Assembly: GCA_965207225.1 (NCBI GenBank)
Contig: CBDBLV010000005.1
Location: 1,824,001 to 1,888,000 of the forward strand
Source: Dehalococcoidia bacterium
GTDB lineage: Bacteria > Chloroflexota > Dehalococcoidia > Plut-88900
Direction of reading: 5' to 3'
DNA: 64,000 bases
Shown here: piece after piece, positions 1-64,000 of the stretch
Numbering within the stretch: the first letter of the stretch is position 1
How the letters are laid out: every line of letters begins with the position of its first letter
Program-made: the position numbers and the translations under genes
Notes under the pieces: model-generated
What the model saw: only the letters and a program-made list of their open reading frames with translations
What the model was told of the DNA's origin: nothing
Databases searched by the model: none

Positions 1-491
1 GCTTCGTGGATCTTCGTGCAGGTCTCTACGAGGATTACATCGACTCCTGCCCCTGCCAGCACCCTAGCCTGGTCACAGTAGTCGGCCAGGCACTTTTCGT
101 AGGGGTGTACGGCTTCAGGGGTATAGGACTGGCTGAGAGGGCCGAGGGAGCCGGCGACGACGATTTCTCGATCGGGGAAGCCGGAACGGGCATCCACGGC
201 GGCTTTGGCAGCCAACTCGTTAATGCGCACCATCCCGGACTCGTCCCAGCCGATACGCGCTAATTTGCCCGAATTACAGATGTAGGTGTTGGTGATGATT
301 ACCTCTGCGCCGGCTCTAATGAAATCTTCGTGGATCTCTTGAATCGCATCCGGCGAGTCCATCATGGCTGCAACAGAGAGCTCCGAAGAACCGGCCGCGA
401 TGCCCCGACGCTTGATCTCTGTGCCCATGCCGCCATCCAGGATGACACATTCGCCACGGGACAGCTTAGCGGCCGCTGTGGTCAGCACCAT
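1..491 (-). CDS. Homocysteine S-methyltransferase family protein (runs off window start)
   Basis: Not in the ORF track; manual translation from ATG 491 gives MVLTTAAAKLSRGECVILDGGMGTEIKRRG...IHEDFIRAGAEVIITNTY...VAGSLGP...GVDVILVET, matching the LDGGMGT, GA-x-I-I-T-N-T and AGS-x-GP motifs of the family. Confidence 0.9.
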   Translation of the reverse strand, partial: MVLTTAAAKLSRGECVILDGGMGTEIKRRGIAAGSSELSVAAMMDSPDAIQEIHEDFIRAGAEVIITNTYICNSGKLARIGWDESGMVRINELAAKAAVDARSGFPDREIVVAGSLGPLSQSYTPEAVHPYEKCLADYCDQARVLAGAGVDVILVETCTKIHE

Positions 492-506
492 ATCGCCCCC
501 GCTGCC

Positions 507-1202
507 CTAAGACCTCATTTCCTCCAGGACGCTTCTGACACCCTTTTGCAGGTCTTCGAAGACCTCCAGAACGCTGCGACGAGCGTCAATGGTCTCGAAG
601 CCGTATTGGTCGGCGAGGCTGCGGAATTCTTTGATAAGGGCGCCCTGATACCGGACAAAGCTCGCATACCTATCAGGCTCTCTCAGGAAGTCTTCCCCCG
701 ACTCCCAGTGGTCCAGTTCACGGTTAGCCATGACGCGGGGCAAAAGGTGCTCCACATCTACGTCAAGGAAGTAGATCTGATCAGGGACCATGGCGAATTC
801 CAGGACGTCATCGAGCCATTGCGCTGGAACGCCCCGGACGCGGGACCTTGCCATGATAGAGAAGATGTACCTATCGCCAAGGATGACCATTCCGGCTTCC
901 AGAGCGGGAATAATGCTCCTCTCCATTCGGTCCCAGAAGTCGGTGGCGTAGAAGAGGTTCAGGGTGAGGTGGTCAAGTATGTGCCCGCGCTTGGCACGGT
1001 CTATGCCGCTGCCAGTTAGGTCTGAGCGCCGAAAGCCGGTATCGGAGACTGCGAAGCCCTCGGTTTCCAGCCACTCTTTGAGCAGGCCTATCTGGGTGGA
1101 CCTGCCGACGCCGTCCGTGCCCTCGATGACGATGAGCCGGCCAGGAAGAGGCTTGTCTCCCAGGTTGAGCGGAGTGTGACCGTAGAACTTTGGAGTCTTC
1201 AT
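507..1202 (-). CDS. Thymidylate kinase-like protein, second of a tandem pair, with variant P-loop
   Basis: GRLIVIEGTDGVGRSTQ (Walker A Lys replaced by Arg), GDRYIFS motif. Confidence 0.85.
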   Translation of the reverse strand: MKTPKFYGHTPLNLGDKPLPGRLIVIEGTDGVGRSTQIGLLKEWLETEGFAVSDTGFRRSDLTGSGIDRAKRGHILDHLTLNLFYATDFWDRMERSIIPALEAGMVILGDRYIFSIMARSRVRGVPAQWLDDVLEFAMVPDQIYFLDVDVEHLLPRVMANRELDHWESGEDFLREPDRYASFVRYQGALIKEFRSLADQYGFETIDARRSVLEVFEDLQKGVRSVLEEMRS

Positions 1203-1258
1203 AATCTAGTCCTGATGCTGGTTGGTAGAGACGGCAACCGTGATACCAGACCGACGAC

Positions 1259-2083
1259 CTATCCCTCAGTGAGAATGGGGTCGGTCAGACGTCGATATCC
1301 TGCCGGCGGGAGGTACCGACCACTCAGGCCGGTGCTTGATAAGGCGTCGGGGACCGTGTGGTTGTCGAACTGCATGATGCCGGGGAGCAACGGTTCGACG
1401 TATTCCCGCACCTTCTGCTGCTGGACGGCTATGGTCTCGGTCGCGTCTATCTTTATGAGGCCATATTCCTCGGTCAGCCTGTCATACTCCTCCAAGAGGC
1501 GTCCCTGGAACATGCGGAACGATTCCTCCCGGCTGGAGGTCAGGCCCAGGTCCGAACCTGATTCGTAGTAGCCCAGCTGGTCTCTGCCCGTGACGATTCT
1601 CCGGATAGATTCATCCAGCGGGACCTTGAAATAGAAGGCCAGTGAAGGCTTGATTGCAAAAGAATAAACTCGACGTAACCAATCACGATTAACGCCCCGT
1701 GCGGTATCACGGGCCAGAGCTGTATAGACATAACGGTCAGCAAGCACTATGGTGCCCGACTTCAGAGCGGGTATGACCTGCGTATACACGCGGTTGGCAA
1801 AATCAGCAGCGTGGATCAGGCTGAAGGACATGGGGGTGAGCTTTTTTTCCTGCTTGCCGCGTTTAGTAGTCCTCTTGACTATGGGCGAAGAGTTCCATTC
1901 GGTGAAAACCGTGACGTAACCGAGCCGCTTCAGCCACTTGCCAAGCAGGTCAATTTGAGTGCTCTTGCCGGAGCCGTCGATTCCCTCCACGATTATGAGT
2001 CGGCCCGGATATTTACCATCTTGCGGGTGGCTGCCATAGCGCTGGCCCATTTGGAAGCTAGCGTTGAGGTTGTTCTCCGTCAT
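1259..2083 (-). CDS. Thymidylate kinase-like protein, first of a tandem pair
   Basis: GRLIIVEGIDGSGKSTQ P-loop, ADRYVYT motif; ATGA overlap with the upstream ppx stop at 2080-2083. Confidence 0.88.
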   Translation of the reverse strand: MTENNLNASFQMGQRYGSHPQDGKYPGRLIIVEGIDGSGKSTQIDLLGKWLKRLGYVTVFTEWNSSPIVKRTTKRGKQEKKLTPMSFSLIHAADFANRVYTQVIPALKSGTIVLADRYVYTALARDTARGVNRDWLRRVYSFAIKPSLAFYFKVPLDESIRRIVTGRDQLGYYESGSDLGLTSSREESFRMFQGRLLEEYDRLTEEYGLIKIDATETIAVQQQKVREYVEPLLPGIMQFDNHTVPDALSSTGLSGRYLPPAGYRRLTDPILTEG

Positions 2084-3705
2084 TTCTTACCTCTTACAAT
2101 GCGCAAAGGCTCATTAAACTCTTTTTCCCAACGTTCATGCAGATGCGGAGCCGAGGCACGGGCCCAGGCTGGCGTCGCTATGGTAAATACCGCACCTGCC
2201 GCGTTGTTGGCGTCGGGCTGCTCCTGCGAGATGGTAACACACTCCGGAGGATATTCAGGGGCCAAACGACGCTCAATTTCATCTGTGGCCAAAAGGATGG
2301 CGGCAGCCTGCCCCAAGAACCGCTTGTCCGTGGCGGTGAGAACGGCGGAATCCAGGAATGGTTCGACGAGGGCTTCGTCTCCGGCGGCTAGCAGGATAGC
2401 GGCGATCTGGGCGCACTCCCTGTGAGTGAACGCGGGCAAGTCGGAGCGGGTGACGAGGGCAGCGGCCCTGTCGTAGCGGTTGTAGAAATCTATTGAACTG
2501 CCAACGTCCAGGAGGAGAGCTGCGCAACCCAGCGATGAAGTCAGAGTTGAATGTCGGCCGCCCCACACCGCCACGGCGATGCGTTCGGCGATGTCTGCCC
2601 GACGTGGCCCGCGTCCCGAAAATCGAGGAGCAAACCGACGCAGAAGATCGGCAAGGCCGTCGGAACGGACTTTCGAGCGCTTAGGAAGAGTGACAATTTT
2701 TTTCTTCCCTATAGGGCCGGGGTGTCGGGCCAGACCCTCCCGTAATCCCTGCCCTGACACTATAAACTTCTTCGCCCCCGTGTAGGCGAGAAGTGCATGT
2801 GCAATCACCACGCCACCCACTATGGAATGGGTACGGTCGGGGTTCATGCCGGGTATGAGAGCTCTCTCCTCCCGTGTTGCTGATGCCAACATATCCATCA
2901 GAATAGAGAGTCCATCTGCGGTGATGCTATAGCCATGCATCTTGGGAACGGGATGGTTAGTGCGGCGTCTGTCCAGTTTTGCCAGGAGCCGAATCGAACC
3001 TCCTGAACCAACCAGGAAACCTTTCTTGTCAAGCGGAGGTATGTCAGCCTCGGCCAGAAGATTTACGGTGTGCTCAGAGGCTGCTTTGAGATCCTTCGGC
3101 GAAGGTTTGTCCGTAAGCTGGAACTGGTTGGCAATGCGCAGGCTGCCAATGCGCAGGGATTCGAGGCTTTTGATGGAGCGGCGGGCAAATCGCACTATCT
3201 CCGTGCTGCCTCCCCCCAGGTCTGCGAGAAGGCCTCGGGCCACGGGTAGGCCGTGAATAGCTCCGATGAAGCAATAGGTGGCTTCCTCGTATCCATCAAT
3301 GATCCTGAAATCTATCCCGTATCTTTTGCTGGCCTGAGAGGTAACGTCTAACGCGTTCAGGGACTCTCGCAAGGCAGCGGTGCCTACGGCGTTGACTTCC
3401 TTGATGCCGTATCCGGCGCAGACCTGTGCGAAATCCTCAATGGCGCCTGACAGGCCAGCGACTCCCTCGGGGTCCAACATCTCATCAGCGTCGACGTGGG
3501 ACATCAAGTTGAGATTGAGGACCTGTTGGGCCACGGGTTCGACTCCGCCCCCGGGGTTGAGGTGAATTATTTCGGCACGGGCGGAGCCGGAGCCAATATC
3601 AATTACTGCCGTAAGGGAGCCTGAATTAGAAGGCTCGATTGCGTGATCGACTCTTGAAGGAACGGAATCCGATCGGGGCGGCGATGCGTAGGGTAGGGGA
3701 CTCAA
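2080..3705 (-). CDS. ppx: Ppx/GppA family exopolyphosphatase with degenerate C-terminal HD-like domain (start uncertain; TTG 3705 chosen)
   Basis: AVIDIGSGS, GTAALRE, EEA, DLGGGSTE, GSGGSIR and GLREG ASKHA motifs; HD position reads AALLLDVG. Confidence 0.88.
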   Translation of the reverse strand: MSPLPYASPPRSDSVPSRVDHAIEPSNSGSLTAVIDIGSGSARAEIIHLNPGGGVEPVAQQVLNLNLMSHVDADEMLDPEGVAGLSGAIEDFAQVCAGYGIKEVNAVGTAALRESLNALDVTSQASKRYGIDFRIIDGYEEATYCFIGAIHGLPVARGLLADLGGGSTEIVRFARRSIKSLESLRIGSLRIANQFQLTDKPSPKDLKAASEHTVNLLAEADIPPLDKKGFLVGSGGSIRLLAKLDRRRTNHPVPKMHGYSITADGLSILMDMLASATREERALIPGMNPDRTHSIVGGVVIAHALLAYTGAKKFIVSGQGLREGLARHPGPIGKKKIVTLPKRSKVRSDGLADLLRRFAPRFSGRGPRRADIAERIAVAVWGGRHSTLTSSLGCAALLLDVGSSIDFYNRYDRAAALVTRSDLPAFTHRECAQIAAILLAAGDEALVEPFLDSAVLTATDKRFLGQAAAILLATDEIERRLAPEYPPECVTISQEQPDANNAAGAVFTIATPAWARASAPHLHERWEKEFNEPLRIVRGKK

Positions 3706-3927
3706 AACCTGGCTGTTATTGTGGATGGTCCTGTGGTGAGAGGTCGGTGTGCAGATATGTAAAGGGGTATAGCAATCTCGGATTAATGATAGTACAGAGG
3801 CTTTGTGGGCCGCAATGAGGCGATGGCAGGCACAGAGATAGGGCAGTGGGCTTGTGACTCTTTCGGTGGGCCGGAGACGGAGTGCAAAAGAAGTTGCCGC
3901 ATGATATAACAGCACTATTCCCCTGGC

Positions 3928-6900
3928 TTGTATGTAATGCCTTCTGTGTACTGCTTTCGAAGCATTCTAATCCTTTTTGGTATGATATCGTTATTCGGCG
4001 TATTGGGGCCTTGGCATTCATCGGCCATATCAGCACAAGCGGAGGAAGGCGCTTGGGCGACGATAGAGGTGACGGGAATCACCAAGGGTTCAGCTACCGT
4101 AACGGTGTCACTTAGTGAGGGAGCTAGCGGACAAAGTCTTCACCTTCATTTTCGTACGACTCCTGACGGGCCTTGGATAGGTAATGACGAGATCCGGTTT
4201 ACCGGTGGAGTGGCCGAGGTCATATTGTCCAAATTGCTACCAGGGACTGAGTACGAGGTCGAAGTGTCCCGCGAGAGCATGTTCCTGCCGGAAGAGAGTT
4301 TGTCCAAGGCATTTGCCACTCTACCGCCCGATCCCTTTGTATCACGGGTGGACGTGGAGGGCATCACGAATTCTGAGGCGGTGCTAGTGGTGACGATTGC
4401 TCATCCAGGTTCCGCAACCAACACAGTGTACGTTCAATACCGTGCAGACGATGGCCAAGTTTGGAGCAAACTGCCAGGATTTGAGGCGAACAGTGCGGGC
4501 ATCGGGAGGGTGAAGCTGTCCAATCTTACTCCTGGAACAGGCTACGAGGTGGAAGCCTCCCTGGGAGATAAATTCATAGCCGAAGAGACTGAGCCTGCTT
4601 CTTTCAAGACCCTTTTGCCCAGGGTTGGAGATGTTACTGTTCGCGGTATATCCACTTCTCGGGCGACGATTGATGTCACTGTCTTGGAGCCGGGACAGGG
4701 GACTCAGACAGTCCACCTTCGTTACAGGACAAATTCTGAACGCCAGAGTCCGTGGAATACCGAGCTAGCCGTGTCAACGGTCGGAGATTCGACCAGCTTT
4801 GAATTGACGAACCTGGCGCCGGGTGTCTGTTACGAGGTGCAAGCATCGCTGGATAAAGATTTTATGCATGGGGTTGTAGCTTTGACTTTTTCCACCGCCC
4901 CATTGCCCAGTCTTGGCGCTGTGAATGTAGTCAGTGTTTCGGAGAGGTCAGCGCGCATTGAGGTGACCGTTCTTGACTCCGGCGGGGGCGGAGTCGGGGT
5001 GTATTTGAGGTACCGCGACTCTCAAACCCGAACATGGAGCGCAGCGCTACACACAGTTTCTTTCGATGACAGGGTGGAATTCGAAGTGTCGGGACTCGAA
5101 CCGGAAACCGAGTACGAGGTGGAGTCTTCGCTTGACCCGGATTTCGAGGCTGCTCTGATGCAAACTTTTGTCACCGAGAAAGAGGTAACTAGGGTGGCTG
5201 CGGTTACACTGGGGAGGGTGACGCGTTCTTCAGCAGAACTCACCGTGGAACTTGCGAATACCAGGGGAAGAAGTACGGTTTATGTTCGGTATAGGTCACT
5301 GGAAGTGTCGGACTGGGAGCCGTTTAGGACGGTTAGCAATTCCTCGGGGGTTGGGCGGTTAGTCCTGAATAACCTTGAACCCGGCACTCTGTATGAAGTC
5401 GAGGCTTCACTGGAGCCAGATTTTTTGTGGCCTGGGACCTTCTACGCTAACTTTACGACAGAGCGAGGGGCCCGACTTTCTGCGATTCGCCTCGAAAACG
5501 TAACGGACACTAGAGCCGCTGCAGTTGCAACGGTGGAGAGGGTGGAGGGCAGCACTCCCGTTCATTTGCGCTACCGCACCTATGGGGCTGGAAACTGGAG
5601 TGACCGTTTGACCAGAAACACCGCCAGTCCAACTGTAAGCTTCAGCCTGACAGAATTGCTTCCGGGTACCGCATACGAGATTGAGGCGTCCTTAGATTTG
5701 AATTTTCCGCCCTCGAAGACTATGTACCAGACCTTTGAGACCGACCCCGCGCCTGAGATTTCGAGCCTTAGAGTCAGTGATATTGCTGAAAGCGGGGCGA
5801 GGGTGTTGGTGAATATTTCAAGGCCTCAGCCACGCATGACGATATATTTGCGTTACCGCACTGAGAAGGACGTGGCGTGGAGTCGAACTATTTCAAAGGC
5901 CGCCTCTTCCAGGAGTGCCAGCATCCTGTTTGAGCGGCTAATGCCGGAAACCAACTATGAAGTCCAAGTCTCCCTTGACACCGACTTTCAGGAGGCGAAA
6001 ACGGCTTTCTTCACCACAGAGAAAAGAGAGCCGAGCGTTTCAGGGATGGAGGTGGAAGATATCGCCGAAACAAGCGCTACGATAAGCCTTTCCATCTCTG
6101 ACTCGCCGGGCAGCGTGACTGTGTATCTGCGGTACAGGAAAGTGGGATCATCGCGATGGATCAAGCCGGCATCACGTACAGCGACCACATCCAACATTAC
6201 ATTTGAGTTGGACTACCTGACGGAAAACACATCCTATGAAATCGAAGCCTCGTTGGAGGGTAATTTTCCAGTTGGGAGCAGGGTCCAGGATACATTTACG
6301 ACCAGGGCGACGCCGCGGGTGAGTGATGTTCTGGTGGAAGAGGTGACCGAGACGGATGCCTGGCTATCAATAGGATTGTCGGGTTCCTCCGGTACGAATG
6401 AGGCATTGCATATCCGCTATCGGGAGTTGCCTGATGGGGAATGGCAAGGGGGTCGGATTCAGGTGGAAGATGCGGAAACGATGGTCCTGATTTCGAATCT
6501 TTTGCCCGACACGGAATACGAAATAGAAACTTCAGTTGGTGAGGCTTTCAACAAGGCTCATACCAAGTCCAAGAAATTCAAGACCATAGCCCGGGAACCG
6601 GCTGTCGTACCGACTGCCAGACCTTCGGTCTCCACTGCTGACGCCGCGCCGCGAGAATTCTCTTTTGCTATGCCTGAAAACACTTCCAGTCCGGACGGGG
6701 GCCGACTGAGTATTTGGAGCTCAACGCCGTCCGCAGGTATGGAAGTGGCCATCGAAGAGGACCTCGCATGGCTCTTCGTGGAGCCTGAAGCAGGAATGGC
6801 CGTTAAGCCCGGGGAACTCCTGATTGTAGAGTTGAGGGTGGATGCCTCGGGGCTGGGGGCTGGGGTCTACACCGGGGAAATCGAGATTATTGGAAATGCC

Positions 6901-7338
6901 GATAACCTGCCGCTACGCATTCCCATAACTCTTACCATAGCAAGCCCGACTCCCACATCGGAACCCTTCATTGGGCCAACACCCACGCCGGTCTCGACTC
7001 CCTTACCACGGCCGACCTTTATGCCAGAACCCACACCCCTTCCGATTGCGACTCCGACTTCCGCACCCCTAGAAAGCCCCTCGCCATCTCCAAGCTCCGT
7101 ACCGGCACCTGGGGAACTATCCACGCCGACCATGTTGCCTGTTCCTACCATTCCTCTAGATGATCAACCGGCCTCAGAAGCTACACCATCGCCATTGCCA
7201 ACGCCCACTCCTACGCCGGCGGTGATAATGGAGGGGGATGACGGATTGCCAGCCTTCACAATTTCAATGCTCGTACTGGCGGCTGTCTGTACTTTGGTCG
7301 TTGGATTTTTTGTTATTCGCCGTTCGGTGAGTAAGTAG
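3928..7338 (+). CDS. Membrane-anchored surface protein: signal region, nine FN3-like repeats, BACON-like domain, Pro/Thr linker, C-terminal TM helix
   Basis: Nine ~95-aa units with VxLRYR...W...L-x-P-x-T-x-YEVEASLD...F-x-T; WLFVEP...VDASGLGAGVYTGEI segment; PT-rich stalk; hydrophobic tail followed by RRSVSK. Confidence 0.85.
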   Translation: MYVMPSVYCFRSILILFGMISLFGVLGPWHSSAISAQAEEGAWATIEVTGITKGSATVTVSLSEGASGQSLHLHFRTTPDGPWIGNDEIRFTGGVAEVILSKLLPGTEYEVEVSRESMFLPEESLSKAFATLPPDPFVSRVDVEGITNSEAVLVVTIAHPGSATNTVYVQYRADDGQVWSKLPGFEANSAGIGRVKLSNLTPGTGYEVEASLGDKFIAEETEPASFKTLLPRVGDVTVRGISTSRATIDVTVLEPGQGTQTVHLRYRTNSERQSPWNTELAVSTVGDSTSFELTNLAPGVCYEVQASLDKDFMHGVVALTFSTAPLPSLGAVNVVSVSERSARIEVTVLDSGGGGVGVYLRYRDSQTRTWSAALHTVSFDDRVEFEVSGLEPETEYEVESSLDPDFEAALMQTFVTEKEVTRVAAVTLGRVTRSSAELTVELANTRGRSTVYVRYRSLEVSDWEPFRTVSNSSGVGRLVLNNLEPGTLYEVEASLEPDFLWPGTFYANFTTERGARLSAIRLENVTDTRAAAVATVERVEGSTPVHLRYRTYGAGNWSDRLTRNTASPTVSFSLTELLPGTAYEIEASLDLNFPPSKTMYQTFETDPAPEISSLRVSDIAESGARVLVNISRPQPRMTIYLRYRTEKDVAWSRTISKAASSRSASILFERLMPETNYEVQVSLDTDFQEAKTAFFTTEKREPSVSGMEVEDIAETSATISLSISDSPGSVTVYLRYRKVGSSRWIKPASRTATTSNITFELDYLTENTSYEIEASLEGNFPVGSRVQDTFTTRATPRVSDVLVEEVTETDAWLSIGLSGSSGTNEALHIRYRELPDGEWQGGRIQVEDAETMVLISNLLPDTEYEIETSVGEAFNKAHTKSKKFKTIAREPAVVPTARPSVSTADAAPREFSFAMPENTSSPDGGRLSIWSSTPSAGMEVAIEEDLAWLFVEPEAGMAVKPGELLIVELRVDASGLGAGVYTGEIEIIGNADNLPLRIPITLTIASPTPTSEPFIGPTPTPVSTPLPRPTFMPEPTPLPIATPTSAPLESPSPSPSSVPAPGELSTPTMLPVPTIPLDDQPASEATPSPLPTPTPTPAVIMEGDDGLPAFTISMLVLAAVCTLVVGFFVIRRSVSK

Positions 7339-7413
7339 GAGAGCACGATATCGACAACTTCGAATGTGCTAACCTGTCGGGAGCCGAAATAGCCTGGAAG
7401 CTCCCTGGTTAGC

Positions 7414-7656
7414 ATGGACAACGTAGAGACTCTTGCCCGAAAGCTCATATCCATCGATTCCCAAAGTCACGTTAGCAACACACCGCTTGCCGAGTTCGTT
7501 GCAGAATACCTGGAACCATTTGCTAACGAGATAGAGCGGATTGAATACACGGACGAGGGCGGGCGTAGGAAAGTATCGCTGGTGGCCCTGGTGGGTAAGG
7601 GAACCGGAGGCCTGGCCCTTTCTGCGCACATGGATACGGTGCCGGGGCTCGGATGG
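7414..7656 (+). pseudogene. argE: 5' fragment of an M20-family acetylornithine deacetylase (ArgE/DapE-like), truncated by IS1182
   Basis: LARKLISIDSQS...SN...LALSAHMDTVPG (first metal-binding His motif); similarity stops at the IS inverted repeat at 7657. Confidence 0.8.
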
Positions 7657-9387
7657 AGGCTGTCCCATAAGTGGGAAGTGACGGATAGCGCCCCGGCAGC
7701 TGTTCCGACGCGACATCTACGAAGAGATGAAGATGCCGCTTAGACCAGGGTTCGCTTTTACGACCCCAGCCGGGAAGTGATAGGGGAATGCTGGATTGAA
7801 GGGTGAGAGTTGTGTAGTAGCGGCAGTTGCTGTGAGAGAGTGGGGAGAGGCACTAGGCCGCGGATACTTGAGTGGAGGGGTCGGCTCCGGGTCTCCACGC
7901 CTTCCAGATAGTGCGGAGGTTGAAGGCGATGGCAAGCACCGTCCATTCGGCCTTCACGTTGGCAAGGCCACGCAACAGGAACCTCCGAGCCCTCAGTTGT
8001 TCCTTAAAGATCCCGAAGACCGGTTCGACCAGGTACTTCCTCCGTTTGTAGGCCGTCGTGGCTGCCTCGGTAGACATCCATTCTCTGTGAGCGCGCAGTA
8101 CATGGTCGCGTGCCCCGATTTCTAGCTTGCGTCCCCGTGGGTAATCCTTGGTGCAGACCCCAAATGCGGGGCAACTGCGGCAGGCCGAGGCAGAGGCTGC
8201 TCGGTATACCCGGACCGGCGTTCCGGCGTTTGTGGACGAGCTGGAGAAGCGCAATATCTTTCCATGAGGACAGACGTACCTGTCGTTGCCCTCGTCATAG
8301 GTGAATCGGTCCTTGTGATAGGGATTGTCCAGTGGTCGGGCCATATCCGGCATTGCCACTTGCTGACCTTTACGGTGACTCGCCTCCAGGTTCCGGCCTC
8401 CACAATAACCGGCGTCTGCCAACGTCAACGGAGTCCTGGTTCCTGTAACACCCTCTGCCTGTTCCATCATCGGGGTCAACTGGAGGGCGTCATTGACTTG
8501 GTCCACAACGTCTACGGCGGTCAGCAGCATGCCGGTCGTCTGTCCGCCTGGTGCCAGCGGTGACACCATAGCTTGGGCGTTGTAGCTGGGCATGAAGCCC
8601 TGACGGGTCCTCATGAGTTTTGCATCCCGATCGGTGAGGTTGATGCGCTTGCGATTCCGCTCAGAAGCCAACTCGTCCATCGCATGACGAATCTGCTCCC
8701 TCAGCGTTTGCTTGTTGGCTAATTCTTCCGGCAGATGTAATGCGGGGGTATCCTCACCTGCTTCGTTCTGAGCTTCAAGGTCGGAGATCGCCTTCTCCAC
8801 CCTGTTCAATAACCGACCCAACTCCCCCGCATCGTAGGTCCTATCTCTTGCCGCATTGGCCCCCACCTTAGTTCCGTCAACCGCCTGCACCGCCAGATCC
8901 ACCAGCTTCATCGTCACCGCCGTGCGCACAGTGCGCTCGAACAGCTTCCTCATGGACTGCCTGTGTTCCTTGTAGAACCGCCACAAGGTGTTGTGGTCAG
9001 GATGCTGCCAGCCGGTCAGCCACAGATACGGTATCTGGTCCCGGCAGGCCGCCTCCAACTTGCGGCAGGAGCGCACCCCGGTCATGAAACCGTACAGCCA
9101 CACGCTCAACAAAGCGCGGGGATGGTAGGCCGGCGCTCCCATCGGGTCGCCGTCTATCTCCACGCCGAGTTCAGCCCAGCCTTCCCTATCCAGTGCGTCC
9201 ACAAACTCGGCCACGAATCGGGCTGGATGGTCTAACGGCAACAGATCGTCAAGAGTCGGGGGCAACAGCCACATCTGTTCTCGGTCCATATCTCGAAGCG
9301 GCATCTCCATCTCTCCTTCGTCGATGTCGCTTCAAAGGTACACCTAACAAGGTTCCATTCACCACTCCCCAACTTCTGAGACAGGCT
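7657..9387 (-). mobile_element. IS1182-family insertion sequence
   Basis: Imperfect terminal inverted repeats AGGCTGTCCCATAAGTGGG (7657) and reverse complement AGCCTGTCTCAGAAGTTGG (ending 9387), 15/19 identical, enclosing the transposase; no clear target duplication. Confidence 0.85.
7853..9310 (-). CDS. IS1182-family DDE transposase
   Basis: LLPPTLDDLLPLDHPAR, YHPRALLSVWLYG, PDHNTL, AVDGTK, ADAGY, Cys-rich insert, VEPVFG. Confidence 0.95.
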   Translation of the reverse strand: MEMPLRDMDREQMWLLPPTLDDLLPLDHPARFVAEFVDALDREGWAELGVEIDGDPMGAPAYHPRALLSVWLYGFMTGVRSCRKLEAACRDQIPYLWLTGWQHPDHNTLWRFYKEHRQSMRKLFERTVRTAVTMKLVDLAVQAVDGTKVGANAARDRTYDAGELGRLLNRVEKAISDLEAQNEAGEDTPALHLPEELANKQTLREQIRHAMDELASERNRKRINLTDRDAKLMRTRQGFMPSYNAQAMVSPLAPGGQTTGMLLTAVDVVDQVNDALQLTPMMEQAEGVTGTRTPLTLADAGYCGGRNLEASHRKGQQVAMPDMARPLDNPYHKDRFTYDEGNDRYVCPHGKILRFSSSSTNAGTPVRVYRAASASACRSCPAFGVCTKDYPRGRKLEIGARDHVLRAHREWMSTEAATTAYKRRKYLVEPVFGIFKEQLRARRFLLRGLANVKAEWTVLAIAFNLRTIWKAWRPGADPSTQVSAA

Positions 9388-9589
9388 GGCCTGTCGCCTC
9401 GGCCGGTTCGACATGTCTGCGGGATGGCTGGCACGCGGCTACACCGCAGCTACGACACGCGCCGGATGCTCCTATAGATGTTGTTAGTGCTAACTCTAAA
9501 CTGACCCAGTAGCGCTAATTTGGAATTGACCCACCCCGATAGCGGACGCATCTTCGTCGGGAAACCGATTAGGAGGTGCAGCAAGTCAA

Positions 9590-10825
9590 ATGATAGGAGG
9601 TGGGTTAGTGAGAGAGTTATACGAGTTGAAGGGCGATGGAAGCTCGATCCGAGGGATATCGAGGGAGTTGGGGATTTCCCGGAACACCGTGCGCAAGTAC
9701 GTGCGCTCCGACGAGGTGCCCAAGGCCAAGCGGCGAGAGAAGCAGGGGTCGAAGCTGGACCCATACAAGGGTCACATAGATGGTCGGCTGTCGGCGGGAG
9801 TGGACAACTGCGTGGTGCTGCTGCGGGAGATCCGGGAGTTGGGCTACGACGGCAGCTATCCGACGCTGACCAACTACGTGCGGCCTCGGCGTCGGCCGCG
9901 TCAGCCCCGTGCGACGGTGCGGTTCGAGACGGCGCCAGGCGAGCAGGCACAGGTGGACTGGGGCAGCTTCGCCTATGTCGGAGAGGACGGGCGCAAGCAC
10001 CGGGTCTGGGCCTTCGTGATGGTGCTGAGCTGGTCTCGGACCATCTACGTGGAGTTCGTCCGGCGCGCCGACGTGGCGACCTTCATCAGGTGCCACGTGA
10101 ACGCCTTCGAGTACTTCGGTGGTGTTCCCCGCCGCTGCCTGTACGACAACGCCAAGGTGGTGGTCCTGGGGCGTGACAGGGAGGGCAGGCCGGAGTGGAA
10201 CAGCCGGATGCTGGACTTCTCACTGCGAATGGGCTTCGACCTCCGTCTGTGCCGACCCTACCGAGCGCAGACGAAGGGCAAGGTGGAGAGCGGCGTGAAG
10301 TACGTCCGGGGCAACCTGTGGCCCGGTGTCCGCTTCACCGACGACGCAGACATGAACCGCCAGGCCCTGGAGTGGTGCGATGCGGTGGCCAATCGGCGAG
10401 TCCATGGGACGACGCACCGGGTCCCCCGAGAGATGCTGGCTGAGGAGCTCGCCCACCTGGGCAGCCTGCCGCCGCGTTCGGGCCTTGCGCCCTACATGCG
10501 GGAGGAGCGGAAGGTGGCCAGGGACGGCTACGTCCACTGGGAGAGGTCTCGCTACGGCGTGCCCTGGAGCTGGGCGGGTTCGACGGTCCAGGTGGGTGTG
10601 CGGGCCGGTACGGTGGAGGTCTGGTCGGGCGACGTGCGGCTGGCGGTGCATCCCCAAGCCCAGCGGACCGGTCAGCGCCTCACACTGCCGGGCCAGTGGG
10701 ACGGACTGCCCGGCGGCGATGATCGTCCTCGTAAGGAAGCCGTGGCGGTGCAGATCCCTGTGGGCCAGGTGGAGCGCCGCTCCCTGGAGGTGTACGAGTT
10801 GGCAGCGGTGGGAGGTGGGCGATGA
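9590..10825 (+). CDS. istA: IS21 transposase IstA
   Basis: N-terminal HTH (ISRELGISRNTVRKY), RFETAPGEQAQVDWG, YDNAK, KGKVES. Confidence 0.95.
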   Translation: MIGGGLVRELYELKGDGSSIRGISRELGISRNTVRKYVRSDEVPKAKRREKQGSKLDPYKGHIDGRLSAGVDNCVVLLREIRELGYDGSYPTLTNYVRPRRRPRQPRATVRFETAPGEQAQVDWGSFAYVGEDGRKHRVWAFVMVLSWSRTIYVEFVRRADVATFIRCHVNAFEYFGGVPRRCLYDNAKVVVLGRDREGRPEWNSRMLDFSLRMGFDLRLCRPYRAQTKGKVESGVKYVRGNLWPGVRFTDDADMNRQALEWCDAVANRRVHGTTHRVPREMLAEELAHLGSLPPRSGLAPYMREERKVARDGYVHWERSRYGVPWSWAGSTVQVGVRAGTVEVWSGDVRLAVHPQAQRTGQRLTLPGQWDGLPGGDDRPRKEAVAVQIPVGQVERRSLEVYELAAVGGGR

Positions 10826-11625
10826 TCGCGCTGGAACAGGCTCGCCAGCACCTGGAGACGCTGGGCCTCAAGCAGGCCGTCGAAGCCCTGGACAACTCCC
10901 TGGACGCTGCGGCCACCAAGAAACTGACCTACCCCGAGATGCTGGCAGAGCTACTCGGCGTGGAAGTGGCCGCCCGGAAGGAGCGGTACATGTCCACCAG
11001 GACGAAGCTGGCTCACCTCCCCTTCCACCGGACCTTGGAGCAGTTCGACTTCTCGTTTCAGCCCTCCATCGACGAGCGACAGGTGCGGGAACTGGCCGGC
11101 CTGTCCTTCGTCGCCGAAGCCACCAACCTGCTGCTCCTGGGACCGCCAGGTGTGGGCAAGACCCATCTGGCGGTGGCCCTAGCGCTCAAGGCCATCGAGA
11201 AGAGCCAGGGGGCCTACTTCGTCCGAGCCTACGACCTGATGGAGGACCTGAGGAAGGCCAGGGTGGAGAACAACCTCCAACGGCGCATGCGGGTCTACCT
11301 GTCGCCCAAGCTACTCATCGTGGACGAGTTCGGCATCTGGCCTTACGACCGGGACGCCTCCACCGCCTTCTTCACCCTGGTGTCGGCTCGCTATGAGCGG
11401 GGCAGCATCATCCTCACCTCCAACAAGGGCTTCGCCGAGTGGGGTGAGCTTCTGGGCGATACCGTCATCGCCTCGGCCATCCTGGACCGGCTGCTGCACC
11501 ACAGCCACGTCCTCAACATCCGAGGCGAGAGCTACCGGCTTAAAGGCAAGAGGCAGGCCGGACTCTTCGCCTCCCATCAACTGCTATCGACATCGCCTGA
11601 AGCCGCTAGCTCCGGCGACGTCTAA
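10822..11625 (+). CDS. istB: IS21 helper ATPase IstB
   Basis: GPPGVGKTHLA Walker A, LLIVDEFG Walker B, TSN, AILDRLLHH, GESYRL; ATGA overlap with istA. Confidence 0.96.
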   Translation: MIALEQARQHLETLGLKQAVEALDNSLDAAATKKLTYPEMLAELLGVEVAARKERYMSTRTKLAHLPFHRTLEQFDFSFQPSIDERQVRELAGLSFVAEATNLLLLGPPGVGKTHLAVALALKAIEKSQGAYFVRAYDLMEDLRKARVENNLQRRMRVYLSPKLLIVDEFGIWPYDRDASTAFFTLVSARYERGSIILTSNKGFAEWGELLGDTVIASAILDRLLHHSHVLNIRGESYRLKGKRQAGLFASHQLLSTSPEAASSGDV

Positions 11626-11924
11626 ATCCCAGAGGCACTCTTGCTTGCCAGAAAGGAGGCGACTTAACGACAAGGTGGGTCAGTTCTAACTTAGCGGAAA
11701 AGGGTCAAATCTAACTTAGCATTGACAATGTCAAGCGACTGCGATGAACTCTTCGCAGGCTGGCCGCTTCACGTCTCGCAGCTCTTCCCCACTGACCGAC
11801 TTCACCTTGGGCGAGCTGCGTCTTCTTTCACCCCGGTCTCCCATGCGTTTGCATCGCTGGCGGTCCGGGTGCGTCTTAGGAACGGAGTCAACGGCACACA
11901 ACATTGAGCAAGGAGGTAACGCAC

Positions 11925-12439
11925 ATGGACGAATCAAGGGCACAGGACAACGGAGAAGGAGGTACGAGCATGGCGGAGCAGTACGTCGGACCCAGCGCGG
12001 CGCGGATCGCAGACCTGCTTCCGCATCGCGTGAGTTTCCACAACGGGTGGTTCTGGACCAGCACGGCGGTGTGCCACGGCGGGAAGTCCGATGGGCTGGC
12101 GTTTCGGCAGAGGCCCGACGGCAACGGCATCGACGTACGGTGCCACACACGGGGCTGCGGTCGGGCGTGATGGTCACCGAGCTTGAGGCCCTCACCGGTC
12201 TGCCGATCTGGACGGCCTGCGAGCCGGTCAGGGACGCGGCGGTTGGGGCTGAGGCCAAGAAACCCTGGTGGAAGCGGAAGAAGGTCGTGGTGGCCGGGGT
12301 CGTCGCCCTGGTCGTCGCCGCGCCGCTGCTCACCCTCGACCTGGAGCTGTTCTTCCTGAACCTGTTCGGCCTGGGCATCGGCTGGCTGCTGCTCAGGCGG
12401 TTCATGCCCCGTCGTTCGGCGCGGAGGTTCCGTCGCTGA
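11925..12439 (+). pseudogene. Frameshifted gene: primase-like zinc-binding domain plus two predicted TM helices
   Basis: RBS AAGGAGG, ATG 11925; CHGG...LAFRQ...IDVRCHTRGC. Adding one G at GGG 12163-12165 joins this to VMVTELEALTGL...KPWWKRKKVVVAGVVALVVAAPLL...LFFLNLFGLGIGWLLL. Confidence 0.6.
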
Positions 12440-12474
12440 CGGCTTCGGGCTTCTCACAACCCATCACAACACGC

Positions 12475-12511
12475 AGGGGTCGCTCTCTCCGAGGGCGGCC
12501 CCTACTTCTTT
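12475..12511 (+). terminator. Intrinsic terminator-like hairpin
   Basis: AGGGGTCGCTCTC-TCC-GAGGGCGGCCCCT stem (includes G-U pairs) followed by ACTTCTTT. Confidence 0.55.
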
Positions 12512-12568
12512 GCCCGCAAGCGGGCGTAACGGATTCAAGGCAACACACAGGCACGAAGGAGGTGCGTA

Positions 12569-13075
12569 ATGACGACGGCAACGGCAGCAATCGGCACTTG
12601 GACGATGGAGACCACAGAGACGATGCGGCCCAGGCGCAGCCTGGAGGAACTGGTGGACCGGGTGTTCGCGGCGATGGGATTCACGGGGGAGACGGAGACT
12701 CAGCCGGTTGAGCGGAGCGCAACCCGCTCCATCCACGAGGCGAGGCGGCTCAGGCAGGCCGGGGACATCGACAACGCGCTGGCAGTGCTGGGAGACGTGA
12801 ACGTGGCTGGGGCCACGCCGAGGGAGGTCCGCTGGGCCTTCTCCGAGTGGAAGCAGATGGTCAGGCGGCGGTTCGAAGACCGGGGCGCCGTGCTCTACAG
12901 CCAGGGCACGGGCAGGGCCTCGGCGCTGGTTCCCCACGGCGACGGGACGCTGGAGGTGGCTGCGGTCCTGGGAATGCGCTGGCGGCCCGGCAAGGTCGTT
13001 TCGGGGCGCAGCCTCCGGGGCCTCCAGCCTCTCGTATCGAGTACGAGGCAGGCTCTAGCGAAGGCTTGCCCTTGA
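12569..13075 (+). CDS. Hypothetical protein of the ICE-like block
   Basis: RBS AAGGAGGTG before ATG; GC3-biased codons; no recognised domain. Confidence 0.65.
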   Translation: MTTATAAIGTWTMETTETMRPRRSLEELVDRVFAAMGFTGETETQPVERSATRSIHEARRLRQAGDIDNALAVLGDVNVAGATPREVRWAFSEWKQMVRRRFEDRGAVLYSQGTGRASALVPHGDGTLEVAAVLGMRWRPGKVVSGRSLRGLQPLVSSTRQALAKACP

Positions 13076-13304
13076 TCCGGCTCTCCGCACCCTCCTCGGT
13101 CGCATCGGCGGCGCGGTTGTTCTTGCAACCTGGGCGAGGACGCGCTGCCTTCTTACACCTGCTTGCTTGGGCCGAGTGCGCCGCTAGCTAGCTCTCCCCT
13201 CGTCCCGACTCTCCACATCGTTTGCCACGCCGGAGCCTGACCAGTACAGCGACACGGAGGACGCCGCAGCCGGCCATCGGCCACAACGACAACACAAAAC
13301 CCAC

Positions 13305-13390
13305 GGAGACAGTCCCGGCCATTCGGGACAACCAATTCAGAGCGGGACTGTCTCCACCCCACGGGGGTGGTAGGCCGTCCCGCTTCTTCA
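13305..13390 (+). promoter_or_regulatory. Attenuator-like leader with competing terminator and antiterminator stems
   Basis: GGAGACAGTCCCG (13305-13317) is the perfect complement of CGGGACTGTCTCC (13343-13355), which is also the 5' arm of the hairpin at 13342-13383 followed by TTCTTC. Confidence 0.6.
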
Positions 13391-13407
13391 TTGAAAGGAG
13401 AAGCGAC

Positions 13408-14565
13408 ATGACGACGGCAACCACGACGAGGACCAATCGGACCAAGGACACGGAAACCACGCCGGATGCGGCGGCGACCGCCGAGCGCAGGGGCAAGCCC
13501 GAGAGCGAGCTCAGGGCCGCCGCCAGGAAGCGCGGCCTCACCTTGAAGGAGCTTGCGGCCCTGATGGGCGTCAGCGCAAGCCACCTCTCCCAGGTCGGCA
13601 CAGGCAAGAAGCCCTGGACCCCCAACCTGCGGGAGAAGGCGATGGCCGTGCTGGGAGAGGTCCCCGGACAGGGCATCGTCTACCGACAGACCCGCGAGGT
13701 AGATGCAGAAAGTACCTTCATCCGGGAGCGCGCACGCGAGATAGGAATCACCATGCTGGAACTGTCCGACCGGTCGGGAGTGAGCTACGGCTACCTGACG
13801 CAGGTGGCAAGGGGACGCCGGAACATGGGACCCAAGGTGCAGGCCAGCATCGAGTCGGCGCTTGGGGTGGCGGCCAGGGTCGCCCCCGCACAGTGCGCCA
13901 ACCGCCAGGGCGACGTGATCGAGGGCGACGGCAGCAGCTTCATCAGGGAGACCGCCCGCGCCCTCGGACTAACCATGAGGGAGCTGGCCGAGAAGGTCGG
14001 CGTGTCCGCCGGGTACCTCAGCCAGGTGTCCAGAGGGCACCGTAGCATGGGGGTGAAGCTCCAGGCCAGGGTCGAGGCCATGCTTGGGGGACGGGCGAAG
14101 GTCGCGTCCGCCCAGTGCCCCAACCTCGACCAACAGGCCGTCTGGGACCGGATGAAGGAGCTCGACGTCAGCCAGAACGAGGTGGCGCGTAGGGCGGGCA
14201 TCAGCTCCGGTCACCTCTCCCAGATCATGAACGGCAGAAGCACCCCGTCAGCCGTGGTCCTCAGGAAGTTGCACGGGGCGCTGTTCCGGCGGGCGGAGGA
14301 CTCGGAGCGGGTGATGCCCGCGGCCTTGAAGGTCCTGGGCTGGAAGAAGGGGGAGCGCAGCGGGATGGTGGTGCACGGCGCTCGCGGCAGGGACGGCACG
14401 GCCAGGGGCGGCGCGGTCCGCGTCGGCGGTCGCGTGCCCTGGGGAGCGGAGGTGGAGTACGCCTTCCGCGCCGGGTACGACGGCGCAGGGAAGGTGTCCG
14501 TGGACCACGTGGTCGCCCCGGGCTACGCCGCACTGCTGACACAGCCCCAGGCCGGAGCCGCGTAA
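13408..14565 (+). CDS. Protein with four tandem XRE-type HTH domains and an unknown C-terminal domain
   Basis: RBS GAAAGGAG, ATG 13408; GLTLKELAALMGVSASHLSQV, GITMLELSDRSGVSYGYLTQV, GLTMRELAEKVGVSAGYLSQV, DVSQNEVARRAGISSGHLSQI. Confidence 0.9.
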   Translation: MTTATTTRTNRTKDTETTPDAAATAERRGKPESELRAAARKRGLTLKELAALMGVSASHLSQVGTGKKPWTPNLREKAMAVLGEVPGQGIVYRQTREVDAESTFIRERAREIGITMLELSDRSGVSYGYLTQVARGRRNMGPKVQASIESALGVAARVAPAQCANRQGDVIEGDGSSFIRETARALGLTMRELAEKVGVSAGYLSQVSRGHRSMGVKLQARVEAMLGGRAKVASAQCPNLDQQAVWDRMKELDVSQNEVARRAGISSGHLSQIMNGRSTPSAVVLRKLHGALFRRAEDSERVMPAALKVLGWKKGERSGMVVHGARGRDGTARGGAVRVGGRVPWGAEVEYAFRAGYDGAGKVSVDHVVAPGYAALLTQPQAGAA

Positions 14566-14789
14566 GGGAATCCGCAGCATGGACGGCCCAGACGGAGCCG
14601 CACACAAGACGAAGGCTTGCTGGCTGACGGAGCTTCGCACTCTCAAGCAGACATCCAGGACGTTTGCCGGAACCCAAGCCCCCGGTGGGGGCGTAGTGCG
14701 TCTTCTGTAGACCGCCCCAGGCGGGGCAGCGCAGCGCACTTGGGTTCCGGCGGCGTCCTAGGGTCATCACAAATCAAGGGGACGACACC

Positions 14790-14995
14790 ATGAACCTCGG
14801 AGACTTCATGGACACCTATCGCGACGCCGTCGCCCAGCGGGTGGTGGCGTCCTACCCGCCGCTGTACCGGCCCCCGCATCAAGTGCGGGACAGGCTCTCG
14901 GAGAACGGCGGCGAGTTGCCCCGCCTGCTCAGGAATCCCTGGGGGCGCAGGCCGACGCCATCAGGGGCGCGGCCCTCTCCCTACAGACCCACCCG
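14790..14995 (+). pseudogene. N-terminal remnant of an ICE-type SF2/SNF2 helicase, frameshifted and cut before Walker A
   Basis: MNLGDFMDTYRDAVAQRVVASYPPLY...LLRNP; adding one C at 14937-14939 continues LGAQADAIRGAALSLQTHP (Q-motif-like). The expected GxMGTGKT never appears. Confidence 0.6.
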
Positions 14996-15036
14996 GTCAG
15001 CCGTACGCGGTGCAGTAAAAAGGCGACATGCCATGG

Positions 15037-15558
15037 TCAGCGTGATTGACGGATTCTTGCCCACAGCCGGAGCGTCCCGCCGACGCTAACCGCCGCCAGC
15101 GTGGCCACGATCAGGCCCGTCTTCACCACGGTGAACACGGCGGCCAGCCAGGTCAGCGGAGAAGGCTCGCCGTCGTAGCTCAGGGCGAGCGCAGCGACGG
15201 TTGTATTCTCCAGCACATCCGCAAGGGCGAGGGCCAGCGGCAGCAGATACAGCGGCGCCCCGCCTCGAAAGAGCCGGAACAGCAGGACGGCGAACAGCAG
15301 GCCGTACGAGACCGGGAAGACCATGTCGACGGTGAGCGCGGCGGTCGCATAGACGACCCTTGCGCTGGCGTCGAGCCGGTCCAGAGCGTCGAAGAGGGCC
15401 GCCGCCTCTGCAGGTGTGTACCAGCCCCGACCGTCGAGCAAGTCCAGTCCTCCCAGCCGCGCCTGCCGCCAAGCGAGTCCCGCCACACAACCGACGACGC
15501 CAATCAGGGCTGCGACCGTCATTCGCCAGGTTGCGAATCGCTCCACCATCCTGCCCAT
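15037..15558 (-). CDS. Uncharacterised multi-pass membrane protein
   Basis: RBS GGAGGTG; about four hydrophobic segments; LLD..WYT, DMVFPVSY and ADVLEN motifs. Confidence 0.75.
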   Translation of the reverse strand: MGRMVERFATWRMTVAALIGVVGCVAGLAWRQARLGGLDLLDGRGWYTPAEAAALFDALDRLDASARVVYATAALTVDMVFPVSYGLLFAVLLFRLFRGGAPLYLLPLALALADVLENTTVAALALSYDGEPSPLTWLAAVFTVVKTGLIVATLAAVSVGGTLRLWARIRQSR

Positions 15559-15630
15559 ATGCAATGCCTTCACCTCCGCTAAACCGGGTGCCTCCTCAGG
15601 ACCTGCCCATCACCCGCCCCGTGGTGCAGA

Positions 15631-15670
15631 GCAAGGGGGCCTGGGCAGTGTTGCCGCAGGCCCCCCTTGC
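15631..15670 (-). terminator. GC-rich stem-loop downstream of the adhesin gene
   Basis: GCAAGGGGGCCTG...CAGGCCCCCCTTGC inverted repeat about 30 bp after the stop; no strong U-tract. Confidence 0.45.
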
Positions 15671-15698
15671 ATCCTCTTGCCGGTCCGGCCGGGCCGGA

Positions 15699-18600
15699 CT
15701 AGTCGTCGTCCACGATGGTCATGGTTCCCACGGCGTCGGGCGGGTAGAGGGTCCCGGGCAGGTACGCCTCCACCACGAAGTACTCGTCCGGCTCCTCATC
15801 GTCGTCGTACTCCAGCCACACCTCCGCCGTCAGCTCCGTCACCCCCGGCGCGAACACCAGCTCACCCTCCGTGTACTGATAGTCGGTCATGTGCGCCCGG
15901 TCGTCCAGCAGGTGGTACGCAGGCGCGGTGTTCCATCTGATCCTGATCTCCTCGGTGGACGCCTCGGACAGCCGCACCCGGAACTCCAGCACGTCGCCCT
16001 CCACCGCCGACGCGGCCTCGACGGTGACGGTTATCTCCACCTCAGGGGCCGCGTCGTCGTTGTCTGCCACGCCGACCGTGGCCGCGCCCTGGGTCGAGGA
16101 CACCGTGTAGCCGCTGCCCGCGTTCACCGTGGCCGTCACCGACCCGTCGGTCTCGTCAGTAGTATCGTCCGTGGTGCCGACGGTGAGGGTGACGCTGCCC
16201 GTGGTGGGTATCGTCACCGTGCGCCGGCCCGTGGTCGCGCCGTAGTCGCCGCTCTGGGAGACCGTGACGCTCACCGCCAGGTTGGACGCCGGGGCCGGGA
16301 TGGCCGTCACCGTGAAGACGGCGTCCCCGCCCTCGGTCACCCCGCTGCCAGCGGTGACGCTCACCACCGGCGTGGGGGCGTCGTCGTTGTCGGCCACGCC
16401 GACCGTGGCCGCGCCCTGGGACGAGGACACCGTGTAGCCGCTGCCCGCGTTCACCGTCGCGATGACCGAGCCGTCGGTCTCGTCAGTAGTATCGTCCGTG
16501 GTGCCGACGGTGAGGGTGACGCTGCCCGTGGTCGGGACGGTCACCGTGCGCTTCCCCGTGGTCGCGCCGTAGTCGCCGCTCTGGGACACCGTGACGCTCA
16601 CCGCCAGGCTGGACGCCGGGGCCGGGCTGGCCGTCACCGTGAAGCTGGCGGCACCGCCCTCGGTCACCCCGCTGCCCGCGGTGACGCTCACCACCGGCGT
16701 GGGGGCGTCGTCGTTGTCGGCCACGCCGACCGTGGCCGCGCCCTGGGACGAGGACACCGTGTAGCCGCTGCCCGCGTTCACCGTCGCGGTGACCGAGCCG
16801 TCGGTCTCGTCAGTAGTATCGTCGGTGGTGCCGACGGTGAGGGTGACGCTGCCCGAAGTCGGGACGGTCACCGTGCGCTGGCCTGTGGTCGCGCCGTAGT
16901 CGCCGCTCTGCGACACCGTGACGCTCACGTCCAGGTTGGACGCCGGGGCCGGGCTGGCCGTCACCGTGAAGACGACGTCGCCGCCCTCGGTCACCCCGCT
17001 GCCAGCGGTGACGCTCACCACCGGCGTGGGGGCGTCGTCGTTGTCGGACACCGCCACCGTGGCCGCGCCCTGGGACGAGGACACCGTGTAGCCGCTGCCC
17101 GCGTTCACCGTGGCCGTGACCGACCCGTCGGTCTCGTCAGTAGTATCGTCCGTGGTGCCCACGGTGAGGGTGACGCTGCCCGTGGTGGGTATCGTCACCG
17201 TCCGCTGGCCCGTGGTCGCGCCGTAGTCGCCGCTCTGCGAGACCGTGACGCTCACGTCCAGATTGGACGAAGGCGCCGGGCTGGCCGTCACCGTGAAGAC
17301 GGCGTCGCCGCCCTCGGTTATCCCGCTTCCAGCGGTGACGCTCACCTCAGGCGTGGGCGGCGGTGGCGTCTGCGCTGACGCCGCCTCCAGCGCCGTCAGC
17401 TCGGTCACCACCTCGTCCCACACGGGGCTGCTGTGTTTGTCCGCCATGTCCTGGGCCTCGGACGCCGTCATCGGGCCGCCCGTGACGCCGGCGCCGTCGT
17501 GCTCGCCGAAGGCGACGAGCACCCGGTTCCAACGGTTCACGTGGGCCGTCCCGTGCTGCGTCTGCGACGCCAGCTCCCTGACCTTCGCGATCACGTCCGG
17601 GTCCACCGTGTAGCCCGTCTGCTCCTCAACGACCGGGTCGTCGTTGTCTGCGACGCCGACCGTGGCAGCCCCCTGGGACGAGGACACCGTGTAGCCGCTG
17701 CCCGCGTTCACCGTGGCCGTCACCGACCCGTCGGTTTCGTCAGTAGTATCGTCCGTGGTGCCGACGGTGATGGTGACGCTGCCCGTGGTGGGGACGGTCA
17801 CCGTGCGCTGGCCCGTGGTCGCGCCGTAGTCGCCGCTCTGCGACACCGTGACGCTCACGTCGAGGTTGGCGGCGGGGGCGGGGTTTGCGCTGACGGTGAA
17901 GCTTGCGCTGCCGCCCTCGGTGATGCCGCCGCCCGCGCTGACGCTCACCACCGGCGTGGAGGCGTCGTCGTTGTCGGACACGGCCACCGTGGCCGCGCCC
18001 TGGGACGAGGACACCGTGTAGCCGCTGCCCGCGTTCACCGTCGCGGTGACCGAGCCGTCGGTCTCGTCGGCGTTATCGTCCGTGGTGCCCACGGTGAGGG
18101 TGACGCTGCCCGTGGTGGGTATCGTCACCGTGCGCTGGCCCGTGGCCGCGCCGTAGTCGCCGCTCTGGGACACCGTTACGCTCACGTCCAGGTTCGCGGT
18201 CGGGGCCGGGCTGGCCGTCACCGTGAAGACGGCGTCGCCGCCCTCGGTCACCCCGCTGCCAGCGGTGATACTCACCTCGGGCGTGGGCGGCGGCGGCGGC
18301 GTCTGCGCCGCGGCCGCTTCCAGGGCGGTCAGCTCGACGACCACCAGGTCCCAGACGGGGCTGCTGTGATTGTCGGCCATGTCCTGGGCCTCGGACGCCG
18401 TCATCGGGCCGCCGGTGACGCCGGTGCCGTCGTGCTCGCCGAAGGCCAGCAGCACCCGGTTCCAGCGGTTCACGTGGGCCGCGCCGTGCTGCGTCTGCGA
18501 CGCCAGCTCCTTGACCCTGGCGATCGTTCCCTGGTTGACCGTGTAGCCGCCGTCGTCGTCGGACACGACCACGACGGCCGTCCCCTGGGACGAGGACACC

Positions 18601-21600
18601 CGGTAGTCGAGGTTGGCGCTGGCGTCGACGGTGACCGTGACCGATCCGTCGGGCTCGTCCACCTCGTCGTTGGTGGTGGCCACCGTCAGCGCGGCGTAGC
18701 CCGCCGACGGGATGGTCACCGTCCGATGTTCCATGGATATCCCGGAGTCGTCGCTCTGCGACACCGTGACGCTCACGTCCAGGTCCGCAGCCGGGGCCGG
18801 GTTGGCGCTGACCGTGAAGGTCGCGTCCCCGCCCTCGGTCACGTTGCCGTCGGCGGTCACGCTGATCAGCGGCACGGACGTGTTGGGCGCGGGCGTCTCG
18901 AAGTCCACCGTGAAGGTCTTCGGCGTCGCGCCGGCGGCCAGGGTCCGCACGGTGATCTTGTCCAGCTGGGTCGTCCCGTGAAGGACGGAGACCACGTAGT
19001 GCGACTGCGGGTCGAGGCCGGTGAGCTGGTGCTCGGTGGCGGTGGTCGTGACTTCCGTCAGGACCGGGACGCCCGTGAAGCTCTCGTGCCAGACGACCAG
19101 GTAGGACGCGCCGTCCCCCTGCGGCTTCCAGGCGACGGTCGCCGTGGTGTCGGAGACGCGCTTGAGCTGCACCGGCGGCGGCGGCGGCAGGTCGTTGTTG
19201 GCGATATAGACCGAGGCGTAGCTCCTGAACCTGTTCAGCCGGTAGCCCTCGCCGAACTGCACCGTCGCGCCGAGCATCCCGTTGGAGCCCCAACCGGTGT
19301 CGTCGACGGTGGGGATGGTGAACGAGACGCTGCCGCCGGTGGGCACGTTGACCGTGCGCTCGCCCAGGTGCTGGGCGGCGACCACGGAGCCGGGGCCGGC
19401 CACGCCCACCCTGACGTCCAGCGGCGCGTCGGGCGCGGGGTTCACGGTGACCGTGTAGACCGCGTCCTCGCCCTCGGTGATGGTGCCGCCGGCGGCGCTG
19501 ATCGACACCTCGGGCACACGCTCCACGATGACCGACGTGGGCTCCGCCTCCACCGGCGAGCCCGCCGCAAGCGTGGTGAAGCGAATCACCGGGCTGGCGG
19601 TGCTCAGCTGCGTCGCGCCGTGGTCGGCGTAGTAGACCACCGCCCGGTACTCGGTGTCCGGCTCCAGGTGGCGGATGTTCCAGGCCGGGTCGTTGGGCTC
19701 GGCCCCGAACCAGGCCTCGTCGGCCGGGACGCCGGGGAAGGGCGACGTGGTGGACCAGTAGCGCACCTCGTAGCCCTCGGCGCCGACCACCTGAGGCCAG
19801 CTCAGGTCGATGCCCGTGTCGGACAGGTTGGCGTAGCTCAGGTCGCCCACGCGCTCCACCACCGGGTCCGGCAGGTCGCCCAGCAGCCGCTGGCAGCCCA
19901 CGCAGGAGCCCAGCGTGCGGTGGAAGCTGAAGCTGTCGGTGCGCACCGTCTTCGGCGGCGTCTCCGTCGAGATCTGGTTGTCGCTGCGCTCGTACAGCTT
20001 GTAGCCCTCGACCTGGAAGGTCACGTTGCCGACCACGTTGGCGCCGACGTGGACGTCGACCTGGACCGGCGTGCGGCCGACCGTGACCGAGCCGGCGCTG
20101 ACGGCAGAGTCAGTTCTGAAGGTGTGCAGGTGCGATGCGGCGGGGCTGGTGAACCAGACCCGGTGGGACCGGAAGTACTCCGACGTGCCGCTCCGCAACA
20201 GCGGCTCGGCGAAGTCGGCGCTGATGGAGAAGCGCTTGTCCTGGTCCGCCGGCGGGTCGTTCTTCGTCCGCACCCAGAAGTAGTGCGCCTTGCGCCCCGT
20301 GTTCAGCGAGGCCGGGAAGGCCAGATTGAGCCCGCCGTCCTCGATGGACGTCCAGGTGGTCCCGTCGTCGATGGAGAACTCCAGGGTCTGCTCCCACTCG
20401 TCGTCGTCCCTGATGATGAGCGGCACCTGCACCTCGGGGTAGTCGAAGCCTCCCACCTGGTACAGCACGCCATTTTCATAGAAGTTGTGGCCGACGGCGT
20501 GGGGCCGGTGGATCAGGAACGTCCCGTGGTCGAAGGCGTCGCTGTCCTGCCCCGCGGCGAGGCTCACCGGACGCCACTTGTTGGCGTCGCTCTCGTAGAC
20601 GGACTGCGACGAGAAGGGGCAGCCGTCGTGCCGGTCCAGCAGCGGGCCGGCGGTGCTGCCGTAGCCGAAATGAATCCCATCCCGGCCAAGCCCTTCGACG
20701 ATGGGGTCGCCCAGGTTGTAGGGGCTGCGGCTCCCGGTGTGGCACATCAGCCGGTCCCGGTCCGGTTTGCCCGGCCCGATGTAGCCGCCGTGGTGGCTGA
20801 GCGGCTCAGCCACCTGGCTGGCGACGTAGAAGTGCCGGCGCTCGTGGGGGTCCACCGCCTGCCACTGGTAGGTCACCGCCGGGCCGCCCTCGGTCAGCGT
20901 GATCGTCGGCGGCGGGTCGTGCCTGTTGTAGTTGGCGATCACCCAGCCCGTCGAGCACGTGTTGCCCGACACCGTGCCCGCGCAGGTGCGGAACTGCACG
21001 AAGGCGTCGGCGGCCCCCAGGTTCAGGCCGATCTTGAGCGCCTCGGAGTGGGTGCTCCAGGAGACGGCGGGGTTGGGGTAGAGCGACCAGGAACTGTGGC
21101 CGTCGCCGATGCTCCAGCCCTCGGGCAGGCGCAGGCCCCGCAGGCGCTCGGAGTTCGACGCGGTGGCGCGAAGGGTGTACGTGCTGTTGGGCTGCACGGA
21201 CGCGTCGTATACGTACACCCAGTAGGTGGTGTTCGGCTCCAGCCGCAGCCCCGAACCGTCGTCGCCCTGGTAGGTGAAGGTGAAGGTCCGATCGGCGCTG
21301 CCCACCGGCATGGAGGGGCGCGCCAGGTCGGCCAGGACGTCGGCGGCGGTACTGCCCGGCGAGCCGCCGGAGCCGGCCCAGATCTGTACCCTCAGATCAC
21401 GGGCGGCGTTGGAGTCGCCGATCTCGGCAAACTCGACGTCGACGCTGTTGAGGCGGTAGTGGCCGCCGTTCTTGCCCGTCGTGAACGACTGCGCGCGGTC
21501 ACGTACGGTACTGGCAGTCGTCACGGTCAACGCCGCGCCGTCCGCCTGGCCCAGGTTGCTCATCACCGCCGGCTCACCGGGCGGCGCGTTCACCGGCGTG

Positions 21601-24600
21601 GGCTCCACCCGGAACAGGGGCGAGATGCCGTAGAACGCGTGGTCCTGGGTGCTCGCGATGGTGTTGTAGCTGATGGGGCCGGTGTCCGCGTCGGTGGTCG
21701 AGAACCGTCCCCGCCGGGCGTTGCTGGCGCCCAGAGGGTTCGCCTCCTTCGCACCGTCGGTCCTGGTGCCCGTCCACGGCCAGTCGTTCGAGGTGCTCCT
21801 CTCGCCGCTCTCGAAGCGCCGGTCCGCCATCGCCCAGTTCTCCCAGGTGTCGGACCAGAAGCCGGCGTTGTTCGCCGCGACGCGCTCGCCGTTCAGCCAC
21901 CAGACCTCCGCGTCCGTGTGCCCGGCGTTGTTGGGGTTGGTCCGGGTGTGGTCCCGGGCGTCCACCGCGGCGGTGGAGCCCACCACCCGGAAGTGGTCGG
22001 CGTAGCGCCGGACGGCGGCGTGCCCGTCGCGGGCCGCCTCCCGCACGTGGGCGTCGTAGACGCCGATGTCGGCGGCGGTGGCGTCGCGGTGGTCTTCGGT
22101 CATGAACAGCAGCCGGAACGTCTCGCCCGCGCCCAGACCGAGCGGCTTCAGCGGCCAGTCGAAGGGCACGGTGTAGGAACCGTCCGCGTGGGGCAGCAGC
22201 CGGCCGTTGACTCCCATCGACAGAGTGGAGCCGCCGACCAGGGTGATCCAGTTGCCGCCCCCCTGCGCGCGGATGCGAGCGTCGTTGTTGATGCTCCAGC
22301 CGGGCGCCGCGCCCTCGTCCTCGGAGTTGCTCTGCGTGAACTTCACCTGGCTGTTGCCTTCCGTGAGTCCGGCTGCGTCCAGCACGACCCAGTAGCGGGT
22401 GTCCGCCTCGAGCGCGACGCCCGGGTGCGTGAAGCTGTACGTGCCGGCCTGCCGGTTCACGAAGGCGGGATTGGCCAGGGTCCCCACGACCGTGCCGGGA
22501 GCCCCGTTGGCACCTTTGTGGACGGTGACCGTCAGCTTGGAGCCGAAGTCCTCGGTGGACCGGTTGAAGGCCACGTCCACGCTGGTCAGGGTGTACCCCG
22601 AGGGGTTGCCGCCGGTGTCGAAACCCTGCGCCAGGTCCACGTGCAGGCCCTGCACCAGGCCGCTCGACTGGCCGGTGTTCTTCACCAGCGCCGGGTCGTC
22701 GTCCCGCACCCGGACCGTCGCCGTCCCCAGCGACGTGGCCAGGTCGTAGTCCGACCCGTCCACCAGCGTCACCGTGACCGAGCCGTGGGCTTCGTCCACG
22801 TCGTCGCCGGTGGTGGGGATCTCCAGCGTCGCGGTGCCCGAGTCCGGGATGGTGACGCTGGTGGGCAGGGTCCCGTACCCGAAGTCCCCGGTCGTGGCCA
22901 CCGTCACGCTCACCGGCAGGTCCGCCGTGGGCGCCGGGACCGCCGTCAGCGTGAAGCTGGCGCTGACGCCCTCGGTGACGGCGCCGCCGCCAAGGATGCT
23001 CACCCTCGACGGCCGCGGCTTGCTGACGCCGTCGAGGCTGATCTTCAGTGACGATACGTTGGGGGTCCACGCGCCCGTCGAGGAAGCCGTTCTCGTCCCA
23101 GCGCCGTCGGCGATGCTCCAGCCGGCCAGGCCCCCGCCGTCCTCGGCGTCCGAACCCGTCAGGCGTACCCTCGAAGAACTCTGGCCAGCGTCCATGTCGA
23201 TCACGAGGAAGTAGGTGGCGCTCCCCTCAAGGTCGATGCCCGCGCTGCTGGTGAAGGTCAGCGTCTGGTCCGAGGTGGAGGCGGGGAAGCTGGCGGGGTT
23301 GGTCAGGGTCCCCAGCGAGCTGCCCGGAGACCCGCCGGAGGCGGCGTGGATGCTGGCGGTCAGCGCCGAGGAGCTGAAGGCGCTGTCGATGGTGGAGAAC
23401 TCCACGTCGACGCTGTGCAGGGTGTAGCCGAAGCTGTTGGAGCCGCTGGTGAACGCCTGGTGGAAGTCATTGCCCAGAAACGAGGTGCCTCCGTCCGCCT
23501 GGCCGGTGTTGGCGACGAAGGTCTCCGTCTCGACCGTCTCGACGGCCGTGCCGTGGATGGTCATCTTGCGGGACTGGCTGAACGAGGTCCAGGCGCCCGA
23601 GGTGTTCCAGGTCCGGTAGTGGCCGTCGTCGGCGATGGTCCAGCCGTCCGCGCCGCCGGCGTCCTCGGCGTCCGACGCGGTGTTCTGGATGGTGTTGGCG
23701 CCGGGCAACAGGACCAGCGTGACGTCCAGCACCGCCCAGTACGTGGTGTTCGCCGCGAGCGCCACGCCCGAGTGCGTGAAGCTGTTCGTGCCCGCGGCGA
23801 TCGTGCCGGGCTTGGTCAGGGTGGCGACCACCGCGCCCGGCGCTCCGCCGCTGTCGCTTCTGATCTCGGCAGCCAGCTTCCCCGCCAGCGCGCCGTCGTT
23901 GATTTGCGGAAACGAGAAGTCGACGCCCGTCAGGGTGTACCCGCCGGCGTTGGCGCCCGTCGTGAACGCCTGCGCGTGGTCGTGCTGTACGAAGTTGCCG
24001 GTGCCGCCGTTCGCCTGCCCGAAGTTGCTCACCAGCGGCGACGGCGTCTTGCTGATACCGCCGAGGCTGAGTTTCATTGACGAGGCGAAGGTGCTCCACG
24101 CGCCCGTTGTGTTCCACGCTCGTCTCGAGAAACCGTCGCCGATGCTCCAGCCGGCCTGGCCTCCGCCGTCCTCGCTGTCCGAACCCGTTAGGCGCATCAA
24201 CGAAGCAGACTCGGCACTGCTTAGATCGATCACCAGGAAGTACGTGGTGTTCGCCTCAAGGTCGATGCCCGTGCTCGTGAAGGTCAGCGTCTGGTCCGAA
24301 CTGGAGACGGGAAAGCTGGCGGGGTTGGTCAGGGTCCCGAGGGAGCTGCCCGGAGACCCGCCGGAGTCGGCGTGAATGCTGGCGGTGAGGGACGAAGAGC
24401 TGAAGCCGCTGGCGATAGCGGCGAATTCCACGCCGACGCTGCGCAGGCTGTAGCCCGCGCTGTTGCTGCCGGTGGTGAACGCCTGGGCGAAATCATATTC
24501 CAAATGTGTCCCAGCTAGGCTTGACTGACCGGTGTTGGCGACGAAGGTCTGCGTCGCCTGCTGCGCAGAGGCTGTTTCAGTCCCTCCAGACAGCAGCACG

Positions 24601-24714
24601 AACAGCGCCGCCGCCAGCAGGGTCAACGTGAGGAAGGTTCTGGCGGGGCGCCTCAATGAAAGAGAACCCCACGAAATGCGGGGGGGGGGTGAAGCTCCGC
24701 AGCGCGTTGGTCAT
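15699..24714 (-). CDS. Giant secreted repetitive adhesin (~3000 aa); ATG at 24714 is out of frame with the body because of a C10 tract
   Basis: Signal peptide (TFLTLTLLAAALFVLL..ASAQ); five xVxNxGQ...AQxFxTG beta repeats; DWPLKP..FRLLF lectin-like segment; FN3 units; many Calx-beta-like EG..FTV..DD..DE.DGSV..TV.V.DND repeats; terminal Calx-beta (GELVFAPG..DDDEEPDEYF). Confidence 0.9.
16051..17358. repeat. Four near-identical 327-bp tandem units (109-aa Calx-beta-like domain)
   Basis: GCGTCGTCGTTGTC recurs at 16051, 16378, 16705 and 17032. Confidence 0.92.
17635..18288. repeat. Two more 327-bp units of the same repeat
   Basis: Unit starts at 17635 and 17962. Confidence 0.9.
24680..24689 (-). 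repeat. Homopolymer tract (C10 on the coding strand) in the 5' end of the adhesin
   Basis: Ten consecutive G on the + strand, 25 nt after the ATG that follows AGGAGG. Confidence 0.9.
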
Positions 24715-24959
24715 GTCGTCGAACCTCCTGTGTCGCCCGACTTATGCCGCGACGCCGTGCGGGCGCTGGATCAGTAGTATTTCTAGCTCATGTCAATATG
24801 TGTCGCAAGCGACCAGCAGATATCATCCGCCAATCTGGGGTTGGTTGTCAATGGGGTCCGGGTTGGATTGGGGACGGAAAGGGCGGGCGGAGCGCAGCAA
24901 CATACCGTGTGGGGACTGGCGGACAAGGGCGACTTGGCGAGACCCCTCGGAGGCAGTCG

Positions 24960-25334
24960 TTACTGTGGCGTAGCCTGGATGAGGACGCGTCCGCCTCTCT
25001 GGACCCGGATATTCAGGTCGTGGTCATCCAGCAGCCTCATGCCGACCAGTGGAGTGGAATCGGCGGCGCTGGCCCTGGTGTTCCGCAGGCTGTCGTCCCA
25101 CAGCACGGCGACGTCATAGACATCGAAGAAAGCTTCGCTACCGTCGGCCAGAATTGCACGGCTTCGGTCCCGATAGGCCAAGCCCAACTCCCTCACCAGG
25201 TCTGAGGGCAGGGTCAGGAAGCCATTGTATCCCGTGTCTATTACGGCTTCGACTTCCCGTGACCGGCCCGTCGGCCCTTGCACTGTAAGACCGACGACGG
25301 CTTCGTAGGCGGTGTTCACCGTTCCATGGATCAC
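24960..25334 (-). CDS. Clan AA (retropepsin-like) aspartic protease
   Basis: EAVIDTGYNGFLTLP catalytic DTG, LADGS flap, PLVGMRLL; GTGA overlap with the upstream gene. Confidence 0.9.
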   Translation of the reverse strand: MIHGTVNTAYEAVVGLTVQGPTGRSREVEAVIDTGYNGFLTLPSDLVRELGLAYRDRSRAILADGSEAFFDVYDVAVLWDDSLRNTRASAADSTPLVGMRLLDDHDLNIRVQRGGRVLIQATPQ

Positions 25335-25648
25335 TCAGTCCTCCGCAGCGATCCGCCCCCAAAGCTGTAGAGCGCCCTATAGCCGACCCGCAGGCACCAA
25401 ACGTCATAGGCGTCGGGCCGCTGGGATTGCAGCCGGTCCGTAGCGGCAATCTCGTCCGCTCCAATAGCCCAGCTTCCACTCTCCACGTCTATGGCGACGA
25501 CCTCTCCAACATGGTCCTCCTCGACCTGCCGCCGGATGTCTCGCTCGTATATCTGGTCGCCCAACCGCGCCGTCTCTTCTTTAGGACGGCTCGGCGGTGT
25601 CGTGGGCTTGGCGCGCTGGCTGGGTACCGAAGTCTCTGCGTCTCTCAT
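25331..25648 (-). CDS. Small DUF5678-like partner of the aspartic protease
   Basis: RBS GGAGGAGG, ATG 25648; GDQIYERDIR...GEVVAIDVESGSWAIG...LRVGY; TGGTAGAAT extended -10 at 25692-25684. Confidence 0.75.
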   Translation of the reverse strand: MRDAETSVPSQRAKPTTPPSRPKEETARLGDQIYERDIRRQVEEDHVGEVVAIDVESGSWAIGADEIAATDRLQSQRPDAYDVWCLRVGYRALYSFGGGSLRRTE

Positions 25649-25786
25649 GCCTCCTCCCTTCAATGAGCGTTCCCTCGTTCCTAATTCTACCACTCTGCGG
25701 GAGATCCGGACAGCCAGAAAGGGCGGTGCCACAGGGGAAGACAGACCAACCAGCTATGGCCTATACTGCGAGCCTACAGACTTCCC

Positions 25787-25834
25787 AGTCGCATCTCGAA
25801 AACGGTTCTGCCTACCGTCAAAATAGGCCCACCA
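25787..25834 (+). repeat. att-like scar A (48 bp) ending in a tRNA-Ile-like 3' end
   Basis: AGTCGCATCTCGAAAACGGTTCTGCCTACCGTCAAAATAGGCCCACCA; antisense reads GGPILTVGRTVFEMRLGSL*. Confidence 0.8.
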
Positions 25835-25896
25835 AACATTTCACCATGCCCGCGGACCGATGTGCGTCGTCGTCGTTGCGCCGCGTGGAAGGTCTC

Positions 25897-25947
25897 ACCT
25901 ACATCTTCACCGAACCCCGCGTCGGCTACAGGATACCCAAGAGGGAG
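25897..25947 (+). pseudogene. Remnant C-terminus of an OmpR/KdpE-type winged-helix regulator
   Basis: TYIFTEPRVGYRIPKRE matches the terminal YI-x-T-x-x-x-VGYR hairpin; the rest of the gene is absent. Confidence 0.6.
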
Positions 25948-26057
25948 GGGACGGAACGGGGGAGACGTAGGCTGAGGCACTGTCAAATCTTCCGTTTATC
26001 AACCCCTCCACATCACACTACGAGAATGGCGAGCCCTCGGTGTACCGGCACGCCACC

Positions 26058-26109
26058 GAGCCACATCTCGAAGGTGGTAGCATCCACCGCAAGCGGTGAT
26101 GGCCCGTCC
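26058..26109 (+). repeat. att-like scar B (degenerate right half)
   Basis: GAGCCACATCTCGAAGGTGGTAGCATCCACCGCAAGCGGTGATGGCCCGTCC; antisense reads DGPSPLAVDATTFEMWLGG. Confidence 0.7.
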
Positions 26110-26212
26110 TTGCACGATATGGGCTCAGTGGACCGGGCAGACATCCATTCTGGTAGCCATCAGTATTGATGCCGTAAGCCCTTATTCATGCATCCATGAG
26201 CAGGTGAACAAG

Positions 26213-27229
26213 GTGACTGATACTACTACTAGCTACTACGATCTGAGCGTTGAGGATACCTGGATAGAGTACCTTAGAACCAGGTTGCCGTACTCCTTCA
26301 ATCGCATAGAAGTGAAGGGAAACGGTCAATCTAGACACTTCGTGCTGTCGGAACCTGTACTACTAACGGATTTCAATGCAGCTGAACGCCACAATTTTTG
26401 GAGACGCGGAAACGTCTACTACATGTCGGGAAAACTCTTGGACTACTATTCGATGTCTGAAGTCGGCCGAGGCTATCGAATGGCAGAGGTCATGCAACTT
26501 CTAACAGACTCCGGCATTTCGCCGTACAGGTGGCCCACCAATGCATTTGCCTTCTACAACTCGATGCAAATGGAGAAGGTCTGGGGATTTGCGCAAGCTA
26601 ATCATCTTGACAGAGAACGGGTGATGATGACAAACCTCATACTGGCAATAGAATTGTGTCTGAAGGCAGTTGTGACTCATGCCACCTTTCATAAGACGGG
26701 CACCTTCAGATTCGACGCGGGGCACGACGTTGCCAAGCTATACGAAGCCCTGCCCGATTCACTCCGAGACGAAGTAGCCGCGGAGTCCGAGGTGTTCGCC
26801 GAGGAGTACGTGGCATTCAGGGCAAATGTGGAGACCGACATCCGGCGAATCTATGGTCGGCGTCCCTCGCCGCAACATGCCCATCCCAATAGAAAAGAGC
26901 AAGCTGAAGCTGAATGGAGAGAGTTGGCAGAAAGAATTAGGGAGAGTACCTACACGGCCTTCGTGAACAGCAACGATCCTGGCGCGGATAACAAGTACCT
27001 GCACCAAGGTTGGTTCGAGGAAGCCCTGCATCAAGTGAAGCTGGTCAAGAACCCTGGAGACATCAGCCAATACTTTCGGTATGCACCCCACAAGGATAAG
27101 GACGAGCTGCCCACAGACCTCATACATTGGATCCTTCTGTTGGGCCGCTTCATGTACGAGCACCTCTTTCCGGTGCCACGGTCGGACAATGGGCCTTATT
27201 CAGAGTTTCCCGGGTCGGCTAGTGGCTGA
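26213..27229 (+). CDS. HEPN-like domain protein with unknown N-terminal region (start uncertain)
   Basis: NLILAIELCLKA...AGHDVAKLYEALP...YFRY, the ELxLKA / GHD / RY pattern of HEPN domains; more AT-rich than the adhesin region. Confidence 0.65.
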   Translation: MTDTTTSYYDLSVEDTWIEYLRTRLPYSFNRIEVKGNGQSRHFVLSEPVLLTDFNAAERHNFWRRGNVYYMSGKLLDYYSMSEVGRGYRMAEVMQLLTDSGISPYRWPTNAFAFYNSMQMEKVWGFAQANHLDRERVMMTNLILAIELCLKAVVTHATFHKTGTFRFDAGHDVAKLYEALPDSLRDEVAAESEVFAEEYVAFRANVETDIRRIYGRRPSPQHAHPNRKEQAEAEWRELAERIRESTYTAFVNSNDPGADNKYLHQGWFEEALHQVKLVKNPGDISQYFRYAPHKDKDELPTDLIHWILLLGRFMYEHLFPVPRSDNGPYSEFPGSASG

Positions 27230-27460
27230 AGGCTAGTTGTCCCAGACGACCCAAGACCGTCACCCTCTCACTGCCCCAACAAAAGGAATCGCAGGCTCGT
27301 TAGGTGTTGAAGGAGAACCACCCATCCATAAGCGAGTTGTTTAGACAGGTCATCCTTACCTACAGGTTCAGAACGAAGCTCAAGCTGGATGCTCTTCATT
27401 TTGTCGAGTCTGGTGTGGGTACGGGCGTACCGAACTACGAGCTCCGGCTCATAGGCCCCC

Positions 27461-27509
27461 GAGCCACATCTCGAAGGCGGTGCCAGCTACCGTCCATTTA
27501 GGCCCACCA
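27461..27509 (+). repeat. att-like scar C ending in a tRNA-Ile-like 3' end
   Basis: GAGCCACATCTCGAAGGCGGTGCCAGCTACCGTCCATTTAGGCCCACCA; antisense reads GGPKWTVAGTAFEMWLGGL*. Confidence 0.85.
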
Positions 27510-27569
27510 AGAGCCTGGACGGGTTAGAGTGTAGCCGCGTCCCATACGGGGCAGTCCGGTCGAAGGTAG

Positions 27570-27953
27570 CTAGGTCTGCATTATCTGGACCAGATTGCCG
27601 CAGGTGTCGTCAAAGACCGCAATAGTGACGTTGCCCATTTCTGTCGGCTCCATCGTAAAGGCTACGCCCAGGGACTTCAGTTTCTCATATTCTGCGCGGA
27701 TGTCCGTAACGCCAAAGGACGCTGCCGGGATGCCCTGCTCAAATAGCCCTTTCTGATATGCCTGTGATACCGGGTTTGCATCTGGTTCAAGCAGAAGCTC
27801 GGTCCCATCCGGGTCGTCGGGCGAGACGACGGTAAGCCACTTGAATTCCCCCACAGGGACGTCGTGCTTCTTCACAAAGCCGAGGGTTTCCGTGTAGAAC
27901 CTCAAAGCTTTGTCCTGGTCACTTACGAAAACGCCGGTGAGAATAATGCGCAT
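27570..27953 (-). CDS. VOC/glyoxalase family protein
   Basis: VFVSDQDKALRFYTETLGF, WLTVVSP, ELLLEP, FDDTCGNLVQI. Confidence 0.92.
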   Translation of the reverse strand: MRIILTGVFVSDQDKALRFYTETLGFVKKHDVPVGEFKWLTVVSPDDPDGTELLLEPDANPVSQAYQKGLFEQGIPAASFGVTDIRAEYEKLKSLGVAFTMEPTEMGNVTIAVFDDTCGNLVQIMQT

Positions 27954-27980
27954 ATCTGGCCTCCTTTTCTTTTTGTAGTG

Positions 27981-28253
27981 TCACTTGAGCCATCGGTCCA
28001 TGACAGCCCTGAGGGGTTTATCGTTGAAGACAAGCATCCGATACTTGCCGCGCTTCTCTGAGCTTACGAGCCCCGCTTGTTCCAGGAGATCAATGTGCTT
28101 GGCCAGGGCCTGTCGGGAGATGGCGACGTTGTGACGCATGATCAAGCGCGCCGTGAGTTCGTAGAGCGTCTGCTCCTTGCGCTCAGAGAACTCGTCCAGC
28201 ATCAACCTCCGTATTGGATCCGCGAGTGCCCTGAAGACCTGGTCTTTATGCAT
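27981..28253 (-). CDS. ArsR/SmtB family transcriptional regulator
   Basis: VFRALADPIRRLML, ISRQALAKHIDLLEQAGLV..EKRGK. Confidence 0.92.
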   Translation of the reverse strand: MHKDQVFRALADPIRRLMLDEFSERKEQTLYELTARLIMRHNVAISRQALAKHIDLLEQAGLVSSEKRGKYRMLVFNDKPLRAVMDRWLK

Positions 28254-28260
28254 GGACGCA

Positions 28261-28291
28261 TACGATACGCAACCATAGGGTTGCATGTCAA
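28261..28291 (-). promoter_or_regulatory. Promoter with ArsR-type palindromic operator; probably leaderless
   Basis: Minus strand TTGACA-T-GCAACC-CTAT-GGTTGC-G-TATCGT, ending a few nt before the ATG. Confidence 0.7.
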
Positions 28292-28350
28292 GGGGCGATC
28301 CCACAGGCCGGCAGGAACCACATCCCCAGCCAGTCGCAGGAGTGCATATA

Positions 28351-28398
28351 GCGAACTCTCAGCCAAAGGTTGGCGGTACAGGACACGTCGGCCCACCC
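28351..28398 (+). repeat. att-like scar E (divergent variant)
   Basis: GGT-TGGCGGT-ACA-GGACACGTC-GGCCCACCC keeps the spacing of scar C (GGT-N7-ACC-N9-GGCCCACCA); antisense reads GGPTCPVPPTFG*EF. Confidence 0.5.
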
Positions 28399-28511
28399 GA
28401 AGAGAGGCCCGGACTCTCGGTCATGATAGTGGTCCCGGGGCTCACAGCCCGCCGAGCCAAATCTCAAGGACGGGTCTGTCTACCCATGCACGTTGGCGAA
28501 GACGTCGAAAT

Positions 28512-28856
28512 CTAGCCCTGTTGCGAATTTCCGGCGCTGGCCGGATGTGCACCTTGCGCACTGTCCCCCACGGGCTCAAGGCGCAGCCTCAGCCCCAATG
28601 CGGTTGTGACCTTCAACAGGGTTGCCAGGGTAGGGTTGCCGCCGTCAGACAGCGCCTCGTAAAGGTTGCCGCGGTTTAGACCGGTGTTGCGGGCGAGAGC
28701 GCTCATGTTGTGCGTCTGAGCGACATACCTAAGCACTGCCCGAATCACCGCACCGTCACCAGTGTCTTCCTCCGCAGCCGCGCGGAGAAGTCGTCGGAAA
28801 TCCTCTTCGGTCTTTACATAGTCCGCTGGGTCAAATCTTCGATATTCTTCAGACAT
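28512..28856 (-). CDS. Addiction-module antidote (HI1420-like HTH antitoxin)
   Basis: FDPADY...MSALARNTGLNRGNLYEALSDGGNPTLATLLKV..ALGLRL; TAATG coupling to the toxin. Confidence 0.93.
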   Translation of the reverse strand: MSEEYRRFDPADYVKTEEDFRRLLRAAAEEDTGDGAVIRAVLRYVAQTHNMSALARNTGLNRGNLYEALSDGGNPTLATLLKVTTALGLRLRLEPVGDSAQGAHPASAGNSQQG

Positions 28857-29152
28857 TAGCCCCTCCATTCCGTCGCCATTCTCTTGGCCCGTTCGATGTC
28901 TCGCCGTTGGCTGTCCTTGTCACCGCCGCATAACAGGATGATTAGTTCGGCTTCTCGCGTGATGAAGTAGATTCGGTATCCAGGCCCGTACTGAATCCTC
29001 ATCTCGGATACGCCGCCACCTACAGGTCTCACGTCTCCGAGATGCCCGTCTTCGGCTGCCAGCAGTCTAGCGATTATGCGATTTACAGCCTGGTAGTCTC
29101 GCAGCCTGCTCAACCACCGGTCGAAGGTCGCGCTTCTCAGGACCGTGTACAT
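28856..29152 (-). CDS. RelE/ParE-superfamily addiction-module toxin (HI1419-like)
   Basis: FDRWLSRLRD..GHLGDVRPVGGGVSEMRIQYGPGYRIYF..LLCGGDKDSQRRDI. Confidence 0.95.
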   Translation of the reverse strand: MYTVLRSATFDRWLSRLRDYQAVNRIIARLLAAEDGHLGDVRPVGGGVSEMRIQYGPGYRIYFITREAELIILLCGGDKDSQRRDIERAKRMATEWRG

Positions 29153-29160
29153 GGTTCTAT

Positions 29161-29178
29161 TGTACGATATATCGTACA
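29161..29178. promoter_or_regulatory. Perfect 18-bp palindromic operator overlapping the -10 of the TA operon
   Basis: TGTACGATATATCGTACA; minus-strand TACAAT lies 6 nt before the toxin ATG. Confidence 0.8.
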
Positions 29179-29368
29179 GCGCTGTGCAATGAATTCAAGT
29201 GTGGAGGACGCAATGGCAACGCTTTCCGCCCCCAATGCCTCCTTGTCAGCATGGCGGGGAATTGCCCGATGGTCCTACAGCCGGGCCTCCCAGCGGAGAG
29301 TTCGCAGCCCACAGCCCTATTGAGCGAGGTTGATTGAAAGAGGTGTCGATTGCTCCATAGGCGGGCAT

Positions 29369-29416
29369 AGCCACATCTCAAGAATGGCATCGTATACCGC
29401 CCCCTCAGCTTCACCA
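29369..29416 (+). repeat. att-like scar D (48 bp) ending in a tRNA-Ala/tmRNA-like 3' end; probable right island boundary
   Basis: AGCCACATCTCAAGAATGGCATCGTATACCGCCCCCTCAGCTTCACCA; antisense reads GEAEGAVYDAILEMWL. Confidence 0.75.
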
Positions 29417-29501
29417 CGTACCTAATGAGGGGATGACCGCGCTGCTGCCGTAATGACCGGCCAGCGTCCAGACCGGTGACCTGGTTGACCTCTCCCCGAG
29501 G

Positions 29502-29927
29502 TTAGTCTTCTAACATGTAGGCGCCCGTTTCCCAAACCTTCTCATCGCCGCCCGGGGCCCAGTTTACGATGATGGCTCTCAACGGTTCTTCGCTGGTCAC
29601 CCGCATTGCGTGCGACATACTGGGAGGGCAAAAGGTCACTGTTCCAGGTCCGGCATTAAAGGTCTCGTCTCCCCACTCACATTCGGCGGTCCCACTCAGG
29701 ATGATGTAGATCTCGGGCCTGAGGTGGGCGTGGGCGCCATAGTATGTCCCGGGCTCCAGCATGAACGCCGTAGCTGCAATATCCCTGGCTGCTATACCCC
29801 CGTCCCGGCCGATAAGCGGCTTCGAGTACATCGCCTTCAACAACTCTTTGGGGTAGTTGCTGTACGAAGAGAAATTTTCGAGCTCATAGTCCTTGATGTA
29901 GTACTTGCCTTTTTTCTCAGTTGCCAT
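29502..29927 (-). CDS. Cupin domain protein, DMSP-lyase (DddQ)-like motif
   Basis: LEPGTYYGAHAHLRPEIYIILSG...PG....PP...HAM..EPL; RBS AAGGAG. Confidence 0.8.
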   Translation of the reverse strand: MATEKKGKYYIKDYELENFSSYSNYPKELLKAMYSKPLIGRDGGIAARDIAATAFMLEPGTYYGAHAHLRPEIYIILSGTAECEWGDETFNAGPGTVTFCPPSMSHAMRVTSEEPLRAIIVNWAPGGDEKVWETGAYMLED

Positions 29928-30192
29928 CTTTAAACTCCTTGACGGGTGCTGCCGTCTCTTCGGAAACGCTGCCTTAGGTGGCGGGCATTGCTAATGGTAC
30001 ACCTGAAGGGCGGGGCAAGACAGTGCGTAGAGAGCGTACCTCTGGTCTGCCTGTCGTGACTGTATGACAACCTGAATGGACCAGGTTCAAATGAAGTCAA
30101 GGATGACGGTAATTTTGACTTGACAAGTCGGCTTAATGGAATGGATGACAGCGCCTGATTGCCTTCCCTGCGCCTCTGATATACTGCCTGGC

Positions 30193-30342
30193 ATGTTCAC
30201 GGGCATGTTCAGATCGCTGAAGATGTTGTGGAAGTACCCCGAACCCTGGAACGTTCGGCTTTCGCTGTTTTCCCAAAATGTGCTCACAAAGATCCGCCGT
30301 CGGAGCCGATGCTGTGGGAACCTGGGGCAACCGGGATGCTGA
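30193..30342 (+). CDS. Putative 49-aa basic protein ending CCGNLGQPGC, probably leaderless
   Basis: Extended -10 TGATATACT 7 nt before ATG 30193; MFTGMFRSLKMLWKYPEPWNVRLSLFSQNVLTKIRRRSRCCGNLGQPGC*. Confidence 0.55.
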   Translation: MFTGMFRSLKMLWKYPEPWNVRLSLFSQNVLTKIRRRSRCCGNLGQPGC

Positions 30343-30489
30343 GTGGAGGCTAATGGGGCCCTCGGTGAGGGCCACCCGCCACACAGGCACTAGCCAAGAC
30401 TTCATTGCGCTGCGAATTCCTGCCAATCGACCCTTGGGATAGTATGCACGCCGATCAGCGGTTAGTGCTTCCACGGGAGGACTCTCATA

Positions 30490-31707
30490 GTGATAGATGG
30501 TCGGGCCTTAGCGGAGGCGGAGGGCTGGGGGCCGCCGTTCCCCCTTGCTGAATATAAGGGGCGAGTCGAAAAAGTCCGAGAAGAAATGACTCGCAGGGGG
30601 ATTGACGTCCTGCTTGTCTCTTCCCCGCCCAATATCACCTACCTGACGGGCTATGACATGATCTGGTACTACCTGACCAGTCCGGTGAGCGTAGCGCTGC
30701 ACGCAGACTCGGGTCAGACGTGCTTCTTCGAGGTCCCATACCATCGACCAACCGTCGAATGGCATGCCGTCGTGGACGACGCCGTATTGTTCGGGGAAGG
30801 ACAATCGCCGGTCGAGGACATTGCCAGCGAGCTGAAGGCGCGAGGCTGGCTAAAAGGCAACGTGGGTGTGGAGGACTGGAGTCGGGCGCCGGGGGGAGTG
30901 GTAATCAACCAGATAAAGCAGTCGTTTTCTGACGCCGGGGCCAACGTAGTTGACGGGTCCTGGGTTGTGGACAGAGTGAGGTTAATCAAGTCCAAGGCGG
31001 AAATCGAGGTAATGAATAAGGCGGCGTCGATAGCCGATACGGCGATGGAGACGGTAAAGGAGGCCATTCGGCCTGGAGTAACCGAGATAGAGTTAGCGGG
31101 GGTGGTTCTGCAGGCGATGATGAGGGCGGGAGGGGGAGACCCGGCAATTCGTGCGGCAGTCAGGTCGGGGCCGCGCTTTGCTGCGCGACATTGCGCCCCG
31201 AGCCACAGAAAGTTGAAGATGGGCGACCTTGTATGGATCAATCACTGCGGCTCATATCACCGCTACCACGTGGATCTGGGTCGGCTATTTTCGCTGGGAG
31301 AGCCATCGGCGAACTGGCGAGACCTTATGAACAAGACCTGCGGAAGCGTTGATTACGTGAAAGAGAGGGTGAGGCCGGGGGACTCGACGGGGGTGGTCCA
31401 GAGGGCGATGGACGAATACATCAACTCGGTGGGCCTTCGTCAGTATGCCGCATACATCAGCGGTTACAACATGGGCATCGCCATTCCACCGGACTGGGTG
31501 GGGCACACATTTATAGACCCGGAGGCGGGATTCGAGACTGCGCGCTATGATCCGGGCATGATTACCAACTACGAGAACCTGTTCACGGTGTTGGACCCTG
31601 TCTGGGCCGGGGGCACGGGCGGGGGTTTCATAGAGACGATACTTATGACCAATGAGGGACTGGAGGTGCTTTCTAAGCTGGACAGGAACGTTACGGTTAT
31701 CGAATGA
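30490..31707 (+). CDS. M24-fold hydrolase, creatinase/ectoine-hydrolase-like
   Basis: FPLAEYKGRVEKVR, NITYLTGY, RLIKSKAEI, GYNMGIAIPPDW; several prolidase metal ligands are substituted. Confidence 0.88.
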   Translation: MIDGRALAEAEGWGPPFPLAEYKGRVEKVREEMTRRGIDVLLVSSPPNITYLTGYDMIWYYLTSPVSVALHADSGQTCFFEVPYHRPTVEWHAVVDDAVLFGEGQSPVEDIASELKARGWLKGNVGVEDWSRAPGGVVINQIKQSFSDAGANVVDGSWVVDRVRLIKSKAEIEVMNKAASIADTAMETVKEAIRPGVTEIELAGVVLQAMMRAGGGDPAIRAAVRSGPRFAARHCAPSHRKLKMGDLVWINHCGSYHRYHVDLGRLFSLGEPSANWRDLMNKTCGSVDYVKERVRPGDSTGVVQRAMDEYINSVGLRQYAAYISGYNMGIAIPPDWVGHTFIDPEAGFETARYDPGMITNYENLFTVLDPVWAGGTGGGFIETILMTNEGLEVLSKLDRNVTVIE

Positions 31708-31819
31708 CCGGCAGGGTTGTACCTCTGCAAGTATCACTACACGCGATCTCGGGCCTTCCTCTACAAAGCACTCCTCACTCGATATCAGATTAACCCTTTT
31801 AGTCCAGGAAGCGTCTGAC

Positions 31820-31975
31820 ACGTTATAATTACGTTATAGTTGTAATCCAACTTTACCGTAGGCAATACGATAGCTAGATAAGAAAACATTGCCCAAAACA
31901 ATGAATCAGGTTGACAGGGATTTGTGAGTGCTATTCCGGAAGGTGTAGTATACGTGCGTTATAGACCTGTTATAG
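31820..31975. promoter_or_regulatory. Two GTTATA-N5-GTTATA direct-repeat boxes upstream of the PAS-LuxR gene
   Basis: GTTATA at 31822/31833 and 31958/31969, each pair 11 bp apart, in an AT-rich intergenic region. Confidence 0.5.
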
Positions 31976-32105
31976 TGCGTGACCTATGATTTGTGACACT
32001 GTGCGAAAAACAGCGGTGGGTGATGATGGAACGCATCTTTATCCGGTCGATTAATCGTTGCCTGAGCTAAGGGCCCCGAGCTATCAATCCAAAAGGCGGA
32101 GCACG

Positions 32106-32795
32106 TTGAATACTGATTCTCTGATAACTCTTCTGGACTCCCTGCACTCCGGCGCCTACGCCGTATCCCTAGACCAAACAATTATGTTTTGGAATCGGTC
32201 AGCGGAGCGTATCCTGGGACTCCGGTCTCGAGAAGTCGTAGGGCGGCGGTGTTACGATGTGCTGCAGGGCACGACGTCGGGTAGTTTGACTCCCGAGTGT
32301 GTCGGGGGATGCCCTTCTATTCGGTATCTGCGTGCCGGCTTGGTGCCAGCCACAACGAGATTGAGGATGCTAACGGCCTCGGGCGAGCGGAAATGGGTGT
32401 ACGTGACACCATTGGTAATTGGGGGCGCGCTCAGAGATGCACCTGTAGTGGTCCACTTATTTGACGACAGCGCGGAATCGGAGGGGCTGGACAAGGCAAA
32501 GGATATCTTCAGAGACACTCTGACGGAGAGCGGGTCAGAAGTGCTGTCTTATCAGCCGCCTGCCTCAGTCGCGGCAGGAGAGGGGTCTGACCTGTCTCGT
32601 CGTGAATTGGAAGTTCTGCGCCTGGTGGCCCTGGGATGGGAAACTCCGAGGATTGCCACGGACCTAGGGATCAGCCGACACACGGTACGCAACCACATAC
32701 GGAATCTGCGTCACAAACTCAATGCGCCCACCAAGCTGGACGCGGTGGTTAAGGGAATTCGCATGGGGATTCTGCCCATGGGCAGACAGTCCTAG
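32106..32795 (+). CDS. PAS domain LuxR-family transcriptional regulator
   Basis: IMFWNRSAERILG...EVVGRRC PAS; LSRRELEVLRLVALG..IATDLGISRHTVRNHIRNLRHKL HTH. Confidence 0.93.
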   Translation: MNTDSLITLLDSLHSGAYAVSLDQTIMFWNRSAERILGLRSREVVGRRCYDVLQGTTSGSLTPECVGGCPSIRYLRAGLVPATTRLRMLTASGERKWVYVTPLVIGGALRDAPVVVHLFDDSAESEGLDKAKDIFRDTLTESGSEVLSYQPPASVAAGEGSDLSRRELEVLRLVALGWETPRIATDLGISRHTVRNHIRNLRHKLNAPTKLDAVVKGIRMGILPMGRQS

Positions 32796-33023
32796 CAATA
32801 CATGCCCTTTAGCTGCGAAGCCACGGGTTCGGTGGCTGGCAACCGGAACGTCTCCGCCAACAATCTATGGATGAATGCGGCACTGTTTTCGCGGGAGGCC
32901 GGGCCGTCACGAGGACCCCGAGCAGAGTGAACTACCAACTCGACGACTTCAGCCCGCTGTCATAGGCTCGTCTGCAGCAAGTCAGCCGCTCTTCTGCATG
33001 GCCTTGTGTTGCGGTCAATCCGC

Positions 33024-33051
33024 TTGACGCTTCTCTCTGTTTCCTTAGAAT
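33024..33051 (+). promoter_or_regulatory. Sigma70-like promoter for ppcA
   Basis: TTGACG-N16-TAGAAT about 40 nt before the GTG start. Confidence 0.5.
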
Positions 33052-33090
33052 TGCGCTAGTCCAGATTGAACGACCCAAAGCCCCAGGATA

Positions 33091-34590
33091 GTGCCCCAGG
33101 AGGGAAATCCCGTGTTCTTTGTTCCCAAGGTGATGAGCACGCAACACCCCGACAATGCGGCCCCCGCGCCCTTTGCGGATGAGGAAGGGGTGCTGAGGGC
33201 CAATGGAGAGGTAAACGAAGCGTTCCAAATCTTCTCGTTGGGGTGCGATGAGCAGATGTGGGACTCGGAGGGGAAGGAGGCCGACAATCACGTCGTCCAG
33301 AAGCTGCTAACGGGGTACCCGGAGTTTTTCAGAGAGAGGCGGCGCCTGGGTCGGGACGTTGCGCTCACACTACGAGTCCCCAACCCGGGCATAGAGAGGG
33401 ACATGCGTAAGTCGATGGTGGAGGCTCTGCAGAGCGTACCCTCGGCGTGGGACATTGCGCATAGCTTCTACGGCGAAATCGGGGACGATTCGGCACCAAT
33501 TCAAGAGGTGATACTGCCGTTTACAACATCTGCAGAAGAGATCTCGCTGGTAGAGGCGTACTATCGGAACATAATCGTTGGGCAGGAGGGGCAGACGCTG
33601 CCCAATGGCAACCTGGTAAAGGACTGGGTGGGGGAGTTTTATCCGAAATGCCTGCGAGTCATTCCCCTGATCGAAGACATGGAGCACCTGTTCAACTGCG
33701 ACCGCATCCTGGAGGAGTACCTGGAAGGAAGGGACTTGCCGGGTCAGAGGGTGTTCTTGGCCCGCAGCGATCCTGCGCTCAACTACGGCATAGTTGCTGC
33801 GGAACTGGTGCTGAAAGTGGCGCTGGTGCGGCTGCGAGAACTGGAGACGCGTATCGGGGTGCCGTTCTTTCCGATAATCGGGGCGGGGTCGGTGCCTTTC
33901 AGGGGCCATTTGACGCCGATAAACGTAGAGAGGGCGTTGAGGGAGTATCCGAGCGCGTACACGTTCACGGTCCAGTCCGCCTTCAAGTATGACTACGACA
34001 TGGAAGAGGTGAAGAGGGGAATCGACCAGCTCCGGGAGCACAGACCCTGGGAGCCCGTGCCGGTAGATGAGGAACGAGCCATGCGGGTGATTGACAAAAC
34101 GACTGCGGAGTACCAGGAGCGAGTTCGCGACTTGCTGGAAGTTATCAGCACAGTGGCGGGACACGTGCCAAGACGACGGGAGAGGAAACTGCACGTGGGG
34201 CTGTTCGGGTACGGGAGGTCGTTGGGAGGGTTTGGTGGAGCTACGCTGCCTCGGGCGATAGGCTTTGCGGCCTCTCTGTATTCAATAGGGGTACCCCCGG
34301 AGCTGCTGGGGCTTGCGGCCCTGGACGAGGATGACCTTGCGTTCGTACGGGAGACCTGTCCGAGCCTTGACGAGGACTTGCGGGCAGCACTGCGGTTCGC
34401 CAACGAACGGCATGTAATGGAGCTGCTCGGCGAGGGCTACATGCGGATAGTGGCGCAGTTCACGGACGAGCTGGACCGGGTCCACGAGGGATTGACGGGG
34501 GCAGTCTGGGCGGGCATCAGCGGGGATGCGCCGGTGAACATCCAGAACTACGTGCAGGAAGCCGCACACCTAAGGCGCTTCCTGGGGTGA
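33091..34590 (+). CDS. ppcA: Archaeal-type phosphoenolpyruvate carboxylase
   Basis: MSTQHPDN, MWDSEGK, RVPNP, EVILP, VIPLIED, RVFLARSDPALNYG, GAGSVPFRG, TVQSAF, RERKLHVGLFGY, LPRAI; 499 aa. Confidence 0.95.
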   Translation: MPQEGNPVFFVPKVMSTQHPDNAAPAPFADEEGVLRANGEVNEAFQIFSLGCDEQMWDSEGKEADNHVVQKLLTGYPEFFRERRRLGRDVALTLRVPNPGIERDMRKSMVEALQSVPSAWDIAHSFYGEIGDDSAPIQEVILPFTTSAEEISLVEAYYRNIIVGQEGQTLPNGNLVKDWVGEFYPKCLRVIPLIEDMEHLFNCDRILEEYLEGRDLPGQRVFLARSDPALNYGIVAAELVLKVALVRLRELETRIGVPFFPIIGAGSVPFRGHLTPINVERALREYPSAYTFTVQSAFKYDYDMEEVKRGIDQLREHRPWEPVPVDEERAMRVIDKTTAEYQERVRDLLEVISTVAGHVPRRRERKLHVGLFGYGRSLGGFGGATLPRAIGFAASLYSIGVPPELLGLAALDEDDLAFVRETCPSLDEDLRAALRFANERHVMELLGEGYMRIVAQFTDELDRVHEGLTGAVWAGISGDAPVNIQNYVQEAAHLRRFLG

Positions 34591-34632
34591 AGGGGCCGGA
34601 GATCAACCATCGTTAGTCGCCCCGCCAAAGTA

Positions 34633-35106
34633 GTGGTGGTCCTGGCAACCACGGTTATGGTTGCTATGGGGTGTAATGCAGCCCCGAAAGGCGAGGGGCT
34701 CGTCGCGACGGCTGAACTACGCTCGGGGCGAGAGACATTCGCATCGGTGTGCGCGGCCTGCCACGGGGTCGGGGGAGAGGGCCAAGCCGACTGGCATATC
34801 CGCAAGCCGGACGGGACACTGCCAGCGCCACCGCTCAACGGCGAAGGTCATACATGGCACCACGGCGATGGCCTCCTATATCGCATAGTCAACGAGGGCG
34901 GGCAACTCTGGGAAGACCCGGACATACCCCAGTTCAAAAGCGGGATGCCCGCATTCGGCGGGCAGCTGTCTCACGAGGAGATAGTTGACGTAATTGAATA
35001 CGTCAAAAGCCTCTGGGCTGATAAGGAAGTACGTGACGTATCGATTATCGAGCACCAAGCCCTAATGAGCGAGACTGACCCTTTCCCTACGGCTAACGCC
35101 CAGTAA
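34633..35106 (+). CDS. Monoheme cytochrome c, probable lipoprotein
   Basis: CAACHG, PAPPLNGEGHTWHH, GMPAFG; N-terminal hydrophobic stretch ending AMGC. Confidence 0.9.
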   Translation: MVVLATTVMVAMGCNAAPKGEGLVATAELRSGRETFASVCAACHGVGGEGQADWHIRKPDGTLPAPPLNGEGHTWHHGDGLLYRIVNEGGQLWEDPDIPQFKSGMPAFGGQLSHEEIVDVIEYVKSLWADKEVRDVSIIEHQALMSETDPFPTANAQ

Positions 35107-35174
35107 CGATCTCAATGGCATTGTGCCCTTAGAGTTGTTGCTGTCAGTCAGCATTGACCGGCGTTCAATTCCTT

Positions 35175-37382
35175 CTAGGCAGGTCCTGCGACGGCGCCTT
35201 CTTCCTCTTCCACTAGCATCTCTCCCTGAATAGCACCGGGCGGGGGCTCCAAGGGGAGGTCAACAATCATGGTGGTGCCGACCCCGTCCTCGGTTTCCAC
35301 CCGAATGGAGCCGCCGTGTCGTCTCACGATGTCGTTGGAAATTGCCAAGCCCAAGCCGGTGCCCTGGTCTGTGGGCTTGGTAGTGAAGAACGGATTGAAG
35401 ATCTTCTCCACGACGTCGGGAGGCATGCCGGTGCCGTTGTCTCCTATGCGAACTTCTATTCCGTCTTCTTTGCGCCTAGTCGTCAGCGACAGTATTGGAG
35501 CGTATCCACTTTCGGCTTCCCCATTCCCCTGGGCGGCGCGGCGCCGTTGATCAGTGGCGTAACAGGCATTGCTCACCATGTTTAGAAATACACGGCCGAG
35601 TTCCTGGGGAACTGCTTCTATGGTTCCGACTGCAGGATCGTAGTCCTCCTTGATTTCAACCTGGAAATCCTGGTTGGTGCCACGGGCGCTGTGGTATGCA
35701 AGCCGAGAGTGCTGTTCCAGCAGGGCGTTGATGTCGGTAGGCTGCCAGTCTCCGGAGTCTCTGCCCATGCGCAGCATGTCGTGGACTATGCGATTGGCAC
35801 GTTCGCCGTGGGAGCGGATCCGGGTGACGTTGCTGGTAAGGTCGCCGGTAATCTCTTCGACGAGGTCTCGCTGCTCGTCTGGCAGCACTACACCTTCTTC
35901 TTCCAGGATCTCCTTCAGCTCATCGATCAACTCTCCCGAGGCCTCCGAGAAGTTGTTAACGAAATTCAACGGGTTCCGGATCTCGTGGGCGACGCCTGCG
36001 GTGAGTTCACCAAGGGCTGCGAGCTTTTCCCTCATCACGATCTGGTCCTGGGCCTTCTGGAGCTGGGCCAGGACGCCTTCCAGTTCTTCGTTCTTGTCCT
36101 GGAGCTGGTTGGCCAGCTTTTCCACCTCGTTGAGGCGGATGGCTTCGAGGGCATGGCGTCGGAAGACTTCCAGGGCGGCGGCCATGTCGGCCACTTCGTC
36201 CTTGCCCTTGATTTCGACCTGGGCCTCAAGGTCACCCTGGGCCATACGCCGCATCCAGCTTGAGAGCAATCCGATGCGGCGCATAAGAGATCTGCCGATG
36301 AAGAGCCAGATAATGAGCAGTGCCCCGACGATACTGAATGCACTAATCACCAGAAGCAATGTCCTGCCCGTGAAGATTGCCTGGGTAGAGGCGGCCGTTG
36401 CGGTGGCGGCGCTGGCCTCGGCGGCGCTTACGAGGCTGTCGACTTCGTCAATGAGATCGACGGAGATCTCCCGGTTGAAACCGAGGAGTCCCGCTTGCAA
36501 GTCGGCGATTTCCAGCTCTCGGGCGAAGACGTTGAAGATGCTCTCCTCGCTGGTGCCCAGCTCGAAGAGCCTAGTGTAGATTGGTGAAGCCTCATCGTAG
36601 AAGTCCAGAGCCCTCTGGGCCTGGAGGTTGCGGTCTATCCTCTCTACGGCGGCCTCAAACCTTTCCCTGAGCGGTTCTATGAATGATTCGTCGGAAAGGG
36701 TGAAGGCGTTGGCAAGGAGCTCGGTGGCGATATTGGTGTCGGCCTGCAGCTCAGAAAGGCGCCGGTATGTGTTTACCTGGTCCTCTGAAAGATGTACGGA
36801 CCGGGAGGCCGGGGATTCATCTACGGCGACATGTCCCGTGAGTACGAAGAATAGCTGATCGTCAATGGCGGGCGACAAGAGGTCATCCAACCGGCTACGC
36901 AGACTGGTGAGTTCTTCCTGCAGAGCCTGCCTTTGTTGAGCCAACTGGAAAACCTCGGCCATACTGAACTTGAGGTCATCGATGTTGGATTTCAGGGTGT
37001 CGCCGTGAGCCCTGATGACGTCTGCCCGGTCCTGGCCTGCGCTTTCGCTTCCCTCCAGGACGGTCACCTGCTCCTCAAACAGGAGAAAGGTATGGTCGAT
37101 ATTGCTGGCGCTGACGGCCAGTTCTCGGGGGTCGGTGGCGGTGGTGAGGCTAGGGGCGGCGGCGACGAGGGTGCCGCTGTACTGTGCGACCTCGAAAGCG
37201 GCGGCAAGCTCCGGCACGCTGCCCTCGTTCACACGGCTTTGCACCTCTCCCACCCTGTTAAAGGAAAACCAGCCCACCAGACTGGCCGCAATGGTGAGCA
37301 TCACAGCCCCGCCGATGGCGAGATATAGTTGGGTTGATATTCTGAACCGGAGGGCCAAGGCCCTTTTTAGTAGCTCGACCAC
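35175..37382 (-). CDS. Sensor histidine kinase with TorS-like helical extracellular domain, HAMP, HisKA and HATPase
   Basis: Two TM helices, GDLE..DEVADMA HAMP, AGVAHEIRNPL H-box, NMVSNA, DNGTG, FFTTK, GTGLGL. Confidence 0.93.
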   Translation of the reverse strand: MVELLKRALALRFRISTQLYLAIGGAVMLTIAASLVGWFSFNRVGEVQSRVNEGSVPELAAAFEVAQYSGTLVAAAPSLTTATDPRELAVSASNIDHTFLLFEEQVTVLEGSESAGQDRADVIRAHGDTLKSNIDDLKFSMAEVFQLAQQRQALQEELTSLRSRLDDLLSPAIDDQLFFVLTGHVAVDESPASRSVHLSEDQVNTYRRLSELQADTNIATELLANAFTLSDESFIEPLRERFEAAVERIDRNLQAQRALDFYDEASPIYTRLFELGTSEESIFNVFARELEIADLQAGLLGFNREISVDLIDEVDSLVSAAEASAATATAASTQAIFTGRTLLLVISAFSIVGALLIIWLFIGRSLMRRIGLLSSWMRRMAQGDLEAQVEIKGKDEVADMAAALEVFRRHALEAIRLNEVEKLANQLQDKNEELEGVLAQLQKAQDQIVMREKLAALGELTAGVAHEIRNPLNFVNNFSEASGELIDELKEILEEEGVVLPDEQRDLVEEITGDLTSNVTRIRSHGERANRIVHDMLRMGRDSGDWQPTDINALLEQHSRLAYHSARGTNQDFQVEIKEDYDPAVGTIEAVPQELGRVFLNMVSNACYATDQRRRAAQGNGEAESGYAPILSLTTRRKEDGIEVRIGDNGTGMPPDVVEKIFNPFFTTKPTDQGTGLGLAISNDIVRRHGGSIRVETEDGVGTTMIVDLPLEPPPGAIQGEMLVEEEEGAVAGPA

Positions 37383-38644
37383 TCTTTCGCCTCACTCAGT
37401 GTGTCCACGGCATGATACGCTCCGTCGGCGCCTATCACCGTGAGGAACACCTTGTCTGAGCCCTGGTTATCCCCGGGGCCGAACCGCAGCTCGAACCCTT
37501 CCAGGTCTATCCTTTCGGAACCAAGGATGCTGTTTACGAAACATTGCCTGTCCACGTCCCTGCCGCACATTTCTAGGCCAGCTATGGCCATGCGACCGGC
37601 GAGATATCCCTCAAGCGATACAAATCCCGGAGAGGTGCCGGGTTGATAGGCGTCGAGGGCGCTCTGATAGGAAGCGACGACGGGCAGGGAGGAGTCCCAG
37701 GGAAAGGGTACGACCTGGGTGACGATCACCCCGGCTCCATCGCTTCCGAGTTCCTGCTGAAGTGCGTTACTGCCGACAAAGGATACGTTCAGGTACATGG
37801 CGTCAAGGCCGAGGTGGCGACCCCAGAGAATCAACTGGGCACAGGGTTCATAGGCGCCGATCATAATTACGGCCTCGGGCTCGCCCTCCATCAGATCGAG
37901 CAGGGCCGTCTTTACGGCGGTAGTGTTGCGCTGGTAGAGGCCCACGGCCACGGGTTCCATCCCGTGGGGCTCCAAGGCGGCCAGGACTCCGCGATACCCG
38001 CTTCGGCCATAGGAGTCGTCCTGGTACATCACGCCGATCCTGGTGATACTCAGGTCTTCCATCAACCGGGCCACCATCTCCGCCGTTTCCTGCTGGTAGG
38101 ACGAGCGGAGGTTGATGATGTTCTGCCATCCGGGGTCCCGAAGGAAGCCTGCGCCCGTGAAAGGGCCTATGAAGGGTACGCTGGCCAGGGCGGCAATCGG
38201 GGTGGCGGAGCGGGAGGTCGGAGTGCCTACTTCACCGATGAGAGCGAAGACGTTGTCCTCTTCAATCAGCCTGGTAGTGTTGGCAATCGAGGCCTCGGGT
38301 TCGTAGGAATCGTTGTAGGAGACCAACTCGAGCCGGCGTCCGTGGACTCCGCCATTGGCGTTGGCCTCGGCGAAGGCGGCCTCGATACCGAGGCGCATGT
38401 TTATGCCCAGTTCCTGAGCGGGCCCTTCAAACGCTGCGGACTGGCCAAAGAGCACGCTGTCCTCCGAGACGCCGGTGATAACTGCTTCAACGGGTGGGAT
38501 GGTGGGAGTCGGGGAGCTGTCAACGCTGCCGTTGGGGCCGGCACCATTCTGCGAGTCTCCGCAGGCCGCGATCACGAGCAGCATCGCAGCGATCAAGAGA
38601 AGCACGGCCATGAAGCGACGGCGGGTGTCAGGCAGGGTGCTCAT
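37367..38644 (-). CDS. Substrate-binding lipoprotein, LivJ-like family
   Basis: Lipobox IAAC; GQSAAFEGPA, NANGGVHGRRLEL..NDSYEP, GEVGTP, YQDDSYG. Confidence 0.9.
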   Translation of the reverse strand: MSTLPDTRRRFMAVLLLIAAMLLVIAACGDSQNGAGPNGSVDSSPTPTIPPVEAVITGVSEDSVLFGQSAAFEGPAQELGINMRLGIEAAFAEANANGGVHGRRLELVSYNDSYEPEASIANTTRLIEEDNVFALIGEVGTPTSRSATPIAALASVPFIGPFTGAGFLRDPGWQNIINLRSSYQQETAEMVARLMEDLSITRIGVMYQDDSYGRSGYRGVLAALEPHGMEPVAVGLYQRNTTAVKTALLDLMEGEPEAVIMIGAYEPCAQLILWGRHLGLDAMYLNVSFVGSNALQQELGSDGAGVIVTQVVPFPWDSSLPVVASYQSALDAYQPGTSPGFVSLEGYLAGRMAIAGLEMCGRDVDRQCFVNSILGSERIDLEGFELRFGPGDNQGSDKVFLTVIGADGAYHAVDTLSEAKEWSSY

Positions 38645-38701
38645 GATTGCGCGCTTGCTTAGTCGAGACGTGTACGATTTCCGAGGGCTTTAGCATTGGG
38701 A

Positions 38702-39883
38702 TCAAACCTTGAAGCACCCCAGAGTCAAACAGGTTATATCATCGAACTGGGGGGCATCCTGGGCGAAGTCGACCACGGCTTTGACAACCTCCATCCCCAC
38801 CTCTTCCGCGTCGGCGGGCGGCGCCTCGGTAAAGATACTCCGCACCCTGTTGATGCCAAGCTGGATGCCATCCATGTTCATTGCCTCGGTGACGCCGTCG
38901 GTGTAAAGGACTATGGTGTCGCCGGGCGACAGTTGGACGGTTTCCTGTTGATAATCGAAGTCTGGGAGAATGCCGAGAGCGATACCGTTGGTCAGGGGCA
39001 GAAGGGTGGAGGTGCCGTCGCTGCGGACGAGGAGGGGGGCGTCGTGGCCGCCGCTGGAATAGGTAAAGGTCCTGGTTGTCGGGTTGTATATGGCGTAGAG
39101 CATCGTCACGAACATCTGGGCGCTGTTATCCTCGTGGAGGAGGTTGTTTACCTCGGAGAGCACGGCACCCGGCCCCTCGACCCCGATGGCGGCGCCCTTC
39201 AAGAGGGTTCGGCTGGACATCATAAACAGGGCAGCGGGAACTCCTTTTCCAGAGACGTCAGCTATGGCCAGCCCGACCTGTTCACCTTGCAGTCGCATCA
39301 CATCGAAAAAGTCTCCTCCCACTTCCCTGGCGGGCTGCATGGTACCGAACACCTTGTAGGTATCTGAAGATGGGAAGGAAGTGGGGAGAATTGACTGCTG
39401 CATGGTGCTGGCGACTTCGAGCTCATTCTGGATGGCAACCAGCTTGTCTCGGGCATTGAGGGCTTCTCGAAGCTCTTCGACATGCTGAAGGGTGCGGTCT
39501 ATGGTGAAGCGGAGGTCGTCGAAGTCCACAGGCTTGGTTACGAAGTCGAAGGCGCCGCGGTTCATGGCGGTGCGGATGTTCTTCATGTCCCCGTAAGCGG
39601 AGATAATGACTGACCTCAAGTTGGGGCTGACCTTGGGTATCTGATCCAGCAGCGTGAGCCCGTCCATCCGGGGCATATTGATATCGGACAGGACCATGTC
39701 GATGTCCGGGTCCGCTTCGAGCATTTGGAGGGCCTCGACGCCGTCCCGGGCGAAGGTCATCTTGTAGCGACCCGAGCGGATGTCCCGACGCATGCGCTGG
39801 AGCATGAGGGGTTCAAGGTCGGGCTCGTCGTCGACGACCAGGATGTTGTAAGTTTTCGGCTTATCGTCGGAAGTCATGGCCAA
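38702..39883 (-). CDS. Response regulator with PP2C/SpoIIE phosphatase output (RsbU-like)
   Basis: ILVVDDE, SDINMPRMDG, KP receiver; PAREVGGDFFD, IADVSGKG, LYTDGVTEA, DDIT. Confidence 0.95.
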   Translation of the reverse strand: MAMTSDDKPKTYNILVVDDEPDLEPLMLQRMRRDIRSGRYKMTFARDGVEALQMLEADPDIDMVLSDINMPRMDGLTLLDQIPKVSPNLRSVIISAYGDMKNIRTAMNRGAFDFVTKPVDFDDLRFTIDRTLQHVEELREALNARDKLVAIQNELEVASTMQQSILPTSFPSSDTYKVFGTMQPAREVGGDFFDVMRLQGEQVGLAIADVSGKGVPAALFMMSSRTLLKGAAIGVEGPGAVLSEVNNLLHEDNSAQMFVTMLYAIYNPTTRTFTYSSGGHDAPLLVRSDGTSTLLPLTNGIALGILPDFDYQQETVQLSPGDTIVLYTDGVTEAMNMDGIQLGINRVRSIFTEAPPADAEEVGMEVVKAVVDFAQDAPQFDDITCLTLGCFKV

Positions 39884-40202
39884 TGCAGGTCACGGGCGGG
39901 AGCGCGTGAGCCTTTCAACTACGTAATCTGCCCTTAGTTTCGGCGTCAGGCTTGACGTTTATCTCCCTTGCTTGGTCGGACGATCCCCGGCACTCGGACT
40001 CGGGCTGCATGGGTGAGGGCTGGGAAATTTGAGGGACGCCACACACTTTAGCCGTGACAGTCTACAACATAGCCTTGAAGTGCGACAATCTGTAGCCATG
40101 CCAAGTGCAGTGATAGCATGTTGCGCGCCCGCAATCGAGAGTCTAGAGTTTCAGGGTGACGTAAAATCCGCGGTTTGCGGCCTCCGGGAAGGGAGCAAAA
40201 GG

Positions 40203-41750
40203 ATGAGATACGATCAAATCATCGTAGGTGCGGGGTCCGCGGGCGCTGCCCTGGCAGCGCGGCTTACCGAAGATGCCGACCGCTCGGTGCTGCTGCTGGA
40301 GGCAGGCGGGGACTTCCCGGAGTTCGAACGGATACCGGAAGAGGTCAGGCTGGCTTACGGAAGCAAGATCCCGGTGTGGGACTCCGACCACATCTGGAAT
40401 TTCAGTGCACGGGCCACGGATTTGGCGCGGATAGACATACCTCGGGGGAAGATTACGGGCGGGTCCAGCGGGGTAAATGGGGCGCAGTTCCTGAGGGGCG
40501 TCCGGGAGGACTATGACCGGTGGGCGGAGTGGGGAAACGAGGAATGGTCTTTTGAAAACGTTCTGCCCTACTTCAAGCGGATGGAGGCGGACCAGGACTA
40601 CCGTGACGACTACCATGGGAACGACGGGGCCATCATGTGCCGTCGTTATCCTGAGGAGGAGTGGCCTCTTCACGCCCACGCCTTCTACGAGGCGTGTCGG
40701 GATGCGGGCTTTCCGGACTGCCCCGACCACAACCGCCCGGACTCGACGGGCGTAGGGCCCCTGACGTTTAACATCATAGACGGGGTCCGGATGAGCACGA
40801 ACATTGGGTATCTCAATCCTGCGCGACACCGGCTGAACCTGACCCTCCGGGCCAATTGCCACGTGCACGGGATAATCTTTGATGGGAACCGGGCTGTGGG
40901 AGTACTTGTCATAAGCGGACGGGAGATGTTTTCGGTGTACGGTGATGAGATCGTACTGTGTGCGGGGGCGGTGGGGACGCCTCATATCCTGCTGCTGTCG
41001 GGGGTAGGGCCGGGGGGGCAGCTGAGAGAACTCGGGATTCCGGTGGTGCAGGACCTGCCGGGGGTGGGGAGAAATCTCCGGGACCATCCGGATGTTCCCC
41101 TATGCTGGATTACGAAGGAAGATTATCTGCTGGACGTGAACCAGACAACGTCGGGGACGGTGACACTGAGGTACACGGCGGAGGGCTCGCCTTTCGTAAA
41201 CGATATGATCGTCTATATGGCGAACTACCTGGCTGCAAGGCCCTTCCGGGGCCTGGATGAAAAGGACCCCGTGGGCATTGGGGCGAGCCAGTGCCTGTAC
41301 CTGGCGCTAAGCGAGGGGGAGTTGAGGCTGCAGTCTACAGACCCGAGGCAGCAGCCAATACTTGACTATAACCTCCTGGATGACCCCTTCGACCGGAAGA
41401 GGATGCGCGACGGGCTCAGGCTGTGCGATGAACTGTTCCGCCACAAGGCCTTCGGCGACATAGTCGAGAGACGGGCGGGGCCTTCAGATGAGGTTATGGA
41501 GTCGGACGAACTGCTTGATGAGTGGATGAAGGCGGAGGTGGTAACGGCGCATCACATCTCGAGCACGTGCAAAATGGGCCCGTCCAGCGATCCGCTGGCG
41601 GTGTGCGACCAGTATGGTCGGGTGTACGGGCTGGATGGACTGCGTATTGTCGACGCGTCGATCATGCCGGATACGGTGCGGGCCAACCTGAATGTCACGG
41701 TGATGACGATGGGAGAGAAAGTTGCGGATTTCATAAAGCAGGGCAGCTAG
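40203..41750 (+). CDS. GMC-family FAD oxidoreductase
   Basis: IIVGAGSAG, RGKITGGSSGVNG, LLLSGVG, GRNLRDH, HHISSTCKMG, GLRIVDASIMP. Confidence 0.93.
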   Translation: MRYDQIIVGAGSAGAALAARLTEDADRSVLLLEAGGDFPEFERIPEEVRLAYGSKIPVWDSDHIWNFSARATDLARIDIPRGKITGGSSGVNGAQFLRGVREDYDRWAEWGNEEWSFENVLPYFKRMEADQDYRDDYHGNDGAIMCRRYPEEEWPLHAHAFYEACRDAGFPDCPDHNRPDSTGVGPLTFNIIDGVRMSTNIGYLNPARHRLNLTLRANCHVHGIIFDGNRAVGVLVISGREMFSVYGDEIVLCAGAVGTPHILLLSGVGPGGQLRELGIPVVQDLPGVGRNLRDHPDVPLCWITKEDYLLDVNQTTSGTVTLRYTAEGSPFVNDMIVYMANYLAARPFRGLDEKDPVGIGASQCLYLALSEGELRLQSTDPRQQPILDYNLLDDPFDRKRMRDGLRLCDELFRHKAFGDIVERRAGPSDEVMESDELLDEWMKAEVVTAHHISSTCKMGPSSDPLAVCDQYGRVYGLDGLRIVDASIMPDTVRANLNVTVMTMGEKVADFIKQGS

Positions 41751-41942
41751 AGAGTGATTCGCACCGGTTCGGAGGGACTGTTTACATAGAGGTAAACGAG
41801 GATGAACTGAAGGAATTTCAGAAATTTGTCGTTGACCGGGGTGGGGGGTGGGGCTATAATCGGGGCGCGGGTCCCGACCCAGGAGTTTGAGGGAGAGACC
41901 GTATCCGAGACCTTCGTGACCGCATACCGGCATTGCGATCAG

Positions 41943-43343
41943 ATGGTTGACAAGCCGAAAGAGGCGTGTGGACTCTTCGGGATTTACGCTCCCGGAGAAG
42001 ATGTAGCCAGACTTACGTTCTTCGGCTTGTTCGCTTTGCAGCACCGAGGCCAGGAGAGCGCGGGCATTGCCGCGTCCAACGGTCGGGGCATTTCGGTGCA
42101 CACTCACATGGGCCTGGTCGCCCAGGCTTTTGACGAGCAAGCCCTGAGCAGGCTGTCGGGGCACGCCGCCATCGGTCACACCAGGTATTCGACCATGGGG
42201 TCGAGCCATATCTCCAATGCGCAGCCCACGCTCGTGGATGGCCCCTATGGCCAGGTGGCTACGGGACACAACGGCAACGTGATCAATGCCGGGGAACTGC
42301 GGATTGAGCTGGAGGATAGAGGGATCAGGTTCGAGGGGAGCACGGACAGCGAGGTGATGGCGCACTGGCTGGGGCAGGCCCCGGGGGCCACGTGGGCGGA
42401 GCGGATCCGCTATTGCATGAACCGCTTCCAGGGCGCCTACAGCATGGTTATGCTGACCAAAGACCAGCTAATCGGCATCCGAGATCCGATGGGTGTCCGG
42501 CCCCTGTCGCTGGGGAAATTGAATGGCGGTTGGGTTATAGCCTCGGAGAGTGCGGCGCTGGACCATATCGGTTCAGACGTGATACGGGAAGTGGAGCCCG
42601 GCGAGATGGTAACCATCGATGCGTCGGGGGTGAAGTCCGAGCAACTGGTGGAACGGGAAAAGCACGCGCTGTGCATATTCGAGCACATCTACTTTGCCAG
42701 GCCCGACAGCATAGTCGGGGGTAAGCTGCTTTACTTGGCGAGACAGAGGATGGGGGCGCAGCTGGCAAGAGAGTGGCCGGTGGATGCGGACATGGTTATC
42801 GGGGTGCCGGACTCGGCGGTGGCGGCGGGGATAGGGTATGCAAAGGAGTCGGGGATTCCACTGGGCGAGGCAATCCTAAAGAACCGGTACGTGGGCAGGA
42901 CGTTCATCCAACCGGACCAGAGGATCCGGGAGCTAGGGGTACGGCTGAAATTCAACGCTATGAGAGAAGTGCTGGAAGGGAAGAGGGTGGTGGTAGTGGA
43001 CGACAGCATAGTACGGGGCACTACGACGCCCCACGTAGTCAATCTGCTGAGAAAGAACGGGGCGACCGAGGTGCACATGCGGATATGTGCACCGCCGATA
43101 CAACACCCCTGCTTCTTCGGTGTTGACCTAGCGACCAGGGCCGAATTGCTGGCTGCGAACAACAGTGTAGAGGAGATCAGGCAGCATATCGGGGCGGACA
43201 CGCTGGGTTACCTGAGCCTGCCGGGGCTGGTGGAGGCGGTGGGGATGCCGAGAAACGAGGTATGCACCGCCTGCTTCTCCGGAGACTACCCGATACCGGT
43301 ACAGCTTGAAATGGACAAGCTGGCCCTGGAGTCGCGCCAATAG
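41943..43343 (+). CDS. purF: Amidophosphoribosyltransferase
   Basis: EACGLFG, LQHRGQE, GHTRYST, CIFEHIYFARPDS, VVVDDSIVRGTT. Confidence 0.98.
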   Translation: MVDKPKEACGLFGIYAPGEDVARLTFFGLFALQHRGQESAGIAASNGRGISVHTHMGLVAQAFDEQALSRLSGHAAIGHTRYSTMGSSHISNAQPTLVDGPYGQVATGHNGNVINAGELRIELEDRGIRFEGSTDSEVMAHWLGQAPGATWAERIRYCMNRFQGAYSMVMLTKDQLIGIRDPMGVRPLSLGKLNGGWVIASESAALDHIGSDVIREVEPGEMVTIDASGVKSEQLVEREKHALCIFEHIYFARPDSIVGGKLLYLARQRMGAQLAREWPVDADMVIGVPDSAVAAGIGYAKESGIPLGEAILKNRYVGRTFIQPDQRIRELGVRLKFNAMREVLEGKRVVVVDDSIVRGTTTPHVVNLLRKNGATEVHMRICAPPIQHPCFFGVDLATRAELLAANNSVEEIRQHIGADTLGYLSLPGLVEAVGMPRNEVCTACFSGDYPIPVQLEMDKLALESRQ

Positions 43344-43419
43344 ACGGCATGATCTGCCTGGGCGGACATCAGCAAATGACTGCCCGTCCTCTTTTGAGAG
43401 AAGTTCCGGAGATTTCCAA

Positions 43420-44439
43420 TTGACCACTGACAGCAGCTACCGGGCCGCGGGCGTAGACCTGAACACGGCGGCACGGGCCACGGAGAGAATCTCCGAGCAC
43501 GCAAGGTCTACATTCAACTCTCGGGTGTTGGGCGACATCGGATTCTTTGGGGGGTTGTACCACCTGGAGAATTACCGTGATCCGGTGTTGGTGTCGAGTG
43601 CGGATGGCGTCGGGACCAAGGTGCGAATCGCTGCAATGCTGGATCGGTACAACACTGTCGGGGAAGACCTGGTAAACCATTGCATCAACGATATCCTGGT
43701 AGGCGGAGCCAAACCCCTCTTCTTCCTGGACTACATAGCGATGGGGAAACTGGACGAAGAGGCGGCGGAGGCGCTGGTATCGGGGTTGGCGAAGGCGTGC
43801 CGGGAGTCGGGGGTGGTGCTCATTGGAGGTGAGACGGCGGAGATGCCGGGCGTGTACGAGGGCAAGGAGTTCGACCTGGCGGGATTCATTGTTGGGATTG
43901 TGGAGAGGGATGAGATTATCGACGGGTCGACGGTAGGTGAGGGGGATGTGATTGTAGGGATTCCGTCGTCGGGACTGCACACGAATGGATATTCCCTAGT
44001 TCGGAAGGTTTTTGGACTGGACGAGGACCCGTCAGAACTGGAGAAGTTCTACCCGATGCTGGAACGCACGCTGGGCGAGGAGCTCCTGGAGCCTCACAGG
44101 TGCTATCTGGGTGAGGTGAAGGGCCAACTGGACAAAATCAAGGGGATGGCCCATATCACGGGGGGAGGGTTCAGGGAGAATGTGCCAAGGGCGCTTCCGG
44201 GAGGGTTGGGGGCGCGGATAGACGCATCGTCGTGGCCCGCGCCGCCGATTTACAGGCTTATCCAAGAGGTGGGAAGCGTTAACCATGACGAGATGTTCGA
44301 TGTGTTCAATATGGGGATTGGGATGGTGGTCATGGCATCGGGGGGGGACGCTTCTAGTTTGCTAAAGGGAATCGAGGGTTCGGTGGTGATTGGGGAGGTG
44401 GTGAAGGACGAGGGGCCCGAGAGGGTAACGATCAATTGA
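43420..44439 (+). CDS. purM: Phosphoribosylformylglycinamidine cyclo-ligase
   Basis: YRAAGVD, DGVGTK, PLFFLDY, GGETAEMPG, SSGLHTNGYSL, HITGGG, FNMGIG. Confidence 0.98.
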   Translation: MTTDSSYRAAGVDLNTAARATERISEHARSTFNSRVLGDIGFFGGLYHLENYRDPVLVSSADGVGTKVRIAAMLDRYNTVGEDLVNHCINDILVGGAKPLFFLDYIAMGKLDEEAAEALVSGLAKACRESGVVLIGGETAEMPGVYEGKEFDLAGFIVGIVERDEIIDGSTVGEGDVIVGIPSSGLHTNGYSLVRKVFGLDEDPSELEKFYPMLERTLGEELLEPHRCYLGEVKGQLDKIKGMAHITGGGFRENVPRALPGGLGARIDASSWPAPPIYRLIQEVGSVNHDEMFDVFNMGIGMVVMASGGDASSLLKGIEGSVVIGEVVKDEGPERVTIN

Positions 44440-44441
44440 GC

Positions 44442-45962
44442 ATGAGAGCGGTAATCAGCGTATCGGACAAGTCGGGGCTGGGGGAGTTTGCGCGGGCACT
44501 GGCTGGGCTTGGGGTTGAGATTTTCTCGACGGGGGGCACGCAGAAAGCCATAGCTGAGGCCGGTGTCCCGGTGCGGAGCATAGCGGAGATGACGGGCTTT
44601 CCTGAAATCCTGGATGGTCGGGTGAAGACCCTGCATCCAGCGGTGCACGGGGGAATCCTAGCGAGAAGGGATGTGCCAGACCACCTGGGACAGCTGGAGT
44701 CACACGGGATTGGGTTGATAGACGTAGTAGTGGTGAACCTGTACCCGTTTGTCGAGACTATCAGCAGGGAGGGTGTGGACCTGACGGAGGCACTTGAGAA
44801 TATCGACATAGGGGGGCCGACGCTGGTCCGGGCGTCGGCGAAGAATTTTCCGCACGTGCTGGTGATAGTCGACCCGGAAGACTATGAGGAGACGGCAAAA
44901 AGACTAGGAGACGGGATGCTGGATGAGGGCTTCAGGAAACAACTGGCCCGGAAGGCTTTCAGGCACGTGGCCCTGTACGATACCGCTATAGCCGACTACC
45001 TTTCGGAAGGGCCAGGGGACTTTCCCGAAGAGTTAACTATCGGCATGGTGAAGGCACAGGGCCTGCGTTACGGGGAAAACCCTCACCAAAAAGGCGCTTT
45101 CTATGCGGGTACTCTCGCTCGGGGGGCGGGCATTGCCGGGGCGAAGCAGCTTTGGGGCAAAGAGTTGTCCTTCAACAACATCGCTGATGCGGATGCGGCG
45201 TGGAGTGCGGCGTCGGACTTTGACGGTCCTGCGGTGTCGGTGATCAAGCACATGAACCCGTGCGGGTTGGCGAGCCACGAGGACTTGACGGAGGCCTACA
45301 GGCGGGCGCTGGCAGGGGACCCGGTGTCGGCGTTCGGGGGGATAGTGGCGTGCAACCAGAAGATTGATGGTGAGACAGCCGAGGAGATATCGAAGGTCTT
45401 TTACGAGATCGTAATTGCGCCGGAGTTTGAAGAGGACGCGCTGGACATATTGAAGAAGAGGAAGAACTTGCGGATCCTGGAGATGGGGTCGGCTGGAGGG
45501 GGAGTGGGCTTGGAGGTGAAGACGGTGGAAGGTGGATTTCTCGTGCAGACGCGGGATACGGGGGGAGATGATCCATCGGGCTGGAGATGCGTGACTAAGC
45601 GTCAGCCTACGGATGAAGAGATGAAGGACCTGGAGTTTGCGTGGAAGGTGGCCAAGCACGTGAAATCCAACGCGATAGTTCTGGCCAAGGATAGGTCGCT
45701 GGTAGGTATGGGTGCGGGTCAGCCCAACCGGGTGAACAGCGTACACCTGGCACTGAGGGCCGCCGCCGAGCGAGCTAAGGGGTCGGCGCTGGCGTCGGAT
45801 GCGTTTTTCCCGTTTGCGGACAACGTGGAATTGGCAGCGGGGGGTGGGGTGGGGGCCATAGTGCAGCCTGGGGGATCGGTAAGGGACGAGGAAGTAGTCC
45901 AAACAGCGGACACTCTAGGGATAGCAATGCTCTTCACCGGGGTACGGCATTTCAAGCACTAG
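44442..45962 (+). CDS. purH: Bifunctional AICAR formyltransferase / IMP cyclohydrolase
   Basis: ISVSDK, GRVKTLHP, IDIGGP, LRYGENPHQ, KHMNPCG, SDAFFPF, RHFKH. Confidence 0.98.
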   Translation: MRAVISVSDKSGLGEFARALAGLGVEIFSTGGTQKAIAEAGVPVRSIAEMTGFPEILDGRVKTLHPAVHGGILARRDVPDHLGQLESHGIGLIDVVVVNLYPFVETISREGVDLTEALENIDIGGPTLVRASAKNFPHVLVIVDPEDYEETAKRLGDGMLDEGFRKQLARKAFRHVALYDTAIADYLSEGPGDFPEELTIGMVKAQGLRYGENPHQKGAFYAGTLARGAGIAGAKQLWGKELSFNNIADADAAWSAASDFDGPAVSVIKHMNPCGLASHEDLTEAYRRALAGDPVSAFGGIVACNQKIDGETAEEISKVFYEIVIAPEFEEDALDILKKRKNLRILEMGSAGGGVGLEVKTVEGGFLVQTRDTGGDDPSGWRCVTKRQPTDEEMKDLEFAWKVAKHVKSNAIVLAKDRSLVGMGAGQPNRVNSVHLALRAAAERAKGSALASDAFFPFADNVELAAGGGVGAIVQPGGSVRDEEVVQTADTLGIAMLFTGVRHFKH

Positions 45963-46007
45963 GGCTTACAGCTGCCGAGTGCAACAGACTGAAAGAAGTA
46001 AAAGCGT

Positions 46008-46751
46008 TTGAGAAGCGTTGACATAATCATTCCTGTATATAACGAAGAGGCGACCCTGCCGAAGTGCGTGGCAACGCTATCCGAATTCGCCGAGAAAGAA
46101 CTCCCTTTCTGCGATTGGCGGATAGTAGTGGCCGACAACGGTTCTGTAGACTCAACGGGGGAGGTGGCGGAGCGCCTAGCGAGCGAGAACCAGAAGGTTG
46201 CGCTGGTGCACCTGACTGAGAAGGGTCGGGGGAGGGCGCTGTTCAAGGTGTGGATGGAAAGTGAGGCGGACGTAATCTGCTACATGGACGTCGACCTTTC
46301 GACTCGGCTTGATGCTTTGCCCGCACTGGTGGGATCGATTGAAGATGGTAACGACGTTGCGATCGGGACCCGGCTGGCGAGGGCCTCGAGGGTAGAGAAG
46401 CGGAGCGTGAAGCGGGAGTTTATTTCGCGGTGCTATAACCTGCTGATCAAGCTGATGTTTCAGACCAAGTTTTCGGATGCGCAATGCGGGTTTAAGGCGA
46501 TAAACCAGAAGGTCTCCAAAGAACTGGTGCCATTAATCCGGGACAAGGGTTGGTTCTTCGACACGGAACTCCTGATCCTTGCGGAGAAGAATGGTTACCA
46601 GATGAAGGAGATCCCCGTACACTGGGTGGACGATCCCGACACTCGGGTCAAAGTGGTCTCGACGGCCTGGAAGGACTTCAAGGGGCTGCTGAGGCTGCGA
46701 TTCGGGGGTGTGCCGAAGCCTCGATTCCGGGTGAGCGACACTGATTCTTGA
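46008..46751 (+). CDS. GT2 glycosyltransferase, polyprenyl-phosphate hexosyltransferase-like
   Basis: IIIPVYNEE, ADNGSVD, KGRG, YMDVDLS, DAQCGFK, WFFDTE. Confidence 0.92.
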   Translation: MRSVDIIIPVYNEEATLPKCVATLSEFAEKELPFCDWRIVVADNGSVDSTGEVAERLASENQKVALVHLTEKGRGRALFKVWMESEADVICYMDVDLSTRLDALPALVGSIEDGNDVAIGTRLARASRVEKRSVKREFISRCYNLLIKLMFQTKFSDAQCGFKAINQKVSKELVPLIRDKGWFFDTELLILAEKNGYQMKEIPVHWVDDPDTRVKVVSTAWKDFKGLLRLRFGGVPKPRFRVSDTDS

Positions 46752-46815
46752 ACAGGTTGGGGTGGGGGGTTAACATCTCTTGTAGGATGGCAACAGGCCG
46801 CTAAAGGAGGAGGAC

Positions 46816-47349
46816 ATGTCAAACGCAGTGCTGGTAGTGGACATGGTACGCGGTTTCTGCGAAGAGGGTGGGAATCTTTATACAGGGGAGACGGCGCGGA
46901 AGATTATCCCGGTCGTGAGAGAACTTATAGAGCGAGAGAGCAGGAATGGCAGCAAGATTATCTTCCTCTGTGACAATCACGCGCCCGACGACCTGGAATT
47001 CGAGATGTTCCCCGAGCACTGTGTCCGGGGCACGGCTGAGACGGAGATAATTCCCGAACTGGCGGGCCTAGAAGGGGACGTGATTCCGAAGCAGCGATAT
47101 AGCGGTTTCTTCAACACGGACCTGGACGAAAGGCTCCGGGAGCTAGAGCCTGAGAAGGTTATTGTCTGCGGGGTGTGTACCAACGTTTGCGTGATGCACA
47201 CGGTCGCAGATGCCCGAAACCGGGACTACCGGGTGGAGGTGCCGGCTGATGCTGTGGCGACCTATTCCGAAGAAGCGCACCGGTTTGCCCTGGACCACAT
47301 AGAGAAGGTACTCGGGGCGAGGGTGGTGCAACCTCAGGCCGTCGGCTGA
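46816..47349 (+). CDS. pncA: Nicotinamidase / isochorismatase-family cysteine hydrolase
   Basis: VVDMVRGF, DNH, FPEHC, KQRYSGF, GVCTNVCV; adjacent to the nicotinate PRTase. Confidence 0.85.
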   Translation: MSNAVLVVDMVRGFCEEGGNLYTGETARKIIPVVRELIERESRNGSKIIFLCDNHAPDDLEFEMFPEHCVRGTAETEIIPELAGLEGDVIPKQRYSGFFNTDLDERLRELEPEKVIVCGVCTNVCVMHTVADARNRDYRVEVPADAVATYSEEAHRFALDHIEKVLGARVVQPQAVG

Positions 47350-47367
47350 GCGGATCCAAACAAAGCA

Positions 47368-48408
47368 ATGGCAATTATTCAGGACGATATTCCGCTTTCC
47401 TCCGACATTAGCATCCGTTCAAAGTTCCCGCTGCCCGACTGGGTAATTTCAGGGGAAACGACGGACATTTACTTCCGTCGGGCGCAGGAGGTGCTGGAGG
47501 CCGAGGGTCTGAACCCGACGGTTACGGTTGAGTTCTTCACGTCCAAGCCCGGGGTGCTCTGCGGAATAGATGAAGCTTTGCAGCTGATAGAAGAGGTTGT
47601 GCCGTCGGGTGAGAGGGAGGTAGAGGCGCTGGAAGAAGGGTGGAAGATCGAGCGGAAGGAGGTGGTACTGAGGGTCCGGGCGCCCTACCGGCCGTTCGGG
47701 TTGTATGAGACGCCATTGCTGGGGATTCTTTCGCATTGCACGGGATGGGCGACAGCGGCCCGTGAGTGTGTCAGGGCTGCGGAAGGCAAGCCGGTGGTGA
47801 GCTTTGGGGCTAGGCACGTGCACCCGCTGGTGTCGGGGAGGATGGAGTATGCGGCGGTGGTGGCGGGGTGCGTGGGATGTGCGTCGATTGACGGGGCGGC
47901 GCTTGCTGGGATCGAACCGACAGGGACGATGCCGCACGCCCTGATCCTGGTGGTCGGGGACACGCTGGAGGCGGCGGAGGCGTTCGACCGGAGCCAGGGC
48001 CCCGAGGTGCCTCGTATAGTCCTGGTGGACACGTTCAAGGATGAGGCGGAGGAGAGCCTGCGGGTGGCCCGGGTGATGAGGGACAGGTTGACCGGGGTGC
48101 GGTTGGATACGCCGCGGGAGAGGGGTCGGGTGACGGCGGAGCTGGTGAAGGAGATAAGAGCTCGATTGGACCTGGAGGGGTTTGAGTCGGTGAGGCTCAT
48201 AGTGAGCGGGGGGCTGGACCCCGAACGGATACGTTATTTCATTGAGAACGATGCGCCGGTGGACAGCTTCGGGGTGGGGGGATACATCAGTAACGCTGGG
48301 CCGATCAATTTCACGGCGGACATCCACGAGGTGGAGGGGAAGGCGATAGCGAAGAGAGGTCGGATCCCGGGGCTGACGGAGAATTTGCGGTTGAAGAGGG
48401 TGATGTAG
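47368..48408 (+). CDS. pncB: Nicotinate phosphoribosyltransferase (short type)
   Basis: TDIYF, SFGARH, GTMPHA, LVDTF, GVRLDTP, SGGL, FGVG, KRG. Confidence 0.92.
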   Translation: MAIIQDDIPLSSDISIRSKFPLPDWVISGETTDIYFRRAQEVLEAEGLNPTVTVEFFTSKPGVLCGIDEALQLIEEVVPSGEREVEALEEGWKIERKEVVLRVRAPYRPFGLYETPLLGILSHCTGWATAARECVRAAEGKPVVSFGARHVHPLVSGRMEYAAVVAGCVGCASIDGAALAGIEPTGTMPHALILVVGDTLEAAEAFDRSQGPEVPRIVLVDTFKDEAEESLRVARVMRDRLTGVRLDTPRERGRVTAELVKEIRARLDLEGFESVRLIVSGGLDPERIRYFIENDAPVDSFGVGGYISNAGPINFTADIHEVEGKAIAKRGRIPGLTENLRLKRVM

Positions 48409-48478
48409 GGGCGTTTATGGGAACCAACTATGGACCTTTAGCGGATGCCCTGACAGAGTTCCAGAAAACCCAAATGCG

Positions 48479-49243
48479 ATGACAGAATTCTTGACTACTG
48501 CGAAAACGACTGTAGCGATTGAAGACATAATCAGGCAGGCTGATGAGTGGGTCCTACTCATCAGCCCATATTTAAAGTTTGACGAGAACTTCAGACGGCG
48601 TATTGAAAACAAAAGCGGCTCGGCTAATGTCACCGTCATATATGGTAAGAAAAAACTGCAATCTAAAGAAGACAATTGGCTCAAGGCACAGAAGTGGATC
48701 GAGACGAGGTTCTGCAAGACCTTGCACGCGAAGTGCTACCTAAATGAGAAGGAGGCGGTTCTGACCTCTATGAACCTCCACAAATTCTCCCAGGACAATA
48801 ACAATGAAATGGGGATACGCGTTTCTAGAGAGAATGACCGGGAGCTTTACGAAGAAATTCTTGAAGAAGCGAGGGACATAGAACGAATCAGTGAGGTGGT
48901 TGCACATGCCAAGAAAAATAAAATCATTAAGGAAGCCGCGGCAGTCTATTCAGTAGCCAAGCAAAGTACCCCAAAAAGCCAACTTCAAACAATTTCACCA
49001 AGCGCGGGCTATTGTATTCGTTGCAAAAAAGACCTAAATGCGAATCCAAGTAAACCCTATTGCGATCCTCATTTCAAAACTTGGAACAAATTTAAGAACG
49101 ATAAATTTGAAGAGAAACACTGTCACCTTTGCGGCAAGAGATGGAAGACCAGTCGGGCGAAACCTGTATGCAAGCCTTGCTGGGATAAGCACACAGAATT
49201 CGTGGAGACCGCGTTATATGCGTTAAAGCATGTAGCAGACTGA
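48479..49243 (+). CDS. PLD-like (HKD variant) domain protein with C-terminal Cys/His zinc-binding region; AT-rich
   Basis: ISPY, LHAKCYLNE, TSMNL, NNEMG; GYCIRC..KPYCDPH..CHLCG..KPVCKPC. Confidence 0.85.
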   Translation: MTEFLTTAKTTVAIEDIIRQADEWVLLISPYLKFDENFRRRIENKSGSANVTVIYGKKKLQSKEDNWLKAQKWIETRFCKTLHAKCYLNEKEAVLTSMNLHKFSQDNNNEMGIRVSRENDRELYEEILEEARDIERISEVVAHAKKNKIIKEAAAVYSVAKQSTPKSQLQTISPSAGYCIRCKKDLNANPSKPYCDPHFKTWNKFKNDKFEEKHCHLCGKRWKTSRAKPVCKPCWDKHTEFVETALYALKHVAD

Positions 49244-49331
49244 CAGGCCTAGGAGAAGAGTGGGGGTTTTCTGTGGCGGTGCTTGGTGCGGAGAGGGGTG
49301 AGGTTTTCGGTCCGGGGTCGGGGGCGAGGAG

Positions 49332-50834
49332 CTACTCTTTGAGGCCGGCAGCAGATTCCTTCTTGGAGCAAGCTTCGGAATCGGTTTTCTCGAACTGCAA
49401 CTTTAGCCCCCTTTGAGTTGACTCCGTAATCTTAGAATGGTCGCAGGTGCGGTGGCCAACTAGCCAGATGATTTGGTCTCCGGAGAGGACTATGGGGATG
49501 GAGTCGCGGAGGTGGCGGGGGACTTTGGCGTCGGTGAGGAAGTCCTGGAGTTTTTTTGAGCCGGACATGCCGAGGGGGGTGAAGCGGTCGCCGGGCTGAC
49601 GACGTCTTACTGTGAGGGGCCCGGATAATTGGTCCATGTCGAAGAGGGCTGAGCAGGGGTCGGGGTCAGGTACGGTTGGGACGGTTTCGTCGATGACTGC
49701 GGTAATTCTCCAGCCGGGGATTAGAGTCTGGCCGGGTATGGCGATGAGTTGAGGTGCGTCAGGGAGGAGGATGGATTCCTGCCTCCGCAGGAATGACGGA
49801 GGGGCAGGGTTCCGGCTCAGGTAGAGGTTTTCGTAGCCAAGGGTGGCGTGAACTCCTTTAGGCAGGTTCAATTTCGCGCCTGTGTCTGCCGTGAGAAGGG
49901 AGTCGAGGGCCTCTACGTGAACGGCCTCAATGTCAATGGGGCTGCCGGACAGCGACTCCAACGCCTGTGAAAGGATGCGGCGGCGCAAAGCAGGGTGGAT
50001 TTCGGACAGGTCCCGGCGGGAGATGGATAGGCTGGATTCGCCGCGTTCCACAAGCTTCGCTGAAATCTCGTCGACGTGGGACTGGATAAGGGAGAGGTCA
50101 AGGGCAGCGGATTCGGCTAGGCGGATGAGGGAGTCGGAGATGCGGGAGTTGTATTCTCGAAGCAGGGGCAGGAGATCCAGCCTGATGCGATTCCTGAGGG
50201 TCTCGGGGAGGAGGTTGGTGTAATCGATTCGGGGTTCGAGGTGCAAGGTATTGCAATAGGCCTCGGTCTGGGCCCGGATCACCTCCAGGAGGGGACGGTA
50301 CAGCGAAAAGGTGTGGCCTGAGACCGAAGTAGCCTCGGAAACCGGCTTCATTCCGACGAGGCCGCGGAGCCCCGTTCCCCTGATCAGGTGGAGGAGGACG
50401 GTCTCGGCCTGATCGTCGGCAGTGTGGGCGACGGCAATTCCGAAGGCGCCTTGCTCCTGGGCGACGCGGGCGAGGAAGTTGTATCGGGCTTCACGGGCTT
50501 TTTCTTCCAGGGAGCGGCTATGACCACCGGGACGGGACTTGACATTTTCCTTGGCCGTGGAGAAGGGGAGGCCCAGGGATTCGGCCTGGGCCCTTACGAA
50601 GTCTGCGTCGGAATCGGAGGCGGGGCCTCGGAGGCCATGGTTGAAGTGGGAGACGTGGAGGTTAAGACCTAGCTTGTGTGATAGACGGTGGAGGGCATAG
50701 AGGAGGGAAAGGGAGTCGGGGCCGCCAGATACGCCGATGACCAGGGGACGAGGGGCACGGGCCAAGTCGTAAGCAAGGATGAACTTGCGGACGCGGGACT
50801 CCAGGGTGGAGATGGCTCGCCTGTTTGCTGGCAT
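49332..50834 (-). CDS. tilS: tRNA(Ile)-lysidine synthetase
   Basis: GVSGGPDS, FNHGLRG, AREARY, AHTADDQAET, RPLL, RNRIR, GDRF..KKLQD. Confidence 0.97.
   Translation of the reverse strand: MPANRRAISTLESRVRKFILAYDLARAPRPLVIGVSGGPDSLSLLYALHRLSHKLGLNLHVSHFNHGLRGPASDSDADFVRAQAESLGLPFSTAKENVKSRPGGHSRSLEEKAREARYNFLARVAQEQGAFGIAVAHTADDQAETVLLHLIRGTGLRGLVGMKPVSEATSVSGHTFSLYRPLLEVIRAQTEAYCNTLHLEPRIDYTNLLPETLRNRIRLDLLPLLREYNSRISDSLIRLAESAALDLSLIQSHVDEISAKLVERGESSLSISRRDLSEIHPALRRRILSQALESLSGSPIDIEAVHVEALDSLLTADTGAKLNLPKGVHATLGYENLYLSRNPAPPSFLRRQESILLPDAPQLIAIPGQTLIPGWRITAVIDETVPTVPDPDPCSALFDMDQLSGPLTVRRRQPGDRFTPLGMSGSKKLQDFLTDAKVPRHLRDSIPIVLSGDQIIWLVGHRTCDHSKITESTQRGLKLQFEKTDSEACSKKESAAGLKE
49773..49797. 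repeat. REP-like palindrome inside tilS, read in frame as SFLRRQES
   Basis: GGATTCCTGC-CTCC-GCAGGAATGAC with a perfect 8-bp stem ATTCCTGC/GCAGGAAT. Confidence 0.7.
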
Positions 50835-50858
50835 GACTGCAATCTCCTACGGAGCCTG

Positions 50859-51470
50859 TTACTCAAGCCCCGATAGATGGCACCTGTCGTTCAGGGAGCG
50901 GAGGACGGGGTCACCATTGGAGAAATCGAGTTCGGTTATGGCTGCGAGGTCCTGGCGTATGCGCTGGAAATTGCGCAGGTCCATTCCCAAGGCCTTAAGG
51001 AGGATGCTCTGTATAGCGAAGTTGTGGCTGACGGCGACAACCGTGCCCGTGGGGTGGCTGTCTCGGATGTGGAGGATTGCGTTCCAGGCACGTTCCTGGA
51101 GCCCGATGATGGACTCGCCGCCTGGCATGGTGAGGGCGCCGACGTTGATCCGCCATTGTTCCAGGATGTGAGGATAGCGTTCACGGAGGTCGGGGCCCTG
51201 GAGGCCATCAAGCTCGCCGATGTCCAGCTCCCGGAGGTTTTGGACGGTATCGACGGAAAGGGCATGGGCCTGAGCTATCGGAGAAGCAGTTTGCAGGGCA
51301 CGGGTCTGGGGACTGGAATAGACGACGTCCAGACTCTCAGAGGAGAGACGGCGTGAGAGGGCTTGGGCCTGGGACTGGCCCACCTGGTTGAGGGGGGCGT
51401 CGCTGGCACCCTGGAAGCGGCCTTCCTTATTGGCGTCGGTTTGTCCGTGTCTTACGAGGATGATGCGCAT
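50859..51470 (-). CDS. Histidine phosphatase family protein (CobC/GpmB-like)
   Basis: LVRHGQT, YSSP..RA, LRELDIG, PGGES, VSH. Confidence 0.92.
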   Translation of the reverse strand: MRIILVRHGQTDANKEGRFQGASDAPLNQVGQSQAQALSRRLSSESLDVVYSSPQTRALQTASPIAQAHALSVDTVQNLRELDIGELDGLQGPDLRERYPHILEQWRINVGALTMPGGESIIGLQERAWNAILHIRDSHPTGTVVAVSHNFAIQSILLKALGMDLRNFQRIRQDLAAITELDFSNGDPVLRSLNDRCHLSGLE

Positions 51471-51502
51471 TTCGAGATTCAAGGAGGAAAGGAGGAGCAC
51501 TC

Positions 51503-52759
51503 CTAGCGCTTATAGACGAGGAGCTTTTCGATCTTAACACCCTTCATTTCGGCGACGGTGATGCGGCGACCCTGGAAGCGGAAGGTCTCGCCTTCGGAGG
51601 GTATGTGGGAGAGCATTTCGAGGGCGAAACCGGCGAAGGTCTCGTATTCGCCGTCGGGGATGCTGAGGCCGAGGGTCTCATTGGCCTCGTCTATGGGCAT
51701 GCCGCCGTCAACTTGAAAGGCGCCGGACTCGAGCTCTTCTACCTCGTCGCGGGTGGTCTCGTCGTCGGCGACCCGGCCCATGATGGAAGCGACGAGCTGC
51801 TGGTTGGTGACCAGACCCGAGACGCCACCGTATTCGTCGACAACGAGGTACATCTGATGGCCGGAGGAGCGCATTTCGAAGAAGAGGTCGCCGAGGCGCT
51901 TGGTCTCGGGGACGAAGGGGACCTGGCGTACGAGCTCGATTAGCTTGCTTTCGTACTGGACCTGACCGTTGTGGAGGGCGCGGATGACGTCTCGGGTGTG
52001 GAGCAAGCCGACGACGTTGTCATAGGACTCCTTGTAGATGGGGAATCGGGAGAGAGGGGAGGACTCGTACTCGTCGAGGAATGCCTTCAGGGTGATGTCT
52101 TCGTCGAGCCAGACCATCTCCGTGCGAGGGGTCATAACTTCTTTGACCAGACGTTCCCGGAAGACAAGGACGTTCTGGAGCATCCTGGCCTGCTGACGGT
52201 CCACGGCACCTACTTCCCGGCTTACGTGGATAACCGAGCGGAGGACCTCGGGGCTGACCAGGGTGCGGGAGCCGACGCGCCCGCCACTCAGGTTGATGAT
52301 GGCGCGGCCAATCAGCTGTAAGCCAAAGGAGATGGGCATCAGGAGAATTTCAACCAGGGCGAAGGGCCTGAGGTAGGTGAATGCGAGCCATTCGGAGTGA
52401 CGGCTGGCGAAGGTCTTGGGGATGACCTCGCTGAATATGAGGAGGAGGAAGGTCAAGCCGGCGGTTGCAACTATTACGCCGGTATTCTCCCCCAGCCAGC
52501 TCACGGCGAGCGCCGTTCCGACGGAGGCGGCGGCGATGTTGACGAGATTGTTGCCGAGAAGCACCGTTGACAGGGTGCGCTCGGGGGCATCCAGACGCTC
52601 TAACATCTTTTCGGCGCCGTGGCGGCGCACGTTGACGAAATGCAAAATCCTCACGCGCTCCAGGGACATGAAGGCCGTTTCCGAACTGGAAAAGAAGGCC
52701 GACAGCACCAGGAAAAGGGCGATGAGGGAAATGCTGATGATTGTGCCCTCGGTTGTCAT
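51503..52759 (-). CDS. CNNM/hemolysin family protein (DUF21 + CBS pair + CorC domain)
   Basis: SAFFSSSETA, LLGNNLVN, EVIPK, VMTPR, SRFPIY, VVDEYGG, YETFAG. Confidence 0.95.
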   Translation of the reverse strand: MTTEGTIISISLIALFLVLSAFFSSSETAFMSLERVRILHFVNVRRHGAEKMLERLDAPERTLSTVLLGNNLVNIAAASVGTALAVSWLGENTGVIVATAGLTFLLLIFSEVIPKTFASRHSEWLAFTYLRPFALVEILLMPISFGLQLIGRAIINLSGGRVGSRTLVSPEVLRSVIHVSREVGAVDRQQARMLQNVLVFRERLVKEVMTPRTEMVWLDEDITLKAFLDEYESSPLSRFPIYKESYDNVVGLLHTRDVIRALHNGQVQYESKLIELVRQVPFVPETKRLGDLFFEMRSSGHQMYLVVDEYGGVSGLVTNQQLVASIMGRVADDETTRDEVEELESGAFQVDGGMPIDEANETLGLSIPDGEYETFAGFALEMLSHIPSEGETFRFQGRRITVAEMKGVKIEKLLVYKR

Positions 52760-52914
52760 TGTTGGTCTCCTGTTGGCCGCTGAATGGCGGCGTATCTGGA
52801 CATTATATCCGGGGCAGCCTACCGCTCGAAGAACAAGGAACCTGAAGTCTGCTCAATCATCTTTCCAGCTGACATTTGTTAGAATCTTCACTGCGGCTCT
52901 TGGAAATCAACCGT

Positions 52915-55900
52915 ATGGACCTATCGGGCCTGATCGAGTGTGTGATCCGGGACCCTGCTGTCAGGGGCCTGATTCAGACAGTCGCGTCCAGAAACCCGCT
53001 TTCGGCAGTTGTTCTGGATTCGGCCAAGCCCTGCCTGGTGGCTGCGCTGAGGCGAGAACTGGGCAGGCCTATCCTGGTGGTTACGGCACGGGGTGGGGGT
53101 GCGGTGGCGATGCAGGAGCAGATATCCCTCTGGTCTTCTTCCGGTGAAGAGGTGAGTCTTTTCCCGGAGCCCGACGTCCTGCCCTACGAGGCTCGGGGGT
53201 GGGACCCGGCGGTGGCGCTGGACCGGATAAGGGTACTGGACGTGCTGGTGAACGAGTCGCGTGGGGCTGGGCCGGTAGTCGTGACCAGCATTCCTGCAAT
53301 TGCACTGAAAACCCTGTCCCGAAAGCGCTATGCAGACCTTTGTTTCGAGGTGCGGGCCGGGGGTAGGATTGCGCAGCGAGAGCTTATCGAGCGGCTGCTG
53401 GCTGCTGGGTATTATTCGGATGGGCCGGTGGAGCTGCCGGGTACGTTTGCAAGGCGCGGCGGGATTATCGACGTTTATCCCCCAACGGAAGACCGGCCGG
53501 TGCGGCTGGACTTCTTCGGGGATGAGGTTGAGAGTGTGCGGGGGTTTGATCCGGGTACGCAGGCCTCGACAGAAAGCCTGAACAAGGTGAGGATAGGGCC
53601 GGCGAGAGAGTCGCTGCTTGATGAGGAGTCAGAGGTAGGGTGGAAGGACATTGTGGAATTGATAGACCTATCCGGATGTACGGCGGAGACAGTGGCTAAC
53701 TTCAGGAATGAAGTTGAAGGGTATGTGTCGGGGGTGGGGCTGGAAAGCAGGGATGCTTACTTGCAGCTGTTCCAGAAGGGGAGTTTCCTGGAATACCTGC
53801 CTAAGGACACAGTTGTACTGCTGGAAGGCGGGGCTTTACTGGAGAGCGCGTATGTCGAACTCCTGGAGCAGGCGGAGGAGGTACGGGCAGGCCGAGTAGA
53901 CAAGGGAGAACTGCCGAGTGCGATCCCGGCCGCATTCCCAGAATGGAAAGATGTCCGGATGTCGTTGGAGGAATCGGGGACGGTGGTGCGGCTGGAGGGG
54001 TGGGATAGGGCGGGGGAGCCGGATGCAGGGATGATGGATTTCGCACCGACTCCGAATTTCGGCGGGCACCTTCGATATTTCTTGAGAGATTTGCGTGGGA
54101 TGCTGGAGGAGGGGTGTCGGGTTGCGATTGTGAGTCACCAAGCGGAGAGGTTAGCCGAGCTGCTGGCCGAGGTGGATGTGTTCACACCTGTCTTGCCCGG
54201 CATTAAGGATCTCCCCACTCCAGGCGCACCTCTGCTAGTAAAGGGGTCGGTGGCCGAGGGTTGGACGTTGAAAGGTTCGGGCAGGGAGAAGCCGCTGGTC
54301 CTATTCACGGACAAGGAGATATTCGGGTACGTGAAGCAGCGGCGGACGTCAAGGCGGAGACCGGTCAAGAAAGAGGCTTTCGCCTCGGAGATAAAGGTCG
54401 GGGAGTACGTGGTACACGTCGACCACGGGATCGGGCGGTTCGTAGGGGTGACGACGATGAAGCGGGACGAGGGAGAACGGGAATACCTCACCATTGAGTA
54501 TGCGGATGCTGCCCGGCTGTACGTGCCGAATGACAGCGTTGACCGGGTGGCGCCGTACATAGGGTCAGGGGAGGGGCCACCGGTGATGAACCGGCTGGGG
54601 ACACAGGAGTGGAACCGGGCCAAGAAGAAGGTCAAGGAGTCGACGGAGAAAATTGCTCGGGAGTTGCTGGCCCTGTATGCGAAGCGGGAGATGAAGAAGG
54701 GGTATTCCTATTCGCAGGACAACTCCTGGCTCCAGGAGATGGAGGCATCTTTCCCATACGTGGAGACCGCGGACCAGATGGAGACTATCCGGGACGTGAA
54801 GCGGGACATGGAGCAACCCAGGCCTATGGACCGGCTGGTGTGTGGGGACGTGGGGTACGGGAAGACAGAGGTGGCGGTAAGGGCGGCTTTCAAGGCTGTC
54901 CTGGACGGCAGGCAGGTTGCAGTGCTAGTCCCGACCACCGTACTTGCTCAGCAGCATCTGCAAACGTTCAGGGAGCGGCTGAAGGCTTTTCCGGTGGAGA
55001 TTGAGGTACTGAGCCGGTTCAGGTCAGTGAAGGAGCAGAAGTCGGTGCTTGTGAGGCTGGAGGAGGGCAGCGTGGATGTTTGCATCGGGACGCACCGGTT
55101 GTTGCAGAAGGACGTGGAGTTCAAGGACCTGGGTCTGGTGGTTATCGACGAAGAGCAGAGATTCGGGGTGGCGCACAAGGAGAGGCTTAAGAAAATGCGG
55201 GAAGAGGTGGACGTGCTGACCCTGAGCGCCACCCCGATCCCGAGGACTTTACACATGTCCCTGGTTGGGGTGCGGGACATGAGCACCATGGAGACGCCCC
55301 CAGAGGAGCGGCTGCCGATCAGGACTTACGTACAGGAATACGACGACGATTTGGTGCGGGAGGCGATACTGCGCGAGATGGACCGGGGCGGCCAGGTCTT
55401 TTTTGTGCACAACCGGGTGCAGAGCATCGAAGTGCTAGCGCAGAGATTGCGCAAGCTGGTGCCAGAGGCCCGGGTTGCGGTGGGGCACGGCCAGATGAAT
55501 GAGACCCAGCTGGAAAGGGTAATGGTGGACTTCGCAGACCGGGACTACGACGTGCTGGTTTGCACTACGATTATCGAGTCGGGGCTGGACATGCCCAACG
55601 TGAACACGATTATCGTGCACCAGGCTGACAGGATGGGTTTGTCCCAGCTGTACCAGCTGAGAGGCCGGGTGGGCAGGGGGGCCGACCGCGCGTACGCCTA
55701 CTTCTTCTTCGACCGGTACAAGGCCATAAGTGAGGTGGCAGAGAAGCGGCTCAAGGCGATACAGGCGGCGACGGAGCTAGGGGCAGGGTTCCGTATAGCG
55801 ATGAAGGACCTGGAAATCAGGGGGGCGGGGAACTTGCTGGGGGTGGAGCAGAGCGGGCACATTGCCGCAGTGGGGTTTGATCTGTACTGTGCGATGCTGG

Positions 55901-56436
55901 GTCGGGCGATAGAAGAGTTGAGGACGTTGGGCTTTGACGGAATGGACGGGAATGGAGCTTCGAACCTGGTCCTCCCGCTGGACTCCCAAACGGCAGTTGA
56001 CATCCCGATACCCGCGTACCTGCCGGAGGACTATGTACCGGGTCTTGAGGTGCGATTGGCGTTGTACCAACGGTTGGCCAGGCTTCGGGAACTCGAGGGA
56101 GTGGATGCTATGGCACGGGAGATGGAGGACAGGTTCGGGGCCCGGCCGACGGAGGTGGAGAACCTCCTGTATCTACTAAGGCTAAAGCTGCTGGCTTCTG
56201 AACGGGGTATAACGAGAATAGCGCGTGACGGAAAGCAGATCGTGTTGTATCTGGGGCCGGAGGCGCGGGTGAACGGTAAAGACAACAGCACAATGGGGAG
56301 GAGGGTCAAGGTGGGAAGCAGGCAGGTGCGGATCGATGTGGAGTCGGGGGTGGGGGGATGGCAGAGGATTCTTGAGGAGGTTGTGGAGCGGGTCTATGTG
56401 GTGGAGGGGAGGGAGCTTGCGGGCACGCGCAGTTGA
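52915..56436 (+). CDS. mfd: Transcription-repair coupling factor
   Basis: RGGIIDVYP, VVHVDHGIG, CGDVGYGKTE, IDEEQRFG, SATPIPRTL, QLRGRVGR, DLEIRGAG. Confidence 0.98.
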   Translation: MDLSGLIECVIRDPAVRGLIQTVASRNPLSAVVLDSAKPCLVAALRRELGRPILVVTARGGGAVAMQEQISLWSSSGEEVSLFPEPDVLPYEARGWDPAVALDRIRVLDVLVNESRGAGPVVVTSIPAIALKTLSRKRYADLCFEVRAGGRIAQRELIERLLAAGYYSDGPVELPGTFARRGGIIDVYPPTEDRPVRLDFFGDEVESVRGFDPGTQASTESLNKVRIGPARESLLDEESEVGWKDIVELIDLSGCTAETVANFRNEVEGYVSGVGLESRDAYLQLFQKGSFLEYLPKDTVVLLEGGALLESAYVELLEQAEEVRAGRVDKGELPSAIPAAFPEWKDVRMSLEESGTVVRLEGWDRAGEPDAGMMDFAPTPNFGGHLRYFLRDLRGMLEEGCRVAIVSHQAERLAELLAEVDVFTPVLPGIKDLPTPGAPLLVKGSVAEGWTLKGSGREKPLVLFTDKEIFGYVKQRRTSRRRPVKKEAFASEIKVGEYVVHVDHGIGRFVGVTTMKRDEGEREYLTIEYADAARLYVPNDSVDRVAPYIGSGEGPPVMNRLGTQEWNRAKKKVKESTEKIARELLALYAKREMKKGYSYSQDNSWLQEMEASFPYVETADQMETIRDVKRDMEQPRPMDRLVCGDVGYGKTEVAVRAAFKAVLDGRQVAVLVPTTVLAQQHLQTFRERLKAFPVEIEVLSRFRSVKEQKSVLVRLEEGSVDVCIGTHRLLQKDVEFKDLGLVVIDEEQRFGVAHKERLKKMREEVDVLTLSATPIPRTLHMSLVGVRDMSTMETPPEERLPIRTYVQEYDDDLVREAILREMDRGGQVFFVHNRVQSIEVLAQRLRKLVPEARVAVGHGQMNETQLERVMVDFADRDYDVLVCTTIIESGLDMPNVNTIIVHQADRMGLSQLYQLRGRVGRGADRAYAYFFFDRYKAISEVAEKRLKAIQAATELGAGFRIAMKDLEIRGAGNLLGVEQSGHIAAVGFDLYCAMLGRAIEELRTLGFDGMDGNGASNLVLPLDSQTAVDIPIPAYLPEDYVPGLEVRLALYQRLARLRELEGVDAMAREMEDRFGARPTEVENLLYLLRLKLLASERGITRIARDGKQIVLYLGPEARVNGKDNSTMGRRVKVGSRQVRIDVESGVGGWQRILEEVVERVYVVEGRELAGTRS

Positions 56437-56496
56437 ATAGACTCTTGGTTTCTGTACCTAAGGTTCCACCGACGAGTATGTTTGCGATCGTTTTCA

Positions 56497-56532
56497 CCCT
56501 CACCTCAACCCTCTCCCGTCAAGGGAGGGGGG
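56497..56532. repeat. REP-like palindrome between mfd and otsB
   Basis: CCCTCACCTCAACCCTCTCCC-GTCAA-GGGAGGGGG, resembling the CCCTCACCC..CCCTCTCCC..GGGAGAGGG repeat class. Confidence 0.6.
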
Positions 56533-56546
56533 TTAGGCAGTAGGTT

Positions 56547-57368
56547 TTGCCGCCTCGGAGAGTATTGGAACATCTCAATAGCCTCTCTCGGATATTGAGG
56601 GCGGAGCGGGTGGGATTGTTTACGGACTTTGATGGGACACTGACACCCATCTTCGAAGATCCACGGGACACGGTGTTGGACTCAGCCATTAGGGAGAGTT
56701 TGAGTGTGCTTTCGGGGAGGCTGGAGATGGTGGCCGTAGTATCAGGGAGGAGGGTAGGATATCTGAGGGGGGCGGTGGGGTTGGGGGGTATTACCTACGT
56801 AGGCAATCACGGGCTGGAGGTGTGGCCGATGGGGAGGGAAGCCACGGAATCGCGGGCTGAGACTGTTACAGGACTCGAAGAGGATGTGGCAGTCGAAATC
56901 TCCGAGCTGGGCGTAGGTGGGCTGTACGTGGAGGGTAAGGGACCAATCGTCTCCGTGCACTACCGCAACGCTTCCGAGCCAGACTTGGCAAGGTCACTGG
57001 TGCTGGCGATGATGCGTCCATTCGCCGAGACTCGGAAGCTCAGGGTCAGAGAAGGGAAGATGGTCGTGGAACTGGCGCCCGATGTTGATGTCAACAAAGG
57101 CACTGCAGTCAAAGAGTTGGCTCGGGGGACGGGGCTGACCGGGATCATAGTGCTGGGGGATGACGTTACAGACTGCGACGCATTCGATGCGGTGCACACA
57201 TTGGCGGAGACGGAAGGACTCGGGGCGGCGGCGGTGGCAGTTGTGGACGGGGAGACACCTCCAGACGTTATTCTGAAGGCCGATTTCTGGCTGGATGGGA
57301 GGGGGGAGGTGGAGGAATTCTTGCGGTGGATGGCCTATGACTCACCGAGGGCGGAGAGGAAGCTGTAG
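56547..57368 (+). CDS. otsB: Trehalose-6-phosphate phosphatase
   Basis: DFDGTL, VSGR, GNHG, VHYR, GKMVVEL, NKG, GDDVTD. Confidence 0.95.
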   Translation: MPPRRVLEHLNSLSRILRAERVGLFTDFDGTLTPIFEDPRDTVLDSAIRESLSVLSGRLEMVAVVSGRRVGYLRGAVGLGGITYVGNHGLEVWPMGREATESRAETVTGLEEDVAVEISELGVGGLYVEGKGPIVSVHYRNASEPDLARSLVLAMMRPFAETRKLRVREGKMVVELAPDVDVNKGTAVKELARGTGLTGIIVLGDDVTDCDAFDAVHTLAETEGLGAAAVAVVDGETPPDVILKADFWLDGRGEVEEFLRWMAYDSPRAERKL

Positions 57369-58732
57369 GACCAGTCCTCGGCGGTGTGGCGGCTGATGCC
57401 ACTAAAGAGGGACTTCCAGCGACGCAGGCGCTCTTCCTCGGGCATGGTGAGGGCGCGGTAGATGACGGAAGCGGTGCGCTGGGTGTCGTAGGGGTTGACC
57501 ATGAGGGCGTCCTGCATGGACTCGGCGGCGCCGCAGAAACGAGATAGTACGAGGACGCCGGGGTCGGAGGTCTGGGAGGCGACGAACTCCTTGGCAACGA
57601 GGTTCATGCCGTCCCGGAGCGGAGTTACAAGACAGGCGTCGGCTTTCCGGTAGAAGTGGGCGAGGTCCTGTTGAGAATAGGATCGGTGAAGGGGGAGGAT
57701 GGGCATCCAGTGGGCCTCGCCGAATTTTCCGTTGATCTGGCCTACGAGGGAGTCGAGCTGGGCGCGTTCGTCGGCGTATTCAGGGACGTTGACCCTGCTC
57801 GGAGCGGCGATCTGGACGAGGGTTACGCGGCCTCGGAGGTCGGGGCGGGTATCCAGCAGTCGGTCGATGGCCTGCATCCGTTGGGCGATTCCCTTGGTGT
57901 AGTCGAGCCGGTCAACGCCGAGGAGGACTTTCTTGTCTCTGGTGAAGTCGTCCAGAAAGCGGGTGACAGGGGTTGGGGTCCGGCTGGAGGCCATCTGCCG
58001 GAAGGCTTGGGCGTCGGTGCTGACGGGGAACGGCCGTATTTTCAAGGCCTGGCCGCGGTAGTACACCCTGTCGCCGATAAGGGTGGCGCCAAGCTCGTCG
58101 CCCATGGACTCTTCCAGGTTATAAGCGTATCTGCGGGTCTGGAGGCCTACGAGATCGTAGGCAAAGAGTCGGGAGAGGAGCTTTCGGGCCCAGGGAAGGA
58201 TGCCGAAGATCTCGGAAGGTGGGAAGGGGCTGTGCAGGAAGAAACCGATTTTTCCGGTCCACCCCAGCTTCCGGAGGGCGTGGCCGAGAGGGAAGAGGTG
58301 GTAGTCGTGGACCCAGACGAGGTCGTCGGGACTGAGGAGGCCTATAAGGACATCGGCATATTTTCGATTAACGTCTCGATAGATGCGGTAGCTATCGTGG
58401 CTGATGGTGGCCTTGTCGGGGAAGGAGTGAAGGAGGGGCCAGAGGGTCTGGTTGGAGAAAATGGTGTAGAAGTGGTCGACCTCCCTGGGGGAGAGGGAAA
58501 CGGAGGCGAGCCTGATACCATCGACGTCGGAGAGGGAAGGGGATACAGGTCCAGGCGGGCCGTCAGGCAGGCCGTCCCAGCCCATCCAGAGGCCGCCGCG
58601 GCTCAGGAGGAGGGGTCGGAGGGCGCTGACGAGACCACCGACTGGGAGATTGCGTCGGTCTTCCGGTGTGGAGGGCACGGCGACGGAAGGCGCCCTATTG
58701 GAGACAACGACTACCCGGCCATTACCGCCCAT
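57335..58732 (-). CDS. otsA: Trehalose-6-phosphate synthase (GT20)
   Basis: [52 protein letters not shown]. Confidence 0.96.
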
Positions 58733-58845
58733 AATCCTCCGAGTCGTGGTGCGGTCCCGTGGCTAAGGGATTGAAATTGGCCCACTGCGGTCCGTCCCGA
58801 CTAACCAAACATACTCTAGGTGAGAGAGGGATGGGGTGCAAGGGG

Positions 58846-59556
58846 TTAGGGGATGGATGTCAAGAGTGGCAGGCTGGGCAGTTCCACAAGGTTGGCGATA
58901 ACTGCGCAGTCCTGGTGGGTAGAGAGGCCCGTTCTGTCGATGAGGACTGGCGTGATGCCCGACCCTCTGGCCCCGGCTACGTCTGAATAGTATTGATCGC
59001 CGACGTGTATGGCTTCATCGGGTTGGACGCCGGCCTTGGAGAGGGCGAGTTCAAAGATTGCGGGATGGGGCTTTTCGGAGCCGGCTTCCTTGGAGGTTAC
59101 CCAGAAGTCGAGGGAGTCTGCGAGGCCGAGTCGGGTACAGGTGCGGTTAAGGTCAGAATAGATGTTGCTGATCATGCCGACGATGAGGCCTCGGAACTTG
59201 AGGGTGTCAATGCAGGGAAGGGCGTCGTCGTAGAGCGCGAGGTGGTAAGGGATGGCTCGGATCGCTTGAAAAATCTCACCGGCGAGTTGCAAAGGGACTT
59301 CTACACCCGCTCCACGGAGGATAAGGCGTTCGTATTCGGCGAAAAAGTCCCACTGTTCCTGTTCAGTTCGCTTGGCCAGGTGGAACTTGGCGTTTTCCCG
59401 GGCCATATAGTCGTCGGCTTCGACATATCCAGATATGATGCCTGCTTTGTCGACCTGGATGCTGTATTCGGAGCAGACCTGTTGCTGGAGGTCTTCGCGA
59501 AGAGGGTCGAAGTGGGCCAGAGTGTTATAGAGGTCGAAGAAGATGGCTTTCAGCAT
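58846..59556 (-). CDS. HAD-IA family hydrolase
   Basis: FFDLYNTL, ISN, EKPHPAIF, HVGDQYYSD. Confidence 0.92.
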   Translation of the reverse strand: MLKAIFFDLYNTLAHFDPLREDLQQQVCSEYSIQVDKAGIISGYVEADDYMARENAKFHLAKRTEQEQWDFFAEYERLILRGAGVEVPLQLAGEIFQAIRAIPYHLALYDDALPCIDTLKFRGLIVGMISNIYSDLNRTCTRLGLADSLDFWVTSKEAGSEKPHPAIFELALSKAGVQPDEAIHVGDQYYSDVAGARGSGITPVLIDRTGLSTHQDCAVIANLVELPSLPLLTSIP

Positions 59557-59644
59557 TGGGAGGCACCAAGGCGTATCAGGAATGTAGAGGTCGAGAGTAT
59601 ACAACGCTGGCTATAATTGGACTTGGGCCAGATCGACCTAGCTT

Positions 59645-60370
59645 ATGAAGGACGGGCGAGGCATCAGTCTTTCAACGTTTATAGCCACCGGCAAGGATTC
59701 CTTCCTGGACATGCTATTTCCGAAGCGCTGCGTGGCGTGTGACCGGCATGGAGCATTCATCTGCGGGGGGTGCGAGTCGGGGATGCAGGTGATCGGGGCG
59801 CCGCGATGTCACAGATGCGGGAATCCGGGCCCTGGCCCGTGTCTCTGCATAGCCGCAGCGGACCGTGTCTGGCCCCTGGACGGGATGAGATCGGGGTTTG
59901 AGTTTGAGACCCCGGTAAGGGAGGCGATCCTGGCTTTGAAGTTTGCCAACCTGCGGTCGGTAGGGAGCATCCTGTCAGCGTATCTGGCGGGGACGCTGAG
60001 AGAGGACGGCCTGAAGTTTGACGTGTTGATGCCTGTACCTCTACACAGGCGCCGGATGAGGCAGAGGGGATACAACCAATCGGAGATTCTGGCCGCAGGA
60101 CTTGGAAAGGAGATGGGCATCGAGGTAGACAAGGGATGCTTGCGACGGGTGACGTATCTCGGGCCGCAAGCCCGGGCTTCGACTGCTGATGAGAGACGGG
60201 CCAATGTGGCTCAAGCGTTTGAATGCAGGCCAGGTGGGGTGGAGGGGAAAAGGGTGGCTGTCATCGACGACGTGACGACAACAGGGGCGACGCTGAGGTC
60301 TTGCGCAGCGGCGCTGAAGAGGGACGGTGCAGTGGAGGTGTGGGGAATTACGGTAGCCCGGGAGCTGTAG
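59645..60370 (+). CDS. comF: ComF-family protein (double zinc ribbon + PRTase domain)
   Basis: FPKRCVAC..ICGGC, PVPLH..RGYNQS, IDDVTTTGAT. Confidence 0.93.
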   Translation: MKDGRGISLSTFIATGKDSFLDMLFPKRCVACDRHGAFICGGCESGMQVIGAPRCHRCGNPGPGPCLCIAAADRVWPLDGMRSGFEFETPVREAILALKFANLRSVGSILSAYLAGTLREDGLKFDVLMPVPLHRRRMRQRGYNQSEILAAGLGKEMGIEVDKGCLRRVTYLGPQARASTADERRANVAQAFECRPGGVEGKRVAVIDDVTTTGATLRSCAAALKRDGAVEVWGITVAREL

Positions 60371-60379
60371 GGAGCCGGG

Positions 60380-61486
60380 ATGGGAAATTCGGTGTTTGCA
60401 ACATTTGTCGGAGGGTGGGGGGAGAGCGAACCGGAGCGGGCATTGGCATCGGCACAGTGTGCAATTGCTCTACATAACATCGAACAAGTTATTGCTTGTG
60501 ACGTTTTTGATCAGCATGTAATCGTTACAGATGAGCCTGAGCTACTGCACATAACGTGCGCCCAACCAGAAATTGAGAGATCTCCGGATCCCTTTCATTT
60601 CGGGCGGTGTCTGAAGGATGTTCTGGATGGTTACGATGCGGACAGGGCTTGCTGTTTGGGGGGCGGTTCGATGGTGTTGGCGTCAGGGTCGGTGTTCCGG
60701 GGGGTGGGGGAGCGGTTAATGAAGGGAAGAAACATCGTGATCACCAACAATTTGTACTCGGGAGACATGACGGCATTTACACCAGTGGACGCCCTAGAAC
60801 AGATCCCGTTACCGGAGATAGACAACCCCCTGCCCCGACTGCTGAGGGACTACGCGGGCCTCGGGGCGGTGGCGTTGGAGAAGGGCATCGAGACCATGTT
60901 GGATGTGGACACACCCACCGATCTGGCAGTGCTTTCCCTTTATCCTCACCTTCCCGATGGCATTAGACCGGCAATGACGGCAACAGAGCTGCAGAAGGGT
61001 CAACTAAGAAGGGTGATGGCCTGCTTCACAGATAAGGAAGCCCGGGTCACGGTGACGGGTCGGGTGAACAGCTACGTATGGTCCAAACTGGAAACGGACA
61101 CGGCGTGTCGGTGTCGAGTGGTGTCTGAAGGAAGGGGTATGAGGGCAGAGGGGTCGGGTGGGGGTGGCAGTTCGGTCATGGGTTATATATTGGAATCGGC
61201 TGGGGTGAAGGGATTCTTCGATAAGCTGGGGGAGATGGGAGACGCTGCATTCCTGGACAGCCGGGTGCTGTTTGCTCACATGGGCAAGAGATTCAGCACT
61301 GCTGACAGGTTCCATTCGGACATGCTGAAGCCCGACGAGATATCCGACCCCTGGCTGAAGGAGTTCACCCTCGGGGCGATGGAGGCGTCGATACCGGTTG
61401 TGTTGGGAGGGCACTCATTGGTGTCGGGAGGGTTGCTGGCGCTAATCGACGCTGCTTGGGAGGGGTTTGTGAGTGATTCGAATTGA
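60380..61486 (+). CDS. Conserved hypothetical protein; N-terminal half resembles CofC/NTP-transferase fold
   Basis: FHFG, NNLYSGD, DNPL, LDVDTPTDL, SEGRGMRA, DSRVL, DRFHSD, LGGHSLVSG. Confidence 0.6.
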   Translation: MGNSVFATFVGGWGESEPERALASAQCAIALHNIEQVIACDVFDQHVIVTDEPELLHITCAQPEIERSPDPFHFGRCLKDVLDGYDADRACCLGGGSMVLASGSVFRGVGERLMKGRNIVITNNLYSGDMTAFTPVDALEQIPLPEIDNPLPRLLRDYAGLGAVALEKGIETMLDVDTPTDLAVLSLYPHLPDGIRPAMTATELQKGQLRRVMACFTDKEARVTVTGRVNSYVWSKLETDTACRCRVVSEGRGMRAEGSGGGGSSVMGYILESAGVKGFFDKLGEMGDAAFLDSRVLFAHMGKRFSTADRFHSDMLKPDEISDPWLKEFTLGAMEASIPVVLGGHSLVSGGLLALIDAAWEGFVSDSN

Positions 61487-61607
61487 CGAGTTTCGAAGGC
61501 TGGAATAAAATTTACTGCTGACGGAAAGAGACATAGGGCCCTACGGCACGGGCGGGTCCAGGCTCCCGAACAGGCAGGCACTCTCTTCAGGAAGTGCCTT
61601 CTTTGTT
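61483..61607 (+). promoter_or_regulatory. Sigma70 promoter plus structured leader with an intrinsic terminator upstream of glyA
   Basis: TTGACG-N17-TAAAAT (61483-61511); AGGCACT/AGTGCCT hairpin (61576-61599) followed by TCTTTGTT, about 45 nt before the ATG. Confidence 0.65.
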
Positions 61608-61649
61608 GGGAATTGGCGGCGGCCCCGGGCCCCGGAAGCAGAGGCGATA

Positions 61650-62894
61650 ATGACGATGCTACTGGAACAGGACGCTGAGATAAAGCGGATCATAGATGCG
61701 GAGGCGGAGAGGCAGAAGCGAAAGATAGTGCTGATTGCCTCGGAGAACTACGCGAGCAAGGCGGTGCAGGAAGCGCAGGGGTCGATCCTGACCAACAAGT
61801 ATGCTGAGGGATATCCCGGGCGAAGGTACTACGGCGGGTGCGAGTTCGTGGACGAAGCCGAGAGCCTGGCCATCGAGAGGGCGAAGCAGCTTTTCGGGGC
61901 TGAGCACGTGAATGTTCAACCACACGCAGGGGCCCAGGCAAACATGGGGGTGTATTTCTCGCTACTGGAGCCCGGTGATACGGTCATGGGCCTCAGGCTG
62001 GACCAGGGCGGGCATCTGACCCACGGCAGCCCTGTGAATTTCTCGGGGCGGTACTACAACTTCGTGTCGTATGGGCTGGACCCGGACACGGAACTAATTG
62101 ACTACGAGAATGTGGCGAATCTGGCTCGGGAACATCGTCCAAAGATAATCGTGGCGGGGGCCACGGCGTATCCACGGACCATCGACTTTGCCCGATTCCG
62201 GGAGATTGCGGACGAGGTCGAGGCCCTGCTGATGGTGGACATGGCCCACATTGCGGGGCTGATTGCCGCGGGCGTGCACCCTTCGTGCATACCGCACGCC
62301 CAGGTTGTGACGACTACGACGCACAAGACGCTGCGCGGGCCCCGGGGGGCGATGATCCTGTGCAACCAGGACTTGGCGAGCTCCATTGACAAGGGTGTGT
62401 TCCCGAGGATGCAGGGTGGGCCGTTCATGCATGCAATAGCGGCCAAGGCCGTGGCATTTGGGGAGGCCCTGAGGCCCGAGTTCAAAGTGTACCAGCAGCA
62501 GGTGGTGGATAATGCGCGCATCCTGGCCAACCAGCTGCAGGAACTGGGTTTCAGGATAGTTTCAGGAGGGACGGACAACCACTTGATGCTGGTGGACGTG
62601 TCTACGTTCGGGTTGACGGGTAAGGAGGCGGAGGAGGCGTTGGATGCGGTGAACATCACGGCCAACAAAAACGCTATCCCAAACGACCCGAAGCCTCCCC
62701 GCATTACCAGTGGACTGAGAGTCGGGACTCCGGCGGTTACGAGTCGAGGGTTCGGGGCGAACGAGATGGCGGAGATAGCACGGCTGATGCACCGCGCAGT
62801 GACAAACATCGAAGACGAGAGGGTGAAAGCAGAGGTGACGGATGCCGTCGGGGCATTGACGTCACGGTTCCCGGTGCCGGGTATCGACTACTAG
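61650..62894 (+). CDS. glyA: Serine hydroxymethyltransferase
   Basis: [45 protein letters not shown]. Confidence 0.99.
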
Positions 62895-62977
62895 GCCTAA
62901 GCGGAGTAGCATGCACACCTATGCTATAATGCACGGCGGCAAAAGACGGGATTCTATATAAGAGTTGGAGTTCGCAC

Positions 62978-63577
62978 TTGCAAGGTTACGAGATCGTGAC
63001 CATCGTCGATCCGCAAATAGCGGACGAGGATGTTCCCAAGACATCAGATAAGATCAACGAATTCATCACGTCCAGGGGCGGCGCCGTGGCCCGGGTGCAG
63101 CGGTGGGGAAGGCGTCGGCTGGCGCACCCAATCAAGAGACAGGTGGAAGCCCATTACCTGCTGACTACCTTCGAGCTTGATCCAGCGAAATCCTCGGAAC
63201 TGGAGGCAGACCTAGTATTGGCCCAAGAGGTGCTGAAGCACATGGTGGTCAAGCTGGATGACGAGGAGTTCCAGAGGGCTTCCGAGGAGCCGCCTCCACC
63301 ACCAGTTGTGGCGGAACCTCCGGTCGCAAACACCGAATCTGCTGATACGAGCGATGCTCCGGCGGCCGAGGCATCAACAGCCGAAGCGATGCCGGAAGAC
63401 TCCGGTTCTGAGGAGGCTGTGGCGGAGGCTACAGCACCAGTAGCCGAGGACCCTGCACCTGAACCAGCTGCTGAGGAAACTGCAGAGCCGGTGGCAGAAG
63501 AAAGCTCGGAAAGTGATAAGGGATCGGGGGACGGGGGAGGGGCTGAGGCAGAGTCGGAGGATAAGGAAGGGTCATAG
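62978..63577 (+). CDS. rpsF: 30S ribosomal protein S6 with a long acidic C-terminal tail
   Basis: YEIVTIVDP, WGRRRLAHPI, followed by ssb; TGCTATAAT extended -10 at 62922. Confidence 0.93.
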   Translation: MQGYEIVTIVDPQIADEDVPKTSDKINEFITSRGGAVARVQRWGRRRLAHPIKRQVEAHYLLTTFELDPAKSSELEADLVLAQEVLKHMVVKLDDEEFQRASEEPPPPPVVAEPPVANTESADTSDAPAAEASTAEAMPEDSGSEEAVAEATAPVAEDPAPEPAAEETAEPVAEESSESDKGSGDGGGAEAESEDKEGS

Positions 63578-63579
63578 CC

Positions 63580-63984
63580 ATGGTGGGCTTGAACAAGATA
63601 ATAGTGATCGGGAATCTGGGCACCGACCCTGAGATGCGGTACACGCCCAACGGCAATGCGGTGACGTCCTTCCGGCTGGCGGTGAGCAGGTCATATACGA
63701 CAAGGGACGGGGAACGCCGGCAGGAGACGGAGTGGTTCAGGATAGTGGCTTGGAACCAGCAGGCCGAGTCCTGTAACCAGTTCTTGCAGAAGGGCAAGAA
63801 GGTCTACGTCGAAGGCAGGCTGAAGAGTGATACCTGGGAGGGTCGGGATGGCCAGACGAGGTTCACTAACGAGATTATTGCTGACCGGGTCCTGTTCCTG
63901 GACCGCCAGCCCGTAACTACTATGCCGGGAGAAGAGTCTTACGGTGATGATGGCGGGATGGATGCGGAGGACCTGCCGTTTTAG
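63580..63984 (+). CDS. ssb: Single-stranded DNA-binding protein
   Basis: NKIIVIGNLGTDPEMRYT, ETEWF, VYVEGRL, C-terminal DLPF. Confidence 0.98.
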   Translation: MVGLNKIIVIGNLGTDPEMRYTPNGNAVTSFRLAVSRSYTTRDGERRQETEWFRIVAWNQQAESCNQFLQKGKKVYVEGRLKSDTWEGRDGQTRFTNEIIADRVLFLDRQPVTTMPGEESYGDDGGMDAEDLPF

Positions 63985-64000
63985 GGCCGTTCACCAGTTG

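What the first reader, a model, noticed from the sequence alone, without database searches (positions are those of the whole stretch)
25787..29416. Integron-like cassette array: five same-orientation ~48-bp att-like sites separating one- or two-gene cargo modules
Seen: related intergenic sites at 25787, 26058, 27461, 28351 (divergent) and 29369. Their consensus is AGCCACATCTCGAA-x3-GGT-N7-ACC-G-N8-(GGCCC/GCTTC)ACCA, and sites A, C and D are exactly 48 nt from AG to CCA. Each interval holds one unit: an OmpR-tail remnant (A-B), a HEPN gene (B-C), ArsR+VOC (C-E) and a RelE-type TA pair (E-D). The DUF5678-like/aspartyl protease pair lies just left of A. Three of the modules have their own recognisable promoter or operator. 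Established: TA, VOC and defence genes are typical integron-cassette and pdif-module cargo, but these sites are not attC (no GTTRRRY/RYYYAAC ends) and do not resemble dif. Inference: this is a cassette array assembled by repeated site-specific recombination, with ~1-kb integrase-less modules possibly mobilised in trans. The more conservative reading is collapsed right ends of larger islands that integrated in tandem.
Basis: partly seen in the sequence, partly recalled or inferred. Interest (0 to 1): 0.88.

Follow-up and report, generated by a model that had tools for sequence, protein, structure and literature searches.

The report
Serine-recombinase att-site array near tRNA hotspot
The repeated ~50-base sites are attachment-site ends (copies of a tRNA gene's tail) left by mobile islands that use large serine recombinases, stacked in tandem where relatives have a tRNA-Ala gene, so this is a small-scale variant of known island accretion and not a new kind of integron.

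Summary
The repeats are real. They belong to a family found across this genome and in 11 of 12 genomes of its family.

Each site has three parts. One is a copy of a tRNA 3' end (GGCCCACCA). One is a half-site starting with a T-loop-like GGTTC. One is a 20-nt extension whose reverse strand encodes the conserved tail (..TVFEMWLGGL*) of large serine recombinases (LSRs) that read across their own att site.

The genome has 36 LSR hits. Seven LSR genes abut different tRNA genes and sit in conjugative-element-like modules.

In relatives, the ArsR+VOC unit lies directly after real tRNA-Ala or tRNA-Val genes. Two relatives lack the toxin-antitoxin unit, with breakpoints inside the sites. The genes right of the array are the ancestral tRNA-Ala(TGC) flank.

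Best reading: tandem accretion of recombinase-less units and truncated island ends, mobilised in trans. This resembles Dehalococcoides ssrA islands and CIMEs. It is not an integron: there is no tyrosine integrase, no attC, and gene orientations are mixed.

Novelty: new variant of a known kind. Interest is moderate.

The parts
25772..25835 (+). It consists of ext (antisense tail-coding), half-site X (GGTTCTGCCTACCGTCAA) and a tRNA-3'-end-like core GGCCCACCA. The reverse strand reads GGPILTVGRTVFEMRLGSL*.
   Evidence: (E 7e-15 with the non-window profile)
25836..26043 (+). Truncated unit: the 3' remnant of a gene with an OmpR-type C-terminal domain.
   Evidence: The homologous stretch in G010 and G001 is the end of HisKA/HATPase/Response_reg/Trans_reg_C genes followed by an S2-type site. 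Pfam finds nothing on the remnant itself.
26044..26108 (+). It is the same subtype as C2:411353, C3:347612 and C2:150546.
   Evidence: (E 5.5e-6)
26096..27229 (+). A 377-aa ORF of unknown family. HEPN is only a lead. No homologous DNA was found in the 30 relatives searched.
27447..27510 (+). The reverse strand reads GGPKWTVAGTAFEMWLGGL*.
   Evidence: E 5e-13
27511..28350 (-). ArsR-like (27981-28304) plus VOC/glyoxalase (27570-27953) unit. Its left arm (CACCAAGAGCCTGGACGGG..) abuts real tRNA genes in relatives.
28351..28400 (+). It is the right end of the ArsR/VOC unit, GGTTGGCGGTACAGGACACGTCGGCCCACCCG preceded by a diverged tail-coding stretch.
   Evidence: Homologous ends occur in G001 and G007. 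It is not found by the family profile. A regex hit falls at 28368.
28440..28523 (+). It resembles the intact 52-bp site at C5:1069929.
   Evidence: E 1.5e-7
28512..29152 (-). Toxin-antitoxin unit: antidote (28512-28868) and RelE/ParE-family toxin (28856-29152). A palindrome and a promoter-like site lie upstream. The unit is absent from this locus in G008 and G005.
29354..29417 (+).
   Evidence: It scores only E 4.1 with the independent profile.
29418..33892 (.). Ancestral downstream flank of the tRNA-Ala(TGC) locus (cupin, M24 peptidase and onward). It is collinear with G008 at 97% and follows the tRNA-Ala unit in G005.
24960..25732 (-). Clan AA aspartic protease-like gene and a 133-aa partner, lying left of S1. 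A shortened copy of this stretch plus an S1-like site sits beside another copy of the giant gene at C2:23132-23658.

Best explanation
The sites are the distal att-site arms of a family of integrative, conjugative-type elements that use CcrB/DsiB-like large serine recombinases (LSRs) and integrate at the 3' end of tRNA genes.

A full element site is a ~52-bp imperfect palindrome. It has two half-sites that begin with a T-loop-like GGTTC, flanking a core that copies the tRNA acceptor-3'/CCA end.

The LSR gene abuts this site and reads across it. The far arm therefore carries the last ~19 codons of the recombinase on its reverse strand.

After integration the far arm (ext-X-core) marks the end of the element away from the LSR. 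The window array lies at the far end of the tRNA-Ala(TGC) integration hotspot. It is a tandem accretion of such ends. Some units are complete, recombinase-less and flanked by both arms (ArsR+VOC; probably the toxin-antitoxin pair and the 377-aa gene). Others are truncated remnants (the OmpR tail and a ~40-bp interval).

Shown:
- the site family and its antisense coding signature;
- LSR-tRNA junctions;
- different right-hand partners joined exactly after CCACCA;
- the unit's presence at several tRNA genes;
- strain differences with breakpoints in the sites.

Inferred:
- that LSRs encoded elsewhere in the genome move the units in trans;
- the crossover position, placed within CCACCA or the preceding CC;
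- the attP-like versus attB-like assignment of half-sites.
For: 1. Family. nhmmer finds 25 copies at E<0.05: 5 in the window and 20 on contigs C2-C5, with 18 on + and 7 on -. Model R1 finds the family in 11 of 12 genomes of the family.

2. LSR link. L011:7991-9628(-) has Resolvase, Recombinase and Zn_ribbon_recom domains and ends inside the motif. 6 of the 20 non-window copies have an LSR hit within 400 nt. There are 36 LSR matches in G000.

3. tRNA link. 7 tRNA genes (Ile, Ala-TGC, Lys, Val-TAC, Gln, Val-GAC, Met) are overlapped or abutted at their 3' end by a convergent LSR gene. For the 5 where the arm scan lists the X arm, it continues as TGGTGGGCC-like sequence, the reverse complement of the tRNA end.

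4. Site anatomy. Seven convergent LSR pairs overlap across the 52-bp site. The distance from GGTTC to CCACCA is 25 nt in X arms and 19 nt in real tRNAs, read. This compares with the ~5-bp zinc-ribbon-motif shift between attP and attB in PMC3783163 (passages).

5. Antisense coding. Over 22 unique copies, entropy by codon position is 12.6/7.7/14.7, and the Gly codon has 1.89 bits at its third position. 9 of the 22 have a stop at the aligned last codon, and 4 more have one a codon earlier.

6. Junction behaviour. Three element copies are 99-100% identical for 3 kb up to the motif end, then 27-55% identical beyond it. The 28-kb copies start exactly at the motif end.

7. Unit mobility. The ArsR/VOC unit follows tRNA-Ala(TGC) in G005, tRNA-Ala(GGC) in G007, tRNA-Val(TAC) in G001, a tRNA-Ala remnant in G008, and X-core sites twice in G000. 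G005 and G007 have 0 LSR hits.

8. The toxin-antitoxin unit is absent in G008 and G005. There a hybrid site is joined to the same flank.

9. The region upstream of tRNA-Ala(TGC) in G005 is syntenic with G000 C1:237202-246056, where an LSR element starts.

10. LSR neighbours are an HTH protein, Replic_Relax, a T4 coupling protein and a VirB4-like ATPase.
Against: - No LSR gene and no tRNA gene lie in the 64-kb window, so the link to tRNA-Ala rests on synteny with relatives and on a contig break.
- The sites have mixed core polarity. S2 and S5 are inverted relative to S1 and S3. Simple serial integration at one tRNA does not predict this.
- S4, S5 and S6 deviate from consensus and may be dead.
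- Canonical LSRs recombine only attP with attB (PMC3783163 abstract). The junctions seen here (P-type arm next to P'-type arm) would need relaxed rules, or integration into attL.
- For the toxin-antitoxin unit, the hybrid site in G008/G005 is not a simple product of S5 x S6. The homologous TA pairs elsewhere in G008 and G005 have no flanking sites.
- The 377-aa unit has no copy in relatives, so nothing shows it has moved.
- No excision product was seen. Only contigs, not raw reads, were available.
Confidence: 0.8

Rival explanations
1. A true integron-like gene-capture platform. A dedicated recombinase inserts promoterless cassettes at a fixed primary site, and the ~48-bp sites play the role of attC.
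For: There are six same-strand sites in 3.6 kb separating one- or two-gene units. Typical cassette cargo (TA, VOC) is present. Cargo differs between strains at the sites.
Against: - No tyrosine recombinase lies in the window; the genome has 5 hits, all elsewhere. No LSR lies in the window either.
- Genes point both ways, and at least two units have their own promoter-like sites.
- Core polarity is mixed.
- The site family is dispersed as single copies at the ends of 17-28 kb elements.
- RNAalifold finds no consensus fold in 22 copies. The best 5-bp stem pairs in 83% of cells.
- No other array of 4 or more sites within 4 kb occurs in the 12 genomes searched.
Confidence: 0.05
2. In-place decay. 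Each site marks a former LSR gene that stood to its right on the minus strand and was deleted, so the units never moved as small entities.
For: The motif is the 3' coding end of LSR genes. An LSR remnant lies next to a motif at C2:88215. LSR remnants follow tRNA-Ala(GGC) in G004 and G006.
Against: Right of S3, the ArsR/VOC arm starts immediately. The same arm abuts intact tRNA genes in three genomes with no LSR remnant. tblastn finds no LSR fragment anywhere in the window.
Confidence: 0.1
3. A structured RNA, a REP/MITE-type repeat or a regulatory element unrelated to recombination.
For: A GGT-N7-ACC hairpin can be drawn in several copies. The sites are intergenic.
Against: No Rfam family reaches threshold in the window. 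There is no consensus structure. The codon-position pattern points to antisense coding. Elements end exactly at the motif.
Confidence: 0.02

Closest known systems
Dehalococcoides ssrA-specific genomic islands with the DsiB serine integrase (McMurdie et al. 2011, PMC3146451; passages read)
   Same: - Tandem islands lie downstream of a small stable-RNA gene and are bounded by repeats of its 3' end.
- A ~540-aa serine recombinase sits on the reverse strand next to attL, with the repeat embedded in the recombinase gene.
- Insertion is in the T-loop/acceptor region.
- Islands without an integration module are interpreted as cis-mobilizable elements.
   Different: - The targets here are at least 7 different tRNA genes, not ssrA.
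- The neighbours are an HTH protein, a relaxase-like protein, a coupling protein and a VirB4-like ATPase, not DsiA/RecF/ParB/Mom.
- The units are as small as 0.9 kb.
- A conserved antisense tail-coding extension sits on the far arm.
- I could not compare sequences with DsiB itself. That paper's supplementary figures (attL inside dsiB) were not seen.
CIMEs and site-specific accretion of ICEs/IMEs (review PMC5704250, passages read; original Pavlovic 2004 seen only as a reference entry)
   Same: Elements have lost integration and transfer genes but keep attL and attR. Tandem arrays are built by integration of incoming elements into att sites of residents, next to a tRNA-type target.
   Different: The classical cases use tyrosine integrases with long identity segments. 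Here the enzyme is an LSR, only ~6-17 nt are shared, and the arms mimic the tRNA T-loop and CCA end.
SCCmec / pseudo-SCC composite islands moved by CcrAB (recalled; only the NCBIfam match comes from a call)
   Same: Large serine recombinases; integration at the 3' end of a conserved gene; tandem composite islands that include recombinase-less members. CcrB is the best NCBIfam match of these LSRs.
   Different: The scores are 132-163 bits against a cut-off of 900, so these are not CcrB equivalogs. The target is tRNA, not rlmH. The recombinase arrangement differs, with single LSRs or convergent pairs.
Integron attC cassette arrays
   Same: Short recombination sites separate small gene units, and cargo varies between strains.
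   Different: There is no IntI, no attI/Pc, no GTTRRRY/RYYYAAC ends and no conserved fold. Gene orientation is mixed and the units have their own promoters. The attC features are recalled.

Membership tests
Integron cassette array | Adjacent IntI-type tyrosine recombinase with attI and Pc | tested here: not met
   PF00589 search of the genome gives 5 hits, none in C5:1824001-1888000.
Integron cassette array | attC sites with inverted core ends and a conserved folded structure | tested here: not met
   No such ends appear in the sequences. RNAalifold gives no consensus structure on 22 copies.
Integron cassette array | Mostly promoterless cassettes in one orientation | tested here: not met
   The 377-aa ORF is on +. 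ArsR/VOC and the TA pair are on - and have promoter-like sites.
Large serine recombinase att sites | An LSR gene (Resolvase + Recombinase + zinc ribbon) next to the site | tested here: met
   Met for the family. Not met for the six window copies themselves.
Large serine recombinase att sites | A 40-50 bp imperfect inverted repeat around a central crossover | tested here: met
   A 52-bp site GGTTC..core..GAACC occurs at 7 convergent LSR pairs and 6 LSR-less copies.
Large serine recombinase att sites | Outer motif about 5 bp closer to the centre in attB than in attP | tested here: inconclusive
   GGTTC lies 19 nt before CCACCA in tRNAs and 25 nt before it in X arms. That GGTTC is the zinc-ribbon motif is inferred. 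The reference is PMC3783163.
Large serine recombinase att sites | Recombination by the enzyme at a 2-bp crossover | not testable with these tools
   Only comparative breakpoints directly after CCACCA are available.
CIME / accretion array | Unit flanked by both att arms, without recombinase or transfer genes | tested here: met
   The ArsR/VOC unit has an X'-like left arm and S4 as its right arm, and carries two genes only.
CIME / accretion array | Related autonomous elements with the same att sites in the same genome | tested here: met
   28-kb elements carrying an LSR and conjugation-type genes end in the motif.
CIME / accretion array | Location at the target gene of the integrase | tested here: inconclusive
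   Relatives have tRNA-Ala(TGC) at this locus. In G000 that tRNA is on another contig.
Dehalococcoides ssrA-GI (DsiB) | Integration at ssrA | tested here: not met
   The junctions are at tRNA genes. ssrA junctions were not examined separately.
Dehalococcoides ssrA-GI (DsiB) | Six-gene integration module (DsiB, DsiA, RecF-like, ParB, Mom, large protein) | tested here: not met
   The neighbours are an HTH protein, Replic_Relax, a coupling protein and a VirB4-like ATPase.
SCC CcrB | NCBIfam equivalog score | tested here: not met
   132-163 bits against a cut-off of 900.

The most novel reading that the evidence does not exclude
This could be a serine-recombinase counterpart of cassette exchange with three properties.

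1. Tiny recombinase-less units (0.9-1.4 kb, one or two genes) carry a complete attP-like site and are shuttled in trans among many tRNA genes.

2. Every inserted unit brings a new tRNA-3'-end mimic (ext-X-core) that serves as the next landing pad, so arrays can grow away from any tRNA.

3. The recombinase gene is split by its own att site, so integration and excision swap its last ~19 codons. That would give the enzyme a state-dependent C-terminus that could bias directionality.
Probability: 0.22. Interest if true: 0.75.

Novelty: new variant of a known kind. Interest (0 to 1): 0.55.

Why it matters
The finding explains a puzzling repeat as part of a coherent system. An LSR family recognises the conserved T-loop/CCA end of many tRNA genes. 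It has expanded to 36 hits in a 4-Mb genome and leaves small gene units flanked by usable att arms.

LSRs are tools for genome engineering. A family with a tRNA-mimic site, two site polarities and apparently relaxed partner choice would be worth testing at the bench.

For annotation, the result shows that an intergenic 'AGCCACATCTCGAA' block can be the detached 3' end of a recombinase gene. It also shows that such blocks mark island boundaries in this bacterial family.

Tried and rejected
- TnpB/IS605 right-end (guide RNA) idea. Rejected because the genes upstream of the multi-copy motifs are unrelated: PIN, AAA ATPase and cadherin-like proteins, with no TnpB.
- Group II intron or other known RNA. 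No Rfam hit at gathering threshold.
- tRNA or tmRNA in the window. None.
- Hairpin or attC-like fold. No consensus structure.
- HigBA-type homologues in G008 and G005 (79-80% identity). They have no flanking sites or tRNAs, so they say nothing about mobility.
- Empty-site proof at tRNA-Ala(GGC). The flanks diverge directly after CCACCA in all 6 genomes in which the tRNA 3' end was located (no match in the G002 locus), but no exact empty site matching the G007 insertion was found.
- Sequencing runs. Only contigs were available, so no start, end or rare-junction evidence could be had. One X8 contig (depth 4.3) joins 28461 to 29412 through a G008-like hybrid site. One X8 contig joins 25835 to 28484 on opposite strands, with a side of 32 letters. 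Joints to 30303/30304 have sides of 30-34 letters. All of these are weak and may come from other organisms.
- Protein Atlas for the 377-aa ORF. Scores of 0.87-0.89, a lead only.
- Literature. Searches returned 4 and 3 papers. From their titles, abstract openings or the passages read, none describes tRNA-targeting LSR elements with 1-kb recombinase-less units. This is a narrow search and not proof of absence. 10.1101/345173 (passages) added nothing relevant.
Paper supplements were not requested.

Full report
**The observation**

The region holds a real repeat family. The repeat finder lists five same-strand copies at 25780, 26052, 27455, 28448 and 29362. The 14-mer AGCCACATCTCGAA with up to three mismatches occurs 18 times in the window, against 5.44 +/- 2.1 in shuffles; 0 of 100 shuffles reached 18.

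I then built a profile only from the 17 unique copies found elsewhere in the genome. It recovers 25773-25834 (E 7e-15), 27448-27509 (5e-13), 28441-28497 (1.5e-7) and 26053-26097 (5.5e-6). It finds 29369 only at E 4.1 and does not find 28351.

I call the six sites S1-S6: 25787, 26059, 27462, 28351, 28455 and 29369.

**The family is dispersed, not local**

nhmmer with the five window copies finds 25 copies at E<0.05. Twenty lie outside the window on contigs C2-C5. Eighteen are on the + strand and seven on the - strand.

Several copies belong to multi-copy elements whose sequences are identical up to ..GGCCCACCA and differ from the next base onward. Three copies of one element are 99-100% identical over 3 kb up to the motif end and 27-55% identical in the next 100 nt. 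Two 28-kb copies (C4:709009-737274 and C5:2003423-2033928, 95% identical) begin exactly at the motif end.

My first idea was a TnpB/IS605 right end. It failed because the upstream genes are unrelated cargo: a PIN domain protein, an AAA ATPase and cadherin-like proteins.

**The link to large serine recombinases**

Right of one copy, on the opposite strand, lies a 545-aa protein with Resolvase, Recombinase and zinc-ribbon domains. Its reading frame ends inside the motif. The reverse complement of the motif encodes its last residues, GGPILTVDRTVFELRLGSL*.

Over the 22 unique copies, the reverse frame gives G-G-P-x-L-T-[VI]-[DG]-R-T-[VI]-F-E-[LM]-[WR]-[LM]-G. Nine of the 22 copies have a stop at the aligned last codon and four more have one a codon earlier. 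Summed entropy by codon position is 12.6, 7.7 and 14.7 bits. The invariant Gly codon has 1.89 bits at its third base.

It is not a DNA-binding or RNA motif.

The genome has 36 matches to this recombinase at E<=1e-30. Other genomes of the family have 0 to 14. The best NCBIfam match is CcrB, far below its cut-off.

**The link to tRNA genes**

Seven tRNA genes (Ile, Ala-TGC, Lys, Val-TAC, Gln, Val-GAC and Met) are each overlapped or abutted at the 3' end by a convergent recombinase gene. For the five junctions where the arm scan lists it, the gene's own half-site (X, GGTTCTGTCTACCGTCAA) runs into TGGTGGGCC-like sequence, the reverse complement of the tRNA acceptor-3'/CCA end. The GGCCCACCA of the motif is therefore a copy of a tRNA tail.

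Seven convergent recombinase pairs overlap across a 52-bp imperfect palindrome made of X, a 12-bp core and a second half-site Y. Six motif copies carry the same 52-bp site without any recombinase.

Both half-sites begin with GGTTC, as the tRNA T-loop region does. GGTTC lies 25 nt before CCACCA in X arms and 19 nt before it in real tRNAs (read). This 6-bp difference is close to the 5-bp inward shift of the zinc-ribbon motif in attB relative to attP described for serine integrases (PMC3783163, passages). Equating GGTTC with that motif is my inference.

The recombinase genes next to tRNAs are followed by an HTH protein, a Replic_Relax protein, a type IV coupling protein and a VirB4-like ATPase. 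That is a conjugative-element module.

**What relatives show for the window array**

The window stretch 27504-28482 (the ArsR-like and VOC genes with S4 and the left part of S5) recurs at 85-96% identity in four genomes of the genus and a second time in G000.

Its left boundary is always the base or two after CCACCA. What precedes it differs:

| Genome | What precedes the unit |
|---|---|
| G005 | tRNA-Ala(TGC) |
| G007 | tRNA-Ala(GGC) |
| G001 | tRNA-Val(TAC) |
| G008 | a tRNA-Ala 3' remnant |
| G000 (two copies) | a motif X-core (S3, and C5:2003473) |

G005 and G007 have no recombinase of this family.

The unit's right end in G001 and G007 is a GGTT..CCCACCAGG arm homologous to S4.

In G008 and G005 the toxin-antitoxin unit (28483-29411) is missing. 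A hybrid site (ext, X..AAAATAGACCCAC) is joined directly to GTACCTAATG and to the cupin and peptidase genes that follow S6 in the window. Identity there is 97% in G008.

The 17 nt before that junction in S6 resemble the tRNA-Ala 3' end. The 8.8 kb upstream of tRNA-Ala(TGC) in G005 is syntenic with G000 contig C1:237202-246056, where a recombinase element begins at the tRNA end.

The window array is therefore the far end of the tRNA-Ala(TGC) integration hotspot.

The same behaviour is seen at tRNA-Ala(GGC). Nine genomes carry between 0.23 and 53 kb between the tRNA and a conserved flank. In the six genomes in which the tRNA 3' end was located, the sequences diverge directly after CCACCA. In G004 and G006 the divergent sequence is an X' arm and recombinase remnants.

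**The units**

- S1-S2 holds the 3' remnant of a gene with an OmpR-type C-terminal domain. In G010 and G001 the homologous stretch is the end of a full HisKA/HATPase/receiver/Trans_reg_C gene followed by an S2-type site. This unit is a collapsed island end.
- S4-S5 encloses only about 40 bp.
- S2-S3 carries a 377-aa ORF with no family match. It has only a weak HEPN lead and no copy in the relatives searched.
- S3-S4 is the ArsR-like plus VOC unit.
- S5-S6 is a RelE/ParE toxin with its antidote. A promoter-like site and a palindrome lie upstream.
- Left of S1 lie a clan AA aspartic protease-like gene and a partner of unknown family.

**Mechanism proposed**

In the circular form, an element's site is ext-X-core-arm, with the recombinase gene reading across it. 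Recombination with a tRNA end has two results. The recombinase and its arm end up next to the tRNA, whose last bases the arm restores. The ext-X-core ends up at the far end of the element.

Later arrivals at the same tRNA, or at a resident att site, push older elements outward. Deletions then remove recombinase and transfer genes. What remains is units that still have both arms, plus bare ends.

Any of the many recombinases in the cell could move such units in trans. This is the CIME/accretion scheme (PMC5704250, passages). It is also close to the tandem ssrA islands of Dehalococcoides. There a 540-aa serine integrase lies on the reverse strand at attL, with the repeat embedded in its gene, and islands without an integration module are read as cis-mobilizable (PMC3146451, passages).

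**What does not fit neatly**

- S2 and S5 carry the core in inverted polarity relative to S1 and S3. The array is therefore not the product of simple serial insertion at one site. Inversions or exchanges between sites must have occurred.
- Canonical serine integrases recombine only attP with attB (abstract). The junctions here pair two long-type arms. Either this family is less strict or insertions went into attL.
- The hybrid site in G008/G005 is not a simple S5 x S6 product.
- No recombinase or tRNA is in the window, and no excision product could be looked for, because only contigs were available.
- Whether the sites are active today is not shown.

**Why this is not an integron**

- None of the five tyrosine recombinase hits of the genome lies in the window.
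- There are no attC-type ends and no conserved fold.
- Genes point in both directions and have their own promoter-like sites.
- Elsewhere the same sites are single ends of 17-28 kb elements.
- Model R1 finds the family in 11 of 12 genomes, with 1-18 matches outside G000. Several same-orientation pairs lie 0.05-4 kb apart. No second array of four or more sites within 4 kb was found.

**Verdict**

The system is a small-scale, tRNA-targeting, serine-recombinase variant of known island accretion.

The features I did not find described in the papers seen are:
- the many tRNA targets;
- the tRNA-mimic arms in two polarities;
- the detached, conserved recombinase tail on the far arm;
- the ~1-kb recombinase-less units found at several tRNA genes.

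Noticed in passing
window 15699-24656 (-): A 2985-aa secreted repeat protein (cadherin/LapA-like matches in a paralogue) is present in at least 8 partial or full copies in the genome. Other copies end with the motif about 140 nt past the stop. In the window copy, homology stops about 50 nt before where the motif would be.
   Followed up: partly
window 24670-24690: A run of ten G on the + strand (C10 on the gene's strand) lies about 25 nt upstream of the giant gene's predicted TTG start. This is a possible slipped-strand switch. It was not examined.
   Followed up: no
G000 C3:24802-24871 and six similar places: Seven convergent pairs of large serine recombinase genes (about 63% and 51% identical to the reference) have 3' ends overlapping by 52-70 bp across the 52-bp site. 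Both frames read through the site, giving similar peptides (VLSTVKSGGPDWTKSRT and VLDFVQSGPPDLTVDRT). Upstream of the second recombinase, homology between copies ends within about 15 nt of its start codon.
   Followed up: partly
L011 5169-7059 (G000 C5:376250-378140): A 1.89-kb insertion sequence with a DDE_Tnp_1_4 transposase occurs in at least 8 copies at 99.9-100% identity. One copy is inserted in an element 1 kb from its motif end.
   Followed up: no
tRNA-Ala(GGC) loci: G000 C3:124086-127367 and relatives: The space between this tRNA and a conserved flank is 0.23 kb (G005), 0.48 (G004, G006), 1.2 (G007), 1.3 (G002), 2.8 (G003), 3.3 (G000), 36 (G008) and 53 kb (G001). This is a second hotspot of the same kind.
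   Followed up: partly
window 27565-28328: In four metagenome-type runs, the summed contig depth over the VOC/ArsR genes is 360-3700, against 5-170 for the other units of the array, except the OmpR-tail stretch (25846-26036) at 426-658. At the listed variant positions, 4-31 different contigs cover the same positions. Many contigs start matching at 27574, the end of the VOC gene and not the att arm. The gene pair is widespread in those communities, often in other contexts.
   Followed up: no
window 25835 / 28484: One contig of run X8 (depth 8, side 32 letters) joins the base after S1 to the X arm of S5 on opposite strands. An inversion between two sites of opposite polarity would give this joint. 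It is too weak to count.
   Followed up: no
L012 7107-9632 (G000 C3:12106-14631): An 841-aa MmeI-like N6-adenine methyltransferase gene follows a recombinase-less 52-bp site. Defence-type cargo sits next to these sites.
   Followed up: no

What the first reader, a model, noticed from the sequence alone, without database searches (positions are those of the whole stretch)
27449..27509. Each site fuses a tRNA-like 3' end to the antisense of a conserved peptide tail, suggesting an att site inside an integrase 3' end
Seen: the right 18 nt are GTCCATTTAGGCCCACCA (C), GTCAAAATAGGCCCACCA (A) and GCCCCCTCAGCTTCACCA (D). The minus strand reads GGPKWTVAGTAFEMWLGGL*, GGPILTVGRTVFEMRLGSL*, DGPSPLAVDATTFEMWLGG and GEAEGAVYDAILEMWL, with the stop at the same position in A and C. 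Established: bacterial tRNA-Ile(GAU) commonly ends ..GTCCACTYAGGCCCACCA and tRNA-Ala/tmRNA end ..GCTCCACCA. Dehalococcoides islands integrate at ssrA via DsiB serine recombinases and leave 3'-end duplications. Inference, from recall and not a search: the peptide is the C-terminal tail of a large serine recombinase whose attP lies within its own gene. Integration would swap the tail and leave these attR-type scars, and one conserved arm appears to be used with two tRNA targets.
Basis: partly seen in the sequence, partly recalled or inferred. Interest (0 to 1): 0.75.

Follow-up and report, generated by a model that had tools for sequence, protein, structure and literature searches.

The report
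Serine-recombinase attachment-site scars in an array
The repeats are leftover junctions of mobile DNA islands: each holds the detached tail end of a serine recombinase gene joined to the last six bases of a tRNA, showing that these enzymes cut within their own gene when they integrate.

Summary
Read on the minus strand, the repeats encode the C-terminal tail (..RT[VI]FE[LM]W[LM]GGL*) of a CcrB-like large serine recombinase (LSR) family. The genome has 33 such genes; none lies in the window. Four of them end with a short tail of their own, three of them with this one. Seven run antisense into tRNA 3' ends. In 80 related Dehalococcoidia/Chloroflexota loci, 51 LSR genes end inside an antisense tRNA (18 tRNA species) and 6 carry a short tail of their own. 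Tail codons show peptide-level purifying selection.

Site C is a true attR. In a congener, the DNA to its right follows an intact tRNA-Ala(tgc). In this genome that tRNA sits on another contig and is followed by an LSR. The three junctions place the crossover inside CCACCA. The rest of the "tRNA-like" 18-mer is the element's own arm.

The principle is already in print for Dehalococcoides ssrA islands (dsiB overlaps attL). Possibly new here: many tRNA targets, a conserved selected tail, and five recombinase-less units between scars, one of which lies behind three different tRNAs in congeners.

The parts
25774..25834 (-). Site A. Scar of an LSR element end: stop, tail, arm X and core. The minus strand codes GGPILTVGRTVFEMRLGSL*. 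The plus strand ends ..GTCAAAATAGGCCCACCA.
   Evidence: 18 of 22 residues identical to residues 524-545 of the intact LSR L002:173-1810(-), E 2e-5.
26043..26105 (-). Site B. Same tail family (..DGPSPLAVDATTFEMWLGG), no stop in register, core in the opposite orientation (..GGTGATGGCCC).
   Evidence: Relatives of this subtype are at C2:411307, C3:347566 and C2:150531.
27449..27509 (-). Site C (the finding). An attR: tail GGPKWTVAGTAFEMWLGGL*, arm, and core CCACCA at 27504-27509.
   Evidence: Homology to four congeners starts exactly at 27504. In G005 that DNA follows an intact tRNA-Ala(tgc).
28442..28500 (-). Site E (new, not in the finding). Tail ..VDRPVLEIWLGGL*, an E-type arm and a degenerate core (..ACGTTGG|CGAAG).
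   Evidence: The arm resembles the 3' end of the intact LSR C5:1068317-1069939.
29369..29416 (-). Site D. Tail ..AVYDAILEMWL with no stop in register. The arm mimics the tRNA-Ala 3' end (CCCCTCAGCTTCACCA; 15 of 18 to host tRNA-Ala).
   Evidence: Homology to congeners G008 and G005 resumes at 29412, at CACCA.
27510..28441 (-). Recombinase-less unit: glyoxalase-family gene (27570-27953) and ArsR-type HTH gene (27981-28304). Its left end carries a degenerate X'-like arm.
   Evidence: Pfam. The same unit follows tRNA-Ala(tgc) in G005, tRNA-Ala(ggc) in G007, tRNA-Val(tac) in G001, a 19-nt tRNA-Ala fragment in G008, and another scar at G000 C5:2003423.
28501..29368 (-). Recombinase-less unit with a HigA-like antitoxin (28512-28868) and a Gp49/HigB-like toxin (28856-29152). 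Absent from the same locus in G008 and G005.
   Evidence: Pfam.. One contig of run X12 joins 28461 to 29412 (weak).
26106..27448 (+). Unit between B and C. Contains a 377-aa ORF (26096-27229, plus strand) that matches no family.
25835..26042 (.). 208-nt unit between A and B with no convincing gene.
7657..25773 (.). Strain-specific island left of site A: DDE transposase, IS21 istA/istB, a multi-HTH protein, a 2985-aa repeat protein, and a clan-AA protease pair.
   Evidence: No synteny in 4 congeners. Backbone ends at 7656. Pfam/NCBIfam.
29417..34892 (.). Conserved backbone right of site D (cupin 29502-29927, M24 peptidase 30490-31707 ...).
   Evidence: 97% identical to G008 over 5485 nt. Pfam.

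Best explanation
The five repeats are chromosomal junction scars (attR-type half sites) left by integrative elements that use a CcrB/DsiB-like large serine recombinase (LSR).

How it works. In these elements the attachment site lies inside the 3' end of the LSR gene. Its layout is roughly 20-nt arm, then core ..GGCC-CACCA, then an inverted ~20-nt arm. The last 11-16 codons (..RT[VI]FE[LM]W[LM]GGL, stop) lie beyond the crossover. Recombination with the 3' end of a tRNA gene, with the crossover inside CCACCA, has three results:
- The tRNA stays intact.
- The body of the LSR gene is fused to the antisense of the tRNA at one end of the island.
- The detached tail, arm and core are left at the other end, next to the tRNA's old downstream flank.

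Site C is such a far end for tRNA-Ala(tgc). Further elements then recombine at existing junctions and build tandem arrays. In an array, each junction is the right end of one element, the CCACCA core, and the left end of the next.

Shown: the homology of the tail to LSR termini, the tRNA fusions, the junction comparison, and the codon-level selection. Inferred: the enzymatic crossover, the circular form, and how the five short units lost or never had a recombinase.
For: (a) A profile of the window copies finds 20 more copies in the genome. Four of them lie under the 3' ends of full-length LSR genes. Three of those genes read the tail in frame.

(b) The genome has 33 LSR genes of one family. All 5 that were scanned have Resolvase + Recombinase + Zn_ribbon_recom. 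The best NCBIfam model is CcrB, below its cut-off.

(c) Seven of the 33 run antisense into tRNA-Ile, Ala-tgc, Lys-ctt, Val-tac, Gln-ttg, Val-gac and Met. Five of these seven junctions read tRNA..CCA followed, after three variable bases, by the same arm TTGACGGTAGACAGAAC.

(d) Of 80 related loci, 51 have an antisense tRNA under the LSR 3' end (18 tRNA species), 10 have a convergent LSR, 6 have a short tail of their own, and 13 are other.

(e) Multi-copy regions of 1.5 to more than 28 kb stop being alike exactly after ..GGCCCACCA.

(f) Junction triple for tRNA-Ala(tgc). G005 has ..CAGCTCCACCA|AGTACCTGG. G000 contig C1 has ..CAGCTCCACCA|GACTTGACGG followed by an LSR. Window site C has ..TTTAGGCCCACCA|AGAGCCTGG. 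The left flank of the G005 tRNA is 87% identical to C1:240663-246056.

(g) The 13-kb element C2:75336-88265 has tRNA-Lys plus LSR at one end and a tail scar at the other. Both ends read TGGTGGGCC in the phase GGT-GGG-CCN, so circularisation would join them in frame.

(h) In 18 unique tail sequences, the second codon positions of R-T-V-F-E-M-W-L-G have entropy 0.18, against 0.78 and 1.00 for first and third positions (permutation P 1.5e-4). Synonymous codon differences are 378 of 859, against 3-35% in the other five frames.

(i) Dehalococcoides precedent: dsiB always overlaps attL at its 3' end (PMC3146451, passages).
Against: - No LSR gene or recognisable LSR remnant lies in the window.
- No circular junction, empty site or excision product of this genome was seen.
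- The attL and attR of the tRNA-Ala locus lie on different contigs (end of C1, middle of C5). The history therefore includes rearrangement or several events, not one clean insertion.
- Sites B and D lack the in-register stop.
- Site E has a degenerate core. Its arm differs from the allele in congeners although its tail is 34 of 36 identical, which a crossover at the core does not explain.
- B and E have the core inverted relative to A, C and D.
- Beyond CCACCA, the A and C 18-mers differ from every host tRNA at 4 or more of 18 positions.
- The sequences used for the selection test are related copies, so the P value overstates independence.
Confidence: 0.88

Rival explanations
1. The repeats are only decayed 3' ends of dead recombinase genes. 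They are pseudogene debris and play no part as recombination joints.
For: No LSR body lies in the window. B and D have lost the stop and E has lost its core. Elsewhere a truncated LSR 3' remnant does sit next to a scar (C2:88266 onward).
Against: Homology between paralogous or orthologous regions starts or stops exactly at CCACCA: at 27504 and 29412, and in the fam1 and fam2 repeat families. The same right flank is joined to different left partners, and the reverse also occurs. Gene decay would not leave five fragments of equal length in the same orientation, each cut at the same codon.
Confidence: 0.05
2. The repeats are displaced tRNA 3' fragments (or a tRNA-derived repeat) left by tyrosine integrases. 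The antisense peptide is a coincidence.
For: The sites end in CCACCA. D matches tRNA-Ala at 15 of 18 positions. The G008 junction keeps 19 nt of tRNA-Ala without a tail.
Against: A and C differ from all 50 host tRNA/tmRNA ends at 4 or more of 18 positions. There is no cloverleaf and no Rfam match. The conserved part extends 40 nt beyond any tRNA likeness, shows codon periodicity, and ends intact LSR genes. Site C has replaced, not kept, the tRNA-Ala sequence left of CCACCA.
Confidence: 0.03
3. It is an integron-type cassette array, and the repeats are attC sites used by an IntI tyrosine recombinase.
For: Short, mostly same-strand gene units (toxin-antitoxin pair, glyoxalase, ArsR) are separated by ~60-nt repeats in one orientation.
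Against: The repeats form no hairpin: DNA folding z-scores are -1.36 to +0.43 for the five sites. No IntI is present; the ORF at the expected place is an M24 peptidase. The repeats match LSR 3' ends.
Confidence: 0.01

Closest known systems
Dehalococcoides ssrA-specific genomic islands with the DsiB serine recombinase (McMurdie et al. 2011, PMC3146451; passages read)
   Same: - A ~540-aa CcrB-like LSR sits at attL on the reverse strand.
- Its 3' end overlaps attL/attP, so the stop codon lies outside the island.
- Islands form tandem arrays bounded by short direct repeats of an RNA gene's 3' end.
- Same bacterial class.
- The authors already proposed that the gene may be complete only on the circle or next to a neighbouring island.
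   Different: - The target here is the last 6 nt of many tRNAs (7 in this genome, 18 species in 80 loci), not the T-loop of ssrA with a 20-bp repeat.
- The tmRNA gene of G000 has no LSR beside it.
- The one element examined carries Replic_Relax and TrwB-like genes, not the DsiA/RecF/ParB/Mom module.
- The tail here is conserved and under selection, whereas DsiB was described as divergent in that part.
- No DsiB sequence was at hand for a direct comparison.
SCCmec CcrA/CcrB cassette chromosome recombinases
   Same: CcrB is the best-scoring NCBIfam model (E 3e-38 to 4e-49, below the cut-off). These are also LSR-driven islands that insert at the 3' end of a conserved gene and build composite arrays (recalled).
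   Different: These LSRs are not equivalogs: 132-168 bits against a cut-off of 900. Here there is one LSR per element rather than a ccrAB operon. The targets are tRNA genes, and the att site lies inside the recombinase gene.
Integrases whose attP lies inside their own gene: Myxococcus phage Mx8 IntP and Sulfolobus SSV1-type integrases (recalled, not read here)
   Same: Integration into a tRNA gene alters or splits the integrase gene, so the integrated and free forms encode different proteins.
   Different: Those are tyrosine recombinases with long identity cores. Here the enzyme is a serine recombinase with a 6-nt shared core and palindromic arms.
Tycheposons of Prochlorococcus (bioRxiv 10.1101/2020.12.28.424599; passages read)
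   Same: Islands accumulate next to tRNA genes by successive integration. They contain remnants, partial tRNAs and cargo-only pieces.
   Different: 910 of 937 elements use tyrosine recombinases. No tail-in-gene architecture is described in the passages read.
Integron cassette arrays
   Same: They work alike in outline: short, mostly promoter-less units separated by recombination sites in one orientation.
   Different: No attC hairpins and no IntI. The sites derive from LSR gene ends.

Membership tests
Large serine recombinase (LSR) integrases (applies to the genes whose tails match the window sites) | Resolvase catalytic domain + Recombinase domain + zinc-ribbon domain | tested here: met
   All 5 of 5 in-genome genes scanned have PF00239, PF07508 and PF13408 above cut-off. 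None of these genes lies in the window.
Large serine recombinase (LSR) integrases | Conserved N-terminal catalytic motif with the nucleophilic serine | tested here: met
   ..YARVSSDRQ..: R15, S17, S18 and Q21 are invariant in 36 sequences. Which serine is catalytic is assigned from recall.
Large serine recombinase (LSR) integrases | Roughly 40-50-bp att site with inverted-repeat arms around a short crossover | tested here: met
   Arms GTTCTG.CTA.CGTCAA.. and GTTCTTGATTTT.TCAAG.. flank CGGCCCACCA symmetrically. The attB/attL/attR comparison limits the crossover to CCACCA. The exact dinucleotide was not determined.
Large serine recombinase (LSR) integrases | Catalysis of attP x attB recombination | not testable with these tools
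Only one weak contig shows a variant joint.
Dehalococcoides ssrA-GI / DsiB system | The recombinase gene overlaps attL at its 3' end, with the stop outside the island | tested here: met
   7 of 33 genes in G000 and 51 of 80 related loci read into an antisense tRNA.
Dehalococcoides ssrA-GI / DsiB system | Target is ssrA (tmRNA), with insertion in the T-loop and a 20-bp direct repeat | tested here: not met
   The tmRNA gene C1:198772-199125 has no LSR or scar beside it. Targets are tRNAs, and the shared core is 6-9 nt.
Dehalococcoides ssrA-GI / DsiB system | Six-gene integration module (DsiB, DsiA, RecF-like, ParB, Mom with an embedded tRNA-like gene ...) | tested here: not met
   In the one element examined (C2:75336-88265), the genes next to the LSR match Replic_Relax and TrwB_AAD_bind. 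Other elements were not examined.
Integron (attC / IntI) | attC forms an imperfect hairpin, and an IntI tyrosine recombinase lies next to the array | tested here: not met
   Folding z-scores -1.36 to +0.43. No IntI among the ORFs scanned.
tRNA gene or displaced tRNA 3' fragment | Cloverleaf, or an exact copy of at least 16 nt of a host tRNA 3' end | tested here: not met
   ARAGORN 0 genes. Rfam 0 matches. Mismatches to the best host tRNA are 5 (A), 4 (C) and 3 (D) of 18. D stays ambiguous, with 15 of 18 to tRNA-Ala.

The most novel reading that the evidence does not exclude
The tail swap may be a built-in state switch, and the scars may be a platform.

The LSR would carry its selected C-terminal tail (..RT[VI]FE[LM]W[LM]GGL) only on the circle, or when it lands next to a resident scar. 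After integration into a tRNA it carries tRNA-antisense residues instead. Direction or activity would then be set by the recombination product itself, not only by a separate directionality factor.

Tail-bearing scars would serve as landing pads that restore a full-length enzyme. Short units that keep both arms but no recombinase, such as glyoxalase-ArsR, would be moved in trans among tRNA ends. That would be a serine-recombinase counterpart of an integron cassette system, in a lineage with dozens of such enzymes per genome.
Probability: 0.25. Interest if true: 0.8.

Novelty: new variant of a known kind. Interest (0 to 1): 0.62.

Why it matters
[quoted passage not shown] I do not know whether later work changed that.

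Here a CcrB/DsiB-like family in Dehalococcoidia uses the last bases of at least 18 tRNA species. It has multiplied to 33 genes in one 4-Mb genome and builds tandem arrays of about 100 kb. This offers an explanation for much of the strain-level gene-content variation in these mostly uncultured bacteria. Runs labelled sponge metagenome hold parts of the stretch.

The conserved, selected tail beyond the crossover turns an old speculation about dsiB into a testable question: do the enzyme with and without the tail differ in activity or direction?

An integrase that accepts ..CCACCA ends of many tRNAs, with a defined palindromic attP, may also interest people who look for new integration tools.

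My full-text searches found no description of tRNA-targeting serine recombinases in Dehalococcoidia. Subscription journals and supplements were not searchable.

Tried and rejected
Integron reading. I first took the array for an integron or CALIN. It was rejected because the sites do not fold and the ORF at the expected intI place is an M24 peptidase.

IS-end reading (IS200/IS605, IS110). I considered this when multi-copy regions were seen to end at CCACCA. It was dropped when the flanking motif proved to be the 3' end of LSR genes.

Two-recombinase element. I considered that the convergent a/b LSR pairs mark one element with two recombinases. On contig C3, 4 of 5 array units fit single-LSR elements joined in tandem, and one unit (24.9-59 kb) has an LSR at both ends. 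The question stays open.

Other candidate copies. 46999-47070 and 42206-42217 were read and rejected; the motifs are out of order or lie inside a gene.

AlphaFold2 of an intact LSR (36-sequence alignment). Mean pLDDT 73.8, with the tail (residues 519-545) below 50. This gives no information on what the tail does.

PDB sequence search. It found only general LSR relatives: SPbeta YokA, A118, TP901-1.

The HigBA-like pair elsewhere in G008. It is a paralogue with no scars beside it and is uninformative.

A clean empty tRNA-Lys site for the 13-kb element. Not found. In G001 the same right flank follows another scar and holds an LSR.

Read laying. All four runs are kept as contigs. One contig of X12 (depth 4.3, 28 letters on the shorter side) joins 28461 to 29412 with 36 other letters that match the G008-type site. 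It may come from a related strain, so it counts as a hint only. No joint supports excision in this genome. Small-share runs say nothing about habitat.

Left border of the island (7656). It shows no att-like sequence.

From recall only. The GGTTC spacing idea rests on a recalled structure paper. GGTTC lies 19 nt from the crossover in tRNAs and 25 nt in the arms, which resembles the attB/attP half-site offset of LSRs. It was not tested.
Full report
OBSERVATION

The quoted sequences are in the window. The 18-mers lie at 27492-27509 (C), 25817-25834 (A) and 29399-29416 (D). The minus-strand peptides read as quoted, and A and C have a stop in register. The repeat finder added a fifth same-strand copy, E, at 28442-28500. 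It codes ..VDRPVLEIWLGGL* with the stop in register.

Chance controls were moderate for the short words. TAGGCCCACCA gave 3 matches against 0.99 expected, and 7 of 100 shuffles reached 3. The 12-mer gave 14 against 5.9 expected, and 1 of 100 shuffles reached 14. The family is nevertheless real. A profile of the five copies finds 20 more copies in the genome at E <= 0.03.

The window holds no tRNA. The array region (24500-30500) has no Rfam match. The sites do not fold: z-scores are -1.36 to +0.43. That removed my first idea, an integron.

WHAT THE REPEAT IS

The window is G000:C5:1824001-1888000, in a 4.03-Mb, 5-contig genome.

Regions of 1.5 to more than 28 kb that occur several times in this genome stop being alike exactly after ..GGCCCACCA. 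A 17-nt motif (GACTTGAYAAAATCAAG) occurs 13 times, each time directly after a 10-nt core that in 9 of the 13 reads GGCCCACCA. Seven of these follow a tail-arm scar. Four follow other sequences that end in ACCA (three of them in CCACCA). Two lie in the 3' ends of 520-550-aa genes.

Those genes are large serine recombinases. All 5 of 5 scanned have Resolvase + Recombinase + Zn_ribbon_recom. The best NCBIfam model is CcrB, far below its cut-off.

tblastn finds 33 such genes in the genome. Thirteen are "a-type", with C-termini ..VLDFVK-S[GS]PP... Twenty are "b/c-type", with ..VLSTVK-SGGP.. and variants. By the state of the 3' end they split as follows:
- 4 end with a short tail of their own, three of them with the tail of the finding: ..GGPILTVDRTVFELRLGSL* (L002), ..GGPELTIGRTIFELWMG.., ..TCMVDRTVFELWLGGL*. 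The fourth ends with a second tail family.
- 7 run antisense into tRNA genes: Ile, Ala-tgc, Lys-ctt, Val-tac, Gln-ttg, Val-gac and Met. Their ends read like ..GGPSWTRTRDL.., which is tRNA antisense.
- 14 form 7 convergent pairs whose 3' ends overlap over one palindromic site.
- 8 end in other sequence.

No LSR or LSR remnant lies in the window. Only the tails match; for A, 18 of 22 residues are identical, E 2e-5.

OTHER GENOMES

A scan of species-representative genomes with an alignment of five of these LSRs gave 455 relatives, of which 80 loci were kept. Seventy-nine are labelled Dehalococcoidia, Chloroflexota/Chloroflexi or Tepidiformaceae, and one is labelled Acidimicrobiia. The 80 loci split as follows:
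- 51 have an antisense tRNA under the LSR 3' end. There are 18 tRNA species; the commonest are Ile 9, Ala-ggc 7, Met 6 and Lys-ttt 5.
- 10 have a convergent LSR partner.
- 6 have a short tail of their own, for example L008 ..GGPKWTVDRTVFEMWLGAL*.
- 13 are other. Two of these are cut off by a contig end.

IS THE TAIL A PEPTIDE OR ONLY DNA?

I compared 18 unique tail sequences out of 26 collected. The nine codons R-T-V-F-E-M-W-L-G have mean entropy 0.78, 0.18 and 1.00 at codon positions 1, 2 and 3. The permutation P is 1.5e-4, and the copies are related, so this overstates independence. Synonymous codon differences are 378 of 859, against 3-35% in the five other frames. The arm next to the core shows no such periodicity: 0.85, 0.88, 0.84.

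So the tail has been kept as a translated peptide, and the arm behaves like a DNA site. AlphaFold2 gave the tail pLDDT below 50, so its structural role is unknown.

PROOF THAT SITE C IS A JUNCTION

Homology between the window and four congeners begins exactly at 27504, the first base of CCACCA. In G005 that DNA, the glyoxalase-ArsR unit, follows an intact tRNA-Ala(tgc). The DNA left of that tRNA is 87% identical to G000 C1:240663-246056. That stretch ends at G000's tRNA-Ala(tgc), which is followed by the arm GACTTGACGGTAGACAGAAC and an LSR gene.

The three junctions are ..CAGCTCCACCA|AGTACCTGG (G005), ..CAGCTCCACCA|GACTTGACGG (G000 C1) and ..TTTAGGCCCACCA|AGAGCCTGG (site C). They share only CCACCA, so the exchange lies within it. 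The arms are symmetric around the first CC of CCACCA. That makes CC the likely crossover dinucleotide, by inference and from recalled LSR rules.

The rest of the 18-mer is therefore the element's arm. It imitates an acceptor stem but is not host tRNA. A and C differ from all 50 host tRNA/tmRNA ends at 4 or more of 18 positions. D matches tRNA-Ala at 15 of 18.

The tRNA-Ala and its old flank are now on different contigs. The history therefore includes rearrangement or several events.

THE ARRAY

Window 1-7656 and 29412-34892 are backbone, 92-97% identical to G008. The region 7657-27509 has no synteny in four congeners and carries IS elements.

Right of A come four short units with no recombinase:
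- 208 nt with no convincing gene;
- a unit with a 377-aa orphan ORF;
- glyoxalase plus ArsR;
- a HigBA-like pair.
Each ends in a scar.

G008 and G005 lack the HigBA unit. They have a single site there, abutting D's right flank. One weak contig in another study's run shows the same joint.

The glyoxalase-ArsR unit lies behind tRNA-Ala(tgc) in G005, tRNA-Ala(ggc) in G007 and tRNA-Val(tac) in G001. In G008 it lies behind a 19-nt tRNA-Ala fragment, and in G000 behind two different scars. In every case it is joined directly at ..CCA. Its left end keeps an X'-like arm, 15 of 20 with a 2-nt insertion. Either such units are moved in trans, or recombinases have been lost repeatedly. I cannot decide between these.

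GENERAL MODEL (INFERENCE)

Every junction is [right end of element i] - core - [left end of element i+1].
- b/c-type elements have the LSR at the left end, reading outward, and its tail at the right end.
- a-type elements have the LSR at the right end and a second tail family (..SRTF.L.[LF].L[DE][LV]*) at the left end.

On contig C3, 4 of 5 units of a 95-kb array fit this model. A 13-kb element at tRNA-Lys (C2:75336-88265) has the LSR, a Replic_Relax gene and a TrwB-like gene at one end and a tail scar at the other. The two ends are in frame for circularisation.

WHAT IS KNOWN

McMurdie et al. 2011 (PMC3146451, passages read) describe tandem ssrA islands in Dehalococcoides with a 540-aa CcrB-like recombinase, DsiB. 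[quoted passage not shown] They suggest it may be complete only on the circle or next to a neighbouring island. They found that part of the protein divergent. So the principle is in print.

These points differ here:
- tRNA targets instead of ssrA (tested: the tmRNA gene is not used in G000);
- a 6-nt core at the very 3' end instead of a 20-bp repeat from the T-loop;
- a different accessory module in the one element examined;
- a conserved tail under selection;
- the recombinase-less units.

[quoted passage not shown] Tycheposons (bioRxiv 10.1101/2020.12.28.424599, passages) are a functional parallel that mostly uses tyrosine recombinases. Seven full-text searches found no description of this system. 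Supplements and subscription journals were not covered. Mx8 IntP, SSV1 and the LSR half-site geometry are cited from recall.

VERDICT

The feature is a new variant of a known kind. Unexplained points remain:
- the swapped arm and broken core of E;
- the inverted cores of B and E;
- the origin of the recombinase-less units.

Noticed in passing
G000 genome-wide (e.g. L001 = C4:871500-875100): Seven convergent pairs of LSR genes (a-type and b-type) overlap their 3' ends by about 125 nt across one palindromic att site, so both proteins read through the same core on opposite strands. Ten of 80 related loci show the same arrangement.
   Followed up: partly
G000 C3:11.5-107 kb: A tandem array of about 95 kb with five units bounded by att junctions. 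Four fit single-LSR elements with cognate ends. One (24.9-59 kb) has an LSR at both ends.
   Followed up: partly
G000 C2:75336-88265 (L099): An intact-looking 13-kb element: tRNA-Lys(ctt), LSR, a Replic_Relax protein, a TrwB-like coupling protein, a cadherin-domain protein, then a tail scar. To the right of the scar lies a truncated LSR 3' remnant, which is intact in congener G001.
   Followed up: partly
window 15699-24656 (-) and G000 C3:106893, C4:664769, C4:821840, C5:1054270, C5:1925901: A 2985-aa repeat-rich secreted-type protein has several paralogues. Five paralogues elsewhere are each followed, 120-180 nt after their stop, by an identical tail scar, as if this gene is cargo next to the element end.
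   Followed up: partly
G000 C3:1-11523, C4:709009 onward, C5:2003423 onward: A region of at least 11.5 kb (at least 28 kb in the two copies not cut by a contig end) is present three times at 95-99% identity. Each copy ends at the same scar but is joined to a different right flank.
   Followed up: partly
window 28442-28500 versus G008 (L093) and G005 (L094): Site E has the same tail allele as the congeners' site (34 of 36) but a completely different arm from about 28483. The breakpoint lies at the tail/arm border rather than at the core.
   Followed up: partly
L093 (G008:C1 about 2211500): The junction left of the glyoxalase-ArsR unit keeps 19 nt of the tRNA-Ala 3' end, preceded by unrelated DNA with no tail or arm. 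This suggests a second kind of integrase with a crossover further 5'.
   Followed up: no
window 7853-9310 (-), 9590-11625 (+): A DDE transposase (DDE_Tnp_1_6/DUF772) and an IS21-type istA/istB pair sit in the strain-specific island.
   Followed up: no
window 24960-25334 (-) and 25331-25732 (-): A clan-AA aspartic protease (TIGR03698) overlaps by its start with an upstream 133-aa ORF that matches no family. Related pairs occur elsewhere in the genome and in congeners.
   Followed up: no
window 26096-27229 (+): The 377-aa ORF in the unit between sites B and C has no Pfam or NCBIfam match. It is the only unit gene on the plus strand.
   Followed up: no
L064 (VXNF01000041.1): An LSR 72% identical to the query lies on a contig labelled as an Acidimicrobiia MAG. 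All other loci kept are labelled Chloroflexota. This is either transfer or a binning error.
   Followed up: no
G000 C2:23600 and C5:145197: Two scars read ..AGGCC|GGG.. instead of ..AGGCC|CACCA, which does not fit the CC crossover.
   Followed up: no
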